Source of the DNA: Colwellia maritima
Lineage (GTDB): Bacteria > Pseudomonadota > Gammaproteobacteria > Enterobacterales > Alteromonadaceae
NCBI RefSeq assembly: GCF_022669015.1
Contig: NZ_JAKKSL010000001.1
Span: 600,059-664,058 of the forward strand
Reading direction: 5' to 3'
DNA: 64,000 nucleotides
The translations under genes and the position numbers were made by a program. Under the pieces are notes generated by a model. That model was not told the DNA's origin, searched no databases, and worked only from the letters and a program-made list of their open reading frames with translations. This document shows, in pieces, positions 1-64,000 of this stretch. How positions within the stretch are numbered: the stretch's first letter is position 1; the number at the start of each line of letters is the position of its first letter.

Positions 1-1310
1 ACCCGCATGGATAACCATAACCGCAGGAGCTTTATTAAACAATGTTTGATAGGTGTCGCTAACTGTTTTCATAATGGCTGAATCTGGATTAGGTTTCCAT
101 CCTGGATAGGCATTACTAAATGACATGTCAACCCCCGCTAGTTCAAACACAGACTGTACAGTACGTTGCGTTTCTAATCGACCATCGTCGTGTAAGCTAC
201 GAATTAACACTAAGGCATTTAATTTTTTGCCGCGAGTTTGAATGACGCCCAAATTTAAAGAAGTTTCAACGATACCTTCAATGTCATTGCTCATACGAAT
301 AACGCCGTTAGGGCAAGCATTGAGAGCACGTAAAATTTGACTTTGTGTTGTAATAGTCCAAAGATTGGTCAAAATCTTCAGGCGATATTAATAACATATC
401 AATAGTCGGTTCAATCGCATCCAAGTTACCTTGAATTGTGGTTAAATATTGTGTTAATTGTGTTTTAAGTGCAGCTACTTGGTTAGTTGGAATAACAAAG
501 CCGGCATTGGCTTCACGTGGTATGGCATTACGTAAACTACCGCCATTTAATTCTGTTAAGCGTAAATCAAATTCATTGCTAGCATCCAGTAAAAAACGTA
601 CTAACAGCTTATTTGCATTGGCTCTACCCGTATGAATATCAACACCTGAATGACCACCTTTTAAACCGGATATTGACAAATTAAACGCTTGGGTGTTTTC
701 TGGTGTCTTTTCAAACGCTAGGTCAAATTTAGCTAAGCCGTCAATACCACCAAGACAGCCCATGTAAATTTCACCTTCTTGTTCTGAATCAGTGTTAATG
801 AGAATATCACCGTCGAGCAAACTGACCTGATTCTAAGCCAAAAGCGCCCGTCATGCCGGCTTCTTCATCAATGGTGACAAGCACTTCTAATGGACCATGA
901 GCAAGATCATCACTGGCTAAAACCGCTAACGCTGACGCTAACCCTACGCCGTTATCTGCACCTAATGTTGTGCCGTCTGCCGTTACCCAGTCACCATCAC
1001 TCTCATGAACAATATATGGGCGAATAGGATCCGTTAAAAAGTCGTGTTCAGTATCATTGTTTTTTTGAGGCACCATATCCATATGCGCTTGCAAAATAAT
1101 ACCCTGTCGACCTTCCATACCCTGCGTCGCAGGTTTTTTAATGATTAAATTACCTACATTGTCTTCTTTTATCTCAAGACCTAATTCGGTTGCCCAAGAC
1201 TGAATCCATTGTGATATTTTTTGCTCATGCTTTGAAGGCCGAGGAATGCTACAAATTTTTTCGAATAATTGCCATAAACGTGTTGGTTTAAGCTGTGATA
1301 ATGTGCCCAT
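1..1310 (-). pseudogene. pepD: Aminoacyl-histidine (Xaa-His) dipeptidase PepD, M20C family. The 3' end runs off the window edge and the gene is split by at least 2 frameshifts (ORFs 807..1310, 308..820, and a third frame covering 1..307).
   Basis: The N-terminal ORF has the M20 motifs HMDMV and DNGVG. The middle ORF matches the PepD lid domain. Reading 1..307 on the minus strand in another frame gives ...SFSNAYPGWKPNPD...PAVMVIHAG, which is typical of the PepD C-terminal half. Confidence 0.8.
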
Positions 1311-1326
1311 GTTTTTCCTTGTGTAC

Positions 1327-1923
1327 TTATTTGCTTGCCATTAAAAATTGCCATTGCTCATTAAAGTCGCTACTTGGCTTTTTATCAAAACCAGAACGTA
1401 CATATTGGCTGATTTTTCCTTCAGCGAATGCCACTAAAATATTGGCTAATGCTTGTTCATTAATGGTAAATGTTTTGCCTTCACGTAACTTTCGTTCACG
1501 TAATATTTGTTTGAATTGTGATTCAAGTTTTTCAAAAAATTGATGTACTCTACTGCGTAATCGTTCGTTTTCACCCATCAGAGCATCGCCAGATAATATA
1601 CGACACATGCCAGGATTTCGCTCGGCAAAAACTAACAGCACATGTAACACATGATGACAACGTACTAGGGTTTCTTTGTGATCAGATAAAATAAGATTAA
1701 TGCGAGAAAAAATAGATTCTTCGATAAAATCGATTAAACCTTCAAACATACGGGCTTTCGAAGGGAAGTGACGATATAACGCTGCTTCAGAAACGCCAAC
1801 TTCTGCCGCTAATTTTGCAGTAGTAATACGCTGTCCTGGGCTTGATTGTAACATCAATGCTAAGCATTCTAGTATCTGTTGTTTTCGACTAATTTTCTGT
1901 TTGCTCTTAGGGCTAACTGACAT
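1327..1923 (-). CDS. slmA: Nucleoid occlusion factor SlmA (TetR family)
   Basis: Near-colinear match to E. coli SlmA ([34 protein letters not shown]). It sits next to coaBC, as in enterics. Confidence 0.9.
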
Positions 1924-1967
1924 AGTAAGATGTTCTCTATTATTTGTTTTTATTAGGTGTTGTTTGC

Positions 1968-3173
1968 TTAGATTTGCTTAGCTAGGTAGTGTTGATTAAT
2001 TAAGGAAACCAACTTTTGTGCAACGATTTGTTTATTTGCTAAGGGGATTTCAGTTTTATCAATAGCGCTATATAGCATTAAGGCATTATCATCACTGTTA
2101 AAGCCTTGGCCTGATTTTGCTACGTCATTCGCGGCAATTAAGTCTAAATTTTTTCTCACTAATTTACCACGTGCATAGGCTTCTATGTTTTGAGTTTCTG
2201 CCGCAAAGCCAACCATAAAAGGTTTGTTTGGCAAACAAGCAACATCGGCGACGATGTCGTGATTTTTAACTAGTTCAAGGTGCATAGCATCGTTCGTTTT
2301 TTTAATTTTTTGACTCGCTATATTGGCAACTCGGTAATCGGCAACCGCTGCACATGCAATAAACGTTGTACTTTCAGGCGCAAACTTCAATGCTTGTTGA
2401 TGCATGTCTTCTGCACTGATAACCGAGATTAGTTGACAGCCAACGGGGGCGCTAATATTTACGGGACCAGAAATCAAGGTAACTTTTGCTCCCGCCCGTA
2501 TGGCTGCGTGTGCTATTGCATAGCCCATTTTCCCTGAACTGTGATTAGAAATATAACGAACAGGGTCTATTGCTTCGCGTGTTGGTCCGGCAGTAATTAC
2601 CCAGTGTTGGCCCTGTAAGTATTTATCACAAAAAAAATCATGACTTAAAGAGACTAATTCATCAACGTTTAACATACGTCCTAAACCAATATCACCGCAA
2701 GCTTGCTCACCACTACCGGGGCCCCAAATTTTGATATTGCGTTCCGTTAACGTGGTTATATTAGTTTGTGTTGCCGTTGCATGCCACATTTGTTGATTCA
2801 TTGCCGGGGCAAGGGCAATAGGTGCGCTAGTTGCTAAACAAATGGTGGAAAGTAAATCATTTGCCATGCCGGCAGTAATACGGGCAATTATATCTGCAGT
2901 GGCGGGGGCAATAATGATTAAATCAGCCCATTTCGCTAATTCGATATGGCCCATGGCTAGCTCTGCTTGGGTATCAAGCAGGCTGTCTGCAACGGCATTG
3001 CCTGACACAGCTTGTAAAGTCAGTGGCGTTATAAAGGCTTTGGCTCCCTCGGTCATAACTACTCGAACATCAGCACCTTGATCTTTTAGTCTGCGGACTA
3101 GTTCTGGGATTTTATACGCGGCGATTCCGCCACTCATACCAAGGACAATTTTTTTATCCTGTAAAATTTGCAT
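1968..3173 (-). CDS. coaBC: Bifunctional phosphopantothenoylcysteine decarboxylase / phosphopantothenate-cysteine ligase
   Basis: 401-aa ORF. N-terminal flavoprotein motif KIVLG(M)SGGIAAYK...ELVRRL and C-terminal CoaB domain. Strong similarity to E. coli Dfp. Confidence 0.95.
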
Positions 3174-3284
3174 AATCTGCTAATCTTAAACTTATCATTA
3201 GGGTGAATACGATAGCATTTATTTACACTATTTGAAAAAAGAGTTGAAAAATAATTACTAACAAAAACAGCAAGGAAGCCGACA

Positions 3285-4013
3285 ATGTGTAAAGAAGATC
3301 TAGCACTGCAAAGTAAACCGCAGGTTCAAACGTTAAAAAACTGGCCAAGCGAAGAGCGACCCAGAGAAAAATTACTAAGTCTGGGGCCCGCGAGCTTAAG
3401 CGATGCCGAGCTTTTAGCTATTTTTTTAAGAACAGGTGTAAAAGGTTGTAATGTAGTTGATTTATCGAGGAATTTATTAATGGCTTTTGGCAGTCTAGCC
3501 AATGTGTTTCGCGCTAATCAACATGAATTTTGTCGTCACCATGGTTTAGGTAGTGCTAAATTTGTACAGCTTCAAGCGTGTTTAGAAATGTCGAAACGTT
3601 ATTTGGCTGAACAGCTCATCCAACAAGGAAGTGCGCTTACTTCATCTCAAGCGACACGTGATTATTTAATCAGTGAATTGAGAAATGAAACGAGAGAAGT
3701 CTTTGCGGTACTTTTTTTAGATAATCAGCACCAAGTATTGAAATTCGAACGTCTGTTCTTCGGTACATTAAATGCGGCTGCAGTTTATCCAAGAGTCGTA
3801 GTTGAACAGGCGCTAACACATCATGCTGCGGCTGTGATTTTGGCGCATAATCACCCTTCAGGTATTGCTGAGGCCAGTATTGCTGATAAACATATTACCC
3901 AAAAGCTTGAGCAAGCATTACAGCTTATTGATGTGCGCGTGCTTGATCATATGATTATTGCAGGGCATCAATGTTATTCATTTGCCGAACATGGTGAAAT
4001 AGTGTCTGGTTAA
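3285..4013 (+). CDS. radC: RadC-family JAB/MPN domain protein (UPF0758)
   Basis: C-terminal JAMM motif HNHPSG, N-terminal HhH region, and a conserved position next to coaBC and rpmBG. Confidence 0.9.
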
Positions 4014-4099
4014 TCACTATCAAACGATATGATTTAACTTGATAAAAATTGCAATGCCAGTTAGGTTTAAGGTATTACGCATAGCAATAGGATCTTCTG

Positions 4100-4411
4100 A
4101 TGAAAGATAAAGGTGATGGAGGCGTGGAACGTCGTAGTTCTTTTCGTCTTGATATGGAAAAAGAACTAGTTGATATCATTTGGACTGACGAAAATGGTCA
4201 GGAAAGAACCAAAAAAATAATCTGCATAGACTTTGCTCGCGGTGGTTTAAAGCTTGATTGTGATATTGCTATCCCTCTTAAAACAGCCGTAAATGTAGTG
4301 TTTAAGTCGCCGAATAGAAATGACGACAGCCACAAGTTATATTGCAAAGTTTTACGTTGTAATAAACAAGAAAATGGTTGGTTTGAGATAGCGTTAATCT
4401 TGGATAAATAG
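4100..4411 (+). CDS. PilZ-domain protein (putative c-di-GMP receptor)
   Basis: 103 aa. RRSSFRL fits the RxxxR motif and DFARGG fits the D/NxSxxG-like motif of PilZ domains. Confidence 0.5.
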   Translation: MKDKGDGGVERRSSFRLDMEKELVDIIWTDENGQERTKKIICIDFARGGLKLDCDIAIPLKTAVNVVFKSPNRNDDSHKLYCKVLRCNKQENGWFEIALILDK

Positions 4412-4509
4412 ACTCAAAAAGAATTTTTATATATTTGTACTATAATAAAAAATTAATCAAGCAATACTGGCTCAGCTAGGTTACTTGGTCGTATTAGGAA
4501 GAAATAGAT

Positions 4510-5178
4510 ATGATGATATTAGTGGGTGGCGAAAAAGGTGGTAGTGGAAAAAGCTGTTTGGCGCAGAATTTAGCGGTATATTTTGCTCGAAATAAAAATG
4601 CAATTGTATTAATGGTTGATTGTGACCCTCAGCGCACCACATCAGACTGGATACAAGCACGCAATAGCGACCCCTCTCTGCCTGCTATTAATTGTATTCA
4701 ACTTTACGGTAAAATACGTAATGACTTACTTAGCTTAGCTCAGCATTATGATTACGTAATTGTAGATTGTGGTGGGCAAGATAATTTGGCGTTACGTGCA
4801 GCCATGTCAGTTGCTGATCATGTTATTATCCCACTAAGACCCAAACGACGTGATTTAAAAACAGTACCCCATATGGAAGATATGTTGAGTACCTGTAAAA
4901 TGGTTAATCCGAAAATGATGGCTTCTTTCGTTATTACACAATGTCCATCTTTACCCAACCAAGCGAGTCGAATTTTAGAAGCCAAAGAAGTGTGTAGCTC
5001 CTACGGTATTAACGTACTGAATGCAGTAACCTATAGCCGTAACATCTATGATGACAGTGAGGAGCAGGGCTCATCAGTTATTGAAATCGATCCTGAAGGC
5101 AAAGCTGCAACGGAGATGATAGCGATTGCAGAAGAGTTAATGGCAATGAAACCGGACAACGCTCATGAGTTTATCTGA
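4510..5178 (+). CDS. Small ParA/ParF-type deviant Walker-A ATPase (orphan, chromosomal)
   Basis: The deviant Walker A is GGEKGGSGKS. The roughly 220-aa size and the VDCDPQ and IVDCGG motifs are typical of ParF/type Ib partition ATPases. Confidence 0.8.
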   Translation: MMILVGGEKGGSGKSCLAQNLAVYFARNKNAIVLMVDCDPQRTTSDWIQARNSDPSLPAINCIQLYGKIRNDLLSLAQHYDYVIVDCGGQDNLALRAAMSVADHVIIPLRPKRRDLKTVPHMEDMLSTCKMVNPKMMASFVITQCPSLPNQASRILEAKEVCSSYGINVLNAVTYSRNIYDDSEEQGSSVIEIDPEGKAATEMIAIAEELMAMKPDNAHEFI

Positions 5179-5563
5179 TCTAAAAAAAAGCAAGGATAGA
5201 TCAAATTCAAAGGAAAATGTAAAAGAACAGTTCACTATTGATGAATTTATTGCTGATGCCGATAATTACGCTAAAGGTTCGCCGCAAATTGTCAGTAATG
5301 AAAATCATGGAAAAATGAACCTTAAGCAAGCTATTCATGATGCTAAACAGCTAATTGAACGTAAAAAAGCGGTAAATATGCAAGGAAAGCCTTTTCGGAG
5401 GGCGACTTTTACCTTAAGTGAAAAGACCATTGAACAGTTGCAACAATTGTCTGAGGAGGCGGATTTAGCTAAATCTCATATTCTTCGTATTTTAATTGAC
5501 GAACTATCAAACAAAGAACAAGAAGAGCAAATTAAAAAATTATTTGAATCAGATGTCAGTTAA
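5165..5563 (+). CDS. ParG-like partner with a disordered N-terminus and a C-terminal ribbon-helix-helix DNA-binding domain
   Basis: It overlaps the parA stop by 14 nt, suggesting translational coupling. The C-terminus RRATFTLSEKTIEQLQQLSEEADLAKSHILRILI has the RHH/CopG pattern (beta strand followed by two helices). Confidence 0.5.
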   Translation: MSLSDLKKSKDRSNSKENVKEQFTIDEFIADADNYAKGSPQIVSNENHGKMNLKQAIHDAKQLIERKKAVNMQGKPFRRATFTLSEKTIEQLQQLSEEADLAKSHILRILIDELSNKEQEEQIKKLFESDVS

Positions 5564-5843
5564 ATTGACTTATTTGTTAATAGAATGACCAATAACAACT
5601 TAAAAAACAGACATAAACTAGCCAATAAGTGTGCTTTTAAAGCTTGATTTAGTTTTAATTGATTGATTTTAAATGCTTTTGTTTTTGTTGATGCCTTTTT
5701 TATAGCTTTTTCCTTTTAGGGCTAGTATTCATTATTCAGTTTCTCTATAATATGCCACCTTTTTCAGGATCCTGAGGCGACGGTCTTGGGGAATACCCTT
5801 AGAAGAAACAAGCTCGAGCTATATTAATTTTGGAGTGACTCAA

Positions 5844-6080
5844 ATGTCTAAAGTCTGCCAAGTAACAGGCAAGAAACCAGTCGTAGGGAACAACCGTTCT
5901 CACGCAAGAAACGCGACTCGTCGTCGTTTTTTACCTAACCTTCAATCTCACCGTTTTTGGGTAGAGAGTGAAAATCGTTTCGTTAAATTACGTTTAACTC
6001 CGAAAGGAATGCGTATTATCGATAAAAAAGGTATTGATGCAGTATTAACTGATATCCGTGCCCGTGGCGAAAAAGTTTAA
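5844..6080 (+). CDS. rpmB: 50S ribosomal protein L28
   Basis: [42 protein letters not shown] matches E. coli L28. There is a GGAG RBS 8 nt upstream. The ORF-track start at 5835 is a GTG; the ATG at 5844 is the likely start. Confidence 0.95.
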
Positions 6081-6100
6081 AACTTTTCTAGGAGAATATT

Positions 6101-6256
6101 ATGCGCGATAAAATTCGTTTAGTATCTAGTGCCGGTACAGGTCATTTTTATACTACTGATAAAAATAAAAAGACTATGCCAGAGAAAATGGAAATCAAAA
6201 AATTTGATCCAAAAGCTCGTAAGCACGTGATTTATAAAGAAGCTAAAATTAAGTAA
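6101..6256 (+). CDS. rpmG: 50S ribosomal protein L33 (51 aa, below the ORF-track cutoff)
   Basis: Manual translation gives [59 protein letters not shown] is 6 nt upstream, and the gene lies immediately downstream of rpmB. Confidence 0.9.
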
Positions 6257-6279
6257 TTAATTTTCTTTATCAAAATAAA

Positions 6280-6305
6280 AAACCCAGTTTCTACTGGGTT
6301 TTTTT
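6280..6305 (+). terminator. Rho-independent terminator of rpmBG
   Basis: AACCCAGT/ACTGGGTT stem followed by a T7 run. Confidence 0.7.
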
Positions 6306-6413
6306 ATGTGCGTAATTCCTGAGGAATTCTGCTTTGTTAAAACGCCGACTTGATGTTTTTTATATCAAAATTTAAGTATGATGGTGACATTGATTTGTTA
6401 ATGAAAGAAAGTA

Positions 6414-6908
6414 ATGGTGAAACTCTCTAAAACTGCATGGAATAATGTCATTATATTTTCGGTGATGATTATTATCTTGTTAATCAATGCAACGAATGAT
6501 CGGTTGTTTCCAGATGATAATAATACTAATGATACCTTACTGTTACCTGAGCATAGTGTTATTTTAACGCTGACAATCATGCCGTCTGACGATAAAAAAA
6601 TAGTTTTTGAACGTATAGGCAGGGCATGGCAAATGACGAGTCAAGGCGTTTTACTTGACTTAACTAATCAACAAATAGAGCAAATAATGTTTGCTTGGCA
6701 ACAAAGTAGTGGTTTAGTGCAAGCGGCGGAGATTGTTGTTGAGGGACTTCTTTGGTGTTGATGTTACCCTTGGTTTAGCAGGTAATACGCAAGAGCAAAA
6801 ATTTACGCTTTACCCCTTAACGGATCAGCTACTTGTGTATAATCAACAGAAAAAATTATGGCTAGCATTACCTGCAGCAACGAGTCATCAGCTTATACCT
6901 ATCAATTG
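6414..6908 (+). CDS. Hypothetical membrane-anchored protein (apparent frameshift near 6760)
   Basis: The 115-aa ORF has an N-terminal TM segment. The reading frame continues in the next frame (…LAGNTQEQKFTLYPLTDQLLVYNQQKKLWLALPAATSHQLIPIN) up to mutM. I recognise no family. Confidence 0.35.
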
Positions 6909-6918
6909 AGGTTGAATA

Positions 6919-7734
6919 ATGCCTGAACTACCAGAAGTAGAAGTTTGTCGTTTGGGCATAAGCCCTCACGTTGTCAATAATGAAGTCGCTAAAGTAATTG
7001 TGCGCAACGCCCAATTACGTTGGCCTATCCCTGTTGATGTTCAAAAGCTTGTTGGTTCAAAAGTTTTGGAGGTCGATAGGCGGGCCAAGTATTTATTATT
7101 GCGCTTTGATATCGGAACGTTGCTTTTACATTTGGGTATGTCAGGTACGATTCGTGTTATTGATAACACAGTTCCCGTTGCTAAGCATGATCATTTTGAA
7201 CTGGTCTTTATTAATGGGACGGTGATGCGTTTAAATGATCCTAGGCGGTTTGGAGCAGTACTTTGGCTAGATAAGCACGAAGACCAACAAGGGTTGCTAA
7301 GTAAGCTAGGACCAGAGCCGTTAAGTGACGATTTTTGTTACGATCTACTGTATCAAAAAGCACAAAATAGAAAAGTGCCAATCAAGACTTTTTTAATGAA
7401 TAACCACAATGTGGTAGGTGTTGGAAATATTTATGCCAATGAAGCTTTATTTCTTCTTGGTATTTTACCCACAACGCAAGCAGGTGAACTGAGCAAAAAG
7501 CGCTATAACCGCTTAACTGACATTATTAAGCAGGTACTTAGTGCTGCAATTGAGCAAGGTGGTACGACATTAAAGGACTTCACTCAAGCGGATGGACGTC
7601 CAGGTTACTTTGCTCAATCTCTCTATGTTTACGGTCGTGCAGGACAAGCCTGTTTAACATGCAAAGAAACGTTGCTTGAAATTAGGCAATCAAACCGCAG
7701 CTCTGTTTATTGCCCCAATTGCCGACAAGCGTAA
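6919..7734 (+). CDS. mutM: Formamidopyrimidine-DNA glycosylase
   Basis: MPELPEVE N-terminus with the catalytic Pro2 and Glu3, and a C-terminal zinc finger CxxC...CPNC. 271 aa. Confidence 0.95.
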   Translation: MPELPEVEVCRLGISPHVVNNEVAKVIVRNAQLRWPIPVDVQKLVGSKVLEVDRRAKYLLLRFDIGTLLLHLGMSGTIRVIDNTVPVAKHDHFELVFINGTVMRLNDPRRFGAVLWLDKHEDQQGLLSKLGPEPLSDDFCYDLLYQKAQNRKVPIKTFLMNNHNVVGVGNIYANEALFLLGILPTTQAGELSKKRYNRLTDIIKQVLSAAIEQGGTTLKDFTQADGRPGYFAQSLYVYGRAGQACLTCKETLLEIRQSNRSSVYCPNCRQA

Positions 7735-7905
7735 TCCGCGAATAATACCAATCGCAGTAACTATGTGAACATTCCTACTTGCTAAAATCACCAACTACAT
7801 CGTTAATTAGAACAATTTTTCTAGTTATTGAAATAAATGCTGTAATTAATGCTATAAAAAACAGTGAAGCTTGAACGTATTGTGGCGTTGAAGCGCGGTC
7901 AATCC

Positions 7906-8384
<479 letters not shown>

Positions 8385-8639
8385 TTAGGTTTCATTTATT
8401 GGTGAATTCCAAGGCATTGTAATGTTTTAGTTAAGTTTGTGACAAGTGTTAACGTGAAAAACATAATAAAATGGATATATATTCGTAATAATCAAATAAA
8501 ATTGAGTGATCAGGTTAATATTGAATAAATGTTAAAGTATTTACTCAAAAAACTTTAAGTTTAGTGAATTTTGATAGTATGATAGAAATCATAGTAGGCA
8601 ATTTAAACTATTTCACATTAAAAGAAAGAAGTAACTTTT

Positions 8640-9305
8640 ATGAAAACCCGTGATAAAATAATCCAGGCGAGCATTGCGTTATTTAATGAGCAAGGAGAGC
8701 GAAATGTCACCACCAATCATATCGCTGCACATTTAGGTATAAGCCCAGGTAATTTGTATTATCATTTTCGTAATAAAGAAGACATTATTTTGTCTATATA
8801 CGAAGAGTATGCGCGTAATTTATTACCGGATACTTTCCCTAAAGTAAGTAGTGACGTAAAACCCCTTGATGCTATCATCCTTTATATGGATGCGGTATTC
8901 CAAATGCTATTAAAATTCAGATTCTTTTATAGCAATTTACCTGTTTTATTAGATAAAAACCCAAGTTTGCGTGAAAAATATGTTGAAGTTCAGCACTCAA
9001 TTGCTGAGCGTGTTAGTCAATTATTAATTTCACTTAGAAATGCAAATATTATTAATTTCCAGGATGAAGAATTGCCTGATATGGTAAGTATCTTACGTAT
9101 AATTAATACGTTTTGGGTGAGTTTTTATCAAACACAAAATATTGATAATGAAATTAATGATTCCGTGTTTTATCAGGGAGTATTAAAAATATTGGTTATT
9201 TTACGCCCTTATACAACAGAAGCGGCTATGCCTGAATTGTTAAAAGCGAGAGATATGTACCAACAACGTTGCAAAGATGCCCAACAAGAAGCGTGTTTGT
9301 CCTAA
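8640..9305 (+). CDS. TetR/AcrR family transcriptional regulator
   Basis: N-terminal HTH (TTNHIAAHLGISPGNLYYHFRNKE). Confidence 0.8.
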   Translation: MKTRDKIIQASIALFNEQGERNVTTNHIAAHLGISPGNLYYHFRNKEDIILSIYEEYARNLLPDTFPKVSSDVKPLDAIILYMDAVFQMLLKFRFFYSNLPVLLDKNPSLREKYVEVQHSIAERVSQLLISLRNANIINFQDEELPDMVSILRIINTFWVSFYQTQNIDNEINDSVFYQGVLKILVILRPYTTEAAMPELLKARDMYQQRCKDAQQEACLS

Positions 9306-10062
9306 ACGCTTTGGTTTTTATTTAAGGTATGCTTCAAGTAACAATGGCCAATTTTCTTGCGTCCAGTAGAATTTAGGTAATTGTTTTTTTCTTTTAAAAA
9401 TGATCGTTGCAGTCTAGCCATATTACTTTTTTGCCACTGGCTTTGGTTCGATGTTCTGATTTCGCCGCGATCGAAGTCGATTAAAAAAACATTTTCATCT
9501 GCATCAATTAATATATTGTGGGCATTTAAGTCATGATGATAAATATTATGATCATGAAAACGCTTAATTGTCCTGCCAATTTTTTTCCATAACGTACTTG
9601 ATATGGTTTGCTTTGATAATATAGCAACCAAATCTTGCGCGTTTTCAATACGGCTACTAAGTAAATCTGCTTGATAGAATAAACCCTGGCGTGTAACGCG
9701 ATATGCAATAGGTTTTGGGGCGGCAATGCTAACGTTTGCATGTGTGCTAACAGGGCAAACTCTTGCGCTGCTCGGGTTTTTCTTTGAGAAGTAAACAGGT
9801 AGCTATCGTGAATTACTTTGCCAATAAGACCTCCACGGTAATAATGGCGTAATACCCAGTGCTTTGATTGTTTGCTTTTAATATTTTTATATCGTACAAA
9901 CCATGTAGTGCCCCTACCTTGGGCCGAGCCTGTGATGGCATCTGCTTCTTGCCAATATGTTTCGGATAACATGTTAGCACTGAATTCTTCTATTTCATCG
10001 TGATCAAATAGACAGTAATGTGGCCCCATTTCTAGTGTTTGTAGTAACATAGTTTGATTCAC
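9302..10062 (-). CDS. kdkA: 3-deoxy-D-manno-octulosonic acid (Kdo) kinase (apparent frameshift; ORFs 9526..10062 and 9302..9631)
   Basis: Kinase catalytic motif HHDLNAHNILID...FLIDFDRG. It lies directly downstream of waaA, as in Haemophilus and Vibrio. Confidence 0.7.
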
Positions 10063-11354
10063 TTTAGTAATTCATGCACTTGTGTTAGCGTTTTATTAGT
10101 CGCACCTTGGTTACTGAGTACCACGTTATGTGCTAGAGATCCCAGTTCATATGCTGCGTCTTTATCTTCAAATAAGCTAATGACCGTTTGGGCTAATGTA
10201 ATGTCAATAGTATTAGCTGAATCTGGCAACTGTATCACAGCATTCTTTTGTTTCAATTGGCTTAAAATTTCGGTGAAGTTATGCATATCATGACCGACAA
10301 TAATCGGTTTTTTAAATAAAGCGGGCTCTAATGGATTATGCCCTCCAATATGGCTAAAACTTCCACCCATTGTAATAATATCGGCTAAGGCATATGCAGC
10401 CATTAATTCACCTAAGGTATCTAGTAACCAAATATCTTGCTCGGTTACTACGGTGTTGTCACTACGCTTGGCAAGAGAATAACCTTGGTTCACGCAGAGT
10501 TTTGCGACTGAACTAAAACGCTCAGGGTGTCTTGGCACAAGCACAAGTAATAATGGGGGGAATACTTTCTTGATTAGTTTAAAGGCTGCTAATGTGATTT
10601 CTTCGTCGCCAGGATGGGTGCTAGCAACTAACCAAATAAGTCTATTTTTAGGTAATATAGACATTAATTTAGCTTGTTTATCAAGAACCGTGTCATTAAT
10701 ACTCATATCAAATTTGAGGTTGCCTGATACGCTACATTTGTCAGCGTCAGCACCCAATTGCAAGAAATGATATAAGTTATCATGGCTTTGGCATAAAATT
10801 TTGTTGAAACAATTTATTGTTGGTTTTATTAACGCATTGATTTTTTGATAACTTTTCATGGATTTGGCTGATAAACGACCATTGATAAGCAATAATTTTA
10901 TCTTTTTTGTGGCACATTGATTAATCAAATTTGGCCATAATTCTGTTTCCATAAAAATCATCAGTTGTGGCTGTAAGCGATTTAAAAACAACAGAGTACA
11001 GGGCATTACATCTAAGGGTAAATAGGTGTGTTGCACGCGTGTTCCAAATTGTTTGCTAACTTGTGCTGATCCCGTTGGAGTAAAAGTAGTGACCGTAATG
11101 GGTAAATGTGGATATTGCAGTATGAGCTGTTCTACCAAAGGCGAGATAGCAATCACTTCACCAACACTGGCAGCATGCACAACAATACCACCTTTGCCAA
11201 AGGCCTTTGGAATATTAGCTTTAGGGAGCATCCCTAAACGTTCATTGAAACGATAACGATAGTGTGGATTATTGAGCGATCTAAATAACAAAGCCAGTAA
11301 TAAAAAAGGCATCAGCAAGAAAAATATTACTCGGTATATGAGTAGTGCTAACAT
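10059..11354 (-). CDS. waaA: 3-deoxy-D-manno-octulosonic acid transferase
   Basis: 431 aa, colinear with E. coli WaaA/KdtA (HAASVGE...PLVE...ITVTT.TPTG...METELWPNLI...LVPRHPERF). Confidence 0.9.
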   Translation of the reverse strand: MLALLIYRVIFFLLMPFLLLALLFRSLNNPHYRYRFNERLGMLPKANIPKAFGKGGIVVHAASVGEVIAISPLVEQLILQYPHLPITVTTFTPTGSAQVSKQFGTRVQHTYLPLDVMPCTLLFLNRLQPQLMIFMETELWPNLINQCATKKIKLLLINGRLSAKSMKSYQKINALIKPTINCFNKILCQSHDNLYHFLQLGADADKCSVSGNLKFDMSINDTVLDKQAKLMSILPKNRLIWLVASTHPGDEEITLAAFKLIKKVFPPLLLVLVPRHPERFSSVAKLCVNQGYSLAKRSDNTVVTEQDIWLLDTLGELMAAYALADIITMGGSFSHIGGHNPLEPALFKKPIIVGHDMHNFTEILSQLKQKNAVIQLPDSANTIDITLAQTVISLFEDKDAAYELGSLAHNVVLSNQGATNKTLTQVHELLK

Positions 11355-11423
11355 AAATTATTCTGCTTTAATTGCTCTATGATAAGGTTGTGGTAGATTA
11401 TACCTAAGTTTGATCAAATACCT

Positions 11424-12266
11424 ATGCATATGAACAGCGTAATTTCAAAATATATTAAAGCTAGTTTAAATTCGTTGATCTTTTTACGGTCAATTATTGT
11501 ACTAGCAAGTATGATGTTGAGTGTGAGTTTTTACAGTGCAGCGACTGAGCCATTGGTCAATATTACTGAAATAGTTTCACCTAAAGTATTACCAGTAAAA
11601 CTTAGTGCAAATGATGAATTTATACTCTCTGCTGACTATTATGCAGGAGATAATCGCTCAGGTGGGGTTCTAGTATTACATGATTGCGAAAATAAACGCG
11701 GTGCATACAGTGTTGTAGCGGATAAACTAGCGGAACAAGGATTACATATTTTATTAGTTGATCTTCGAGGCTACGGTGAAAGTGTTTCTCAAACTTATTC
11801 ACGAATTAAGGCAAAAAATAAAGCGGTAGATATCGTGAGTTTTCAAGGTGAAATGGCACGAATAACAGCGCACTGGAGCAAAGATTTAATGGTGGCTTAT
11901 CAATTTTTAGTGAAAAAAATTGATAAAAGTAAAGGGATCTCAGTGGTTTCAAGTGGTTGTAGTGCCGCATACACAGTTGCTTTGGCGGAAAATGTACAAC
12001 TTAATTCAATGGTAATGATCACACCACAAATGACTTATGGTGATAAAGAACGTTATAAAAATCTCATCGACATTCCTGTTTATTTCATTACCTCAGTTAA
12101 TCATTTAGACAGCTATGAAACGGCAGATGAGCTATTTACTTGGAATGGGGAAAAACATTCTAAAATGGAAATATTTAAAGGGACATCTCATAATTATCAA
12201 CTCATTCATAGAAAAAAATACCTTGCTAATGCGATCGCAATTTGGGTAAAAGATAATCTTAATTGA
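11424..12266 (+). CDS. Secreted alpha/beta-hydrolase fold protein (dienelactone-hydrolase-like)
   Basis: Signal/TM N-terminus. The VLVLHDC...GYGES...SSGCSAAY pattern suggests an alpha/beta hydrolase. Confidence 0.5.
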   Translation: MHMNSVISKYIKASLNSLIFLRSIIVLASMMLSVSFYSAATEPLVNITEIVSPKVLPVKLSANDEFILSADYYAGDNRSGGVLVLHDCENKRGAYSVVADKLAEQGLHILLVDLRGYGESVSQTYSRIKAKNKAVDIVSFQGEMARITAHWSKDLMVAYQFLVKKIDKSKGISVVSSGCSAAYTVALAENVQLNSMVMITPQMTYGDKERYKNLIDIPVYFITSVNHLDSYETADELFTWNGEKHSKMEIFKGTSHNYQLIHRKKYLANAIAIWVKDNLN

Positions 12267-12433
12267 TGAATTAAAAACAAATATATAGTATATAGTAAGA
12301 ATAATGTTACGTATATTTTGCTTTATACCAAATCGTGTTCGATTGTAGTCTTTTTTAAATTAGTGTTTAAGCGTACAATCGTCACATATTATTTATTAAT
12401 CTTTCTTTCATTTATTAGTGTTGAGGCTTTTAC

Positions 12434-13644
12434 ATGTCAAAAAATAATTCTGTCAATTTCTATCATCATATCCAAGCAACAAATCGCTCAAGTTCAAGCG
12501 GAAGGCTTGTATAAAGCAGAGCGTGTTATTACCACGGCCCAACAAGCAAAAATAGCAGTAAGCACTGGAGAACAAGTCATTAACTTTTGTGCTAATAATT
12601 ATTTAGGTTTAGCAAATCATCCTGATCTTATTGCTGCAGCGAAAAAAGGATTAGATGAACATGGTTTTGGTATGGCTTCTGTCCGCTTTATTTGTGGCAC
12701 ACAAGATATCCATAAAACCTTAGAGCAAGGAATCAGTGAGTTTTTAGGCATGGAAGATACTATTTTGTATTCATCTTGTTTTGATGCGAATGCAGGCTTG
12801 TTTGAAACCTTATTAGGTGCTGAAGATGCGATTATCAGTGATGCCCTTAATCATGCTTCAATTATTGATGGTGTTCGATTATGTAAAGCAAAACGTTTTC
12901 GTTATGCTAACAATGATATGGCTGCATTAGAGCAGTGTTTAATTGAAGCTGATGCCGGCCGGAGCGCGTTTTAAATTGATTGCGACTGATGGCGTATTTT
13001 CAATGGATGGTGTTATTGCTAATTTAAAAGGGGTATGTGATTTAGCCGATAAATATAATGCGATGGTAATGGTAGATGACTCGCATGCTGTCGGTTTTGT
13101 AGGTGAAAACGGCCGTGGTAGCCATGAATATTGTCGGGTGATGGGTCGAGTTGATATTTTAACAGGCACTTTAGGCAAAGCTATGGGGGGTGCTTCAGGT
13201 GGTTATACGTCAGCTAAAAAAGAAGTGATTGAGTGGTTGCGCCAACGCTCACGTCCTTATTTATTTTCTAACTCACTTGCGCCGCCAATTGTAAATGCGT
13301 CATTGCAAGTTTTAACATTATTAGCGCAAGGTGGTGAGTTACGCAAAACGCTGAAAGCAAACACGGCTTACTTTCGTGAAAACATGGAAACTGCCGGTTT
13401 TACTTGTGCAGGGGCAGATCATGCCATCGTGCCGGTGATGTTAGGTGATGCAAAAGTGGCTAGCGATATGGCAAACAAATTGTTAGCCGAAGGAATTTAT
13501 GTGATTGGTTTTTCATTTCCTGTCGTACCTAAAGGACAAGCGCGTATTCGTACTCAAATTTCAGCTGCACATACAAAAGAACAATTAGATCAAGCTATTT
13601 CAGCCTTTATCCGTATAGGCAAAGAAATGAATGTGATTAGCTAA
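12434..13644 (+). CDS. kbl: 2-amino-3-ketobutyrate CoA ligase (glycine C-acetyltransferase). At least two frame disruptions, near 12460 and 12960.
   Basis: Near-identical blocks to E. coli Kbl ([60 protein letters not shown]). The ATG at 12434 gives [10 protein letters not shown].., which rejoins the Kbl frame only after a shift. Confidence 0.85.
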
Positions 13645-13658
13645 GACGAGAAAATATT

Positions 13659-14686
13659 ATGAAATCATTATCAAAACTAAAACCAGAGCAAGGGATTTGG
13701 CTAACTGAAACAGATAAGCCTGAAATGGGGCATAATGATCTGTTAATTAAAATTAAGAAAACCGCCATTTGTGGTACCGATATTCATATTTACAATTGGG
13801 ATGAGTGGGCGAAAACCACGATACCTGTACCTATGGTTGTTGGGCATGAATATCTTGGTGAAGTGGTTGGTATTGGCCAAGAAGTTAGAGGTTTTGCCTT
13901 GGGCGATCGTGTTTCAGGCGAGGGCCATATTACTTGTGGTCATTGTCGTAATTGTCGTGGTGGACGTACGCATTTATGCCGAAATACGGTTGGGGTAGGT
14001 GTGAATAGAGCTGGTGCTTTTGCTGAATACCTTGTTATTCCTGCTTATAATGCCTTTAAATTGCCTGATGAAATTTCTGATGATTTAGCCGCCGTTTTTG
14101 ATCCGTTCGGTAATGCGGTTCATACAGCCTTATCATTTGATTTAGTGGGTGAAGATGTATTAATCACCGGTCCGGGCCTATTGGTATTATGGCCGCCGCC
14201 GTTGCAAAGCACGTGGGAGCTCGTCATGTAGTGATCACTGATATTAATGAATACCGTCTAGCTTTAGCTAAAAAAATGGGTGTAACACGTGCTGTTGACG
14301 TTTCAAAAGAAAATTTAACTGATGTAATGAGCGAATTAGGCATGACAGAAGGGTTTGATGTTGGGATGGAAATGTCAGGTGTACCAATGGCATTCACTAG
14401 CATGTTAGACAATATGAATAATGGTGGTAAAATCGCTATGCTCGGTATTCCGGGTAAAGATATGGCCATAGATTGGAGTCAAATAATCTTTAAAGGTTTA
14501 ACCATAAAAGGTATTTATGGTCGCGAAATGTTTGAAACTTGGTATAAAATGGCTAGTCTTATACAATCGGGCTTAGATTTATCACCTATAATCACTCATC
14601 ATTACGCTATTGATGATTTCCAACAAGGATTTGATGTGATGCGGTCAGGACAATCAGGTAAAGTTATTTTAAATTGGGAGAAATAG
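13659..14686 (+). CDS. tdh: L-threonine 3-dehydrogenase (apparent frameshift near 14195)
   Basis: Roughly 80% identical blocks to E. coli Tdh, including [23 protein letters not shown]. The two ORFs 13659..14231 and 14189..14686 are colinear with a single Tdh. Confidence 0.9.
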
Positions 14687-15018
14687 TGTCAGATAACCAA
14701 GAAACGTTTAAGCACATGCAAGTCGTTGATTTGCATGATGTACTTAATGACAATACGCATGTGGTAGTGGATATACGTGATGAAACTTCATTTGCTAATG
14801 GCCGTATAAGTAATGCATTGCATTTAACTAATGAAAATTTAGCTGATTTTTTACGTGAAGCCGATCCTGATGTACCTGTAGTTGTTTGTTGCTACCATGG
14901 GCATTCTAGTCAGCAAGCGGCACAATTTCTTGTTAGCCAAGACTTCACTCAAGTATACTCGCTAGATGGTGGTTTTACTCAATGGCAATTGCAATACCCT
15001 GATCAAGTTTCACGTTAA
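14686..15018 (+). CDS. glpE: Thiosulfate sulfurtransferase GlpE (rhodanese)
   Basis: Active-site CYHGHSS. It aligns with E. coli GlpE. The likely GTG start overlaps the tdh stop. Confidence 0.75.
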
Positions 15019-15031
15019 AAATTGAGCCCTA

Positions 15032-15934
15032 ATGTCTGAACCTAAACACTTGCAGCCTTTAGTGCAGCTAGAACAACATAATATTGCGTTACTTTTTGCA
15101 AATTATTTGCTCACGTTGGATATTGAGGCTTATGTTGTAACTGAGCCAGTAGATAAGGATGTGGTGCAAAGTAAACAGGGACATACGGTTTATTGTCAGC
15201 AAGATAAAATGGAGCAAGCTAAAATTGAGTTTGAACATTTTATTAAAAGCCCATTTGATGCAAAATATCAACAAGCAGCTTGGCAACATGGTGAAACCGT
15301 TACGCTTAATCAGCAAGATTCTACGCTGTTATCTAGCTTTAAAGATAATTTTCTCGCTCATGCAGGTATAATCACTTTGTTGGTGTTTGCTTTTTGTTGG
15401 TTGGTTTTTATCGGTAGTAATTTAGGCGGAGCACGCCCATTATTTACGTTATTACAGTTTTATCCTTCTTTATCTTTAGGAACTCTTACAACAGAACCTT
15501 GGCGTATTCTTAGCCCTATTTTTCTCCATTTCTCTTTATTACATATTGTTTTTAATACCATGTGGTGGTGGCAATTAGGGGGCAGTATTGAAAAAACATT
15601 AGGAAAAGGAATACTTATTAACTTGTTGTTAATTTCTGCTATTGTCTCAAATTTTGGGCAATTTTTTGTTTCAGGTGCCAATTTTGGCGGTTTGTCTGGG
15701 GTTGTTTATGCGTTAGTTGGTTTTGTGTGGTGGTATGGTTATTTAGCGCCTGAAAAAGGTTTGTTTTTATCAAAACCCATTATTGTTTTCTTACTTTTTT
15801 GGTTAATCTTGGGTTTTGCTGATTTATTACCCGTCAATGTTGCCAATACCGCCCATTTACTGGGATTGATTTCAGGCTGCTTATTAGCAGTATTTCATGT
15901 TAAAAGTGACAAAAAAACAGTACGCAAACATTAA
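15032..15934 (+). CDS. glpG: Rhomboid protease GlpG
   Basis: N-terminal GlpG cytoplasmic domain, six TM helices, catalytic Ser in GGLSGVVYAL and His in AHLLGLISG. Confidence 0.85.
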   Translation: MSEPKHLQPLVQLEQHNIALLFANYLLTLDIEAYVVTEPVDKDVVQSKQGHTVYCQQDKMEQAKIEFEHFIKSPFDAKYQQAAWQHGETVTLNQQDSTLLSSFKDNFLAHAGIITLLVFAFCWLVFIGSNLGGARPLFTLLQFYPSLSLGTLTTEPWRILSPIFLHFSLLHIVFNTMWWWQLGGSIEKTLGKGILINLLLISAIVSNFGQFFVSGANFGGLSGVVYALVGFVWWYGYLAPEKGLFLSKPIIVFLLFWLILGFADLLPVNVANTAHLLGLISGCLLAVFHVKSDKKTVRKH

Positions 15935-15993
15935 TAAGCTGTTAAAATATGCCTAACTTATATCTTTGTAACATTTAAAATGGAAATTAACTC

Positions 15994-17111
15994 ATGAAAA
16001 AGCTATTAGGTTTAACAACTTTACTTTTATCTACACCTCTTCTAATCTCATCTGCGTTTGCTAATGAACAACCTTTAGCCGAAGATCTTGTGGGTAAATT
16101 CTACGGTGGTGCGCATTTACTTCGTATCAACACAGACAATGATCGTAAACCTTCAGACCCTTATAAAGCAACAGACCCTTATGCTACTTCTAGCCATGGT
16201 AGTGGTTTTGGTGCTGAATTAGGTTATCGTATTACCGAATCAACAGAATTTAGATTCTCTGCAAGCCAAATTAACTTAGATAAACATTATAGTTTTTTTG
16301 ATAAACCTTATGTGGCCGGCGTAGATGCCTTATATTTTCCGAAAAAACAAAACTTCTACGTACTTGGAGGTCTAGGTTACTTAGATATTGGTCAAGAAGA
16401 CCCATCACTAAATTTGGGTGTCTTGGCTACCGTCATTATCTTAACGAACGTACTGCAATTTATTTCGAAGGTAAAGGGCATTACGAATTTTCTGGCCATT
16501 ATAAAGATACTGCCCTACGTTTAGGTTTTATATACTTTTTTGGTGATGAAGCAGACGCATCTCCAGTTAAAAAAGAACGTTCAGTATTTGATAAAGCAGC
16601 AGCTGTAGGTGCTTCACTTGTCGCAGCAGTTACGTCTTCAGATAAAGATAGCGACAATGATGGTGTATCAGATAAAAATGATCAGTGTGCTGATACGCCA
16701 ATCACAGATAAAGTCGATGAAAATGGCTGTACTATCTTTAGCGAAGAGTCAGACAGAGTAGAGCTTCTTGTTAACTTTGATAACAATAAAGCCGTTATCA
16801 AAGCGCAATATATACCAGAAATTCAAAAAATGGCTGAAGTGTTAAAGAATTATCCTGAACTATCATTAGTTATTGAAGGGCATACCTCAAAAGTAGGTAG
16901 TTCTGCTTATAACCAAAAAATATCTCAACAACGTGCAGAAGCAGTGGTTGATGTGTTAGTAAATAAATTTAACATTGCTAGCGACCGTTTATCTGCGGTA
17001 GGTTATGGTGAAGAACGTTTAATTGATTTAGGCGATACCGCTGCTCATGCTGTAAACCGTAGAATAGAAGCGAAAGTAGAGTTAACTAAAAAAGTACCGG
17101 TTGCTAGATAG
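15994..17111 (+). CDS. OmpA-family outer-membrane protein with thrombospondin-type-3 (calcium-binding) repeats (apparent frameshift near 16430-16530)
   Basis: Signal peptide, then an N-terminal beta-rich region. DSDNDGVSDKNDQCADTP is a TSP3 repeat. The C-terminal OmpA domain reads NFDNNKA...EGHTS.VGS..YNQ.LSQ.RAEAV...L. Confidence 0.7.
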
Positions 17112-17179
17112 TAATCATTTATTTTATTTAGAATAAGTATTGGTGTTATCGCCAATACTTATCAAGACTTTCGTTATAT

Positions 17180-17216
17180 AAAGCCAAAGAAATCTCTTTG
17201 GCTTTATTATTTTTTA
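17180..17216 (+). terminator. Rho-independent terminator (bidirectional-capable) between the ompA-like and fliL-like genes
   Basis: Perfect 11-bp stem AAAGCCAAAGA/TCTTTGGCTTT with loop AATC, followed by a T-run. Confidence 0.55.
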
Positions 17217-17272
17217 GATTTAGATTTAGATATACCCATTCTATTAAATTTATTCCCACCTTAGATCTCAGA

Positions 17273-17650
17273 TTAATTATCTAACCATTGAGTAAATAAG
17301 AGTTTTTTGATTAAGGGCTGCCCAGTTTCTTTAATAAGCAAAGCTTTGATTTTCTCTTCGCATTTTAACTGTATTTCAGAACGCCCTTTGATTGATTTAA
17401 TCGTTTCTTCAGGCTGTTTACCAATAATATCAATAATAGCATCACGTAATAAAGGTGAATGGTGTTCGACTATTTCGATGCTTTCACTGGGTACCATTAA
17501 CTCAACAGTTAAGCGCACAAAACCCATTTTTTTCTTGGTGGTTATATAGTTAGTGACTATATCAGGCTCAAAACCAAAGTAAGCATAATCAGAGCTTTTC
17601 GAGGTTAAAGGCATCAACAAACAAGTTATCATTAATAAATATTTAAACAT
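17273..17650 (-). CDS. FliL-like flagellar basal-body-associated protein (orphan)
   Basis: N-terminal TM, then FVRLTVELMV...LRDAIIDIIG...IQLKCEEKI, as in the FliL family. The start is assumed at MFKYLL. Confidence 0.45.
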   Translation of the reverse strand: MFKYLLMITCLLMPLTSKSSDYAYFGFEPDIVTNYITTKKKMGFVRLTVELMVPSESIEIVEHHSPLLRDAIIDIIGKQPEETIKSIKGRSEIQLKCEEKIKALLIKETGQPLIKKLLFTQWLDN

Positions 17651-17821
17651 AAGGTTACTTCTTGAATTAAAGCAATAAACAGGTACACCTCTTATCATAA
17701 CCTGAAAGTAATCATTTGCTTGAAAAAATATTACTTTTTTTAACATTTTACTTATAGGGTGAAATGAGTTCCTGTAAAAACAATGTTATCATCACCTCGG
17801 TTTTAATTTGGCTTTTAGTTT

Positions 17822-18424
17822 ATGAATTTGCAATCATTGTTTCCTGTTACTTTGTCTACCCAATGGCACGACGCAGATAAGTTCTCTCTAGATGAGAATC
17901 TAAAGCGTTGGCTTCTTGATCCCAAATCACTTACCGCGCGATTAAAATCTAATTGCGAGCAATTTAGAATTGAATTGCCGGGACAACGTATTGAGTCCTG
18001 TCAAGAAAGCGAAGCAGTGCCACTTATTCCTCAGGATGCAGACGTATTAGTTAGAGAAGTGTTGCTTTATTGTGATGATAAACCGCAAGTTTTTGCGCGA
18101 AGCTTATTGCCTATAGCTAGCTTAACAGGAAAAGAGCAAGCTTTGGCTAATTTAGGCACACAGTCATTAGGACAAGTGCTGTTTAATAATCCCTCGTTAA
18201 AAAGGCAAGTGATTGAGGTTGCCGAATTCGACGCTACTAGCACAGTGGTAAAAATGGTTAAAAAATTAGCCTGTACTGACAATTTAACTCCGGTAGCAGA
18301 AAACCTTTGGGGACGACGTTCCATATTTGTTTTAGAAGGTAAGCCGTTAATGGTGGCAGAAGTGTTTTTACCCGGTGCCTTTGCCTATCAAATAGCAGAA
18401 AACTCAGAGGCTAAACATGCTTAA
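17822..18424 (+). CDS. ubiC: Chorismate pyruvate-lyase
   Basis: Weak but colinear similarity to E. coli UbiC (LD..L..WLL...S.T.R). It overlaps the start of ubiA, the classical ubiCA arrangement. Confidence 0.65.
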   Translation: MNLQSLFPVTLSTQWHDADKFSLDENLKRWLLDPKSLTARLKSNCEQFRIELPGQRIESCQESEAVPLIPQDADVLVREVLLYCDDKPQVFARSLLPIASLTGKEQALANLGTQSLGQVLFNNPSLKRQVIEVAEFDATSTVVKMVKKLACTDNLTPVAENLWGRRSIFVLEGKPLMVAEVFLPGAFAYQIAENSEAKHA

Positions 18425-19278
18425 TATGTTCACGCAAAAATGGCAGGCAATTAAGCTCATTACACGCATGGATAAGCCAATAGGGACTTACTTATTGTTA
18501 TGGCCAACGTATTGGGCCTTATGGATTGCTAGTGATGGTTGGCCGCAACTTTACTTATTTATTATCTTCAGTTTGGGCGTTTTTGTTATGCGTAGTGTTG
18601 GTTGTGTCGTTAATGATATAGCCGACATAAAGGTTGACGGTAAGGTTGAGCGTACTAAAAATAGACCATTAGTTTCGGGATTAATGAGTAAAGATGAAGC
18701 TGTTAGCCTCTTTGGGTTGCTGATCGGTATTGCTTTAGGACTAGTGTTGACATTAAGTTGGCCGACCATTTATTTGTCTGTGGTTGCACTACTGCTAGCC
18801 GCATCATACCCCTTTATGAAGCGTTATACCCAGTTGCCTCAAGTTGTACTTGGTGCTGCTTTTAGTTGGGGGATGATAATGGCTTTTTCGGAGGCTCAAG
18901 GGGAAATACCTACGATCGCTTGGTTGTTGTTTTCAGCCAATGTATTATGGACTATTGCTTACGATACTATGTATGCCATGGTTGACAGAGATGATGATAT
19001 AAAAATAGGTGTGAAATCAACCGCAATTTTATTTGGGGAAAATGACAAACGAATTATCGGTTTTATCCAGTTACTTGTGTTGGCTATATTGTTTACTGTC
19101 GGTGATATATTGGCGTTTGGCGGCCTTATCAATTAAGCTTGGTTGTGACAGCAGGTTTGTTTAGTTATCAACAACTATTGATTAGTAACCGAGAGCGAGA
19201 TAAGTGCTTTCAAGCTTTTTTACATAACCATTGGGTAGGTATGGTTGTATTTATTGGTATATTTGTTGAGTATTTATA
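18417..19278 (+). CDS. ubiA: 4-hydroxybenzoate octaprenyltransferase (apparent frameshift near 19130)
   Basis: UbiA prenyltransferase motifs NDIAD and DxxxD. The C-terminal 47 aa (…[37 protein letters not shown]) are found in the next frame after the ORF stop. Confidence 0.85.
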
Positions 19279-19375
19279 ATAGTATTGATTCGTGCGTTGT
19301 ACCGTTAGGAACTTAACGAAGAAGTTAGTAAAAATAGCCACTACAGAAGATTTGTTAAGCCGTATCTAGCTCAAG

Positions 19376-20033
19376 TTAACTATCAATTAAACCATGATTA
19401 ACGGCATATCTAATTAAATCAGCCAAACATTCTATTTGTAATTTGGCTTTGATATTACGGCGATGTGCTTCAACTGTCCGAAAACTTATTCCAAAGCATT
19501 TTTGCTACAGCTTTGTTAGATAATCCCTGGGCTATATAAGCTAATATCACTTGTTCTCGAGTAGTTAATTTTGTTTTTTCTTCTTCTTCTTCTTGTGGAT
19601 TTTCAGCCAATGCAGCTGCAATGGATGGGCTAAAATAAGTTTTTCCCGATGCAACGGCTTTAATTGCGGTATACACTTCTGCTGAGCCAGTATCTTTTAA
19701 AATATAACCGGAAGCGCCGGCTTGCATGGCACTGTTAACAAACTCCAAACTGTCATGCATGCTAAAAATCAGGACTTTGGTAGACGTTAATTGCTCAGTA
19801 ATAATCTCAGTAGCATCTATGCCATTCATATCGGGCATACTAATGTCCATTAAAATAACATCAGGTTTTAATGTTAATGCTTTCGCAAGGGCACTTTTAC
19901 CATCTTGTGTTGTGCCAATAATATTAATGTCATGATAATAAGATAAACAGGCCGTTAATCCATCCTGAACCATAGGATGATCATCAACAAGTAGCACTGA
20001 TGTTACTTGTGTATTCGTGACTGAATTTGGCAT
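19376..20033 (-). CDS. NarL/FixJ-family response regulator (DctR-like; frameshift separates the HTH)
   Basis: Receiver domain with LLVDDHPMV...D...KVLIFSMHD. The LuxR-type HTH (GISFRTVEAHRRNIKAKLQ...) appears in another frame downstream of the ORF stop. Confidence 0.8.
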
Positions 20034-20088
20034 GCTATTTCCTTTCTAGTTATCTTGAGATCAAATGGTTTATAGGATTAGTTTTTAA

Positions 20089-21523
20089 AGTATTGCCTTT
20101 CTATTACTGTTTTTTTGCGCACTACTATTAAAGTAATAAGCAAATACATGGGTAGGTATATTAGCACTAATACTTGTCCCTTTATTTGACGTACACACTT
20201 TGAGCTGCCCACAATGATATTCAATACGTTCAGTTAAGTTTCGTAAACCTATACCAAAAGACTCGAGAGGCGCCCCCGTTTTATTTTTTTGCTACCACTA
20301 AAACCAATACCATTGTCTGTTATGGTTAACGTTAGCCACTTATTCTCAATGGCCAAGTCAATAGTAATATGTGTTGCTTTAGCATGCTTTTCAATATTAA
20401 TTAACGACTCTTGTACAACACGATAAAGGCTAATATTAATATTGTCGGGCAATAATTTTCTCAACTTAGGCTTGGTAAAGCTAATTTCAATGTGGGTTTG
20501 TTTTGAAAACTCTTTGGCCAGTGCGGCAATGCCGGCAGATAAGCCTAACTCATCAAGTATTCTAGGGTGCAAATTGTGAGAAATGCGTCTTACTTCTTGT
20601 ATGGCAATTTTGAGGTTTTTTTCAGCGTCAGCGAGAGGTTTAGGTTTTTCCTGTTTAGATTGGCTTAAAAATATTGTGGTGGCTTCAATAGAATATTGTA
20701 TTGAGACGAGTATTTGTACTATACCGTCGTGTAATTCACGGGAAATATGTCGATGTTGCTCTTCTTGTAGGTTGACAATTTTTTGCCCTAATTCATTAAT
20801 TTTTTTGTCTGCTTTTTTCTTATTACTTAAATTGATCACCAAACCTAACAAAAATATAATAAATATCGAACTGAGAGAGATGATCAGAATAATTTGTTTA
20901 GTTTTATTAATGTGTTGATCAATTTTTTGCTGCAGTGAGGCTAACTGTTGGTTAACATCATCAAGATACACCCCTGTCCCCAAGATCCATTGCCATTCTT
21001 CTAAGTAAGTTGAATAGCTCATTTTATTTGATGTGCTTTGATTGGACGGTTTGCTCCATTGGTATTGTAGAAAGCCGCCGCCGACTTTCGCATTACTAAT
21101 TAACTGTTGAATAATCTTGTTTCCGCTATCATCTTCTAAATCCCACCAACTTTTTCCTATTCTATAGGGCTCCTTGGGATGTGCGATATTGATTCCCTGA
21201 TCGTCATACGCAAAAAAGTAACCGTCATCACCATTGTATAATAATTGATTTAGTAATTTTTGAATGGCCACTTGTTGAATGTTATTTTCATTTTTATCAG
21301 CAGGGTGAATGTGTTTTATTGCGGCACGGGCGAGGGAAGTATAATTTTGTAATTCTTGTTTTTTCTGGTTCATTAAAAAAGTTTTTAATGTCTGTAAGTT
21401 ATAATTAGAGAGTGCGCGATACTCACTACTGACGAAAAAAAAGATGACAATAGACGTTAATATCACTTGAATAACCGTAATATAAAAGAGGCGTAAAGGT
21501 AAAATCATTCGAATAGTCACCAA
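20089..21523 (-). CDS. Sensor histidine kinase with a periplasmic Cache-like domain and HisKA_3 (DctS-like; frameshift in the poly-A run near 20285)
   Basis: TM, periplasmic domain, TM, then H-box ELHDGIVQIL (HisKA_3), then HATPase ITDNGIGF. The G-box region (GIGLRNLTERIEYHCGQLKV...) continues in another frame. Confidence 0.8.
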
Positions 21524-21738
21524 AAAATAGCATTATTTATCATTACAAATTTCGCTTTAAATCACTAGTAGAACAGCGGATTTTTAGAACTACGACTTTA
21601 GTCTTACGTGTTTGCACGGATAGCCATCCTTTGATAATTATATTATTGTGGTTAAATGCTACTAAGCATGATTAGGGTAATATAAAACAGTTTGAATATA
21701 ATAAATAATTAAATTACAACAAGTTAAAGGAAAAACAG

Positions 21739-22827
21739 ATGAAAAAATCAATTTTTTTAAAGGCAGCACTTATCGTGTCGCTTGGGTTGTCTGCATTAGG
21801 ACTGTCAAGTGCGGCGATGGCTGATGATGGTAAGAAATATCGTTGGAAACTGGCCGAAACTTGGGGGCCAAACTTTCCTGTATTTGGTGATACCACAAAA
21901 AACATGGTGAAAATGGTCAAAGAAATGTCAAATGGCCGTTTAGATATTCGCATTGACTCATCAAATAAACACAAATCTGCTTTAGGTATTTTTGACTTTG
22001 TTAAAAGTGGTCAGTATCAAATGGGTCACTCTGCCTCGTATTATTGGAAAGGTAAAAATTTCAATACTATGTTTTTTACCACGGTGCCTTTTGGCATGAT
22101 TGCTTCTGAGCAATATGCTTGGTTCTACTACGGTGGCGGCATGGAATTAATGAAAGAAGTTTATGATCAATACGGTATCTTATCATTCCCTGGTGGCAAC
22201 ACGGGTAACCAAATGGGCGGTTGGTTCAAAAAAGAAATCAATAGTGTTGAAGATCTTCAAGGGTTAAAAATGCGTATTCCAGGTTTCTTTGGTGAAGTAT
22301 TAGCAAAATTAGGTGCAAAACCAACGAATATACCATCTGGTGAGCTATACACAGCACTAGAGCGTAATACAATTGACGCGTTAGAATGGGTTGGACCTTC
22401 GTTAGATCTACGCATGGGTTTCCATAAAATTGCACCTTACTACTACACTGGTTGGCATGAGCCTGGTACTGAATTACAATTTATGGTTAATGAAAAAGCG
22501 TTTAACTCTTTACCTAAAGATCTACAACAAATTCTAACCGTTGCTATGAAAGCTGCAGCCTATGATATGTATGCTCAATCGATGCATGAAAGTGCGGTGA
22601 ATCTAGACACACTACAAAAAGACTACCCCAATGTGAAAATGCGTTCTTTTCCAAAACCGCTAATGAATAAAATTAAACAAACTAACGATGAGTTGTTAGC
22701 TGAGTTTGCTGCTAAAGATCCAATGACAGCGAAGATTTTAAAATCATTAAACGACTATAAAGACAAAGTACGCGCATGGACCAACTTATCTGATAGAGCT
22801 TACCTTGATAACTTTGATGCTAAGTAG
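21739..22827 (+). CDS. dctP: TRAP transporter substrate-binding protein (DctP family)
   Basis: Signal peptide and 362 aa. DctP-type SBP signature regions. Confidence 0.85.
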   Translation: MKKSIFLKAALIVSLGLSALGLSSAAMADDGKKYRWKLAETWGPNFPVFGDTTKNMVKMVKEMSNGRLDIRIDSSNKHKSALGIFDFVKSGQYQMGHSASYYWKGKNFNTMFFTTVPFGMIASEQYAWFYYGGGMELMKEVYDQYGILSFPGGNTGNQMGGWFKKEINSVEDLQGLKMRIPGFFGEVLAKLGAKPTNIPSGELYTALERNTIDALEWVGPSLDLRMGFHKIAPYYYTGWHEPGTELQFMVNEKAFNSLPKDLQQILTVAMKAAAYDMYAQSMHESAVNLDTLQKDYPNVKMRSFPKPLMNKIKQTNDELLAEFAAKDPMTAKILKSLNDYKDKVRAWTNLSDRAYLDNFDAK

Positions 22828-22891
22828 CTAATCACTTAAGTAATATAAGTACTTGAGTTAATCGCTTAAGTTGTTTTACTAAGTAACCTAG

Positions 22892-22917
22892 GCGCGGTTT
22901 TTAACCGCGCTTTTTTT
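22892..22917 (+). terminator. Rho-independent terminator/attenuator after dctP
   Basis: GCGCGGTT/AACCGCGC stem followed by a T7 run. Confidence 0.6.
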
Positions 22918-22935
22918 AGAAAATATGAGTCAAAC

Positions 22936-23466
22936 ATGAATGCTAGCCTGAAACTAATCACAAAAATTATCGATGCATTAGGGAACCTCTGTAGCCTTTT
23001 AATGCTGCTGATGATCGCCAATGTTTTTTATGACGTAATCATGCGTTACTTTTTTAATGACGTAAATATAGGAATGCAGGAGCTAGAGTGGCATTTATTT
23101 GCGGCAATGTTTATGTTTGGTATTGCTTATACATTAAAAGAAGATGCACATGTAAGAGTCGATATATTTTATGATGCTATGACACCTAAAAAACAGGCAT
23201 TAATTAATATTTTTGGCTCGCTCTTGTTTGCCTTACCTATAACGTTATTAATACTTTACTATGGTTATGGCTATGCGTTAGAAGCTTATACTATCGGTGA
23301 AGGTAGTGGTGACCCAGGAGGATTACCTCACCGTTGGATTGTTCGCGCGGTAATTCCTTTGTCTTCTTTTTTATTAGTGTTATCTATTTTTCATGTAGTC
23401 CTGAGTAATATTCTTATATTACGTGGCATTATAGTGCCTGAGAAGCATCATCAGGGAGAAGTATAA
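22936..23466 (+). CDS. dctQ: TRAP transporter small permease (DctQ)
   Basis: 176 aa, 4 TM, DctQ-like. Confidence 0.8.
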   Translation: MNASLKLITKIIDALGNLCSLLMLLMIANVFYDVIMRYFFNDVNIGMQELEWHLFAAMFMFGIAYTLKEDAHVRVDIFYDAMTPKKQALINIFGSLLFALPITLLILYYGYGYALEAYTIGEGSGDPGGLPHRWIVRAVIPLSSFLLVLSIFHVVLSNILILRGIIVPEKHHQGEV

Positions 23467-24747
23467 TGACAGGTTTAGTACTTTTTGGTATCGCGCTAGT
23501 ATTTTTATTCTTCGGTTATTCTGTTGCGTTTACGTTTCTTTGGTGTCTCACTTCTTGTTGGGGTTGCTGTCCTCGGTGTAGATTTATTTGAATTTATGCC
23601 ATATCGCATTATGGCAATTATGGAAAATACCATTCTGATGGCTGTGCCCATGTTTATTTTTATGGGCATTGTTTTGCAAAAAACAGGTTTGGCAGAACGA
23701 TTATTAGAATCGTCAGCTAAACTATTTGGTGGTATAGCGGGTGGTGTTGCTGTGTCTACTATTATTGTTGGTGCTTTGTTAGCTGCATCAACGGGTGTGG
23801 TAGGGGCAAGTGTTGTTGCCATGGGTGTTATTTCTTTACCTGTAATGTTAAAAAATAATTACCATCAACCAACGGCTGCAGGGGTTATTTGTGCCTCGGG
23901 TACGTTAGGACAAATTATCCCACCTTCTATCATCTTAATTATTTTGGGTGATGTTATGGGGGTACCTGTTGGTGACTTATTCCGTGCTGCTATGCTGCCT
24001 GGATTAATGTTAGTCGGCTTTTATACCTTATATATTATAATATTAGGAAAGATTAAGCCTGAATTCATGCCCCCTATTGAGGTTACTGAAAGCAAACGAG
24101 AATTAATGCTACAAGCCTTAAAAGATATTGTGCCCCCGTTAGTGCTAATTCTGATTGTACTTGGCTCAATATTCGCCGGTATAGCTACACCGACTGAATC
24201 ATCAGCCATTGGCGCTGTTGGTGCCATCATACTTTCTATATTTTACGGAAGTTTCACTTTTCCTAAAATGCATGAAGTGTCGAAAGAGACAGTTAAAGTA
24301 ACATCAATGGTTTTTGCTGTGTTAATTGGTGCAACCGCATTTTCAATGGTATTTAGTTATTCTGGTAGCGAATACCTCATTGAAGACTTCTTTATGGATT
24401 TACCTGGTGGGAAATGGACATTTATAGCATTATCGATGTTGGCTATATTAGTATTAGGTTTCTTCATTGATTTTATTGAAATTGCTTTTTTAGTTGTTCC
24501 TATTTTGCTACCTGTTGCTATTGCGTTAGATATTAACTTGGTATGGTTTGCGATTTTAATATCAATGAATTTACAAACCTCCTTCTTAACACCACCTTTC
24601 GGGTTTAGTTTATTCTATTTAAAAGGCGTTGCGCCCAAATGGATGAAAACAACTACGATATATAAAGGCGTTATTCCCTTTATAGCGATGCAAATATTAG
24701 TGTTGTTGTTGGTTGTTCTCTTCCCTGAGTACTTGATTATTGCTTGA
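23467..24747 (+). CDS. dctM: TRAP transporter large permease (DctM; frameshift near 23540)
   Basis: MTGLVLFGIALVFLFFGYSVAF starts at 23467 immediately after dctQ. The frame is rejoined by ORF 23524..24747 (polytopic DctM). Confidence 0.85.
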
Positions 24748-24808
24748 TTTAGGCAAGGTTAATTTAGGGAGGTATATCCTAAATTAACCTTGCTTTGTAT
24801 GAAGAGAA

Positions 24809-25500
24809 TTATAATTTTTCTTGGTGATCATCTGGTAGATATTTATAGCCAGTAATCATGGCAGAAACCAAAGCGGTTTTTTCCCTTCTTTCTGCAATTA
24901 GTACACCCAAAATATGTAATGGAATCAGAAAAATAAGCCCATAAAAGGCATAAACATGCGCGGTAATAAAGGGTTTGCGAATATCGCGCATTGTTTTATA
25001 AGCTGCTTCATCCACATTCACTTTTGAGTAAGGTTTAATGGCATCCACATTCTGCTTATCTGCAGCGATACTTTGGGCAAAATAATTTCCAAAAGGGGGT
25101 AATATATGTCTGTACCCGCAATAACTAATCCAGAAATTGCTTGTGTTAACATCAAAAAGAATAAAGCAAAAACCATTAATTTACCGGCCGGATTATGGCC
25201 TTTATAGGTTGATTGTTTATGCTGCTTGAAATCAACTAACTCCTGTTTGAAACCTTTATTAAAGGGTAAAATATTTTTCCAACGTTCGTGGTCTTTACCT
25301 GTAAAACCGATGACAAATCTAATAAACAAGTTGACAGCAAAGACATATCCTATGATTACATGGATCGTTTTTAATAAAATTTTACCATCAGTGCTAACGC
25401 CAAATGATTTAGCATTTAAAATGATGATCCCCACGAAAAGGAGAAGCATAATTGCGGTTACATTTATCCAGTGAAATAATCGTACTTTAGCACTCCACAC
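24809..25500 (-). CDS. Cytochrome b561 / Ni-Fe-hydrogenase-type b cytochrome family membrane protein (frameshift; ORFs 25018..25500 and 24809..25048)
   Basis: LFHWINV...H at the N-terminus and four TM helices with conserved His, typical of the PF01292 family. Confidence 0.55.
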
Positions 25501-25716
25501 GAAAACTTGTTTACGTTTTCGGCCATTTTAAGCCCCTTTTTTATGACTGATAGTGAAATAGAACAACGCTTTAAAAAATAACATAGCGTATAATGTTAGT
25601 GTACTTGTTTATTTGAGTAGCAGCATTAGACAAACGCAGGGTTTATTGTTTTTAATTCATTTTTATCAGGGTACACTTGTACCATGAGTTGGTAACTTTT
25701 TGATATTTGGTATTTT

Positions 25717-26205
25717 ATGAGAGACAAAATCATCGCGATAATATTACTCGGTATGATGACTTTAAATTTGCTAGATGTACTAACAGATATTTCTTTGGGT
25801 GTTCCTAGTTGGCATATAATATTTGAAAGTTTAGTGATTGTTGGGGCCGGTATAGGTGCATTATTTTTAATAAAAGATATTAGAGCCAGAACAGCTGATA
25901 TTTCAAAACTAAAGCAAGCATTATTGATCTCAGATGATAATTTAAGACATATTTCAGATGAAATGAAAAATGCACGTTCAGAATACAGCACAGTTATTCA
26001 AAATCAATTCAAGCAATGGTCACTTACCCCAAGTGAGCAAGAAGTGGCGATGTTATTGCTTAAAGGCTTGAGTTTTAGAGAAATTAGCAGTGTTAGAAAT
26101 ACTAAAGAAAAAACCGTACGACAACAGGGCTCCATTATCTATAGTAAAGCGAATGTTGAAGGTAGACATGAATTTGCCGCATGGTTTTTAGCGGATTTTA
26201 TGTAG
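25717..26205 (+). CDS. Membrane-anchored LuxR-family HTH transcriptional regulator
   Basis: Two TM helices, then a C-terminal LuxR HTH (LTPSEQEVAMLLLKGLSFREIS...). Confidence 0.6.
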   Translation: MRDKIIAIILLGMMTLNLLDVLTDISLGVPSWHIIFESLVIVGAGIGALFLIKDIRARTADISKLKQALLISDDNLRHISDEMKNARSEYSTVIQNQFKQWSLTPSEQEVAMLLLKGLSFREISSVRNTKEKTVRQQGSIIYSKANVEGRHEFAAWFLADFM

Positions 26206-26242
26206 CTATTTTTTAATTGAAACAGCTACATAAAAATAGTGC

Positions 26243-27226
26243 TTATTGATTAATTTCTACAACGACACGACCACGTACTTTACCCGATATTAAGTCGTCG
26301 GCAACGTTAACCACCTCACTTAATTTAATGTCGCTAGAAATATCTTCTAATACGCTAGGGTCAAGAATAAGGGCAAGGCGTTTCCATGCTTCTATTCTAT
26401 CTGCTAGTGGGCGCATTACACTGTCAATACCTGCTAATGTGACACCACGTAAAATAAAAGGGGCTACTGTCGCAGGGAAGTCCATACCTTGCGCTAAACC
26501 ACATGCTGCGACCACGCCGCCGTATTGTGTGCTAGCGCAGACATTAGCTAGTGTATGGCTACCGACCGAATCTATTGCTCCGGCCCAACGTTCTTTGCCT
26601 AATGGTCTACCTGGCTCTGATAATGTGTTACGATCGATTACTTCAGTTGCCCCTAGTTTTTTTAGATAGTCAGCTTCATCAAGCCTACCAGTAGAAGCAA
26701 CAACCTTGTAGCCTAATTTTGCTAAGATAGCGATTGAAAAGCTCCCCACGCCACCATTAGCACCAGTAACCAAAATATCACCTTTGTCTGGCGTAATTCC
26801 ATTTTTTTCTAGGGCAATAACGCATAACATGGCTGTGTAACAAGCAGTACCGATAGCCATAGCTTGACGTGGTGAAAAGGCTTTTGGCAGTGGAATTAAC
26901 CATTCACTTTTTAAACGCGCTTTTTGAGCCAAACCGCCGCAGTGTGTTTCACCTACACCGAAACCATTAAGTAAAACACTATCACCTACCTTGAACTTAT
27001 CGCAATCGCTGTGTTCAACTGTACCCACGAGATCAATCCCTGGAATCATAGGGAAAGAACGCACAACAGGTCCTTTGCCAGTAATTGCTAGTGCATCTTT
27101 ATAATTAAGTGTGCTATGAGAAACATTAACGGTAACATCACCTTCTGGCAATATGCTTTCATTAATATTTGTGACTGTTGATCGATAACCTTGGTCATCT
27201 TTTTCGATTAGTATACCTTGGAACAT
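26243..27226 (-). CDS. MDR-family NADPH:quinone / acrylyl-CoA reductase (YhdH/AcuI-like)
   Basis: 327 aa, colinear with E. coli YhdH. Confidence 0.8.
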   Translation of the reverse strand: MFQGILIEKDDQGYRSTVTNINESILPEGDVTVNVSHSTLNYKDALAITGKGPVVRSFPMIPGIDLVGTVEHSDCDKFKVGDSVLLNGFGVGETHCGGLAQKARLKSEWLIPLPKAFSPRQAMAIGTACYTAMLCVIALEKNGITPDKGDILVTGANGGVGSFSIAILAKLGYKVVASTGRLDEADYLKKLGATEVIDRNTLSEPGRPLGKERWAGAIDSVGSHTLANVCASTQYGGVVAACGLAQGMDFPATVAPFILRGVTLAGIDSVMRPLADRIEAWKRLALILDPSVLEDISSDIKLSEVVNVADDLISGKVRGRVVVEINQ

Positions 27227-27270
27227 TATACTCTCTAATTTAGACTGATCGTCTATAAATGGTGGAAATT

Positions 27271-27903
27271 TTATTTAGGCAATGTCGTTACAAAGTGAGT
27301 AAAGAAATTGTCTAAAGGTTTGTTGTCTTGTTGTAATTTTGCACGACTTACCGCGCCTTCCCAAACAACCCAAAAAATCTCAGCTAATAGATCGCAATCG
27401 GCAGTGTTTGAAATCTCATTCTGCTTTTGTGCTGCTTTAAGGCAATTAGCTAAACGGTGTTGCCAATTATGAAATATATCGATTAATTGTTGTCTAAAAC
27501 TTTCGGGCAATAAATCGATTTCTTGCCCTAGATTTCCCACTAAACAACCACGTTTAAATTGATGACGAGCCATACCTATTTTGGCGCCTTCCACAAAATT
27601 ATGTAGACGGGTTAGTGGCGTATAGGATTCATCTAATAAACAATTATCTAATTTACGGGCAAAATAATTGGCATAACTTTCAATAACCGCCTGACCAAAG
27701 GCTTCTTTACTTGCAAAGTAATGATAAAAAGAGCCCTTTGGCACCTTAACCTTTTTTAAAATCTGATCAATACCTGATGAAGCAAAGCCGCATTCAGTAA
27801 GTTGTTCAAGACCACTGCGAATTAATTCGGCTTTAGTATCGTGATTTTCACGTATTACTTTTGGTGGTCTACCACGGCGTGGTTTTGATATAGGTAAATT
27901 CAT
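27271..27903 (-). CDS. TetR family regulator
   Basis: HTH RRGRPPK...AELIRSGLEQLTECGFASSGIDQILKKVKVPKGSFYHYF. Confidence 0.75.
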   Translation of the reverse strand: MNLPISKPRRGRPPKVIRENHDTKAELIRSGLEQLTECGFASSGIDQILKKVKVPKGSFYHYFASKEAFGQAVIESYANYFARKLDNCLLDESYTPLTRLHNFVEGAKIGMARHQFKRGCLVGNLGQEIDLLPESFRQQLIDIFHNWQHRLANCLKAAQKQNEISNTADCDLLAEIFWVVWEGAVSRAKLQQDNKPLDNFFTHFVTTLPK

Positions 27904-28144
27904 TTTTATATAATAGACCGATCGTCTAATTAAATGCAAGTTATTTTTAAACGCTCACATATTTGGAGGAGATCGGTTGCTTTATTCTTGCTTCATTAGT
28001 TTTGTGTACCGAGTTTATTTTATTGACTTTTCAAACAAATAGCGCTCCAATATTATTAACAACTATTTTATTCGTCGGGTTGAAAAACAGTGCAAAAGGC
28101 GTATTAATAGACCGGATTAATATTTACCGGCTTCAAGGAATAAC

Positions 28145-29623
28145 ATGCCTAATTCATGGATACACTTCACGCAGTCTTTATACGAATGGTTAGCTTTTTT
28201 GTTTATTTGGCTAATCGCCCTTGTCGTTGTGGTCATTGTCGCAATGTATATCATCGATAAATTTCAAACTAAACATGCCATTAGACGGAACTACCCTGTT
28301 GTGGGGCGTTTTAGGTATTTTTTTGAACATTTAGGTGGTTTTTTTAGACAATATTTCTTTTCAATGGACAGAGAAGAATTACCTTTTAATCGTGCTCAGC
28401 GCACTTGGATCTATAAAGCAGCAAAAAATATTAATAGCACCATTGCCTTTGGTTCGAGTAGAGATATAAAAAAACTCGGTTATATTTCGTTTGTTAATTG
28501 CCCGTTTCCCAGTTTAGATAAAAATGTTGAAGTTCCAAAAACAATCACTGTTGGTAGCCGATGTGAGTCACCTTGGAGTACTTCAGCTTTTTTTGGAATC
28601 TCGGCTATGAGTTATGGCGCAATCTCTAAACCTGCGGTTCAAGCACTTTCATATGGTGCAGCAAAAGCAGGAATATGGTTAAACACTGGGGAAGGCGGAT
28701 TATCCCCTTATCACTTGCAAGGCAATGCCGATATTATTTTTCAAATAGGCACCGCAAATTATGGCGTTAGAGATAGCGACGGTAATTTAGATGATGAAAA
28801 ATTATTAAAAATAGCCGCCTATTCACAGGTAAAATTATTTGAATTAAAATTATCTCAAGGTGCTAAACCGGGTAAAGGGGGTATTTTACCTGGCAGCAAA
28901 GTGAGTAAAGAGATTGCTGAAATACGAGGGATTCCTGAAGGGCATGATTCTATAAGTCCTAACCGACGAGTTGATGTTCATGACAATGATTCCTTGTTAG
29001 AAAAAATTCATCATATTCGCACGGTTACTGGTAAACCCGTGGGATTTAAAGCTGTTTTTGGTTCTCCTGATTGGATAGAAGAATTGTGTCTTTTAATCAA
29101 AAGTAAGGGGGATGAGTTTGCACCTGATTTTATCACATTAGACAGTTGCGACGGTGGTTCAGGTGCTGCACCAATGACATTAATGGATGATGTAGGAATG
29201 AGCATTAAAGAATCATTACCCGTGTTAGTTGATACCTTGATTAAGCACGGTTTAAAAGATCAAATAAAGGTTTTCGCTTCTGGTAAATTAGTTAATCCCG
29301 CAGATGTTGCTTGGGCGCTTTGTGTTGGGGCCGATTTTTGTAATTCAGCGAGAGGCTTTATGTTTTCATTAGGTTGTATTCAAGCATTACAATGCCATCA
29401 AAATACCTGTCCCACAGGTGTTACAACACACAACAAAAAACTACAAAGAGGTCTTGTTGCAAAAGATAAGTCTGAACGGGTGGCGCATTATGCTCATAAT
29501 ATGATGCATGCTGTTGGCATGATTGCTCATTCTTGTGGTGTTGATGATCCAAGAGAGCTGAATAAAAATCATGCCAGAATTGTTATTGAAAATGGTAAAT
29601 CAATATCAATTAAAGACTATTGA
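28145..29623 (+). CDS. Membrane-anchored FMN-binding glutamate-synthase-family protein (GltS FMN-domain paralog)
   Basis: N-terminal TM. GEGG...KLSQGAKPGKGGILPG and the C-terminal TIM-barrel motifs are like the GltB FMN domain. Confidence 0.75.
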   Translation: MPNSWIHFTQSLYEWLAFLFIWLIALVVVVIVAMYIIDKFQTKHAIRRNYPVVGRFRYFFEHLGGFFRQYFFSMDREELPFNRAQRTWIYKAAKNINSTIAFGSSRDIKKLGYISFVNCPFPSLDKNVEVPKTITVGSRCESPWSTSAFFGISAMSYGAISKPAVQALSYGAAKAGIWLNTGEGGLSPYHLQGNADIIFQIGTANYGVRDSDGNLDDEKLLKIAAYSQVKLFELKLSQGAKPGKGGILPGSKVSKEIAEIRGIPEGHDSISPNRRVDVHDNDSLLEKIHHIRTVTGKPVGFKAVFGSPDWIEELCLLIKSKGDEFAPDFITLDSCDGGSGAAPMTLMDDVGMSIKESLPVLVDTLIKHGLKDQIKVFASGKLVNPADVAWALCVGADFCNSARGFMFSLGCIQALQCHQNTCPTGVTTHNKKLQRGLVAKDKSERVAHYAHNMMHAVGMIAHSCGVDDPRELNKNHARIVIENGKSISIKDY

Positions 29624-29624
29624 T

Positions 29625-30040
29625 CAGGCAGTTTTTCGTCTAAGGTTTTCAAAGAACGGAGGAATAGGCCTAATCCTCCCATAGCCAAAATTAAAATAAC
29701 GATTAAATCAAACGAGGTCATGGATCTAAATGAGAAACGAATTGAAGAAATCACACCAAAAATTAGGCCGGTAATAGAACCAATTGATAATATCCGGACC
29801 TAGGATGCTTCTACCGTTATAAAAAATCAGACCCACACCAAACATAAAAGGTATCATCACCATACCGGCGGTTATATTATACTGACCACCCATTGCCGAA
29901 AATCCGTATAGGCGCATGCCCATACCAAAGCTTGAGCTAACTTGAATGGCATTGAGTAACATATAAAATCCACCACACATCATGATCAGGCCAATAAAAA
30001 ACTGCCCTAATCCGCCTGATGTTCCACCTGCTCCCTTCAT
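29625..30040 (-). CDS. Small hypothetical membrane protein (frameshift near 29780)
   Basis: Gly-rich hydrophobic ORF. The reading frame continues to about 29625 in another frame. Confidence 0.3.
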
Positions 30041-30312
30041 ATTGATTAAATCCTTAAATATTGATTAAAAGCGTTACTATTTGTAAGTATCATATAATTA
30101 TTAGTTTATAAATGTCACTAGAAAACGCTATGAAATTATGATGCTAGCTAAAATTTAATATAATGCTTTCTATTATTGATTATGCTAATTTGCCTGTCAT
30201 ATTAGTTACTATACGCCTTTGACATATTATGTCAAAGGCGTATAGTAATAACTTAGTCAAAAGTATAATGATTAAAATAGTTTAGATTAACTATTTGTTT
30301 TAAGGACGAAAT

Positions 30313-30891
30313 ATGGAACAACTGCTAGAAGTCGCTTCACAATTCCCTACGGTAATTTATTCTACATTGCTCGGCATCATCATTATTTATTGGTTGATTG
30401 GTATGCTTGGTTTGGTTGATTTAGATTTTGCAGGTGATATCGATATTGATGTTGACAGTGATGTTGATATGTCTGTTGGTGGACTTACAGGGTTAATGCT
30501 TACGTTTGGATTTGCGGGTATCCCCTTTAGCTTGGTGATCAGCATTATTATATTAATCTGCCGGTTAATAAGCGTATATTTGCAATTTTATTTATTAGCG
30601 TGGTTACCTGACGGTTGGTTATTTTATCTTGCCGGTACTGTCAGTAGTATTCTTGTGTTTATACTGTCTTTACCACTTACCGCCATTGCAGTACATCCAT
30701 TAAAAGGCTTGTTTAAAAGTGTCGAAACAACACTAAGTAATAACTTAGTCGGTAAAGAGGCAACTATTGCTACAGGGACGGTAAGTGAAACCTTTGGTCA
30801 AGCGCGTTTGTTTAATGATGGAGCCGAAATTTTACTGGATGTGCGCTGTGCTCCGGAACACATTTTAAAAAAGGTGATAGAGTTTTGGTAA
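30313..30891 (+). CDS. NfeD-family membrane protein with C-terminal OB-fold (YqiJ-like)
   Basis: Acidic DIDIDVDSDVD stretch, three TM helices and a C-terminal beta-rich domain. It is always paired with SPFH proteins. Confidence 0.7.
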   Translation: MEQLLEVASQFPTVIYSTLLGIIIIYWLIGMLGLVDLDFAGDIDIDVDSDVDMSVGGLTGLMLTFGFAGIPFSLVISIIILICRLISVYLQFYLLAWLPDGWLFYLAGTVSSILVFILSLPLTAIAVHPLKGLFKSVETTLSNNLVGKEATIATGTVSETFGQARLFNDGAEILLDVRCAPEHILKKVIEFW

Positions 30892-31015
30892 TAGAGTATC
30901 TTCGAGAAAAACATACTTATTTTGTTGCACCATACCCACTTTAACTACTGATTTATAAAGAATAATTTTTTGGTCACTTTGGCGTGGCTGCTGTTTTACA
31001 TAAGAGGAAAAAAAC

Positions 31016-32986
31016 ATGGTAATGGAACCACTTTATTTAGCTATAGGAATTGGCGTACTGTTCGTCTTTTCACTTTTAATTATGTTCGCTAAGTTTTACA
31101 ACAAAGTAGAGCAAGGCCAAGCGCTAATCATTAATAAACTTAGAGCTGAACCAGAAATCAGTACAACAGGCGGAATGGTTATTCCAATAATCCATAAAAA
31201 AGAAGTTATGGATATTTCTACTAAACGCATGATGTTAGAGCGTAAAGGCCGTTCAGGACTTATCTGCCAAGACAATATTCGAGCCGATATTATTATCACC
31301 TTTTATATTCGCGTGAACGAAACTAAAGAAGACATTTTACGTGTTGCTAAGCAAGTGGGTTGTGAACGTTCGTCATTCCCAGAAACATTACAAGAGCTTT
31401 TTGAAGCCAAATTTTCAGAAGCACTTAAAACAGTCGGCAAGCAGTTAAATTTTACTGAACTATTCACACAACGAGACAGATTTAGAGACAAAATTAAAGA
31501 AGTGATAGGTCAAGATCTTTCTGGCTACGTGCTTGAAGATGTTGCGATTGATTTTCTAGAACAAACATCAATAAATGATCTCGATCCAAGTAATATTATG
31601 GATTCAGAAGGGATCAGAAGAATCACTGAATTAACAACGCAACAAAGCGTTGAAACCAATGATTTAAAACGACAAGAAGAAATCCGTATTAAACGTCAAA
31701 ACATAGATGCAGAAGAAAAAACCTTAGAACTTGAACGCCAATTAGCTGATGCCAAAGCGAAACAAGAGCGAGAAATTGCTTCAGTGCAAGCCCGTGAAGA
31801 AGCAGAAACGGCAAAAATTGTTGAAGAAGAGCGCTGTAAATCTGAGCAAGCTAGAATAGCAACCGAGCAAGTAGTTGCGGTAGCCGAAGAAAACAAACAG
31901 CGTGAAGCTGATATCGCATGTCAAAACCGTTTACGTGCCGTTGCCATTGAAGAAGAGAAAGTGATTCGTGCACGCCAAGTGGAAGCCATTGATCGTGAGA
32001 AAGAAGTAGAAACCTTACGTATCGATAAAGAAAAAGCGCTTGAAGTAGAACGCAAAAATATTGCTGAAGTACAACGAGAACGTATTATCGTTGAAAAAGG
32101 AGTGGCAGAAGAGGAAGAACGAATTAAAGACTTACGTGTTGTGTCTGAAGCTAATCGTCAAAAAGACGAACAGGTTATCAAGGCTAAAGGTGAAGCTGAA
32201 GAATTGCTTGTTAAAGACATTGAATCCGCGAAAGCACAAGAACAAGCGGCAGAACATACAGCCAGAAAAATGCAAACTATTGCCGAAGCAGAATTAAAAG
32301 CGGCGAGTAAGCAATCAGAGTCTAAGAAAATTTTGGCTGAAGGTAATCAAGCCGCAGCAGCATCTCAAGGATTAGCAGAAGCACAAATTACCTTAGCGCA
32401 AGCAGATGCACATGAAAGACAAGGTGAAGCCGAAGCCAAAGCACTTGAACTTAAATTGACAGCTGAGGCAAAAGGTATTCAAGAAAAAGCGTTGGCGGAA
32501 GCAACTGGCTTAAGAGAGAAGCAAGAAGTATTAAATGCCATGTCTGAGCAAGCCCGTGAATTCGAAACATTTGGCCTGCGTTTAAATCAAGAGCGTGAAT
32601 TAACACTAGCCAAATTAAATAACAGTGTTGATTTAGCTGAGAAACAAGCAGATGTATTAGCAACGGCCTTAAGTGAAGCCAATATCAACATCATGGGTGG
32701 AGATGGAGAATTCTTACATCAATTTATGAAGTCAATCACTGTGGGTAAGTCACTTGACGGATTAGTAAATGAAAGTGAGACGGTAAAAGCTTTATTTAAA
32801 GAACACTTAAATGGTGAGCGCAATATTATGGACGATCTCCCTGGTGTTATGTCTGGCGCTTCAGTAGCCACAGAAACAATGAAAAACTTCAATATGGCTA
32901 AACTACTGTCAACCTTGAATGAGGCAGATGACACACAAAAAGGTGCACTGGCGAGTTTATTAAATTTGGGTAATAAAAAAACCTAA
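31016..32986 (+). CDS. Flotillin-like SPFH/band-7 protein (YqiK-like) with a long EA-rich coiled coil
   Basis: N-terminal TM and SPFH domain (IINKLRAEPEI...), then about 350 aa of E/A/K-rich heptad repeats. Confidence 0.8.
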   Translation: MVMEPLYLAIGIGVLFVFSLLIMFAKFYNKVEQGQALIINKLRAEPEISTTGGMVIPIIHKKEVMDISTKRMMLERKGRSGLICQDNIRADIIITFYIRVNETKEDILRVAKQVGCERSSFPETLQELFEAKFSEALKTVGKQLNFTELFTQRDRFRDKIKEVIGQDLSGYVLEDVAIDFLEQTSINDLDPSNIMDSEGIRRITELTTQQSVETNDLKRQEEIRIKRQNIDAEEKTLELERQLADAKAKQEREIASVQAREEAETAKIVEEERCKSEQARIATEQVVAVAEENKQREADIACQNRLRAVAIEEEKVIRARQVEAIDREKEVETLRIDKEKALEVERKNIAEVQRERIIVEKGVAEEEERIKDLRVVSEANRQKDEQVIKAKGEAEELLVKDIESAKAQEQAAEHTARKMQTIAEAELKAASKQSESKKILAEGNQAAAASQGLAEAQITLAQADAHERQGEAEAKALELKLTAEAKGIQEKALAEATGLREKQEVLNAMSEQAREFETFGLRLNQERELTLAKLNNSVDLAEKQADVLATALSEANINIMGGDGEFLHQFMKSITVGKSLDGLVNESETVKALFKEHLNGERNIMDDLPGVMSGASVATETMKNFNMAKLLSTLNEADDTQKGALASLLNLGNKKT

Positions 32987-32996
32987 GACGTGCATA

Positions 32997-33035
32997 ACCA
33001 ACACTGACTCAGTAATAACTAAGTCAGTGTTGGTT
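32997..33035 (+). promoter_or_regulatory. Strong 15-bp-stem hairpin between the flotillin gene and the giant ORF (attenuator/terminator without a T-tract)
   Basis: AACCAACACTGACTCAGT-aataact-AAGTCAGTGTTGGTT. Confidence 0.4.
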
Positions 33036-33108
33036 AAATAACGAAGCCAAGAATATTAAAAGTAGTTAATACGTTGCTTATCCTCGGCGAAAGCAACGTA
33101 ACAGCATC

Positions 33109-36100
33109 ATGGAGACTTACATGACAGATAAGGAAAGTGTCGCCAATCAAGCGGTCGCAGAAGGGGGCTCATATGAGCTTATTAAACGCCGGCTATCCAC
33201 CTTAGGTAGTGATTTAAATACACAAATTAAACAGTTGAATAACGAACGTGTTAACACGTTTGGCTCAACTGATATGAAGGTTGATGCGCGAGTTAGGGTG
33301 CGAACTGAACATAATTGTGTTGCTAGAGATATCGTGGCGATAGGCGATACTTTATTATTTGGATACAACGTTTTTTTAGGCTTAAAACGTAACATCACCG
33401 TTGCAGATGTTTTCAGTCTACATCAAATTCAAGAACAGGAGGGTGAAGTTGATATTGTTGACGTGCCAATGCAGGGGAGTTTTCTAGAACACCCTAATTT
33501 TGTACGCGATTTTGATGAACTGTACACTTACTATAACAAAACTTTTTTAGCACATGTCTATCGGCAAGGCAGCAAGGTTTACGCAATATTCCGTATTGGC
33601 GAACGACTTGATGATATACGAGTGTTTCGATGGGCAATTGATGCTAATCAGCAGGTTACCTATATTGATAATCGTGGTGAACGAGATATAAAACAACCTG
33701 AGAACTTTGATTTTCAATGGCATAAAGTGACTCGAGAGCAACAAGAGCAGGGAAAATATCCGCACTTTAATTTATTTGATACCCTGTTTGTCGAAACAAT
33801 TGGTGGTTCGATTACTTTAAAAGTTGAAAATAATACCGCAGAAGGGCAAGGCATTTATTCAGAGCCTGTTGATGACCCACACCAATCTTTAGATGATGCC
33901 GATATTCGTTATGCCAAAGTTGGCGAACTTATTCTATTAAAAATAAAGCCTTACCGCGAAGACAAAACACGCCATTTAATATTTAATTGTAAAACGCAAC
34001 AAGTGCTTAGACAAGATGCCATCGCCCATGCCTGTATTCAATTACCCGAAGATCACGGTATTATTTTTCCGGGTGGTTATTATCTGCAAAGTGGTGAGCA
34101 TAAGAGTTTTGAAGACAGCGCAGAGGATCTGCAATTACATCGTGTGGCAAAATCTCCTAACGGCGAAGATTTTCTGTATATTTTTTATGAGCCCAATGAA
34201 GGTCAATATGCCTTATTTGGCTATAACTTAATTACCAGAACACTGCAAAATCCAATTTATGGTCATGGGCAAAGTATATATAACAATGGTCGAGCCGTTG
34301 TTTTTAGTGCTGAATCTGAGCCATCGCGTGTTCATGCCATGCAAATATGGCAAACCCCTTTTTGTAGCGAAGAGCATGCCAGTACGCAACCAGTGGATAA
34401 TAGTTTTTTTGGCAAAATTGGTAATCCTGAGTGGTTCGTGGTGTTTCTGACTTATACGGCGTTGTTAAACTGATCACCGTGGAACAACCTAGTGCGCAAC
34501 ATTTTAATGACTTAGTCAAAGAAGCGGCTCAGCTGTTTGATAAATATCACTGGCTTAATGATAAATCATTGGTATCACTTCATGGGCTTATAAAGCAAGT
34601 AGTGACCACGGCTGAATTAGTGTTAGATGAGTTTGAAAAAGTATCTAGCATTAAAGCAAATGCCGATAATGTGATGTCTGGCGCAAAAGAAAAGTTAGCA
34701 AAACTTAGCTTGCACTTGAAACACCCAAGCTTTAACACAGCTAAAGAATATGTCGATAATTTAGCTGAGCTAGCGCAATTTAAAGGTGAATTGATTTCTC
34801 ATAAAGAACTGCGTTATGTGGATGTAGACGAAATCCACACAATGGAAATTAATGTAGATGAGTTAACTAAGCGCCTTAGCCAAGCAACCGCAGACTTTTT
34901 ACAAAAAGACAAAGCGCTAACACCTTATCACGAGACCATTAATGAGTTAGATAAAGCAGTAGAAGCAAGTGAATCGATTACGGCTTTAAAACCTATTCGT
35001 ACGTCCATAGAGTCATTGGTGGCAGGGTTAGATCTACTAAACCACACTATGCTGACGTTAGATATTGAAGACAGTAGACAAAGAACGCGTATTTTAGAAG
35101 ATATTTCAACGGTTTTTAGTCAAATAAACCGTGTTAAAGCAAGTGCAGATATTGCGGCTAAAAACGTCGGCAGTAAAGAAGCGCGGGCTGAATTTGGTGC
35201 AAGGTTTAAACTATTAAGCCAGAGTGTTACAAGTGGTTTAAATGCTAGCGATAGCCCGCAAGCGTGTGATCAGCAGCTGTCTCAACTACTTATTCAATTA
35301 GAAGAGTTAGAAAGCCAATTTAGCGATTATGATGAGTTTTATCAGGAGATTCTCGCTAAACGAGATGAAATATACGATAACTTTGAGCAACATAAACAAC
35401 AGTTAATGGACGCCCAAGCAGCGCCGTTGTTTAAATTTGATGACGGCAGCAACACGTATCATCGAAGGGGTTATTCGTCGTAGTCAATCATTTAATGACC
35501 GAGATAAATTAAACAGTTATTTTTTGGTGACCCAATGGTTGCCAAGCTCAGACAACTTATTGAGCAGTTACGAACGCTTGATGATAATGTGCGCGCTGAT
35601 GACATTGACGCTCAATTGAAAAATGCCAAAGAGCAAGGGATCCGTTCCCTAAGAGATAAAACTGATATCTATTCGGCTGATGGTAGCTTAGTCAAAATTG
35701 GTGAACATCAATTTTCAGTGAATAAACAAAAATTAGAATTAACACTGTTACCGCGTGATCACACCATGGTATTGCATATTAGCGGCAGTGAATATTTTGA
35801 AACCCTTGCACCTGAGTTATTTGCCAATACTGAACACTTATGGCAACAAGAATTGGTGTCTGAATGTGAGAATGTGTATCGCGCAGAATACCTTGCTGCT
35901 ACTATTTTATTTGAAGCTGAAGTGTCAGGTAAAGCAAAGTTAGATAGCCTCAAAGCGGCAGTACAGCAAAATACGTTAGTTGATTTGGTAAGAAAAACGG
36001 CAGAACCATTATACCAAGAAGGTTACGACAAAGGCGTGCACGATGCTGATGCCGCACTAATCTTAACGCAATTATTATCCTTGAAAGAATCAATAGGACT

Positions 36101-38212
36101 ATTAGCTTATCCCGCTCAAGAACGAAGGTTAGCCGTGCTGTTTTTTACAACAGCACTCACAACAACTGAGCGAAATGACTTAATACATCGTTGTCAAAAC
36201 CTGCACTTAATGGAAGAAACATTTGGTAGTGGTCAATTACGACAACAATTAACCAAAGAACTCGCCGCCAAATTGGATAATTATCTTACCAGTCAACCGT
36301 GGTTAGTTTCTGACCCATTATTATCGGCAACCTATTTAGTGTACGAATTGGCATTAGGCGAAAAATTTGTTATTAAAGAAGCGAGTGTTGAATTAGCTGA
36401 ACAGTTAACCAGTCAGCTGAAACAAAAAAGCATAGAAAAGCAAATTAGTAGTGCGTTAGTCCGGTTGTTCTTCCATAGAGCAAAAATATCAACTACATCT
36501 TGCTTGGGTGCAATCATTTGTTAATTATCAGCATATTAGCAACCAATTAGATGTCATTATTGAAGCATCACTGTTTTTAATGATGTCAGATAAATGTGAG
36601 TTTTATACTTCTAACGCGAATACTGATTGTGTGGTGGAAGGACTACTCGGACAGCACACGCAAATTGTAGATAGAAAAATTGCAATTAACTATCAAGCAT
36701 TTATTTCAAAGTTACGTCAATTTAGTAACGAACGTGTTACTGCCTTTAAGAAATTTCATCAAAAGAAACAAAGTGTATTGGACGCACAGCGTAAACGATT
36801 ACGTTTAGAAGAATTCAAACCGAGAGCACTGTCTTCGTTTGTTCGAAATAAGCTGATTAATGATGTATATTTTCCAATTATAGGTACCAATTTAGCGAAA
36901 CAAATTGGTGCAGCAGGTAATAAAAAGCGCTCCGATTTAATGGGATTATTATTACTTATTTCACCGCCAGGTTATGGTAAAACAACCTTAATTGAATATG
37001 TTGCCAGTAAGTTAGGCATGACTTTCGTAAAAATTAATTGTCCCTCTATCGGTCATGATCAATTGTCACTTGACCCAAGCACAAGCTAGTAATTCAACCG
37101 CAGAAAATGAGGTGAAAAAAATCAATTTAGCGTTTGAAATGGGCAACAATGTCATGCTTTATCTTGATGATATTCAACATACTAATCCTGAATTTTTACA
37201 AAAATTCATTTCCCTATGTGATGGTTCAAGAAAGGTTGATGGCGTATTTAATGGTAAAAGCAAAACCTATGATATGCGTGGCAAAAAATTTGCTGTGGTG
37301 ATGGCAGGTAACCCATATACCGAATCGGGCGAAGCCTTTTCTATTCCTGATATGTTAGCCAACCGCGCAGACATTTATAACCTGGGTGATACCTTAAGTG
37401 GTCGTGAGCACGAATTCTCCTTGAGCTTTATTGAAAACAGTTTAACCAGTAACCGTTATATCGCGCCTTTAGCTACCCGAGATATGGATGATCTGTATAA
37501 ATTGGTTCAAATAGCTGACGGAAACCCAATAGCAACAACAGAATTGCAACATGGTTATTCACAAGCTGAAGTAAACGAAATAGTTGCCGTAATTAAGCGA
37601 ATTCGTAAGATTCAAGAAACAGTATTAAAAGCTAATGCCCAATATATAGCTTCTGCTGCACAAGACGATAAATACCGAACAGAGCCACCGTTTAAGTTGC
37701 AAGGTAGTTATCGAAACATGAATAAAATGGCCGAAAAAGTTGTGCCAGTAATGACCGATGAAGAAGTGGAACAACTTATTGCTGATCATTACCGTGGTGA
37801 GGCGCAAACACTTACTGTTGGCGCGGAAGAGAACCTATTGAAATTGGCAGAAATCAGAGGCAATCAAACCGCAGAACAGTTGACGCGTTGGCAACAAATA
37901 AAAGCAGACTATGTACGTCATAAAAATCTGGGTGATAATGACAACCCTATAGCGACAATTGCTAACCAAATATCGTTACTGCAACAAGGGTTGAATCAAA
38001 TTGGACAGGCGTTACAACAGCCTCAATCTGAGGGATTAGCCGCGTTAAATGAAACCCTAGCGAGCCTCAAGCTACAAGTTAATGTTGAAAAACCTGACCA
38101 CTCAGCTTTAGAGCAAGCAATGTCTTCATTTTCTGAACATGTCGACTCATTTTTAACGCCACTTGTAACCGTACTGCAAAGTAATAAAAGTGTTGTCTTT
38201 GGCGTTGGTTAA
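33109..38212 (+). CDS. Giant (~1,700 aa) uncharacterised protein with a C-proximal MoxR/dynein-type AAA+ module. It appears as five frame-shifted ORFs (33109..34473, 34431..35483, 35535..36524, 36508..37089, 37055..38212).
   Basis: Consecutive overlapping ORFs on the same strand have no RBS or gaps between them. Walker A LISPPGYGKTTL, Walker B VMLYLDDIQH and a MoxR-like sensor region FAVVMAGNPYTESGEAFSIPDMLANRADIYNL are present. There are N-terminal beta-rich and central coiled-coil regions. Confidence 0.5.
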
Positions 38213-38490
38213 TACGTTACAGAATATGGAGATAGGCTCCAGTGACACAGACATAAGTTCCAATACTGATTCGTCTAAGGCAAGTAAATCGAATAAAGTA
38301 CTAACAACTAATACCGAAGAGAAAACAGAAGATAACTCAGATGAAATTGTAATTAAGTGATGATTTTTGGTTTTAATTTTATTCATACTATGGGATATTA
38401 ATCTTAATGATGTTGACATAAGCTTGGAGTAGCTTAGATAAAACCATTATGGTCTGTTTACATTATTTATAATTTTAATTAGGAGATTTC

Positions 38491-38649
38491 ATGAAAAAAT
38501 TAATTGGTTTAGCTTTAACTATTGCAGTGCTTAGCGCTTGTTCACCAAAAATCGGCAGTGAAGAATGGTGTGCTTCGATGAAAGAAAAAGATAAAGGCGA
38601 ATGGACAGCGACAGAAGCTAAAGATTTCACTAAACACTGTATCTTTTAA
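38491..38649 (+). CDS. Small lipoprotein (52 aa, DUF3012-like)
   Basis: AGGAG RBS, signal peptide with lipobox LSAC, C-terminal Cys. Below the ORF-track cutoff. Confidence 0.45.
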   Translation: MKKLIGLALTIAVLSACSPKIGSEEWCASMKEKDKGEWTATEAKDFTKHCIF

Positions 38650-38717
38650 AAAACAATAAAGTGCTTAACAACTTTTAAAATAGCAGGGTACGATTTTACC
38701 CTGCTATATTTACTTTC

Positions 38718-40244
38718 TTAGTCCTTTTTATGAACCTGAATACTATATAAGTCATGGCGTCTATCGCGCATGGTATGTACTGCACCGTGATTATGTAGTT
38801 GTTTGAGCAAATCAATATTCACATCCACAATAACTGTCATTTCTGAATTTGGCGTTGCCTCGGCTTTAATACCCGTAGTTGGAAAGGCAAAATCAGCGGG
38901 CGTAAATACAGCAGACTGCGCATACTGAATATCCATATTGTTTACTTTGGGTAAGTTTCCTACTGCACCGGCAATGGCCACGTAACATTCATTTTCAATG
39001 GCCCTTGCCATGGCACAATGCCGTACTCGTGTATAACCGTTTTGTGTATCAGTTAAAAACGGCACAAATAAAATATTCATACCTTGATCAGCTAAAATTC
39101 TTGCGTACTCTGGAAATTCCACATCATAGCAAATAACAATGCCTATTTTTCCACAATCGGTGTCAAATACTTTAAGGTTGTTTCCCCCCACCATCGACCA
39201 ACTACTCACTTCAGTCGGCGTAAGGTGAATCTTGTCGTAACGTTCCCATGAGCCATCACGACGACATAAAAAACCAGAGTTATACAGGCTTTCATCAACG
39301 AAAAACGGCATACTACCAGTAATAATATTAATATTATAAGTGATGGCTAATTCAATAAATTTATCTCTAATTTGTTCAGTATACTCAGCTAATCGGCGAA
39401 TACTTTCTGTTAACCGTAAATGATTAAATGCGGCCATTAACGGGGCGTTGAATAATTCAGGAAACATGACAAAATCACTTTTGTAATCTGAAACAGCATC
39501 AACATAAAACTCCATTTGATCAAATAAATCATTAATGCCTTTCATCGACCGCATTTGCCATTGCACTAAACCTAACCTAACTTCTGAGCGTGGTGCATTG
39601 ATTAGTTTGACATTCTTAGTGTAAAAAATATTGGGCCATTCAAGTAGGGTGGCATACTCTAATGATTCTGTATCGCCAGATAAATACCCTGTGAGTAACT
39701 TACGTACATAAAAGTCATTAGCGAGTTGAAAACTTAAAACGGGATCATACAACTCTTTAATTTTTACTTTTTCTATGTATTGTTTGGCTGACATTGTACT
39801 CGCATGCTTTGCGTAATTTGGCATGCGTCCACCCGCGATAATGGCGCGTAAATTCAAATTTTCACACAGCTCTTTGCGAGCATCATATAAACGTCTTGCT
39901 AAACGCAAGCCTCGATATTCAGGATGAATGAAAACTTCAATGCCATACAAGGAATCTCCTTTCGGGTCATGATTGTCAAAGGTCATATTACTGGTAATTT
40001 CGGCATACGTATGCTCATCACCAAAATTAGCATATTCAATAATGAGTGAGAAAGCACAGCCGACAACGATACCATCAACCTCTACACAAATTTGACCATC
40101 AGGAAACTTAGTTAATAACGCTTTCACTGTGGGTTCATCCCACGTTGACAATTCTTTGTTAAGGTAAACCGACTCGCTTGCTTTACGTAGTTCAGTCATG
40201 TCTTGTAAGGTTAAATGACGAACGATGACACTATTAGCTTCCAT
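38718..40244 (-). CDS. Bifunctional GNAT N-acetyltransferase / carbon-nitrogen hydrolase (nitrilase superfamily) fusion protein
   Basis: N-terminal GNAT (HPEYRGLRLARRLY). The C-terminal CN-hydrolase has the catalytic triad Glu (FPE), Lys and Cys (VICYD). The start is assumed at MEANSV with an AGGAA RBS. Confidence 0.8.
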   Translation of the reverse strand: MEANSVIVRHLTLQDMTELRKASESVYLNKELSTWDEPTVKALLTKFPDGQICVEVDGIVVGCAFSLIIEYANFGDEHTYAEITSNMTFDNHDPKGDSLYGIEVFIHPEYRGLRLARRLYDARKELCENLNLRAIIAGGRMPNYAKHASTMSAKQYIEKVKIKELYDPVLSFQLANDFYVRKLLTGYLSGDTESLEYATLLEWPNIFYTKNVKLINAPRSEVRLGLVQWQMRSMKGINDLFDQMEFYVDAVSDYKSDFVMFPELFNAPLMAAFNHLRLTESIRRLAEYTEQIRDKFIELAITYNINIITGSMPFFVDESLYNSGFLCRRDGSWERYDKIHLTPTEVSSWSMVGGNNLKVFDTDCGKIGIVICYDVEFPEYARILADQGMNILFVPFLTDTQNGYTRVRHCAMARAIENECYVAIAGAVGNLPKVNNMDIQYAQSAVFTPADFAFPTTGIKAEATPNSEMTVIVDVNIDLLKQLHNHGAVHTMRDRRHDLYSIQVHKKD

Positions 40245-40752
40245 AAATATTCCTAGAAGTATTGATATTGCCACATTGTCTGCCAGTACTGGCGTAAAAG
40301 GCAATCAAATCTTAATGATCAAATCAAAATAATTGTAAATATTAGGTGAATTTATCCCTGTGAAAACCTGATTAATAGCAATATTTTTAGATAAAAAATA
40401 TTGCTATTTCATGTGTGTATGGCATAAAGATACTATTAAACATTTGCTATTAATTAAGATAGCAACAGTAGAAGCTTGTTTTAAAGCAAAGAATGGTTGT
40501 ATTTTTTCCGTCATTATTTTTATTGCTCAAAGGAATAGTAAAGGAAAACTCTGATACTAAATCTTGTTCAAGATGCAATTCAGACATGGTATTGCGAAAA
40601 GCCACTAAAGGTAAAAACGCAGGCAATGAGTTTTTAGGGATGTAGTGCATTTCCTAAATGCAGAAATGTGGTTGAAATTGGTTAGTAAAATTTAGGTTTT
40701 TAATAAAAAAATTCATTGCGCATATTTAGGCTCTGTTAAAAGGAATTGAAAA

Positions 40753-42945
40753 ATGAACAAACTAAGCATTAACTTTGAAAATTGTTACGGTATTAACAAA
40801 CTTGAATATGAATTTGATTCAGAAGAAAGTGGTAGCAGTAAAGGGGTCTATTCCATATACGCACCTAATGGTTTCATGAAAAGTTCATTCGCCAGAGCAT
40901 TTGAAGATGTACAGTTTGGGAAGTTAAGTCGAGATATTGTTTTTCCAGAACGAGAGACAAAAAGGGAAATAATTATTGATGCTGAGAATATAGAGCCTGA
41001 AAGTATTTTTGTCATTAAACCCTACAGTGAAAGTTATAGCTCAGAGAAAACCTCATTACTTCTTGTTAATGAGGAATTGAAAAAAAAATATGATATTGCA
41101 TTAAAAGAGATAGAGCAAAAGAAAGCAGGTTTAATCAAGTCGTTAAAAGAACAATCAGGGATAAAATCCAGAACGGTTTCCGTTGAATCAATACTATGTA
41201 AATCATTCGAAAAAAGTGAAAAGGATCTCTCTGATTTGTTTTCAGAATTGCTCGAATTGACAGATGACTTCTCTCATTTCTCAGGAATAAAGTATGGCGA
41301 TATATTTAACGATAAAGTTATCAAATTTCTTGAGTCAGGCGATTTAAGTAAAGAGCTTGAGGACTATATTCAAACTTATGACACCCTTATTGAAAAATCA
41401 CCTGTATTAACAAGGGAGTTTAATCATCAAAATGCGGTAATCATATCAAAAAGCCTAAAAGATACTGGTTTCTTTGGAGCAGAACATACAGTAAATTTAA
41501 CATTGCCTACAGGAAAGCATGAAGTATCTTCTCAGGAAAAATTGACCCAGTTAATCAAAGAAGAGCAGGATAAAGTAATTACTGATCCTGATTTATTGAA
41601 GAAATTTACTGCTATTGATAAAAAATTAAGTAATGCTGAAACTAAAAAATTCAGAGAGTATATTACTGATCATAAAGATTTATTACCTGAGTTGAAAGAA
41701 TACAGAAAATTTGAGAAAAAACTCTGGATTGCATATTTGCAAAAGCAACCCGAATTCTTGAGAGAGTTTGTAGCAACCTACCAAACCAATAAACAATTGA
41801 TTATAGATATAACTCAAGTCGCGAAAGATGAACAAACAATTTGGCAATCAGTCGTTTCTACTTTTAATAAACGATTTAATGTGCCTTTCAATTTAACAAT
41901 TGAGAATCAAGATGATGTTATTTTACAGAGTGCTTCTCCTACAATTGCTTTTGAATTTGATGATGGACGAGAAAAAAGGGATATTAATAAAACAGATTTA
42001 ATGGATGTTTTAAGTCAGGGAGAGAGAAGGGCTTTATATATACTTAATTTGTTATTCGAAATTGAAGTGAGATTACGGCACACAACGCCAACACTATTTA
42101 TTGTTGATGATATTGCAGATTCATTTGACTATAAAAATAAATATTCTATTGTCGAGTATTTAAAAGTTATAGCAGAGACAAGTTATTTTAAGGTTATTTT
42201 CTTAACTCATAATTTTGATTTTCATAGAACTATTTGCGGTCGTATTGGAATTTATGGAAATAAGCGTTTATTTACGATTAAATCTGACAGTAGAATTAAA
42301 TTTACTCAAGAAAAATATCAAAGAGATGTATTGAATCACTGGAAAACACAACTTCATATAGATATGAAATGTGTTTTGGCCTGCATACCATTTGCTAGAA
42401 ACCTATCTGAATATTGTGGAAACACAGGCGAGTATAATTTGTTAACAGCTCTCCTTCACCTTAAGCCAAATACTGATGATTTAAGGATTTCTGATCTCCA
42501 AACAATTTATCAAAATGTATTCACAGATAAAAGTAATGTTGAATTACCTGCACCTCAAAATCTGATAACTGAACAATTAATGCAGGTAAGTGAAGCTATT
42601 GTTGCAGAGGCCAGTGATGAAGCTCAACTCGAAGATAAAATAGTTCTTTCGATAGCCATAAGACTTGAAGCAGAAAAGTTTATGATACGAAAAATTAACG
42701 ATCAAGGCTTTGTAAATGATATTAGGACTAATCAAACACAAAAGCTCTATGAACGTTTTTGTAATGATTTTGGCGATGAGCAAGAAAGCATAATAGCACT
42801 TGACCAAGTAAACTTAATGACGCCTGAAAACATACATCTTAACTCTTTTATGTACGAACCGATTTTGGATATGTCAGCAATTCATCTATATAAATTATTT
42901 AATGATGTTAAAGCCCTAAATACTTCTGGTAACGACAATGATTAA
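40753..42945 (+). CDS. SMC/RecF-like ABC-type ATPase with a degenerate P-loop, a long coiled-coil insert and a ~250-aa C-terminal extension (candidate defense ATPase)
   Basis: N-terminal head with IYAPNGFMKSS in the Walker-A position, ABC signature LSQGERRAL, Walker B LFIVDDIAD and H-loop IFLTHN. About 350 K/E-rich residues lie between Walker A and the signature. Confidence 0.6.
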   Translation: MNKLSINFENCYGINKLEYEFDSEESGSSKGVYSIYAPNGFMKSSFARAFEDVQFGKLSRDIVFPERETKREIIIDAENIEPESIFVIKPYSESYSSEKTSLLLVNEELKKKYDIALKEIEQKKAGLIKSLKEQSGIKSRTVSVESILCKSFEKSEKDLSDLFSELLELTDDFSHFSGIKYGDIFNDKVIKFLESGDLSKELEDYIQTYDTLIEKSPVLTREFNHQNAVIISKSLKDTGFFGAEHTVNLTLPTGKHEVSSQEKLTQLIKEEQDKVITDPDLLKKFTAIDKKLSNAETKKFREYITDHKDLLPELKEYRKFEKKLWIAYLQKQPEFLREFVATYQTNKQLIIDITQVAKDEQTIWQSVVSTFNKRFNVPFNLTIENQDDVILQSASPTIAFEFDDGREKRDINKTDLMDVLSQGERRALYILNLLFEIEVRLRHTTPTLFIVDDIADSFDYKNKYSIVEYLKVIAETSYFKVIFLTHNFDFHRTICGRIGIYGNKRLFTIKSDSRIKFTQEKYQRDVLNHWKTQLHIDMKCVLACIPFARNLSEYCGNTGEYNLLTALLHLKPNTDDLRISDLQTIYQNVFTDKSNVELPAPQNLITEQLMQVSEAIVAEASDEAQLEDKIVLSIAIRLEAEKFMIRKINDQGFVNDIRTNQTQKLYERFCNDFGDEQESIIALDQVNLMTPENIHLNSFMYEPILDMSAIHLYKLFNDVKALNTSGNDND

Positions 42946-43669
42946 TCAGAAAAAGTTTCGGCCAATTTTGAATGATATTGCAACACGTTCATTTCGAGAT
43001 GTAGCAGATAATGACTATATTACTGCCCGTTTATGTTACATCAATCGTTTATACCCACAATATATTTGGTATTCACAACAAAGCGTTGAAAAATATTTAA
43101 AGGCGATATTGCTGTTTAACATGCAATCAACAAGAAAATTACGCCACAATCTTGAAAAAGCATATGAAAGAATAACTGAACTTATACCAAAGCTTGGAAT
43201 GGAATTATCTGACACGACAGTTAAGTATATTCAGTATTTGGACACTTGGGGGGAGAATAGGTATTTCGAAAAAGCTCATTTCATCTCCCCATGCAATAGA
43301 CTGGATAAACTAGATGAAGCCGTTTGGGAAATTAGGCGTTATTGCAAATATTTTAATAAGAACTATGAAAGCTACAAGCTTGAACTAGAACAGGCTCAAA
43401 AGGCAACATCAGATCAGAAAGTGCAGTTTATAACAAATGGTATTTTAGAGAAGATAATTAATAATGATAATCATATTCATCATTCAATACTTTTAACTTG
43501 TAATAGACACTTTGGTGACTTCTCTGAAGAAGTTCACACGCCACTTCATGCAATAAACCCAACGCAAACTTTACACCCTGAGTATTTCGAAGAACTAAAC
43601 AAGTACATACAGTTTCCAAAAGAAGTTGTTGATACATATAAGGAAATAAATAGCCACGCTGACCTATAG
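42938..43669 (+). CDS. HEPN-like alpha-helical protein (putative RNase effector), translationally coupled to the ATPase
   Basis: ATGATTAA overlap with the upstream stop. Residues 46-72 read SQQSVEKYLKAILLF…TRKLRHNLE, resembling the classical HEPN helix (QQAxEKxLKAxL…R-x-x-x-H). Confidence 0.4.
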   Translation: MINQKKFRPILNDIATRSFRDVADNDYITARLCYINRLYPQYIWYSQQSVEKYLKAILLFNMQSTRKLRHNLEKAYERITELIPKLGMELSDTTVKYIQYLDTWGENRYFEKAHFISPCNRLDKLDEAVWEIRRYCKYFNKNYESYKLELEQAQKATSDQKVQFITNGILEKIINNDNHIHHSILLTCNRHFGDFSEEVHTPLHAINPTQTLHPEYFEELNKYIQFPKEVVDTYKEINSHADL

Positions 43670-44023
43670 CTGAAATATCCTTATATGAGGTTCCTAATTA
43701 CAAATGAGAATTTGCCCCAGATGAGAATTCTGAGAATATTCACATTACCGATAAGATTAACCAATAATAAATAAAAAAATATTGATTAACGATTTTAGAG
43801 TTTGCACTTTACTTGGTTAGATGAATTGCTCCAAAGGGTGCATCTCTTAAATGAATACAGATGCAATTTCTGATAATAATATGATGAATATCTTTGTATC
43901 ATATGCCATACAAGGCTTTCAGCTAAATAACCGTCACAAAATTGATCGACTTCATTAGAAGCGCTCTCGCTCAATATTGGAATGATAAACCCGAAATAAT
44001 CACATAATAATAGCCCTTTCTTG

Positions 44024-44042
44024 CAACCGACCAATCGGTTTG
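44024..44042. promoter_or_regulatory. Palindromic operator-like site ACCGA-N4-TCGGT (copy 1) upstream of the TetR gene
   Basis: CAACCGACCAATCGGTTTG, 47 bp upstream of the ATG at 44089. Confidence 0.4.
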
Positions 44043-44088
44043 TTAATATTCAAACGTAAAATATTGTTAATTCTAAGAGTCTTAAATC

Positions 44089-44673
44089 ATGAGTGATGCA
44101 GAACAAACACGCCAAAAAATTCTTGAAGTAGCTGCCGATGAAATTCATCAGCATGGCTTTCAAGCAACTAGTTTGTCTACCACACTGAATCGTTGTGGTA
44201 TTTCTAAAGGTGCGCTGTATTATCATTTTACTAATAAGTTAGAACTAGGGTATGCGGTATTTGAAGAGATTTATGTACCTAGCTTTCTAGCTACCTGGCA
44301 GCCTGCTTTGAGTCAAACTGATCCTATAGAAGGTTTATGTGAATTTTTCACATCAATGTGCGAGTCTATGGTGTGTAGTGAGGCTGTTTGCGGTTGTCCG
44401 TTAAATAATCTTTGTGAAGAAATGGCGAATGTTGATGAAGGTTTTCGGTTGAAGGTTTTGTCAATGCAAGAGAAGCTCAATACACTGATTGTTGAGGCTT
44501 TAACTCGTGTAGAAGGTGAACTTCGTGAGGGGTTAAAATTTTCTCAGGTTGCTTATTTTATTGTTTCAACTTTTCATGGTGCTACCTCGTTAAGTAAAAG
44601 TTCACGTAATAAAGAGTTATATCAACAAGTTATTTTAGAACTTTGTTTATATATTCGTGCGTTAAAACAGTAA
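44089..44673 (+). CDS. TetR family regulator
   Basis: HTH ...HQHGFQATSLSTTLNRCGISKGALYYHFTNK. Confidence 0.8.
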   Translation: MSDAEQTRQKILEVAADEIHQHGFQATSLSTTLNRCGISKGALYYHFTNKLELGYAVFEEIYVPSFLATWQPALSQTDPIEGLCEFFTSMCESMVCSEAVCGCPLNNLCEEMANVDEGFRLKVLSMQEKLNTLIVEALTRVEGELREGLKFSQVAYFIVSTFHGATSLSKSSRNKELYQQVILELCLYIRALKQ

Positions 44674-44723
44674 CGCACTATCAATTATTGTTATTAAAAA
44701 ATATTTTTTATAAAAATGGGTTA

Positions 44724-44780
44724 CAAACCGAACGGTCGGTGTTATTATTCTTATATTGAATATACCGAGCGGTCGGTTTG
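44724..44780. promoter_or_regulatory. Two further copies of the ACCGA-N4-TCGGT palindrome (44724..44740 and 44764..44780) in the promoter region of the mlaC-like gene
   Basis: CAAACCGAACGGTCGGTG and ACCGAGCGGTCGGTTTG have the same core as the site at 44024. Confidence 0.4.
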
Positions 44781-44831
44781 TTGTTGGGTAACAATAGTAG
44801 CTGACCGATTAACGCCTTCAGGGAGTAATAA

Positions 44832-45444
44832 TATGCTACGCCTAACCAATATTTTGATGATATTTGTATTATCATTTTCACTGTCTGCCTTTTCGTCTGA
44901 ACCATCAGCGCCTTCACCTTATGCCGTTTTAGAGAATGTTGGTAATAAGCTATTTAATCGTATTGCAGCAAGCCGCCAAGAAATAAATAAATTTCCATCA
45001 TTGATGCAAGACATAGTTGAAGAAGAACTGATGCCTTCAATAGATTATCAATATGCGTCATATCGCATTTTAGGTAAGCATTTAAGAAAAACTAGCGCAG
45101 CACAACGCGAGCAGTTTGTTAGCTCTATGCGTAATTATTTGTCAAGAACCTATGCAACAGCATTGACGAAGTATAAAAATCAACAAGTTATTTTTGAGCC
45201 TGAAAAATCGGTAGCTAACAAGAAGATTGTCGGGATAAAAATGCAAATTGTTGAGCTCAATAACCCCACAATAGATGTTATTTTTAAAATGAGAAAAAAT
45301 AAAAAAACTGGGGAATGGAAAGCTTTTGATATGGTAGTTGAAGGTATTTCTTTACTAAGTAGCAAAGAAGCTGAATTGAGTACCCGAATTGCTAAACAAG
45401 GTATTGAACAAGTGTCTGTTGAGTTAGCGTCAATTGCAAAATAG
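44832..45444 (+). CDS. MlaC/Ttg2D-family periplasmic phospholipid-binding protein
   Basis: Signal peptide, colinear with E. coli MlaC (…W.AFDM..EG.S......E....). Confidence 0.7.
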
Positions 45445-45505
45445 TGTAGGCATTTATTAAGCGCGGCTTAAGTCTTGCCTACCATTTATATTATCGCTTT
45501 TGTCT

Positions 45506-47937
45506 TTATCTAGCGATACTCTGTAAAACTTCAATTGACACTAAGTTAGTGACAGACGATTTCAGTTCATCCATTGTAGAACAAACAACAAGTAAACCTT
45601 CGTCATTCAAGGTCATATAACCCTGCTCTCGTAGTGTATTAATTAACGTGGCCTGTGCTTTTTTATCAATAAATTCTGGCGCAGTAATATTGTTTAATAC
45701 GGCTAAGCGCTTAGCAATAGCCACAACTTTCTCCTCTAATTCTCGTCTTGAAAGCGGTGCTAAACGTGTCGCTAATGAGGTGATGATTGCTAACCTTTGT
45801 AGGCTTTCATCAATACATTCCGCGAGTAAATGTACTTGATTAAGCTGAGGAGTATTATCGATTAAAGACCAAAAATTTGCTTTGGTTTGCTTAATGACAC
45901 CGTTGCCTTCTAATGCTATCAGTAAACTTTCAACTTGCTGTGTAATTTGCTGAGGTGTTTGCCACAGAAATAAGTCTGTTTTTAGGGTTTTCAATAAACT
46001 AATTGTTTGGGAAATTATTTTCTCATGAGATATTTTGCTGTTATGTGTCAATAACCTACATACTAAAGAACTTAATGCGTAAGTGTGCAATATATTATTA
46101 CGGTAATAACGCATTTCTAAACTAGCAGAATCATCAAGTGAAATAATGGTACCAAAACTGTCTTGACACAGGGTTACCTTGTTGAGAGAAATAACATGTT
46201 CAAGTAATTCAGCTCCGTTTTCTTCTGGTATAGTTAAATGTTCACTGTAGGGTGCTTCACGCTGAATAGTCAGGAAAAAATCTAAGTGTTTTTCAAGGTC
46301 AGCCTTAGCTAGCGCTTTGTTTTCGCAAGCATGTAAAATTAAGGCAACCAACGCCACACCGTTCAATGCAGCGCATTGGTTAATGCGGGTCATTAACTGA
46401 TTTGATATTTCGTTAACGGTAGGTGTTAACCAATTCGGCTTTTGTGGATCAAATGGGTCTATGGCTTCTTTCCACTTGGTACTTTCTCGTTTAAATAACT
46501 ATTAATATTGATAGGGTCGCCGAAGTTTACATAGCCATTACCATAATTTCGTAAGCTTTTAATTGCTTTTAACACGCCAAAAATAGATTCGTTTTTCTTG
46601 GCGCTACCGCTTAACTCTTTATGATAGGTGCCTACTTCCATGACATGTTCATAGCCTAAATACACAGGAACTAAGGTTAATGGGCGATCTATTCCGCGCA
46701 GAAGGCTTTGAATGGTCATTACTAACATGCCTGTTTTTGGCGGTAATAACCTACCTGTGCGACTTCTTCCACCTTCGGTATAATATTTAACGGAATAACC
46801 ACGTTCAAATAATAAGCTTAGGTATTCACGAAAAATAGTAGAATATAAACGGTTGCCAAGCAAAGCTTCGGCGGATAAAAAAGGCACCACCTTTTCTAAA
46901 AATGGTGCCTGCCGGCCAGAAATTTAGGTTAATACCGGCTATACGTGGCATAACTAAACCTTCTTGAATAATGACATAAGAAAGTAATAAGTAATCCATG
47001 TGGCTTCTATGGCAAGGTACATAGATAATTTCGTGACCGTCTTGTGCTAATTTTCTTAATACTTGTGAATTGTTGACTTTTATATTGGTATATAAACGCC
47101 CCCATAGCCGCCTTAAAAAGCGTTCCCCTAAACGAACTAATGAAACGCTATAATCGCCCGCTATTTCATCCATCATAGCAAAGGCTTGTTTTTTGACTTT
47201 ATCAGTACTGATATTTTTATTTTTGGCTTCATCTTTAATAATGCGTTTTACCGTGGGTTAGCGAATAAAGCGGTAAACATTTGTTGGCGATGAAGTAGTC
47301 GCGGCCCCTTGGCTGCAATGTTTTGACGATGAAAATGAAAACGCGCCACACGCAGTAACTTGTGAGCGGTTGCTTCGTTATTTCCGTGATTATCAGACAT
47401 TATTCTTAATGAGAGTGCTTCGCTATAACGAATTAAGTTATCGCGACCGAGAAAGAGAACTATAAAGAATTTTCTTAGCCAAGTAGGGGAAGCTTGCTCG
47501 GCTAATAAAGAGGAAACATTAGCGTTGTTTTTTTCTTGTGTTGGTATGCGCCCCCAAATAAGATTAACGGGGATAAGTTGTGCATCAAGGGTTTTGTTAT
47601 TGTGATGTTGATTGAGAATTTCTAACCCTTGCTGTAGTGCTTTAGTTTTACCGCGTTTTAAGCCAAGAATCGATGTAGGTTTGGCTAAACATAAAGTGCG
47701 ATCAAATAGCGTGTTGTTTATTTTTACCTTGCTTAACGGATCAGGCAGTTTTTGTTGTTTACATGCCTTTTGCAAGGCAAGCAAATCACTAGCTGACTGA
47801 TGGCTGATAACATAAAAAATGGGTTTTGATGCTGTTTCAACGGGCGTTTGTGCATCTAGCACTATTTTGCTACGAACAAATAAACGTAGAGGAAGTTTCA
47901 ATAAAAAGTAAAAAGAAGAACGCAGTACAGATGTCAT
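45506..47937 (-). pseudogene. plsB: Glycerol-3-phosphate acyltransferase PlsB, fragmented by at least 3 frameshifts (ORFs 47248..47937, 46826..47176, 46459..46890, 45506..46393)
   Basis: The four ORFs are colinear with E. coli PlsB, including the HXXXXD motif region [15 protein letters not shown] and [10 protein letters not shown]. Confidence 0.85.
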
Positions 47938-48073
47938 GATAACTAATATTAACCGTGTGAGAAACTCAAAAGAGAAAGTTCATCATTATAAGTGTTGTTA
48001 TTGCAAAATTACATAGTTTAACAATGAATAAGTTGATTTATACCAATTCTATTCGGCTTTGATGTCAATTATG

Positions 48074-49093
48074 CTAGGCACAAATACAACGATTTCGTCC
48101 AGAATTTTTAGCTTGATAAAGCGCATCGTCAGCTTGTTTAAAGAGGTTGTTCCAGTCAGATACATTTTTATTATCTGCAATGCCAATGGAAACAGAAATA
48201 GAGGGTAAGTAGGCATTTGTCTCTTTTCTAATTAGCCTCATTTTTTCAATGGCAAGACGTATTTTTTCGGCGATTAAGGTAGCTTCAGATGTTGATTTAT
48301 TCGCAATCACTACAACAAACTCCTCACCTCCAAAACGCACCGCTAGGTCTTGCTCGCTAATATGGTTGGTTATAATTTTAGCAATACGCTGTATGACTTG
48401 ATCACCAACAAAATGACCAAAATCATCATTGATTGTTTTAAAGTGATCAATATCAATGGCCGGCGAAGAGTGGGTTTGTGAAAAGGGTAATGCTTGTAAC
48501 TTCTCATCACAACCACGGCGGTTTAGTAATCCTGTTAATGAATCAACCAATGCTTCTTGTCGTGAAGAAGCAAGTTTACTTTTTAATTGATTAATCTCTT
48601 GTTGCGTTGTCGATAGCTCTTTAGATAAAGCTTGGTGTTGAGTTGTAGAATAATTTATAGTTTCGGAAAGAAAAGATACAACATGTTTAAGTGATTGATT
48701 ATGTTCTTTATTTTTCAATATAGTGTTTAACTTTTGTAAACTTTTTGAGACCTTTTGTTCATTGCCTACTTGTTGATTAATGTGACTTAACATATTTGTT
48801 AACGTTTTTTCAAAAGGGGAAATAACATTGTTTTCAATTTGTTCACTAAAAGACACATAACGTTTAAATAAATCGGCTATAAAGTCAGCGGTTATTACCG
48901 TTTTTTGTTTAAGTTGCTTGTCAATGGCTGCACTCAATAACTTATTTTCATTACTTATATAAAGATAAATAACAGAATAATTAACCGGAGTCGGTGGTAT
49001 AGAATGGCTAGAAAGAAAGTCGTGAGTTAACTCACTAAAATTAGAAGACACCTGATAGTTATGTTCGAAAGACATTATTAACCCCCAAACCAC
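48074..49093 (-). CDS. GGDEF-domain diguanylate cyclase with an N-terminal coiled-coil sensor region
   Basis: GGEEF active site (RFGGEEFVVV), an I-site-like RxxD upstream, and the product-binding region. Confidence 0.85.
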   Translation of the reverse strand: MVWGLIMSFEHNYQVSSNFSELTHDFLSSHSIPPTPVNYSVIYLYISNENKLLSAAIDKQLKQKTVITADFIADLFKRYVSFSEQIENNVISPFEKTLTNMLSHINQQVGNEQKVSKSLQKLNTILKNKEHNQSLKHVVSFLSETINYSTTQHQALSKELSTTQQEINQLKSKLASSRQEALVDSLTGLLNRRGCDEKLQALPFSQTHSSPAIDIDHFKTINDDFGHFVGDQVIQRIAKIITNHISEQDLAVRFGGEEFVVVIANKSTSEATLIAEKIRLAIEKMRLIRKETNAYLPSISVSIGIADNKNVSDWNNLFKQADDALYQAKNSGRNRCICA

Positions 49094-49297
49094 GCGCTAA
49101 GTTGTTATTTGTAGAAAGATCTATTTGATTAAATTTATTCTTAATTCAACTCAGCACAATAAATTAATCAATTTAGTATAGAATACTCTAACCCTATCTC
49201 AATGTAGTAACAAGTGATTATACATAATACGTGACGATATTAGGTGGAATAATTGTATCGTGGCTTAGATGTCACACCATTCTAAAAAGGAAATTTT

Positions 49298-49777
49298 ATG
49301 CAAAAAATCGCGGTTTTTGTTGACGTACAAAATATTTATTACACCACCAGAGATGCCTTTCATCGGCAATTCAACTATCGGTTATTGTGGCAAGAATTAA
49401 TGGCTCAGGGGGACATTGTTCAAGCCAATGCTTATGCAATTCAGCGTAGTGATGATCAACAGCATAAGTTCCAAAAAGCACTAAAACATATTGGTTTTAA
49501 TGTTAAATTGAAGCCTTTTATTCAACGTAGTGATGGTTCAGCAAAAGGTGATTGGGATGTAGGGATTACAATTGATGTATTAACCGCGGCGGCTCAGGGG
49601 AATATTGACACTATCGTGCTGTTGTCGGGTGACGGTGATTTTGATTTATTATTAAATCACGTTAAAGCTGAATTTGGTGTGAAAACTATCGTGTATGGTG
49701 TGTCTGATTTGACCGCTAATTCATTGATTAATGCGGCAGATGAGTATTATAAAATAGAAGCAAGCTTGTTGCTTTAG
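49298..49777 (+). CDS. NYN/LabA-like (PIN-related) domain protein
   Basis: KIAVFVDVQN...D...VLLSGDGDF pattern of the NYN (PF01936) acidic active site. Confidence 0.65.
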   Translation: MQKIAVFVDVQNIYYTTRDAFHRQFNYRLLWQELMAQGDIVQANAYAIQRSDDQQHKFQKALKHIGFNVKLKPFIQRSDGSAKGDWDVGITIDVLTAAAQGNIDTIVLLSGDGDFDLLLNHVKAEFGVKTIVYGVSDLTANSLINAADEYYKIEASLLL

Positions 49778-49838
49778 TAGTAAAGATGAAATAAGAAGTA
49801 ACACCTTGTATGTGTTACTTCTATTAAATGTGTCTTAA

Positions 49839-50267
49839 TTATTTAAATTTAACTAATGTGCCTTTCAATGCCACACCGACCATTACCGAGCCAACACCAC
49901 ATTCAAATTCAGTTTCACTAGCAAAGTGTCTATTTTTATAATTAGATTCAATATTCACTACTGCGTCCATACCTTCACGTACTGCACGTTCTTGTAACGC
50001 TTTTAATGCGCTTAACATAACCCATTCACAAGCTTCAGTGTCTGATTTCATGAAAGCATTCGTTTTTTTATTGGTGGACACTTCGCCATATTTTTTAGCG
50101 ACGGCTTTGTGTTTTTGCGTTGCAAAGTACAAAGGGATATCCAATAGTACTTCTTTGGCTTTTGATGATTCAAGCAGCTGAGATACTGAGTATTTACCCA
50201 CATCATCACGCGCAGAGGCTGAAGCAGCTAGGGTTGCGAGTACTGCTGCTAAAATTAGTTTTTTCAT
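49839..50267 (-). CDS. Hypothetical periplasmic or lipoprotein
   Basis: Signal peptide. I recognise no family. Confidence 0.35.
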   Translation of the reverse strand: MKKLILAAVLATLAASASARDDVGKYSVSQLLESSKAKEVLLDIPLYFATQKHKAVAKKYGEVSTNKKTNAFMKSDTEACEWVMLSALKALQERAVREGMDAVVNIESNYKNRHFASETEFECGVGSVMVGVALKGTLVKFK

Positions 50268-50549
50268 TTTATTTCATTTCCTTGATAGTAGTAAAAATGC
50301 TAAAGATGTTAGATGCAAAAAATATATTAATGGTAAAGAATCAAATAATCCAGTGCATTATTTTTTTAAGTTGTATTAAAGCTTGGTTTTCCTCTTCATG
50401 TTTTCCTTCATAGTACACACTGACATAATTTTTTTGTACTTAATATAAAGTGTGATTTTAATTTCAATGGAGTAATTAGGCCCTCTCGCAATTGTTCCCT
50501 CTTTAGGTATATACTTAATAAAATTAAAAAAACTGACCAAGTAACGCTG

Positions 50550-51447
50550 TTGAATGCTATTGAAATTAGCCAATTAAGCTATAAATACCCTCAAAATAAT
50601 TATTATTCTTTGCATGATGTTTCTCTCAATATTAGAGCCCAATGTTGTACAGGCATTATAGGACCTAATGGGGCGGGTAAATCTACATTTATTTCTGCTT
50701 TATGCGGTTTAATACCTAGCTTTGAAGGAAGTATTGAATACCCAAGTATGTCTGGTAAATCTAAAGCATTAATTGATTGTGTGAAAGATAAAGTGTCCTT
50801 GGTTCCACAAGAATATGCTTTTTATCCGCAGTTAACTGTTTTACAAAACTTACATTATTTTTTATCGCTTTGTTGTATTCATAACAGTGAATGGAAAATA
50901 TTCGGCGGATATTCTTGCTCAATGTGAGTTAAACGAAGTAAAAAATCACAAAGCTAAAAATTTATCGGGTGGTTATAAACGTCGGCTAAATATAGCCATT
51001 GCGTTGGTAAAAAAGCCTGAAGTATTGTTTTTAGATGAACCTACCGTGGGTATTGATCCTGAATCAAGAGCTGTAATTATTAGATTACTCGAATCATTTA
51101 AATTACAAGGGAAAACGTTATTATTTACTTCTCATATGTTAGATGAAGTAGAGAAAATTTGTGATGATATTATTGTTTTTCGTGATGGTAAGGCGCAAAT
51201 GAACGAAAAACATCAGCAAGAGAATATTTTACTTACTGTGCGTTTTAATCAATCACCTGATAATCTTGATTTTTTAACTATATATGAGCAAAGTGCGAAC
51301 AACACATACCAAATTGTACTTAATTCACCTGAAGCGTTAGCGGCTCAATTACAACAGCTAACGCAAGTTGCCCATCAAATAATTAACATAAATTATTCAG
51401 CTAATTCTGTAGAGCGCATTTACAATCACACGCAGGCGCCTAAATGA
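50550..51447 (+). CDS. ABC transporter ATP-binding protein (ABC-2 type exporter; frameshift near 50900)
   Basis: Walker A GPNGAGKST, signature LSGGYKRRL and Walker B LFLDEP are split between ORFs 50550..50927 and 50887..51447. Confidence 0.8.
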
Positions 51448-52604
51448 TATTAAACAGTTTAAAAAAAGAAGCGCTGATTATATTAAGTGATATTCATAGT
51501 ATTGGCGTATTATTAATTTTGCCAGTTGCGTTTATGTTGATAATGACATTTGCAATGAGTGGTCAATCACAAGATGCCATAGGCAAAATTACGGTAAAGG
51601 TAAGTAGCACAGAGAATCATCTCTATGTGACTGCTTATCAACAGTATTTACAACAGCAAGGCTTTATAATATCAGACAAGAATAATGCTGCAGATTTGTT
51701 AATATCGTTACCCAATGATTTTGAAAAAAATATTAACGGGATTAACAGCTAAATCTATTGTTTTGACAATAAAAGAAACGATCACCCCATCAATGCAACC
51801 TATGGTTATTCAACTAGTGCACGGGGCTTTTTCAAAACTACGATTACATGCATACATGTTAGATATAGGCGACTTGAATGATCAAGCGCCTTTACAAGAT
51901 CAAATAAGTGAAATAGATAAAAATACTAATGTTGAACAGTTTTTTTTAATTGATGAACTCGATCAACCGCTTACATCGGCAACGCTTTATAGCGTACCGT
52001 CATGGATAATTTTTGGTATCTATTTTATTGTTTTACCCGTGTCTATTACGGTAATAAACGAGCAGAAAAATGGCACGCTTATTCGACTGAAAACATTTCC
52101 AATTAGTACGTCACATTATTTTTTTACTAAGGTTAGTGCTTTTTGTTTATTGAGCTCAATACAGTTTGTCATATTAACCCTTATTGGCATTTTTGCTGTA
52201 CCAGTGCTTACTGCGCAACCTTGACTATTACGGTTAGTTATTGGCCTATTTATTTGTTGTCAGGGCTTGTTATTGTTGTATCAGCCAATGCACTAGCCTT
52301 TATTATTGCAGCTGTAGTCAATAGTTATGAACAAGCCATTGTATTAGGTGGTGGTATTAATATTTTATTAGCAGCGGTTAGTGGGTTTATGGTGCCGATG
52401 AACATCATGCCTGAAATAATGGCTACGATTGCAAGTTACTCTCCGTTATATTGGTCTGCAGAGATCATTCGCGCATCGTTTATAGGAAACAATACAAGCT
52501 TAATTTATACTTACCTAACTAATTTATTACTTTTTAGTGTAGTAAGTTTTACTATGGCGAGATACTTGTTTGTAATGAAAATTAGGAAATTAATGTGGAA
52601 TTAA
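51444..52604 (+). CDS. ABC-2 family transporter permease (two or more frameshifts; ORFs 51444..51752, 51715..52224, 52143..52604)
   Basis: Polytopic membrane ORFs directly downstream of the ATPase and overlapping it by 4 nt. Confidence 0.55.
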
Positions 52605-52903
52605 CACAACCGATTCAATCCAAGCTAGCCCAATTAAAAGATGATCTTAAAAAGCTTATTGTAGAAGAATGTGAAAAAGAAGATGATTTCGCTTGGCAGG
52701 AAATATTAGACGACGAACAATTATTTGGCTCTGACTCGCGTATAAATTTAGATTCACTGGATGGATTACAACTATCACTAGTTTTAAAACGTACTTTTGG
52801 CGTAAAAATAGAAGGTTCTAAAGAAAGCCGTAAGCATTTAACAACCATTAATAGTATTGCAGCCCTTATTGTTGAACAAAGTACTTTTGAGCAAAACAAG
52901 TGA
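52595..52903 (+). CDS. Acyl carrier protein
   Basis: LDSLDGLQL phosphopantetheine-attachment (DSL) motif. The true start is probably downstream of 52595. Confidence 0.65.
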   Translation: MELTQPIQSKLAQLKDDLKKLIVEECEKEDDFAWQEILDDEQLFGSDSRINLDSLDGLQLSLVLKRTFGVKIEGSKESRKHLTTINSIAALIVEQSTFEQNK

Positions 52904-54042
52904 TAGCAAAGCCTGAACGTGTATTTATAAATGCTTCAACCTCAAATAGTGCTTTAGGAAAACAGCAATATTTACCTTCTTCAATGTTTTCTTCTACAAA
53001 AAATGGAGGAATACAGCGCTGTAGTGCCCCAGTAGGCGACCATCAAGTATTGTATTATGCAATGCAGGAACAACCCTCTTTGAATAAAACATTTGAGAAA
53101 ATGATGGGGTTACTCATTGAGCAGGTCGACTTATTATTAGCGCAAACGGCTCTTACGCCAAAACAATTAAACAAAACCATGTTATTTATTGGTTCAACTT
53201 CATTAGATATAGGCTGTATAAAACCTGATAGCAGCCAAGCGATATGGTTGTCTCAAACAGATAAAATAGGGCAATTGTTAGCTGAACACTATGCGTTGCA
53301 TTCATTGCACTTCACCTTTAATACCGCTTGTACCTCTGGCGCTAATGCCTTGCTTTATGCAACAAATTTTATCAAACAAGGTAAAATTGATAATGTCATT
53401 GTTATTGGCTTTGAATTTTTTAACCGACTTTCACTTAATGGATTTGATTCACTTGATTTAATTAGTAAAACAAGCGTAAAGCCTTTTTCTGCTACACGAG
53501 ACGGCTTGATTTTAGGTGAAGGAATTGGCGCGGTTTTACTGTCGAAACATTGCACTGAACATACCCAATTGGAAATACTTGGCGGTTATTCTTCTTGTGA
53601 TGATCACAGTTTAACAATCACTGAAGAAGAAGGTACTCATATCGTTGAGGTGATAAAACAAGCATTACAAAATGCAAGTATTGTACAAAATGATGTTGAT
53701 TTAATAAAAGTTCATGGCACCGCATCGATTAAAAGTGATTTAGCAGAATGTAATGCATTGAATAAATTATTCACGCAGTTACCTAAATCATACGGATTCA
53801 AATCCTTGATTGGTCATACATTAGGCGCTTGTGGTGTCATTGAATTAGCTTTATTTGATCACTGCATTCGCCATGCTTACTTGCCACAATTAACTTATCA
53901 AGAGGATAAATCAGCCCCTCTGTTGTTACCCTTTATTGAGTCTGCTGCTGAATTAATACAATCAAAAATTATGTTATTTAATCATTTTGGTTTTGGAGGC
54001 AATAATGCCGCGTTGATTGTTAAAAAAGTGGAGCCAAGCTAA
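52900..54042 (+). CDS. Beta-ketoacyl-ACP synthase (KAS I/II-like)
   Basis: Active-site Cys in NTACTSGANA, His in VHGTAS and IGHTLGACG. 380 aa. Confidence 0.8.
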   Translation: MIAKPERVFINASTSNSALGKQQYLPSSMFSSTKNGGIQRCSAPVGDHQVLYYAMQEQPSLNKTFEKMMGLLIEQVDLLLAQTALTPKQLNKTMLFIGSTSLDIGCIKPDSSQAIWLSQTDKIGQLLAEHYALHSLHFTFNTACTSGANALLYATNFIKQGKIDNVIVIGFEFFNRLSLNGFDSLDLISKTSVKPFSATRDGLILGEGIGAVLLSKHCTEHTQLEILGGYSSCDDHSLTITEEEGTHIVEVIKQALQNASIVQNDVDLIKVHGTASIKSDLAECNALNKLFTQLPKSYGFKSLIGHTLGACGVIELALFDHCIRHAYLPQLTYQEDKSAPLLLPFIESAAELIQSKIMLFNHFGFGGNNAALIVKKVEPS

Positions 54043-54044
54043 GT

Positions 54045-54656
54045 ATGTGCAAACTAATACTAAAAGCCCATGAGGTTGTGTGCTTTCCTACAATAATGTC
54101 AGACAAAGAAGTCAGAAACGTTGTTAAAAATGAGACAGGGTTTTCAGTACGGCGTTTAGACAATGTTACGTTGATTTCTTTAACGGCTGTGTATCGGTTA
54201 ATGGCTAATAACAAAACGTTACCCCAATTAGCTTTGTACAGTGGCGCAGAGTATATGTCGGTTGAACTTTTTCAGTCAGTAATACTTGCTATGGAAAATA
54301 AAGAAGCTATTCGCCCTTATGATTTTATTGCTACCGTTGGTAATGCTGCTAATTTTTATTTGTCAAAAGAATTTAATATTCAAGGGCCTAATATCTTCAT
54401 TGGCGCGAGTCATAACACATTGTTAAAAGCTAGTTTGTTGGCAGAAACAGATATGTTACAGGGACATTGCCAACAAGCAATAATTGTGATTTGGCAAACT
54501 GATGATAAAGAGCGGCGATGTCATGCATTGTTGGTTGAAAAGGTATCAGATACAGATGCAGCCCTTAAAACATGGCATCATTTTATTGGCACACCTCAAG
54601 AGTTATCTGTATTAGAGAAAGAAGTACAATATCCACTTTTGTTGAATTTGAGTTAG
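54045..54656 (+). CDS. KS N-terminal-like protein lacking the catalytic Cys (chain-length-factor-like partner)
   Basis: IGASHNTLL matches the KS N-domain and no TACxSG is present. It lies immediately after the KS. Confidence 0.5.
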   Translation: MCKLILKAHEVVCFPTIMSDKEVRNVVKNETGFSVRRLDNVTLISLTAVYRLMANNKTLPQLALYSGAEYMSVELFQSVILAMENKEAIRPYDFIATVGNAANFYLSKEFNIQGPNIFIGASHNTLLKASLLAETDMLQGHCQQAIIVIWQTDDKERRCHALLVEKVSDTDAALKTWHHFIGTPQELSVLEKEVQYPLLLNLS

Positions 54657-54799
54657 TATATTTGTTCATTGCATGTTCATAGGAAAATTTATGCTAGTTT
54701 TTAATTACCTTTTTATCCAATGCATGGTCGGGTCTAAATGACAATAATTGCACTCTCAGCGAATATTGAAGCACCGTGGTTTAATGAACAATTTTCCTA

Positions 54800-55387
54800 T
54801 TGGCGGCGCAGCTTAATGAGCAAGAAGCACATCGCTATGTTTTGATGAAAAGTAAACGCAAGCAACAACAAATGTTATTAAGCAGGGCTTTACTTTCCAA
54901 AGCATTGGCTCATTTTGATTGCACACTTAATCGTGCTTATGAAATTTTTAACTACACCACCTTAATCTTAGATAACAAGTCACAAACTTTTGCAATTTCT
55001 ATCACGCACAGTGGTGATATGGCGGCGATTATTTTAAGTGATCAACCCTTAAGATTAGGGATAGATATTGAGCAAATAAAAAAGCGTAATTTTGCTGAAT
55101 TAGCTAAAGAAATATGTACAAAGACAGAATTGGCGTTGATCAAAACCAGAAAAAATATTGAGGCTGATTTTTATCAACTATGGACAGTTAAAGAGTCTTT
55201 AGCAAAAGCAAGTCTAAGGCCATTAACGGATTTATATCAATGCGACTGCTCGGCTGTGCTTATGCATGATCGAACTAGTATTCATTGGCATGGTGTTATC
55301 TATACAGTCACTTGCCTTAATCTTCAGGGCTATAAAATTGCCATCGTGATAGATTCAAAAGAGAAAGTGCTACTTAAACAGATATAA
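54800..55387 (+). CDS. 4'-phosphopantetheinyl transferase (Sfp/EntD type)
   Basis: GIDIE...WTVKESLAKA motifs. The N-terminus is possibly frameshifted. Confidence 0.7.
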   Translation: MAAQLNEQEAHRYVLMKSKRKQQQMLLSRALLSKALAHFDCTLNRAYEIFNYTTLILDNKSQTFAISITHSGDMAAIILSDQPLRLGIDIEQIKKRNFAELAKEICTKTELALIKTRKNIEADFYQLWTVKESLAKASLRPLTDLYQCDCSAVLMHDRTSIHWHGVIYTVTCLNLQGYKIAIVIDSKEKVLLKQI

Positions 55388-55412
55388 CTCTACTAACACT
55401 TTCTAATATAAC

Positions 55413-56412
55413 CCCAGATCTGCTTAAGCAACGACCACAGAGTTTAGCTCTACATCACTGATATTAAGGGATGGCTTATCTTTCTTTAAGCAATAAGCCA
55501 CTAATCCCGCGAGTAAATTGAGCATAAAACCATTAACACTACGATGTCTTGAGTGTTCGATGAACGAAATATTCTTTAATTGGTCATTTATGGTCTCAAT
55601 AATAAATCGTTTTGAAAGCATGGCTCTATCCCATAATGACATCGCTTTTGCTTTCATATTCTTCCTAACAGTGGTGATCAGTGTCACACCTTTATCAAAC
55701 AAATCGGCCGCTAAAGCTTTACTTAAATATCCTTTATCACCATATAATTTATCTGGTAAATGTTCTGCTAACTCACTAACTGGTTGAGTATCATGAACAT
55801 TGCCACTAGTCACTTTAGCTGCCACTATTTCACCGAGGTGGTTTACTACTAAATGGAGTTTGAAGCCATAGAACCACCCCATAGTACCTTTACCTCGTTG
55901 GGCAACACCTTTGAATGTTTTATGTCTTGGAATACGAATATTGTGACAGACTTTTATTGATGTTGAATCAATAAATTCAATGCCTGTAGGCTTTCCTTTA
56001 AGTGTTGAAAAGTAAGCACACATTGGCGCAATAATCCGGGGCATGACCGCTAGGAAACGTGTATAACTCAGTAAGTTTGGAAAGGCGTCTTTATAAAAAG
56101 CGGATACATGGCCGAGGTAATAATTTTTAAAATCACGATAATGTGACATGTGAAAACCAACCACTATTGTCATAACTTCACTGGTGGTCATTTGCCCTGT
56201 TCGTTGACGTTTTTTGGTTCCGTCTTCCAGTAATTGTTTTTGCCATTGCGGAATAAATATTTTGCAAAAGTCATCGACATCGCAATACAATTCAACTAAA
56301 TTCTTCATGCCTGTTCCTTGTGTGATTGAATGTTTTTTGGTCGAAAGATCTGATCACGGAACAGGCAATTAGTTCAATTTTCTTAAACAAGATTCAGGTT
56401 AATATAAAACGT
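55413..56412 (-). mobile_element. IS982-family insertion sequence (~1.0 kb) with imperfect terminal inverted repeats
   Basis: It contains the IS982-type transposase. The ends read TATAACCCCAGATCTGCTTAAGCAA and TTTCTTAAACAAGATTCAGGTTAATA (roughly 20-bp imperfect IRs). The boundaries are approximate. Confidence 0.55.
55424..56308 (-). CDS. IS982 family DDE transposase
   Basis: 294 aa. ...IDSTSIKVCHN.R...KGTMGWFYGFKLHLVVN..GEIV is typical of IS982 transposases. Confidence 0.85.
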   Translation of the reverse strand: MKNLVELYCDVDDFCKIFIPQWQKQLLEDGTKKRQRTGQMTTSEVMTIVVGFHMSHYRDFKNYYLGHVSAFYKDAFPNLLSYTRFLAVMPRIIAPMCAYFSTLKGKPTGIEFIDSTSIKVCHNIRIPRHKTFKGVAQRGKGTMGWFYGFKLHLVVNHLGEIVAAKVTSGNVHDTQPVSELAEHLPDKLYGDKGYLSKALAADLFDKGVTLITTVRKNMKAKAMSLWDRAMLSKRFIIETINDQLKNISFIEHSRHRSVNGFMLNLLAGLVAYCLKKDKPSLNISDVELNSVVVA

Positions 56413-56531
56413 AATTAGCTGATTAATACTGAAACATTTTGTAGCAATAGCCTATTGAAAAAAAATGTCGATCGGTATTGGAAAATTTGAACAATTAAAT
56501 TAGAATGAACGTTCATACTTAATAAAAGAGA

Positions 56532-57689
56532 TTGGTTTATATGCAACGTACTCGCGTGAATATTTTTACTGTCATCGTTTTGGCAAGCGCAGTTTTTTTA
56601 TCTGGTTGCGATCAAAATCAGCAGGTAAAAGCCCCTGCTTCGCAACCTACCCCCGTTGGTGTTATTACATTAACGAATCAACCATTAATGCTAACAAAGG
56701 AGCTGCCAGGTCGAGTGACAGCATCACAGGTAGCGCAAATTCGTCCACAAGTGAATGGCATTATAAAAACTCGCTTATTTACTGAAGGTACTGAGGTTAA
56801 AAAGGGCCAAGCGTTATATCAAATTGCCTCTGAGGTTTTCGAAGCACAAATAGCAACTAGCGAAGCTGCTATAGCTAAAGCCCAAGCGAGTATTGCTAAT
56901 GCCAAAGCAAAAGCAGAACGTTATGCTGATTTATTAGCAATAAAAGCCGTTAGTCAACAAGACTTTGATGAAGCGAATGCCAATTATAAAAGTACACAAG
57001 CGGATTTGTTAACAGCAAAAGCACAGCTTAAAACCGCACAAATCAACCTTAACTACAGTAAGGTTGTGTCGCCTATTAGTGGTCAAATTGGCAAGTCTAG
57101 CGTAACAGCGGGGGCTTTAGTAAATGCAAATCAAGCAACCGCATTAGCAACGGTTACTCAGCTTGATCCTATTTATATTGACCTAACCCAGTCGAGCAGT
57201 GAATTAACGCGTTTGAAAAAAGCCATTGCGAATGGTGAGCCGGATAAGGATCTAGCAATTCACTCTGCTGTTGAATTAACGATGGAAGACGGTTCTGCGT
57301 ATCCGCATAAAGGCACATTACAGTTTTCTGAAGTGACTGTTGATCCAAGTACTGGCTCTGTTACCTTGCGAGCCGAATTTCCAAACCCAGAAAATCTATT
57401 ACTGCCAGGCATGTATGTTAGGGCTGTGATTGTTGAGGGGGTTAAAGCGAATGCGATTTTAGTGCCGCAGCGAGGTGTTAGTCGCAATACGAAAGGTGAA
57501 CCTACTGCTATGGTGGTTAGTAAAAACAATACCGTTGAAGCTCGTGTATTAGAAATTGACCGAACAGTGGGTGCTAATTGGTTGGTGACAAGTGGTTTAA
57601 ACGATGGCGATCAAGTGATTGTTGAAGGTTTACAAAAAATAGCACCAGGTGCAACTGTTAATGCTGTGCTTGACCGAATCAATTGCTAA
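56532..57689 (+). CDS. RND efflux periplasmic adaptor (AcrA/MexA family)
   Basis: Lipobox LSGC, then coiled-coil hairpin, lipoyl and beta-barrel domains. Confidence 0.85.
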   Translation: MVYMQRTRVNIFTVIVLASAVFLSGCDQNQQVKAPASQPTPVGVITLTNQPLMLTKELPGRVTASQVAQIRPQVNGIIKTRLFTEGTEVKKGQALYQIASEVFEAQIATSEAAIAKAQASIANAKAKAERYADLLAIKAVSQQDFDEANANYKSTQADLLTAKAQLKTAQINLNYSKVVSPISGQIGKSSVTAGALVNANQATALATVTQLDPIYIDLTQSSSELTRLKKAIANGEPDKDLAIHSAVELTMEDGSAYPHKGTLQFSEVTVDPSTGSVTLRAEFPNPENLLLPGMYVRAVIVEGVKANAILVPQRGVSRNTKGEPTAMVVSKNNTVEARVLEIDRTVGANWLVTSGLNDGDQVIVEGLQKIAPGATVNAVLDRINC

Positions 57690-57711
57690 AATTCAATAAC
57701 GGAGCATTGTA

Positions 57712-60700
57712 ATGTCACGATTTTTTATCGACCGACCTATTTTTGCATGGGTACTGGCCATTGTGGTTATGCTAGCAGGAATACTGGCAATTAAAGGTTT
57801 ACCTATTGCTCAGTATCCGTCTATTGCACCACCAAAGAATCAGTATTCAAGCGACTTATCCTGGTGCATCAGCACGTACCTTAGAAGACACTGTTACACA
57901 AGTTATTGAGCAAAAAATGAAAGGGTTAGATGGCTTGTTGTATATGTCATCAACGTCTGAATCAAATGGTTCAACCACGTTAACGCTGACTTTTAATGCC
58001 GATACCGATCCAGATATTGCGCAAGTTCAAGTACAAAATAAACTAGCATTAGCAACGCCATTATTACCTCTAGAAGTACAGCGCCAAGGTGTGGCTGTGG
58101 CTAAATCAGCACGTAACTTTTTAATGGTTGTTGGTTTTGTTTCAGAAAATGGCAGCATGAATAATATCGACATTGGTGATTATGTTGCATCCAATGTGCA
58201 AGATATCATCTCACGGGTGAATGGCGTAGGTGAAGTACAATTATTTGGTTCGCAATATGCGATGCGTATTTGGTTAGATCCAAATATGCTGCAAAAATAT
58301 AAACTGACACCTTCCGATATTAGCGCCTCTATTAGTGCGCAAAATGCTCAAGTGTCGGCAGGCCGGCTAGGTGCTTTACCTGCTATTGATGGTCAACAGC
58401 TCAATGCGACAGTCACTGCGCAAAGTCGTTTACAAACGCCTGAGCAATTTAGAGATATTTTTGTGAAAACGAATGCAGACGGTTCAGTTGTTCGCTTAGG
58501 TGATGTTGCAAAAGTTGAGCTTGGCGGTGAAAGCTATGGGGTTGTGGCACGCTATAATGGCAAACCGGCGTCAGGTTTAGGTATCAAGCTTGCCAGTGGA
58601 GCAAACGCGCTAGATACCGCTCTTTGGGGTAAAAGCAGCTTTAGTTGAATTAGAGCCTTTTTTTCCTGAGGGATTAGCCTCGGTTGTACCTTATGACACG
58701 ACACCATTTGTCTCATTATCCATTGAAAAAGTAGTAAGCACTTTAATTGAAGCGGTCGTGTTAGTATTTTTAGTCATGTATTTATTTTTACAAAATTTCC
58801 GTGCAACGCTAATTCCTACTATTGCAGTACCTGTGGTACTTTTAGGTACGTTTGCTGTATTGCATGTTTTGGGTTATTCAATTAATACTTTAACTATGTT
58901 TGCTATGGTATTAGCCATTGGTTTGTTAGTTGATGATGCAATCGTTGTGGTTGAAAATGTTGAACGTGTAATGACAGAGGAAAAACTGTCACCGCTTGAG
59001 GCAACACGTAAGTCGATGGATGAGATCAAGGGTGCACTAGTTGGTATTGCTATGGTGTTGTCGGCGGTATTTATACCTATGGCGTTCTTTGCCGGCTCTA
59101 CTGGTGTTATTTATCGTCAGTTTTCTGTGACCTTAGTAACCGCGATGAGTTTGTCTGTTTTAGTGGCACTTATTTTAACGCCGGCATTGTGTGCAACAAT
59201 GTTAAAGCCAAGTCATGTTCATAATGATTCATCATTTATTGGTCGATTTTTTATAGGTTTTAACAACGGCTTTGATAAGACCAATAGCGGTGCTCAAAGT
59301 TTTGTAAGCCGTATGATCAAACACAGTAAACGTTATTTATTGTGTTATGGCTTAATCGTTGGTGGCATGATTTATATATTCTCACAACTGCCATCTGCAT
59401 TCTTACCAGACGAAGACCAAGGTATTTTATTTAACCAAGTGAGTTTACCTGCAGGATCTACGACAGAACAGACATTAAAGGTTGTTAAGAAAATGGAAAA
59501 GCATTTCTTAGAAGATCAATCTGAAGCGGTACGATCTGTTTTTAGTGTTATTGGGTTTAGTTTCGCAGGCTCTGGGCAAAATTCAGCTATTGGTTTTGTC
59601 GGATTAAAGCACTGGGATGAACGTCAACGTGATGATTTATCTGTAGGTGCGGTTGCGGGTAAAGCGATGGGATATTTTTCTACTATTAAAGAAGCTTTTG
59701 TATTTGCCTTTCCACCCCCTGCTGTTGTAGAACTTGGTACAGCTAATGGTTTCACATTATTTTTGCAAGACCGTGTAGGGTGGGTCACGACAAACTACTT
59801 CAGGCTCGTAATATGCTACTAGGCATGGCTTCACAAAGTCCTGTATTAGGCGGCGTTCGTCCTAATGGCCAAGAGGATAAACCAGAACTTGAATTAGATA
59901 TTGATTTAGCTAAAGCGCAAGCGTTGGGTCTGACACAAGAAGACATTAATAATACCTTGTCTACTGCATGGGGTAGTAGCTATGTAAATGACTTTATCGA
60001 CCGTGGTCGAGTGAAAAAAGTGTACTTACAAGGTACGCCTGAGTCTCGTATGGTGCCAGAAGACTTAGATAAGTGGTATGTACGTAATAGTAATGGCGAT
60101 ATGGTGCCGTTTACTGCCTTTGCTCACTCTTATTGGACTTATGGCTCGCCACGTCTTGAACGCTATAACAGTTTTTCATCAATGGAAATTCAAGGAGCAT
60201 CAGCGCCAGGTTACAGTACGGGTCAAGCGATGGATGAAATGGAAAAAGGTTGGTTAAGCAGTTACCTAATGGAATTTCCTATGAATGGACAGGTATTTCG
60301 TATGAAGAGCGTTTAAGTGGTGGCCAAGCACCATTGTTATATGCGTTATCGTTATTAGTGGTGTTTTTATGTTTAGCAGCATTGTATGAAAGTTGGTCGG
60401 TGCCGGCAGCAGTAATGATGATTGTACCTTTAGGTGTTTTCGGCGCGGCAATGGCAGCCTTTGTCGGGAATTTATCGAACGATATTTATCTACAAGTTGG
60501 CCTTTTAACTACCATAGGTTTGGCATCTAAAAATGCTATTTTAATTGTTGAATTTGCCATTCATAAAATGGATGAAGGTATGCCATTAGTTGAATCAGCC
60601 ATTGCTGCTGTTAAGTTACGCTTACGCCCGATTTTGATGACTTCGATGGCCTTTATTTGTGGTGTATTACCGTTGGCTATTGCATCAAGTCTTGGATCTG

Positions 60701-60840
60701 GTGCACAAAATGCGCTAGGTATTTCAGTGATTGGTGGCACACTTGCTTCGTCAATTATTGTGGTGGTATTTGTGCCATTATTTTTTGTATTAGTACGTCG
60801 TGTTTTCCCCGGTAAACATAAAACTGTGACGCAGGAGTAA
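57712..60840 (+). pseudogene. RND multidrug efflux pump (AcrB/MexB family), split by at least 4 frameshifts into 5 ORFs
   Basis: [18 protein letters not shown]-terminus and conserved AcrB blocks are spread across ORFs 57712, 57806, 58758, 59780 and 60250. The total span of about 1,042 aa matches AcrB. Confidence 0.85.
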
Positions 60841-60845
60841 TCAAA

Positions 60846-62255
60846 ATGACATTAAAAGTGTTAAGTTTAGCTAGCCTAAGTGTCATGATGCTGAGTGCTT
60901 GTCAAATGGCACCACAGCGTGAAGATTTAGTGTTACCAGTACCTGATAGTTATGCCATACAGAGTGAACAAGGAAACACAGCGGATTTAAAATGGCAGCA
61001 GTTTTTTGTTAATGAAAAACTGCAAAAGCTAATCGAGCAAACTTTGATTCATAATAAAGATATTCAATTGGCCGCACTTAATGTGCAGCAAGTGCGTGCG
61101 CTTTATCAAATTGAAGACTCGGCCTTATATCCATCAATAGATTTTGCAGCATCGGGTACACGTCAACGCTTACCGGCTGATTTATCGTCAACGGGTAATG
61201 CTCAAATCAACGAGAGTTATTCGGCTACAGTTGGAATGACGGCATATGAGCTAGATTTATGGGGTAAAATTCGTAATCAATCAGATCAAGCCTTGCAAAC
61301 CTTGTATGCCTCTGAACAAACTCAAATGAGTGTGAAAATTAGTTTAATTTCTGAATTGGCAAGTGCTTGGTTAAATTACGCTGCTGATAAAGCGCAGTTA
61401 GCACTTGTGATGCAAACCTTAGAAAGTCAGCAGGCTTCATTGGCTTTAACCGAAAAAACCTATGCTCTTGGTGCTGCATCAAAGTTAACGTTAGCGCAAA
61501 TTCAAAGCACAGTGGCCGCTGCAAAAGTTGATATAGCTAATTATCAACGTTTATTAAAACGTGATAAAAATGCCCTTGATTTATTAGTGGGTAAGCCAGT
61601 TTCAGCGGAGCTATTGCCCGTTGAAAGTTTAGATGAAGTGTTAAACCTACCTAATGTGCCTGTTGGATTACCGTCAGAGCTACTTGAGCAACGTCCTGAT
61701 ATTAAAGCGGCAGAGTTTCGTTTGTTAGCTGCCAATGCGAATATTGGTGTGGCTAAAGCTGCATTTTTTCCAAGTATTACTTTGACTGCAAATGCAGGAA
61801 CTGCATCGGCTGAGTTTGATAATTTGTTTTCAGGCGGGACTGGCACATGGAGTTTTATTCCGTCAATTACAATACCTATATTTAATATGGGTCGTAATCA
61901 AGCAAATTTAGAGGTTACACAAACCAAACAAGAAGTTGCCTTAACAACTTATGAGCATGTTATTCAACAGGCGTTTAAAGAGGTTTCTGATGCGCTTGTT
62001 GATAGAGAAGGTTATAGGCAGCGATTAAGTGCGCTTGAAGATTTATATCGAAGCAATCAAGAGTCGTTTGCGCTCTCTGAAGCGCGCTTTGAAAAAGGGG
62101 TTGACAGCTATTTGCAGGTACTAGATGCACAACGTAATTGGTATAGTGTTGGGCAACAACTCATTAGTGGTAAACAAGCTTATATCACTAGCCTAATTAG
62201 TTTATATAAAGCAGTTGGCGGTGGTTGGCAACAACCTATTCATCAAAGTGAATAG
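60846..62255 (+). CDS. RND efflux outer-membrane factor lipoprotein (OprM/NodT family)
   Basis: Lipobox LSAC. Two OEP repeats. Confidence 0.85.
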   Translation: MTLKVLSLASLSVMMLSACQMAPQREDLVLPVPDSYAIQSEQGNTADLKWQQFFVNEKLQKLIEQTLIHNKDIQLAALNVQQVRALYQIEDSALYPSIDFAASGTRQRLPADLSSTGNAQINESYSATVGMTAYELDLWGKIRNQSDQALQTLYASEQTQMSVKISLISELASAWLNYAADKAQLALVMQTLESQQASLALTEKTYALGAASKLTLAQIQSTVAAAKVDIANYQRLLKRDKNALDLLVGKPVSAELLPVESLDEVLNLPNVPVGLPSELLEQRPDIKAAEFRLLAANANIGVAKAAFFPSITLTANAGTASAEFDNLFSGGTGTWSFIPSITIPIFNMGRNQANLEVTQTKQEVALTTYEHVIQQAFKEVSDALVDREGYRQRLSALEDLYRSNQESFALSEARFEKGVDSYLQVLDAQRNWYSVGQQLISGKQAYITSLISLYKAVGGGWQQPIHQSE

Positions 62256-62342
62256 CTATTAGGTTATGACATTAGTAGTGTATCACTAGCTTAAGTTCTT
62301 TGATTTAACACATAAGATCAGAAGTTAAAATTTGGTAAGCTA

Positions 62343-63026
62343 GTGATAATATTTAGGTTCAATAGAAAAGTTATCCTTTTCGGAGTTATGATGAGAGAGA
62401 AATCTAAAAGACAATCAGATCCAACGGTTGCTCAAGCTCGACGTGAGCAAGTGCTTTGTGCTGCGGCCGATTGTTTTAGACGCAAAGGATACCATGGCGC
62501 AGGAATGGCTGAAATCTCTAGAACGGCAGGAATGAGTGCGGGACATATTTATAATTATTTTGCCAGTAAAGAAGCAATAATTGAGTCAATTATAAAACGT
62601 GATATGGATGAATTATTTACGATATTTCAAGAGTTCGAAAATACCCCCGGTGATTTGGTAACTGTTTTACTTGACGGTTTAGATGAAGGCGTTGATCATC
62701 ATTTTGATATAAACCAAGGTGCGCTTGATATAGAAATGCTTGCAGAGGCAGCACGTAATGACAAGGTTGCTACTTTGTTACGCGAATCAGATATTCAGGC
62801 TCGTCAAAAAATGTACAGTTTGTTAGTTGGTGAACGTAGCTTAATTAAAATGGCTGAAATAAAAGAAATAAATAGCCGTATTGAAGTCATTTTTGCGATG
62901 ATGAGCGGGTTGTTACTACGCAAAATAGTTAATCCAAGCATTGATAAAGAAACAATATTATTAGCATTGCGCCCTGCAATGCGGGTACTTTTAGTGCCAT
63001 TTCCTAGTGAAGAAGAAATAGAATAG
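62343..63026 (+). CDS. TetR family regulator (likely repressor of the adjacent efflux operon and/or the FAS-like genes)
   Basis: HTH ...FRRKGYHGAGMAEISRTAGMSAGHIYNYFASKE. Palindromes TAGTGTATCACTA and CTAGTGATA lie upstream. Confidence 0.8.
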   Translation: MIIFRFNRKVILFGVMMREKSKRQSDPTVAQARREQVLCAAADCFRRKGYHGAGMAEISRTAGMSAGHIYNYFASKEAIIESIIKRDMDELFTIFQEFENTPGDLVTVLLDGLDEGVDHHFDINQGALDIEMLAEAARNDKVATLLRESDIQARQKMYSLLVGERSLIKMAEIKEINSRIEVIFAMMSGLLLRKIVNPSIDKETILLALRPAMRVLLVPFPSEEEIE

Positions 63027-63211
63027 GTAAGTTCTTCTAGCCCATCGATAATATCTGCTCTGGTTTAATAGCGTAGTGTCAGATCTATCATTTATGCTCA
63101 GCTAACGTCATTATGTCCGACGTTAGTGGCAAAATTTACAATTTTATTTAAGAAAAACACTATTTAGTTGAATTGCCTTGGGGGCTTAGGTAGAATTCGC
63201 ACCATTCATAC

Positions 63212-63979
63212 TTGCAATGTACTCGCATCTCATTCTCATCAAGGACAGCCTCTGTGGAAATTCATATTGAAAAATGTTCTGCTTGGTGTGGTAATTTACG
63301 CACAAGTCAAGACTGGCAGCAGTGGGCATTAGGTGAAATGCAGTATAAAGATGAAGATGACTTACCCGGGCTTAAAGAAATTCCTGCGATGCAACGTCGG
63401 CGTTTGAGTAAATTTGCAAAATTAACAATGCAGTGTGTACTTGAAACGCTTGCCGATGAAAAAGAGACGCTACCTTGCGTTTTTTCATCTAGGCATGGTG
63501 ATTTACATAAAACATCAAAACTAATCGAAGATGTTGCTAAAAAGAGTGATTTATCTCCAACACATTTTGGTTTGTCTGTTCATAATGCTGTGGCGGGGCT
63601 TTATAGTATTTTTTCTAATAATAAACAACCAATGACGGCTACCTCTGCCGGTGAAGACTCATTATTAATGGCACTTGTCGATGGTTATGCAAAATTAGAA
63701 AGCCGGCAATTGGATAAAATTTTAGTAGTTTATACCGATGAAATAGTACCAGAAAAATATAGTTCTTATGTCTCTGATGCAGAAAAAACAATGTCAGTTG
63801 CTTTACTTTTGACACGACAAAAAAGTGAGTACGTTTTTACTCTGAACTTTAAACCGCAAAAAAATAAGATTAGCTCAAGTATTTTTCAACCATTAGTTTT
63901 TTTATCGTTTCTATACGGTACAGAGTCGCAAGTTGCCATTGACTCTTCTCGTTATCAGTGGCACTTGAGTAAGGTATGA
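63212..63979 (+). CDS. KS N-terminal-domain protein without the catalytic Cys (second chain-length-factor-like paralog)
   Basis: AMQRRRLSKFAKL...FGLSVHNAVAGLYSI is colinear with the ketosynthase N-domain. It is a paralog of 54045..54656. Confidence 0.5.
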   Translation: MQCTRISFSSRTASVEIHIEKCSAWCGNLRTSQDWQQWALGEMQYKDEDDLPGLKEIPAMQRRRLSKFAKLTMQCVLETLADEKETLPCVFSSRHGDLHKTSKLIEDVAKKSDLSPTHFGLSVHNAVAGLYSIFSNNKQPMTATSAGEDSLLMALVDGYAKLESRQLDKILVVYTDEIVPEKYSSYVSDAEKTMSVALLLTRQKSEYVFTLNFKPQKNKISSSIFQPLVFLSFLYGTESQVAIDSSRYQWHLSKV

Positions 63980-64000
63980 TCAATCGCTATTGGCGTATTT

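Follow-up and report, generated by a model that had tools for sequence, protein, structure and literature searches.

The locus analysed here (30313-38360, plus strand), within a 64,000-nucleotide window of Colwellia DNA, is almost certainly an operon orthologous to Pseudomonas aeruginosa bacC-bacD-bacE. It comprises a YqiJ/NfeD-like gene, a YqiK-type flotillin gene and a gene encoding a giant AAA+ ATPase, and it constitutes a copy of a widespread membrane-stress module already described by comparative genomics. We consider the gene identities, the architecture, the strict linkage and the artefactual nature of the frameshifts to be established. When operon identity and the mechanism proposed below are taken together, the complete explanation stands about evenly balanced.

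The giant gene, a BacE/PA3728 orthologue, was mapped to 33121..38360 on the plus strand by tblastn, nucleotide alignment and Pfam. The original prediction had described it as a single protein broken by frameshifts into five ORFs ending at 38212. The single protein was borne out, but the gene consisted of six ORF pieces on this strand (33109-34473, 34431-35483, 35535-36524, 36508-37089, 37055-38212 and 38190-38360) separated by six 1-nt indels, and the last piece moved its end to 38360. In tblastn, the intact C. psychrerythraea orthologue tiled these pieces in alternating frames with amino-acid identities of 75-89%. Alignment with three close relatives located two 1-nt deletions (34431 and 35523) and four 1-nt insertions (35418, 36459, 37077 and 38203), with which the ORF boundaries coincided. 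The corrected ORF read through 1,749 codons with zero in-frame stops, regained the conserved C-terminus and encoded a protein of about 1,745 aa; in relatives the gene is one uninterrupted ORF of 1,650-2,070 aa. The gene likely starts at the ATG at 33121, which follows a GGAG Shine-Dalgarno sequence and agrees with a 450-aa NCBI protein.

Two explanations for the fragmentation other than assembly errors were weighed. That the five ORFs are separate genes, each with its own start, would fit the NCBI annotation, which lists a "DNA repair ATPase" of 450 aa next to a hypothetical protein of 385 aa as separate entries, and every piece does contain a possible start codon. However, the DUF3686 profile was cut between adjacent ORFs (positions 1-408 in one and 409-448 in the next), and so was the AAA domain, with its Walker A half in one ORF and its Walker B half in the next. 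Since two Pfam profiles were each divided over adjacent ORFs, the splits are real. Together with boundaries that are single-base indels relative to the three relatives, a single ORF in 76 out of 81 members of the giant-ATPase cluster, the tblastn tiling and the stop-free corrected ORF, this refuted the idea of separate genes, to which we assign practically no chance. A true pseudogene that accumulated frameshifts in this Colwellia strain is also highly unlikely, although several observations point that way. The six indels fall within 5.25 kb and mostly outside long homopolymers, and family members are also split in a P. aeruginosa assembly (566+1198 aa), in Deinococcus (710+608+489 aa) and in L038 and L077. 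Moreover, PA3728 is listed among the recurrently mutated genes of cystic fibrosis isolates. Against this, the corrected gene contains no stop codon, its pieces retain the high identity to the intact orthologue given above, and the damage was not special to it. The genes for AcrB, an aminotransferase, ADH, an ABC ATPase, an ABC-2 permease, an M20 peptidase and PlsB were split in the same window (AcrB into four pieces with consecutive Pfam coordinates), and the adjoining YqiJ-like gene and one upstream gene were likewise frameshifted. The window-wide density of about 1 indel per kb equalled that of the giant gene, and housekeeping genes (AcrB, aminotransferase, ADH, ABC transporter genes and PlsB) were affected equally. 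From this pattern across the window, we conclude that the breaks in the ATPase and YqiJ-like genes are one-base errors of the low-accuracy Colwellia sp. MSW7 assembly.

The corrected protein begins with an N-terminal helix and a beta-propeller (DUF3686), continues with a long helical middle (DUF7902) and ends with a MoxR-like AAA+ domain followed by a helical tail. The beta-rich N-terminus of the original prediction proved to be a beta-propeller in the structural model. The DUF3686 region (33211..34551, plus strand; residues 35-481, the helix followed by the propeller; Pfam E 2.2e-190) was modelled by AlphaFold2 with a pLDDT of 80.7, was all-beta from residue 57 to 415, and matched beta-propellers exclusively in Foldseek, for instance RACK1, CyRPA and Elp1. 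DUF7902 (34911..35153, plus strand; E 3.6e-23) lies within a helical middle of roughly 800 residues. A single AAA+ core (36949..37378, plus strand) contains Walker A PPGYGKTT (36964-36987), Walker B LYLDDIQH (37157-37180) and the sensor-1/Arg-finger motif GNPYTESGE..LANRADIY (37307-37378), all on the same strand. We take its pattern NP..E.GE...P..L.NR to resemble the MoxR sensor-1/Arg-finger motif. Pfam AAA_5 passed the threshold on the corrected protein, AAA_3 (MoxR proper) matched with an E of 0.13 only, and the closest solved folds of the domain were the MoxR-like CbbQ and NorQ. No TM segment was predicted in the giant ATPase. Every element of the original description was present (the NfeD-flotillin pair, the giant ORFs, the hairpin and the three AAA+ motifs), but the architecture, which had been thought unrecognised, equals Pfam DUF3686 + DUF7902 + AAA, is that of the orthologue BacE/PA3728, and appears in published work (PMC11237479). 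The protein as a whole therefore clearly matches a known one, which, like the other members of the family, is biochemically uncharacterised.

The YqiJ/NfeD-like inner-membrane protein gene, a BacC/PA3730 orthologue (30313..30947, plus strand), encodes about 212 aa with 3-4 TM segments according to a TM scan. The A-run 30867-30872 has lost one nucleotide, so that the called ORF stops at 30891, while the true end is 30947; the C-terminus KGDRVLVIEYL... sits in another frame and agrees with the family consensus. The flotillin-like gene (31016..32986, plus strand), of YqiK type and orthologous to BacD/PaFlo3/PA3729, is intact and encodes 656 aa with one N-terminal TM segment (residues 6-24), an SPFH domain and a long EA-rich coiled coil. 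To call the pair canonical yqiJ/yqiK-like genes, as originally proposed, was too strong. Even with a threshold as loose as E <= 1, neither protein matched Pfam Band_7 or NfeD, and a PDB sequence search with the flotillin-like protein gave no match. It took profile-profile comparison to reveal that the two are homologous to YqiK and YqiJ of E. coli; there, the flotillin family alignment (A3) matched YqiK with an hhalign probability of 99.9% (E 2.6e-35, 405 columns) and the YqiJ-like family alignment (A4) matched YqiJ with 93.8% (E 1.7e-7). In addition, the flotillin-like protein gave a weak NCBIfam FloT match (E 1.7e-4), and a relative of the YqiJ-like protein matched Pfam YqiJ_N (E 7e-5).

Upstream of the operon lies a 43-nt perfect palindrome (30206..30248). 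As TTGACA-16-TATAGT stands on both of its strands, this element is a probable promoter/operator. It was kept in the related loci L001 and L002, with its arms changed in concert, and partly in L004. No sigma-54-like site was found in 30064-30312. A strong hairpin without a T-run (32995..33036, plus strand) directly follows the flotillin stop codon and is specific to this genome; the 142-nt intergenic region 3' of the flotillin gene folds with -47.3 kcal/mol (z = -6.4). A second hairpin (33070..33100, plus strand), 10-20 nt 5' of the giant gene's GGAG Shine-Dalgarno, is retained in Colwellia relatives, where the stem is built from other sequences. A terminator-like hairpin (38680..38707, plus strand) is located between the operon end and a convergent gene (38718-40304).

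Further conservation analyses confirmed the originally proposed linkage. Among the related loci with sufficient upstream sequence, flotillin-like and YqiJ-like genes were each found directly 5' of the giant gene on the same strand in 76 out of 76, and the three-gene linkage recurred in Deinococcus as well as in a genome of 8.1 Mb. About two thirds of the loci carried genes for PspA (47 out of 71) and DUF2170 (45 out of 71), both upstream, and about one third carried rhomboid (25 out of 71) and PLD (23 out of 71) genes, both downstream. Within the window, no pspA, PLD or rhomboid gene adjoined the module. The core proteins are slowly evolving, with 45-57% identity from class to class, and one conserved gene order was found in >590 species. 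Compared with its closest relatives, the window was syntenic in the three module genes only.

The likeliest function of the module, proposed tentatively and at somewhat short of an even chance, would be that of an ATP-driven remodeller of a flotillin/PspA membrane-stress assembly. The YqiJ-like and flotillin-like proteins would form an SPFH/NfeD scaffold in the inner membrane, on its cytoplasmic face. The ATPase would assemble into a ring through its AAA+ domain, and the propellers, carried on long helical arms, would touch the scaffold. Under envelope stress, ATP would be spent to assemble, disassemble or unload the scaffold and PspA (ESCRT-III-type) polymers. In function, the ATPase would correspond to Vps4 acting on ESCRT-III or to FtsH within the HflK/C cage. 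Fuller operons add a CesT-like regulator (DUF2170/BacA) and PspA as well as a rhomboid protease and a PLD-family hydrolase, while Colwellia has the core only and would be served by a pspA gene elsewhere. We infer the physical complex as well as the oligomeric state and the substrate of the ATPase. Counting against the proposal are the small effect of deleting paFlo3 in P. aeruginosa, the lack of an encoded VWA/MIDAS partner such as MoxR-class ATPases normally have, and the lack of pspA, PLD and rhomboid genes beside the module. The membrane-remodelling machine suggested by the original prediction is likewise a proposal, identical to one already published.

Anti-phage defence or abortive infection, with a flotillin/PspA sensor acting through the large ATPase on a PLD-type or YaeQ-type nuclease, seems unlikely. 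PA3728-PA3732 were induced in all phage-infected samples, but when phage induces genes of the Psp type, this reflects envelope stress in general. The PLD partners show similarity to the PLD domains found in DrmC, MkoC and DpdK (E values 1e-8 to 1e-10), and PLDc_2 is fused to YaeQ in P. aeruginosa BacF; however, no more than about a third of the loci have the PLD gene, and Colwellia lacks it. Synteny limited to three genes, and a full-length PADLOC PDC-S46 candidate with a HEPN protein 2.4 kb downstream, also favour defence. Conversely, the three core proteins matched no PADLOC model beyond the P-loop level, in relatives, 8 out of 10 large neighbouring genes had no defence match, and typical defence genes differ from this slowly evolving core with its single gene order. 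That the giant protein is a DNA repair ATPase is very improbable. The idea derives from database names (NCBI "DNA repair ATPase"; Pfam PF12458 "ATPase involved in DNA repair"), one paper that carried the annotation on, and a weak, P-loop-level likeness to RuvB. This likeness is limited to the Walker A region and MoxR-type ATPases are structurally nearer, Pfam detected no DNA-binding or nuclease domain in the corrected protein, its strictly linked partners are all membrane proteins, and our literature search returned no paper tying the family to repair. The name "DNA repair ATPase" is without support.

Regarding known systems, the upstream pair is homologous to E. coli yqiJ-yqiK, alike in order and orientation, but diverged beyond the reach of the Pfam models Band_7 and NfeD; in E. 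coli no giant ATPase follows, and sibD/ibsD are found instead. The nearest solved folds to the ATPase domain belong to the MoxR class (CbbQ, NorQ and RavA; an AAA+ clade with midasin and dynein). MoxR proteins have about 270-500 aa and their usual partner is a VWA/MIDAS protein, whereas the Colwellia AAA+ domain is the C-proximal part of a propeller protein of about 1,745 aa with no linked VWA gene. In HflK/C-FtsH, and in Vps4 with ESCRT-III/PspA-type polymers, a membrane scaffold or polymer is coupled genetically to a ring ATPase. By analogy, we infer that the Colwellia module follows the same logic, although its ATPase has neither a protease nor a MIT domain and belongs to another AAA+ clade. 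The P. aeruginosa locus (DUF2170, PspA, 213 aa, 688 aa, the DUF3686 giant and PLDc_2+YaeQ, in this order) is bacA-F (PMC10948618), that is bacABCDEF, PA3732-PA3727 / PA14_16140-16200, with bacC-bacD-bacE as its core. It is expressed as one transcript according to RT-PCR, and the levels of the BacB-F proteins go up jointly when bacA is mutated (PMC10948618), while deletion of paFlo3 (bacD) lowered biofilm by only about 20% with no stress phenotype (PMC13086221). Colwellia shares the three core genes, their order and strand, and the ATPase domain architecture, with identities of 34% (YqiJ-like), 51% (flotillin-like) and 53% (ATPase N-terminal region). It differs in having no DUF2170 (BacA) and PspA (BacB) genes upstream and no PLD+YaeQ (BacF) gene downstream, and in carrying a probable sigma-70-like promoter inside the palindrome instead of a sigma-54-like one. 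Finally, Ravi et al. 2024 (mSystems, PMC11237479) described the operon, including an abbreviated three-gene form with a band-7/flotillin protein, a YqiJ/YuaF 3TM protein and a novel AAA+ ATPase that contains a coiled coil and a beta-propeller, and suggested chaperone-like roles or roles in membrane dynamics. The Colwellia operon agrees with this abbreviated form in every feature and differs from it in nothing of substance.

The original prediction read five abutting ORFs downstream of an NfeD–flotillin pair as one giant AAA+ protein broken by frameshifts. On the plus strand, the locus displays ORFs at 30313-30891 (YqiJ-like), 31016-32986 (flotillin-like), 33109-34473, 34431-35483, 35535-36524, 36508-37089 and 37055-38212. 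The motifs that had been described, namely Walker A, Walker B and GNPYTESGE..LANRADIY, were found in these ORFs, and the first ORF of the giant gene matched an NCBI protein of 450 aa (Colwellia sp. MSW7 / C. maritima; 'DNA repair ATPase') at 100% identity. Two Pfam profiles were interrupted at ORF boundaries. For DUF3686, positions 1-408 and 409-448 were matched by consecutive ORFs; for AAA, the first 35 positions were likewise separated from the Walker B part, which lay in the following ORF. Relatives were collected by scanning one genome per species, which revealed one in at least 593 species, and in the 80 loci retained the giant gene was nearly always a single ORF of 1,650-2,070 aa. C. psychrerythraea ND2E carries an intact orthologue of 1,748 aa, which tiled the pieces of the window in alternating frames, and nucleotide alignment with three close relatives located six single-base indels: deletions at 34431 and 35523 and insertions at 35418, 36459, 37077 and 38203. 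The corrected ORF contained 1,749 codons, was free of stops and recovered the conserved end of the protein (...EDNSDEIVIK versus ...ENNSDEVVLD). Domains cut at ORF boundaries, a single ORF in the relatives and a stop-free corrected frame all bear out the single-gene reading. The number of pieces had to be revised from five to six, with the gene ending at 38360, because six indels were corrected and the conserved C-terminus was regained. A conserved GGAG ahead of it, together with the 450-aa NCBI protein, points to ATG 33121 as the probable start.

A stop-to-stop ORF map uncovered abutting same-strand ORFs across the whole window. According to Pfam, AcrB (57776-60837) was broken into four pieces that cover profile positions 41-296, 299-676, 681-835 and 836-1021 in succession, an aminotransferase into two (2-143 and 145-361), and the zinc ADH, ABC ATPase, ABC-2 permease, M20 peptidase and PlsB genes were also split. 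Other examples of regions with broken genes were 12270-13641, 13641-14683, 50424-52601, 311-1340 and 45509-46923. In the operon itself, the YqiJ-like gene (30313-30947) was frameshifted, its conserved C-terminus KGDRVLVIEYL... lying in another frame past the A-run 30867-30872, and the gene upstream of the operon, a homologue of 6005-6433 in the Colwellia locus L001, was frameshifted near 29793-29798. The indel density was about 1 per kb both window-wide and in the giant gene. Since housekeeping genes across the window are broken at equal density, we conclude on sequence grounds that the breaks in the giant gene can be attributed to assembly errors. Programmed frameshifting was rejected, as the shifts were absent in relatives and the same breaks occurred in unrelated genes.

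The assembly of this strain has low per-base accuracy, and its annotation is expected to abound in fragments. The giant gene was also split in the assemblies of four other retrieved loci (L038, L077, L081 and L083), which is no surprise in a gene 5 kb long. In another locus, L084 (6729-14843), it was called as 1,091 plus 702 aa with a 4-nt overlap, which may reflect either a genuine split or a further error. Public databases contain many fragmentary entries of the family under labels such as 'partial', 'hypothetical', 'MoxR-like ATPase' and 'DNA repair ATPase'; frequent splitting of the gene in draft assemblies leads annotation pipelines to propagate such misleading 'partial' or 'hypothetical' fragments.

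Pfam analysis of the corrected protein identified DUF3686 at residues 35-481 (E 2e-190), DUF7902 at residues 602-682 (E 4e-23) and a single AAA domain at residues 1281-1404 (E 9e-9), and a TM scan found no hydrophobic segment. Full-length homologues were drawn from genome loci and a representative library, the homologues retrieved from a protein database all being shorter than 900 aa. Clustering at 50% identity gave the family about 663 representatives, of which 241 had E <= 1e-30; most representatives were 1,600-2,040 aa long with an N-terminal propeller. For residues 1-454, AlphaFold2 (pLDDT 80.7) predicted a helix at the N-terminus and, after it, a domain made entirely of beta-strands. The Foldseek matches of this model were exclusively beta-propellers with low TM-scores, so that the modelled domain clearly falls in the beta-propeller class with no specific relative singled out.

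In the model of residues ~1131-1635 (pLDDT 75), a single alpha/beta domain of the AAA+ type was accompanied by a lid and, C-terminally, by a helical domain. Between the Walker B strand and the sensor-1 strand, the model places a beta-hairpin (E245-250, E253-258); with this pre-sensor-1 hairpin, the predicted fold is of clade-7 type. Among 30 homologues, the Walker A, Walker B, sensor-1 Asn and Arg finger were invariant and the AAA+ region was extremely conserved. The MoxR-like assignment of the original prediction held at the level of fold and motifs, the closest solved folds by Foldseek being the MoxR-class ATPases NorQ and CbbQ, while the MoxR family profile AAA_3 itself remained below its Pfam cut-off (E 0.13; 12.6 bits versus 27) and AAA_5 passed (29.4 bits versus 22). 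Walker A/B, sensor-1 Asn, Arg finger and pre-sensor-1 hairpin are common to the giant ATPase and the MoxR class, whereas the giant ATPase has neither a significant AAA_3 match nor a linked VWA/MIDAS partner. Specifically, no VWA family was found among the conserved neighbours of the giant gene in the retrieved loci, P. aeruginosa, Deinococcus or L084.

The two partner proteins had been described as a canonical yqiJ/yqiK-like NfeD–SPFH pair, but 'canonical' does not hold. Neither Band_7 (PF01145) nor NfeD (PF01957) matched the window proteins or their relatives at E <= 1, and the homology emerged through profile–profile comparison. The 656-aa flotillin-like family aligned in hhalign with E. coli YqiK over 405 columns (probability 99.9%, E 2.6e-35), spanning the TM segment, SPFH domain and coiled coil. 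The ~212-aa YqiJ-like family aligned with E. coli YqiJ (probability 93.8%, E 1.7e-7), and one relative reached the Pfam YqiJ_N cut-off. The TM scan predicted one N-terminal segment in the flotillin-like protein and 3-4 hydrophobic segments in the YqiJ-like protein. As judged from these alignments to YqiK and YqiJ, predicted membership of the wider SPFH/Band_7 and NfeD superfamilies is clear. PDB sequence searches returned only P-loop-level matches for the giant ATPase (corrected protein and family profile) and nothing meaningful for the flotillin-like and YqiJ-like family profiles; therefore, no solved relative was available by sequence.

The proposed linkage to a flotillin module was upheld. 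Linkage was counted by tblastn against the retrieved loci, using loci with enough flanking sequence as denominator; of ~660 family representatives, the analysis covered the closest 80 loci and three further ones. Flotillin-like and YqiJ-like genes each lay directly upstream of the giant gene on the same strand in 76/76 loci, and the same-strand order YqiJ-like, flotillin-like, ATPase holds in the window. Further upstream, PspA_IM30 was found in 47/71 and DUF2170 (YjfI-like) in 45/71, while rhomboid and PLDc_2 genes lay downstream in 25 and 23 of 71, respectively; a Zn-ribbon protein gene was also recurrent nearby. The trio was adjacent in Deinococcus lacus and in the 8.1-Mb genome of L084, where the giant gene is followed by PspA_IM30 and by the gene for another AAA protein, of 589 aa. 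The three operon genes were the only ones syntenic between the window and the relatives closest to it. When 29623-30312 of the window was compared with two Colwellia loci, L001 (6005-7260) and L004 (6437-7230), a TFIIB-type Zn-ribbon gene that diverges from the YqiJ-like gene in these relatives was missing in the window; in other genera it is located downstream within the operon. In L004 (C. psychrerythraea), the gene next after the giant one (15487-17064) codes for 526 aa and includes a PLD-like domain.

Upstream of the operon, a 43-nt perfect palindrome, TTACTATACGCCTTTGACATA T TATGTCAAAGGCGTATAGTAA, was identified at 30206-30248, presenting TTGACA-16-TATAGT on both strands. It was kept upstream of the operon in L001 and the Colwellia locus L002, and partly in L004, with both arms co-changed, as seen in L002. 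The simplest reading is that it probably constitutes a sigma-70-like promoter overlapped by a dimeric operator. No sigma-54 promoter such as that of P. aeruginosa was found upstream of the window operon, and the pattern was not enriched in the window. Two hairpins, neither with a T-run, lie between the flotillin-like and ATPase genes. The strong first one (32995-33036) was unique in the window and absent from relatives, being specific to this genome, so a repeated element was rejected. The second (33070-33100), just 5′ of the ATPase Shine-Dalgarno, was retained in relatives with differing stem sequences.

Regarding function, the giant protein is soluble, with a single AAA+ domain, a propeller and long helical regions. 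In the loci examined, it is always encoded beside a membrane-anchored flotillin and a YqiJ-like protein, and PspA, rhomboid and PLD hydrolase genes frequently co-occur. We tentatively propose a mechanism, to which we give somewhat less than an even chance, in which the flotillin and YqiJ-like proteins would assemble an SPFH/NfeD scaffold at the inner membrane and an ATPase ring would remodel this scaffold, or PspA polymers recruited to it, under envelope stress. Vps4 with ESCRT-III and FtsH with HflK/C may serve as precedents for such ATPase–scaffold pairing. The more specific idea that BacE-type giant ATPases are dedicated to the ATP-driven remodelling of PspA (ESCRT-III-type) polymers, flotillin cages or both, and would be the bacterial equivalent of Vps4 or FtsH-in-HflK/C, is more doubtful still; if true, the unbroken linkage would reflect an obligate three-protein membrane-repair machine. 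The family is large and slowly evolving, with a flotillin partner at every locus examined, and this strictly linked 1,750-residue AAA+ protein is an obvious candidate for the disassembly or regulation of bacterial flotillins and PspA polymers.

The module could instead be an anti-phage defence system, which we consider improbable. The induction of PA3728-PA3732 upon phage infection counts toward this explanation, as do the PLD/YaeQ partners of the giant ATPase, which resemble defence nucleases (their PLD domains being like those of DrmC, MkoC and DpdK), and, 2.4 kb past the giant gene in the window (40753-43666, plus strand), a putative defence pair formed by a 730-aa ORF (40753-42945) matching the PADLOC candidate PDC-S46 at full length (E 6e-264) and a HEPN-domain ORF (42920-43666). 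However, the core proteins match no PADLOC 2.0 model, giving only P-loop-level hits (IetA, mad8; E >= 4e-5), and all three evolve slowly. Moreover, 8/10 large neighbours in relatives lack a PADLOC match, and the core is usually found outside defence-gene company. The database name 'DNA repair ATPase' was rejected as well: the protein contains no DNA-binding or nuclease domain and its neighbours show no repair-gene linkage, leaving this public label without support and probably wrong.

In the P. aeruginosa locus L081, the gene order is DUF2170, PspA_IM30, a 213-aa and a 688-aa protein, the DUF3686 giant (split there) and PLDc_2+YaeQ; this locus is the bac cluster PA3732-PA3727, and its ATPase shares 53% identity with that of the window in the N-terminal region. 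The fusion of PLDc_2 and YaeQ directly after the giant ATPase (15259-16596 in L081) is BacF. bacA-D were defined by Mace et al. 2008. RT-PCR has established PA14_16140-16200 as one operon, and a bacA mutant has 6-9-fold higher levels of the proteins from PA14_16190 (bacE, the giant ATPase) and PA14_16200 (bacF), which increase together with BacB-D (Wallart et al. 2024, PMC10948618). Deletion of paFlo3 (bacD) caused marginal phenotypes only (PMC13086221), and PA3728 is among the recurrently mutated genes of cystic fibrosis isolates. An abbreviated flotillin/YqiJ/ATPase form is widespread, possibly acting with PspA encoded elsewhere (Ravi et al. 2024, PMC11237479). Our literature searches retrieved zero papers for 'DUF3686', nothing relevant for flotillin plus MoxR and no paper characterising a giant ATPase of the DUF3686 type.

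Altogether, the NfeD–flotillin pair with its giant AAA+ gene was confirmed as observed, and the suggested novelty of the architecture was not, the operon and its abbreviated form having been described already (the bac cluster; Ravi et al. 2024, PMC11237479). The window copy itself adds little, as it represents an already catalogued module whose odd look is a sequencing artefact. Its 3TM YqiJ/YuaF-type protein, YqiK-type flotillin and propeller plus coiled-coil/helical AAA+ ATPase, in this order, all match BacC-BacD-BacE and the abbreviated operon, and the locus is therefore an operon of this known kind seen through a low-accuracy assembly.

Follow-up and report, generated by a model that had tools for sequence, protein, structure and literature searches.

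Do the two overlapping, AT-rich genes at this locus of Colwellia maritima form a single anti-phage system, in which an ATPase senses infection and a HEPN protein responds to it, or are they two separable genes that share an islet? An earlier note on this DNA, made from the sequence alone, had taken the first view and had regarded the system as previously undescribed. Our analysis of the window (the whole 64,000-nucleotide stretch of DNA) indicates that it probably holds a two-gene defence islet assembled from parts of known kinds, and that the two genes are probably not an obligate pair.

A low-GC islet of two overlapping genes

An ORF check found both reading frames intact on the forward strand and exactly where they had been placed before, one of 730 aa at 40753..42945 and one of 243 aa at 42938..43669, each with an ATG start. 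As also previously read, they overlap by the 8 nt ATGATTAA (42938..42945, +), in which the stop of the ATPase gene encloses the start of the HEPN gene; with the HEPN start in this position, the two genes are likely to be translationally coupled. Upstream of the ATPase gene lies an AT-rich intergenic region (40305..40752, +), the presumed promoter as read from the sequence, with an AGGA ribosome-binding site at 40741-40744, 8 nt 5' of the ATG. Sigma-70-like matches in 40305..40752 were weak and did not exceed chance expectation. The only neighbours of the HEPN gene in the window are the ATPase gene upstream and, downstream, a second AT-rich intergenic region of 419 bp (43670..44088, +) with a weak terminator-like hairpin at 44025-44040; promoter and terminator scans of the pair's flanks gave nothing better than chance. 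A 79-aa ORF on the reverse strand downstream of the HEPN gene (43795-44034) looks spurious by eye. The flanks carry no att-like direct repeats, transposon-like inverted repeats or tRNA genes, and the upstream and downstream flanks share no terminal repeats.

The low GC content described earlier is readily seen: GC is 32.0% in the pair and averages 37.0% over the window (s.d. 2.1, 2.9-kb windows), the pair having the lowest value in the window, and none of the non-overlapping 2.9-kb stretches is as low. The neighbours named in the earlier note (a GNAT plus CN-hydrolase protein, TetR and MlaC) were likewise identified, and no restriction-modification (R-M) genes lie near the pair in the window. 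Those Colwellia genomes in which the GNAT-nitrilase gene recurs (93% protein identity) are non-syntenic on both sides and gave no empty-site comparison, and a search returned no record for the flanking TetR protein. In other bacteria a two-gene unit of 72% DNA identity sits inside an island of Type III R-M, SNF2, DUF4391 and GmrSD genes. Because the low GC coincides with the presence of the same two-gene unit in a wholly different setting, the locus looks horizontally acquired, as expected of the defence-type insert that had been proposed. Homology to L081, a locus of this kind, covers the two genes only and ends at 43652. Compared with L091, which also carries the pair, the coding DNA is ~99% identical, the upstream flank 89% and the downstream flank 78% with 8 gaps. 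Both genes are under purifying selection, with a dN/dS of ~0.09 for the ATPase and a pN of 0.19 against a pS of 0.75 (pS being saturated) for the HEPN gene, each measured against L081.

A HEPN protein and an ATPase with a possible HEPN-type domain

The 730-aa protein (40753..42945, +) is an ABC (SMC/Rad50/AAA_13-like) ATPase of the PDC-S46 family, whose PADLOC profile it matches over essentially its full length (E = 6.1e-264, 876 bits; residues 1-722 on profile positions 1-718 of 719), so that the description of it as new has to be given up. Judged by this match, the locus holds an already catalogued ATPase family that is itself a computational candidate. The earlier note had accepted that a match of both genes to a named defence system would speak against it; for the ATPase there is such a match, but PDC-S46 is only an unvalidated candidate system, one of 145 computational candidates of Payne et al. 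(bioRxiv 10.1101/2024.01.29.577857), and it is mentioned neither in the literature searched nor in the supplements of that preprint. The protein also matches phrog_38705 (E = 8e-191). Beyond PDC-S46, PADLOC returned only a weak match to mad8 (E = 1.6e-4), and NCBIfam gave sub-threshold matches to RecF and ABC transporters only. The Pfam SMC_N score is under the cutoff (24 bits), and the ATPase itself has no AAA_13 match at E ≤ 1, while four of the eight relatives scanned exceed the AAA_13 cutoff (40-45 bits against 36). Sequence searches of solved structures, with the single sequence and with a profile, found nothing useful, the best hit of the ATPase being MetN at E ~0.02.

PDC-S46 is large and widely spread, with more than 5,600 relatives in a word-filtered search and ~1,200 representatives at 50% identity in an exhaustive one, reaching from Proteobacteria to CPR bacteria and archaea. 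A housekeeping role of the SMC, RecN or SbcC kind was considered and rejected: the likeness to these proteins is confined to the ATPase head (E ~1e-5), the spread is patchy, and the contexts are R-M and mobile ones. The reading as a phage gene was also rejected, since carriage by phages is rare (one GenBank phage record, with 10 IMG/VR contigs bearing the ATPase, 4 bearing the HEPN gene and none bearing both).

In agreement with the earlier assignment, the head of the ATPase is of the SMC/Rad50 ABC type by Pfam and by Foldseek, which matched the AF2 model (mean pLDDT 82) to SMC/Rad50 heads, LmuB and PtuA, with GajA also among the matches. The N-terminal half of the head (residues 1-98; 40753..41046, +) is modelled as beta strands over residues 3-88 with a helix at 41-54. 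It carries an atypical Walker A, on which the earlier note was silent, reading Y-A-P-N-G-F-M-K-S-S, with no glycine before the lysine and with A37, N39, G40, K43 and S45 invariant. The C-terminal half (residues 376-519; 41878..42309, +) contains LSQGE (420-424), the Walker B aspartates D452-D453, the D-loop and the H-loop histidine H486. All three motifs reported before were found here, namely LSQGERRAL (420-428), LFIVDDIAD (448-456) and LTHN (484-487), and S421, Q422, G423, E424, D452, D453 and H486 do not vary among 78 relatives; weak RecF and MetN matches fall on residues 411-519. Between the two halves lies a helical insert (residues ~99-375; 41047..41877, +), modelled as a short stalk (helices 107-135 and 333-359) with a lower-confidence helical apex (pLDDT 56-77 over residues 190-300). 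What had been taken for a coiled coil of ~350 aa is thus a mostly helical insert of ~275 aa, composed in the model of many short helices and a small beta-hairpin rather than a long SMC-type coiled coil. The AAA_13 matches of relatives span this region. Its translation holds no CxxC zinc hook and one conserved cysteine, C149, which is outside the invariant list of the 78-sequence alignment.

The C-terminal extension exists as described, but it comprises ~210 aa (residues 520-730; 42310..42942, +) and not ~250. It is modelled as all helical with pLDDT above 90, and it appears to be a HEPN-like, RNase-type domain, a putative nuclease or effector that the earlier note missed; with its own domain of this kind, the ATPase would be self-contained as in PrrC/RloC. 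Twelve positions are invariant in it (R549, N550, Y554, H569, K571, E627, K629, R637, E641, Q661, T662 and N687), as is the stretch 690-TPENIHLNSFMYEPILD-706 across 78 sequences. A canonical Rx4-6H is missing, since no arginine precedes the invariant H569 or H695 at a distance of 4-6 residues. Pfam searches of 21 C-terminal domains (E ≤ 10) gave no consistent family, and Foldseek with the domain alone found nothing significant in the PDB. A derivation of this domain and the neighbouring HEPN family one from the other was rejected, the two being unrelated by hhalign (probability 0.1%).

The 243-aa protein (42938..43669, +) is a classical HEPN protein (PF05168) with a core at residues ~15-140 followed by a C-terminal region of ~100 aa. 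Its HEPN-like character, suspected before from one helix, is confirmed by Pfam (40.4 bits, where the cutoff is 22; E = 3.7e-10; residues 21-103 aligned to profile positions 6-82 of 117), and most of its relatives are also annotated PF05168. Half of the R66/H70 motif singled out earlier withstands the family alignment: H70 is invariant, together with E51-x3-K55, but R66 is not conserved, the position at -4 of H70 (R66-x3-H70) being mostly K in relatives, sometimes T or N. Since the basic residue stands at -4 (Rx3H), the spacing is not the canonical Rx4-6H. A search of solved structures with the HEPN profile reached ST0689, a classical HEPN protein, at E = 0.67, and its catalytic histidine aligns with H70. 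No PADLOC model matches this protein.

Independent assortment of the two genes

The two families were then compared by their genomic neighbourhoods. A HEPN relative is present in one of 80 genome loci of the ATPase, where it is not adjacent, and in none of 10 viral ones, and it is missing even beside ATPase relatives of 65-70% identity in the same backbone. No conserved co-directional neighbour of the ATPase exists among the 80 genome loci, in keeping with PDC-S46 as a single-gene system without an obligatory partner. Across many phyla the family often adjoins or lies inside R-M systems; its neighbourhoods include Type I and Type III R-M genes, Mrr, nSTAND3, IS elements and integrases, and in loci L001, L008, L013, L183-186 and L201-203 the ATPase stands between DUF4391 and the Type III Mod gene. 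PrrC, which resides inside a Type I R-M locus, offers a parallel for this embedding (PMC3710099).

Similarly, the HEPN gene is found without the ATPase. Relatives of 57-64% identity are preceded by Gabija, by Kiwa or by an Mks-like cluster; in L181, for example, this cluster lies on one side of the gene and PifA on the other, and R-M genes are absent. In Marinobacter, and in a prophage-like region of Yersinia, the gene is solitary. At 80 metagenome loci of more distant HEPN relatives there was neither an ATPase nor a recurrent neighbour, and the viral loci scanned held no ATPase. In L180 only ~55 nt from the 3' end of the ATPase gene survive its replacement, and the HEPN ORF is intact. In L081, L084, L180 and L201-203 the HEPN stop either overlaps the start of the following gene or lies directly against it, that gene being a Type III Mod gene where identifiable. 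An ATPase sensor with a HEPN effector, which the earlier note had put forward, finds no support here as the defining architecture.

On balance, we lean towards an islet of two separable genes, a PrrC/RloC-like ATPase and an independent HEPN protein, both of them probably anti-phage. The probable source of the islet is the variable 'embedded cassette' slot of an island with Type III R-M, SNF2, DUF4391 and GmrSD genes, a type present in related marine gammaproteobacteria, and the two genes of the islet would be co-transcribed. In the product of the first gene, the SMC/Rad50-like ABC head, interrupted by a helical insert, and the C-terminal domain of apparent HEPN fold would together act as a self-contained sensor and effector. 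Dimerisation of the heads, dependent on NTP, would hold the C-terminal domains silent until a phage cue shifts the state of the ATPase; candidate cues that we infer include abnormal DNA, an anti-restriction protein and the breakdown of an R-M system to which the gene is linked. The HEPN-like domains could then come together as an active RNase and cleave tRNA or mRNA, and the resulting stop in translation would amount to abortive infection. The second gene, by analogy with HepS, most likely provides an independent second defence of the RNase-type abortive-infection or toxin-like kind.

The strongest case for a different answer comes from the pairing itself, which could reflect an obligate two-gene system in which the ABC ATPase senses infection and activates the HEPN RNase, at least in a two-gene sub-clade. 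The pair, with the identical 8-nt overlap, is conserved in all four lineages whose ATPases are at least 72% identical (the window, L091, L081-83 and L201-203), so that no relative at that level lacks the HEPN gene; the two genes seem to have moved as one unit, as the homology to L081 spans exactly the pair; and ATPase-effector pairs are frequent in defence (Septu, PARIS, Gabija, HEC-01 to HEC-03). Yet the pairing is limited to this sub-clade, inside which a functional partnership may exist. The absence of HEPN from all but one of the 80 genome loci and from every one of the 10 viral loci, the intact close HEPN relatives behind other systems, the retention by the ATPase of every invariant residue of its own HEPN-like domain and the single-gene PADLOC model all argue against an obligate pair, which we consider unlikely. 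Another possibility, rather unlikely in our judgement, is that the C-terminal domain of the ATPase is a non-catalytic sensor or binding module of HEPN-like fold, inactive as an RNase, and that the ATPase acts on DNA like SMC, Rad50 or Lamassu-type proteins or signals to other effectors. Against this reading, R549-N550, H569, K571, R637, E641 and the TPENIHLNSFMYEPILD loop are invariant in 78 sequences from many phyla, and polar and charged conservation of this sort is more typical of an active site than of a binding surface. Moreover, R549-N550-x-x-E/D553 resembles the essential R320-N321-x-x-E324 of PrrC, and most family members have no partner effector gene.

Two further readings turn on what surrounds the HEPN gene. 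It might be a portable 'tail-end' module behind unrelated cassettes, a shared backup RNase or failure sensor with PDC-S46, Gabija, Kiwa or an Mks-like cluster upstream and Type III Mod or PifA downstream, in which case it would be a novel sort of accessory serving several systems and no stand-alone toxin; the PDC-S46 proteins, a very large family with a non-canonical active site, would then be ABC-HEPN RNases guarding Type III R-M as PrrC guards Type I. We regard this, in all its parts, as quite unlikely. Least probable to us is that the HEPN gene belongs to the Type III R-M backbone, as a Mod-coupled regulator or backup effector, and is a remnant with no independent role in the window. Its junction with the next gene in the loci named above, the constancy of HEPN-Mod beside a varying 5' slot (PDC-S46, Gabija, Kiwa) and the frequent linkage of HEPN genes to R-M operons (PMC3710099) would suit such a role. 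Against it, the L181 gene has the Mks-like cluster and PifA as its neighbours and lacks R-M genes, ATPase-bearing backbones that lack HEPN work with the same Mod/Res genes, distant HEPN relatives stand alone, and the HEPN ORFs of the window and L091 are intact (98% protein identity) with no R-M genes nearby. The HEPN gene, which no PADLOC model covers, recurs where exchanged defence cassettes meet the Type III mod gene and is a candidate new single-gene defence; these junction loci make a concrete case for cassette exchange within 'embedded' defence islands.

Comparison with known systems

Septu PtuAB, PARIS AriAB, Gabija GajAB and Lamassu share with this locus an SMC/Rad50-type ABC head and the order of an ATPase followed by a putative nuclease gene. 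Their partners, however, are of the HNH, TOPRIM or Cap4 type, whereas the partner here is a HEPN protein that is not conserved with the ATPase; PADLOC found no match to the Septu, PARIS, Gabija, Lamassu or Wadjet models, and the cognate partners (HNH, TOPRIM, UvrD helicase, LmuA, JetABD) are absent.

The 243-aa protein shares PF05168 and the E-x3-K and His motifs with HepT of the HEPN-MNT (HepT/MntA) systems, but HepT is about half its size, and no adjoining MNT antitoxin gene was found in the window or the contexts examined, nor a recurrent small partner at the 80 metagenome loci. Like the 243-aa protein, HepS and HEC-08 (a DUF3644 HEPN) are small stand-alone HEPN proteins of variable or prophage regions; they act as partnerless infection-sensing RNases. 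HepS of the Gifsy-1 prophage, for example, a HEPN protein that works singly in abortive infection, both detects the phage and cuts tRNA (PMC13043305). There is no detectable sequence similarity to either, the protein here being of the PF05168 type with [R/K]x3H and its own C-terminal region.

The ATPase has in common with PDC-S46 the full-length HMM match, a single-gene arrangement in most genomes and R-M adjacency or embedding, the feature by which PDCs were originally found. The window copy differs in not being embedded in a defence system and in having an extra coupled HEPN gene outside the PADLOC model. The APECO1_4465 and ERFG_01251 groups of Anantharaman et al. (2013), ABC-HEPN fusions of mobile islands, prophages and R-M neighbourhoods (PMC3710099), join an ABC domain to a C-terminal HEPN, as the ATPase appears to do, a comparison made by description only; their Rx4-6H is reported to be conserved, and the PDC-S46 family lacks it.

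PrrC and RloC provide a further parallel. The order of ABC head, helical insert and C-terminal domain, apparently of HEPN fold here, is the same, the recurrent R-M embedding of PDC-S46 relatives recalls that of PrrC, and relatives of the ATPase pass the threshold of AAA_13, the PrrC/RloC ATPase family. The essential PrrC residues K46, D215, D216 and H251, with their 'DD ... H' arrangement (PMC3025547), correspond in kind to K43, D452-D453 and H486, and in addition to R549-N550-x-x-E/D553 the R637-x3-E641 of the ATPase resembles the PrrC R320 motif. The differences are also clear: the nuclease domains have no detectable sequence similarity, R349...H356 of PrrC (Rx4-6H) has no equivalent, nor is there an Arg-Glu-His triad spaced as in PrrC, the CxxC zinc hook of RloC is absent from the insert, PrrC has 396 aa against 730, a glycine is missing ahead of the Walker A lysine, AAA_13 does not match the window protein, and PrrC is R-M-embedded while the window copy is not. 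If the C-terminal domain proves to be a HEPN-type RNase, the principle known from PrrC/RloC, in which an ABC ATPase restrains a suicidal RNase, often within an R-M locus, would extend to PDC-S46, a very large family of computational defence candidates that would be much broader and older; it would be linked there to R-M of Type III in addition to Type I, and would employ a non-canonical active site.

The gene pair and its surroundings

The two genes lie at 40753..42945 (+ strand, 730 aa, the ATPase) and 42938..43669 (+ strand, 243 aa, the HEPN protein), exactly where an earlier note on this DNA had placed them, and are joined by the 8-nt stop/start overlap that it had described (ATGATTAA), with an AGGA ribosome-binding site 8 nt upstream of the ATPase ATG. 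The note had also remarked on a low GC content. Indeed, the pair has a GC content of 32.0% versus a window mean of 37.0% (sd 2.1, same-size windows); it is the lowest-GC 2.9-kb stretch in the window, and its base composition is foreign. The neighbours were likewise found as stated, with a gene for a GNAT + CN-hydrolase (GNAT-nitrilase) protein on one side and TetR and MlaC genes on the other. In comparison with L081, a locus carrying the same pair, dN/dS is ~0.09 for the ATPase, while pN is 0.19 for the HEPN gene with pS saturated; both genes are subject to purifying selection. The ATPase coding sequence contains an A9 homopolymer (window 41080-41088, codons K110-K112), a potential slippage or phase-variation tract, despite which the pair is unbroken. 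In the intergenic DNA separating the ATPase from the GNAT-nitrilase gene, the two 15-bp arms of a perfect inverted repeat stand 5 nt apart (AATAGCAATATTTTT agata AAAAATATTGCTATT, window 40374-40408); this element is possibly an operator, or a terminator working in both directions.

DNA homology to L081 is restricted to window 40736-43652, that is, to the two genes. A 3.5-kb metagenomic contig, L091, also has this pair, and its immediate flanks are the same. Between window 40497-44039 and L091 1-3547 coding DNA is ~99% identical (dS 0.044 for the ATPase and 0.014 for the HEPN gene), and the intergenic flanks are 89% identical upstream and 78% downstream. Possibly the cassette is of more recent date than the DNA around it, or recombination has exchanged it. 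The GNAT + CN-hydrolase flank protein is 93% identical to a protein of unclassified Colwellia, which marks the host as Colwellia-like; the Colwellia genomes sharing it show no synteny at the pair's site, so that no empty site could be demonstrated in them, and no terminal repeats or tRNA genes were found at the borders of the pair. As a defence islet the locus is ordinary. In the ATPase family at large, most neighbours are parts of R-M systems (Type I S/R/M, Type III Mod/Res, Eco57I, Mrr and DpnII), with nSTAND3, IS21 and integrases also among them.

Two other long genes in the window appear in pieces. A DUF3686 / DUF7902 / AAA 'DNA repair ATPase' gene (33109-38212, + strand) is split into five overlapping ORF fragments, and a 2.4-kb gene that is plsB-like by sequence appearance (45506-47937, - strand) into four. 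Because only some of the fragment junctions of both genes fall at homopolymer runs, real pseudogenisation and assembly indels are indistinguishable here. A 656-aa ORF directly upstream of the DUF3686 ATPase gene (31016-32986, + strand) has no Pfam or PADLOC match, and the two may form a conserved two-gene unit.

Family and fold of the two proteins

The ATPase was proposed to be part of a previously undescribed system, and for this gene the proposal must be withdrawn: PADLOC-DB v2 returned a full-length match to PDC-S46 (E = 6e-264), which assigns it to a family already known as a defence candidate. PDC systems are 145 computational 'phage defence candidates' (Payne et al., bioRxiv 10.1101/2024.01.29.577857), and it was their position inside BREX, DISARM or Type I R-M loci that led to their identification (bioRxiv 10.1101/2024.01.29.577857); no mention of the name PDC-S46 was found in the papers or supplements searched. 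In PHROGs the protein matches phrog_38705, a family without assigned function. The PDC-S46 family is very large, with >5,600 matches in a word-filtered search, and relatives at 39-69% identity occur in Proteobacteria, Bacteroidota, Firmicutes, CPR bacteria, Cyanobacteria and one archaeon, a spread across phyla such as a mobile defence gene would be expected to show.

In an AlphaFold2 model (mean pLDDT 82) the ABC head is split, a helical insert is present and the C-terminal domain is entirely helical. The ABC motifs read from the sequence are present, with key residues invariant across 78 relatives. The supposed coiled-coil insert is modelled as ~275 aa of bundled helices, most of them short (residues ~99-375), instead of as a long coiled coil of SMC type, and the C-terminal extension exists at ~210 aa rather than ~250 aa. 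Foldseek with the model found SMC, Rad50 and condensin heads (E ~1e-5) and then the defence ATPases LmuB and PtuA. Of eight relatives scanned, four pass Pfam AAA_13, to which PrrC belongs. The Walker B 'DD' followed by the H-loop His matches the arrangement in PrrC, in which D215, D216 and H251 are essential (PMC3025547). Walker A is atypical, reading A-P-N-G-F-M-K-S-S, without a glycine preceding the lysine.

The C-terminal domain has no Pfam family, no significant Foldseek match and no profile similarity to the neighbouring 243-aa HEPN family. An exhaustive profile search found it in 1,228 representatives, nearly always C-terminal in ~720-aa proteins, and it is specific to the ATPase's own family. 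The only plausible Foldseek matches were SsR10 and HepT (TM about 0.5, non-significant), both HEPN proteins. In another match list for the domain, AbiA, RnlA, LsoA, Las1 and HepS stand at lower ranks. Accordingly, a layout like that of PrrC and RloC, in which an ABC ATPase is followed by a C-terminal HEPN-fold domain (PMC3710099), is moderately supported for the ATPase. Invariant polar residues of the domain include R549-N550-x-x-E/D553-Y554, H569, K571 and R637-x3-E641, along with the stretch 690-TPENIHLNSFMYEPILD-706. The canonical Rx4-6H motif was not found in it; H695 lies in the loop preceding the last long helix, which would be roughly the usual site of the HEPN catalytic His. This HEPN-fold assignment concerns a very large family that is uncharacterised, and may merit experiments.

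The smaller protein had been called HEPN-like, and it passes Pfam HEPN PF05168 at 40.4 bits against a cutoff of 22, so we class it, from its sequence, as a HEPN protein of that family. E51-x3-K55, the HEPN helix-2 motif, and H70 are invariant across its family. Of the two residues that the earlier note had picked for mutation, H70 and R66, the latter is not conserved in the family alignment; the basic residue is at -4 from the His rather than -5 to -7, and is not invariant. The family profile matches a single PDB entry, the classical HEPN protein ST0689, with the alignment falling on its His (E = 0.67). No PADLOC model matches the 243-aa protein or 22 relatives.

Pairing of the ATPase and HEPN genes

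Searching the ATPase loci with an HMM built for the HEPN family gave a relative in only one of 80 genome loci (L052, about 1 kb downstream and non-adjacent) and in none of 10 viral loci. No recurring co-directional neighbour of the ATPase was found in the 80 genome loci. Conversely, neither the ATPase nor any recurring neighbour occurs in 80 metagenome loci that encode HEPN relatives (32-41% identity). The Marinobacter and Yersinia HEPN copies are solitary, and the region around the Yersinia copy resembles a prophage or satellite. In Marinobacter pelagius (L086 6001-8691) a 126-aa ORF and then a 438-aa AAA_15/AAA_21-type ABC ATPase come after a distant HEPN relative, which places an ABC ATPase of a family other than PDC-S46 near the same HEPN family.

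Close relatives share a backbone of BrxR, HKD/SNF2 helicase, DUF4391, a slot, Type III Mod, Type III Res and a GmrSD-like gene, the Type III genes being recognised by PADLOC (MTase_III E = 3e-207, REase_III E = 0). The slot holds the ATPase alone in L001, L183/184 and L185/186 (68-69% ATPase identity to the window) and in L008 and L013 (46-47%), these ATPase-only slots including Colwellia polaris and Thalassotalea loyana. In L081-83 and L201-203 (72% identity) it holds the ATPase and HEPN genes with the identical 8-nt overlap, and in other loci Gabija GajA/GajB or Kiwa KwaA/KwaB together with the HEPN gene. The island spans 1856-15970 in L184 and is also present in L001, L081, L084, L180, L185 and L201, with BrxR a WYL protein. 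PMC8259958 describes Type III systems that have an additional helicase, and the island is possibly one of these. No relatives of SNF2, DUF4391, Mod or Res are encoded within the window. The HEPN gene also occurs outside the backbone, between an Mks-like cluster and PifA: L181 1-8906 reads BrxR, DUF7281, a 982-aa protein (weak AriA-like match), a 452-aa protein, MksE, HEPN and PifA (KAP NTPase), apparently an Mks/Wadjet-like cluster whose 3′ end carries a member of this HEPN family. Both the Type III R-M embedding of PDC-S46 and this recurrent 'tail-end' HEPN gene are possibly worth experiments.

The Kiwa locus (L180 5945-6000; compare L081 5945-6000 and window 42880-42937) keeps, ahead of the HEPN start, ~55 nt of the ATPase 3′ end, which records a swap of cassettes within the island. 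Because this remnant survives, the ATPase-HEPN junction is ancestral in that lineage, and the HEPN ORF is unbroken there after replacement of the ATPase. The two-gene module of the earlier note therefore holds in part: the pairing is real, and limited to a shallow sub-clade at ATPase identity of at least 72%, but the genes assort independently. The main rival reading is that within that sub-clade they form an obligate sensor-effector pair; the conserved overlap leaves room for it, but both the independent assortment and the ATPase's own intact HEPN-like domain speak against it.

Proposed mechanism and relation to known systems

The data above show foreign composition, family membership, folds, gene contexts, selection and independent assortment; we infer from there a defence function for both genes, acting separately, along with RNase activity, trigger and target. 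The ATPase most likely acts like PrrC/RloC. The fused RNase of HEPN type would be controlled through NTP-dependent head dimerisation and released by a phage cue, such as an anti-restriction factor or breakdown of a linked R-M system; it would then cut tRNA or mRNA and bring about abortive infection. The copy in the window would act autonomously, like RloC. The 243-aa HEPN protein most likely acts alone as a second RNase-type defence. In HepS, one HEPN protein senses phage and cleaves tRNA (PMC13043305); a relationship of HepS to the 243-aa protein is not detectable. Nor is the latter a HEPN-MNT module, no MNT antitoxin gene being found adjoining its gene. The ATPase is not filed in the PrrC/RloC family because their active-site motif was not found in it and it has no zinc hook like that of RloC. 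Its architecture is nevertheless like theirs, and its R-N-x-x-E recalls R320-N321-x-x-E324 of PrrC, which is essential (PMC3025547).
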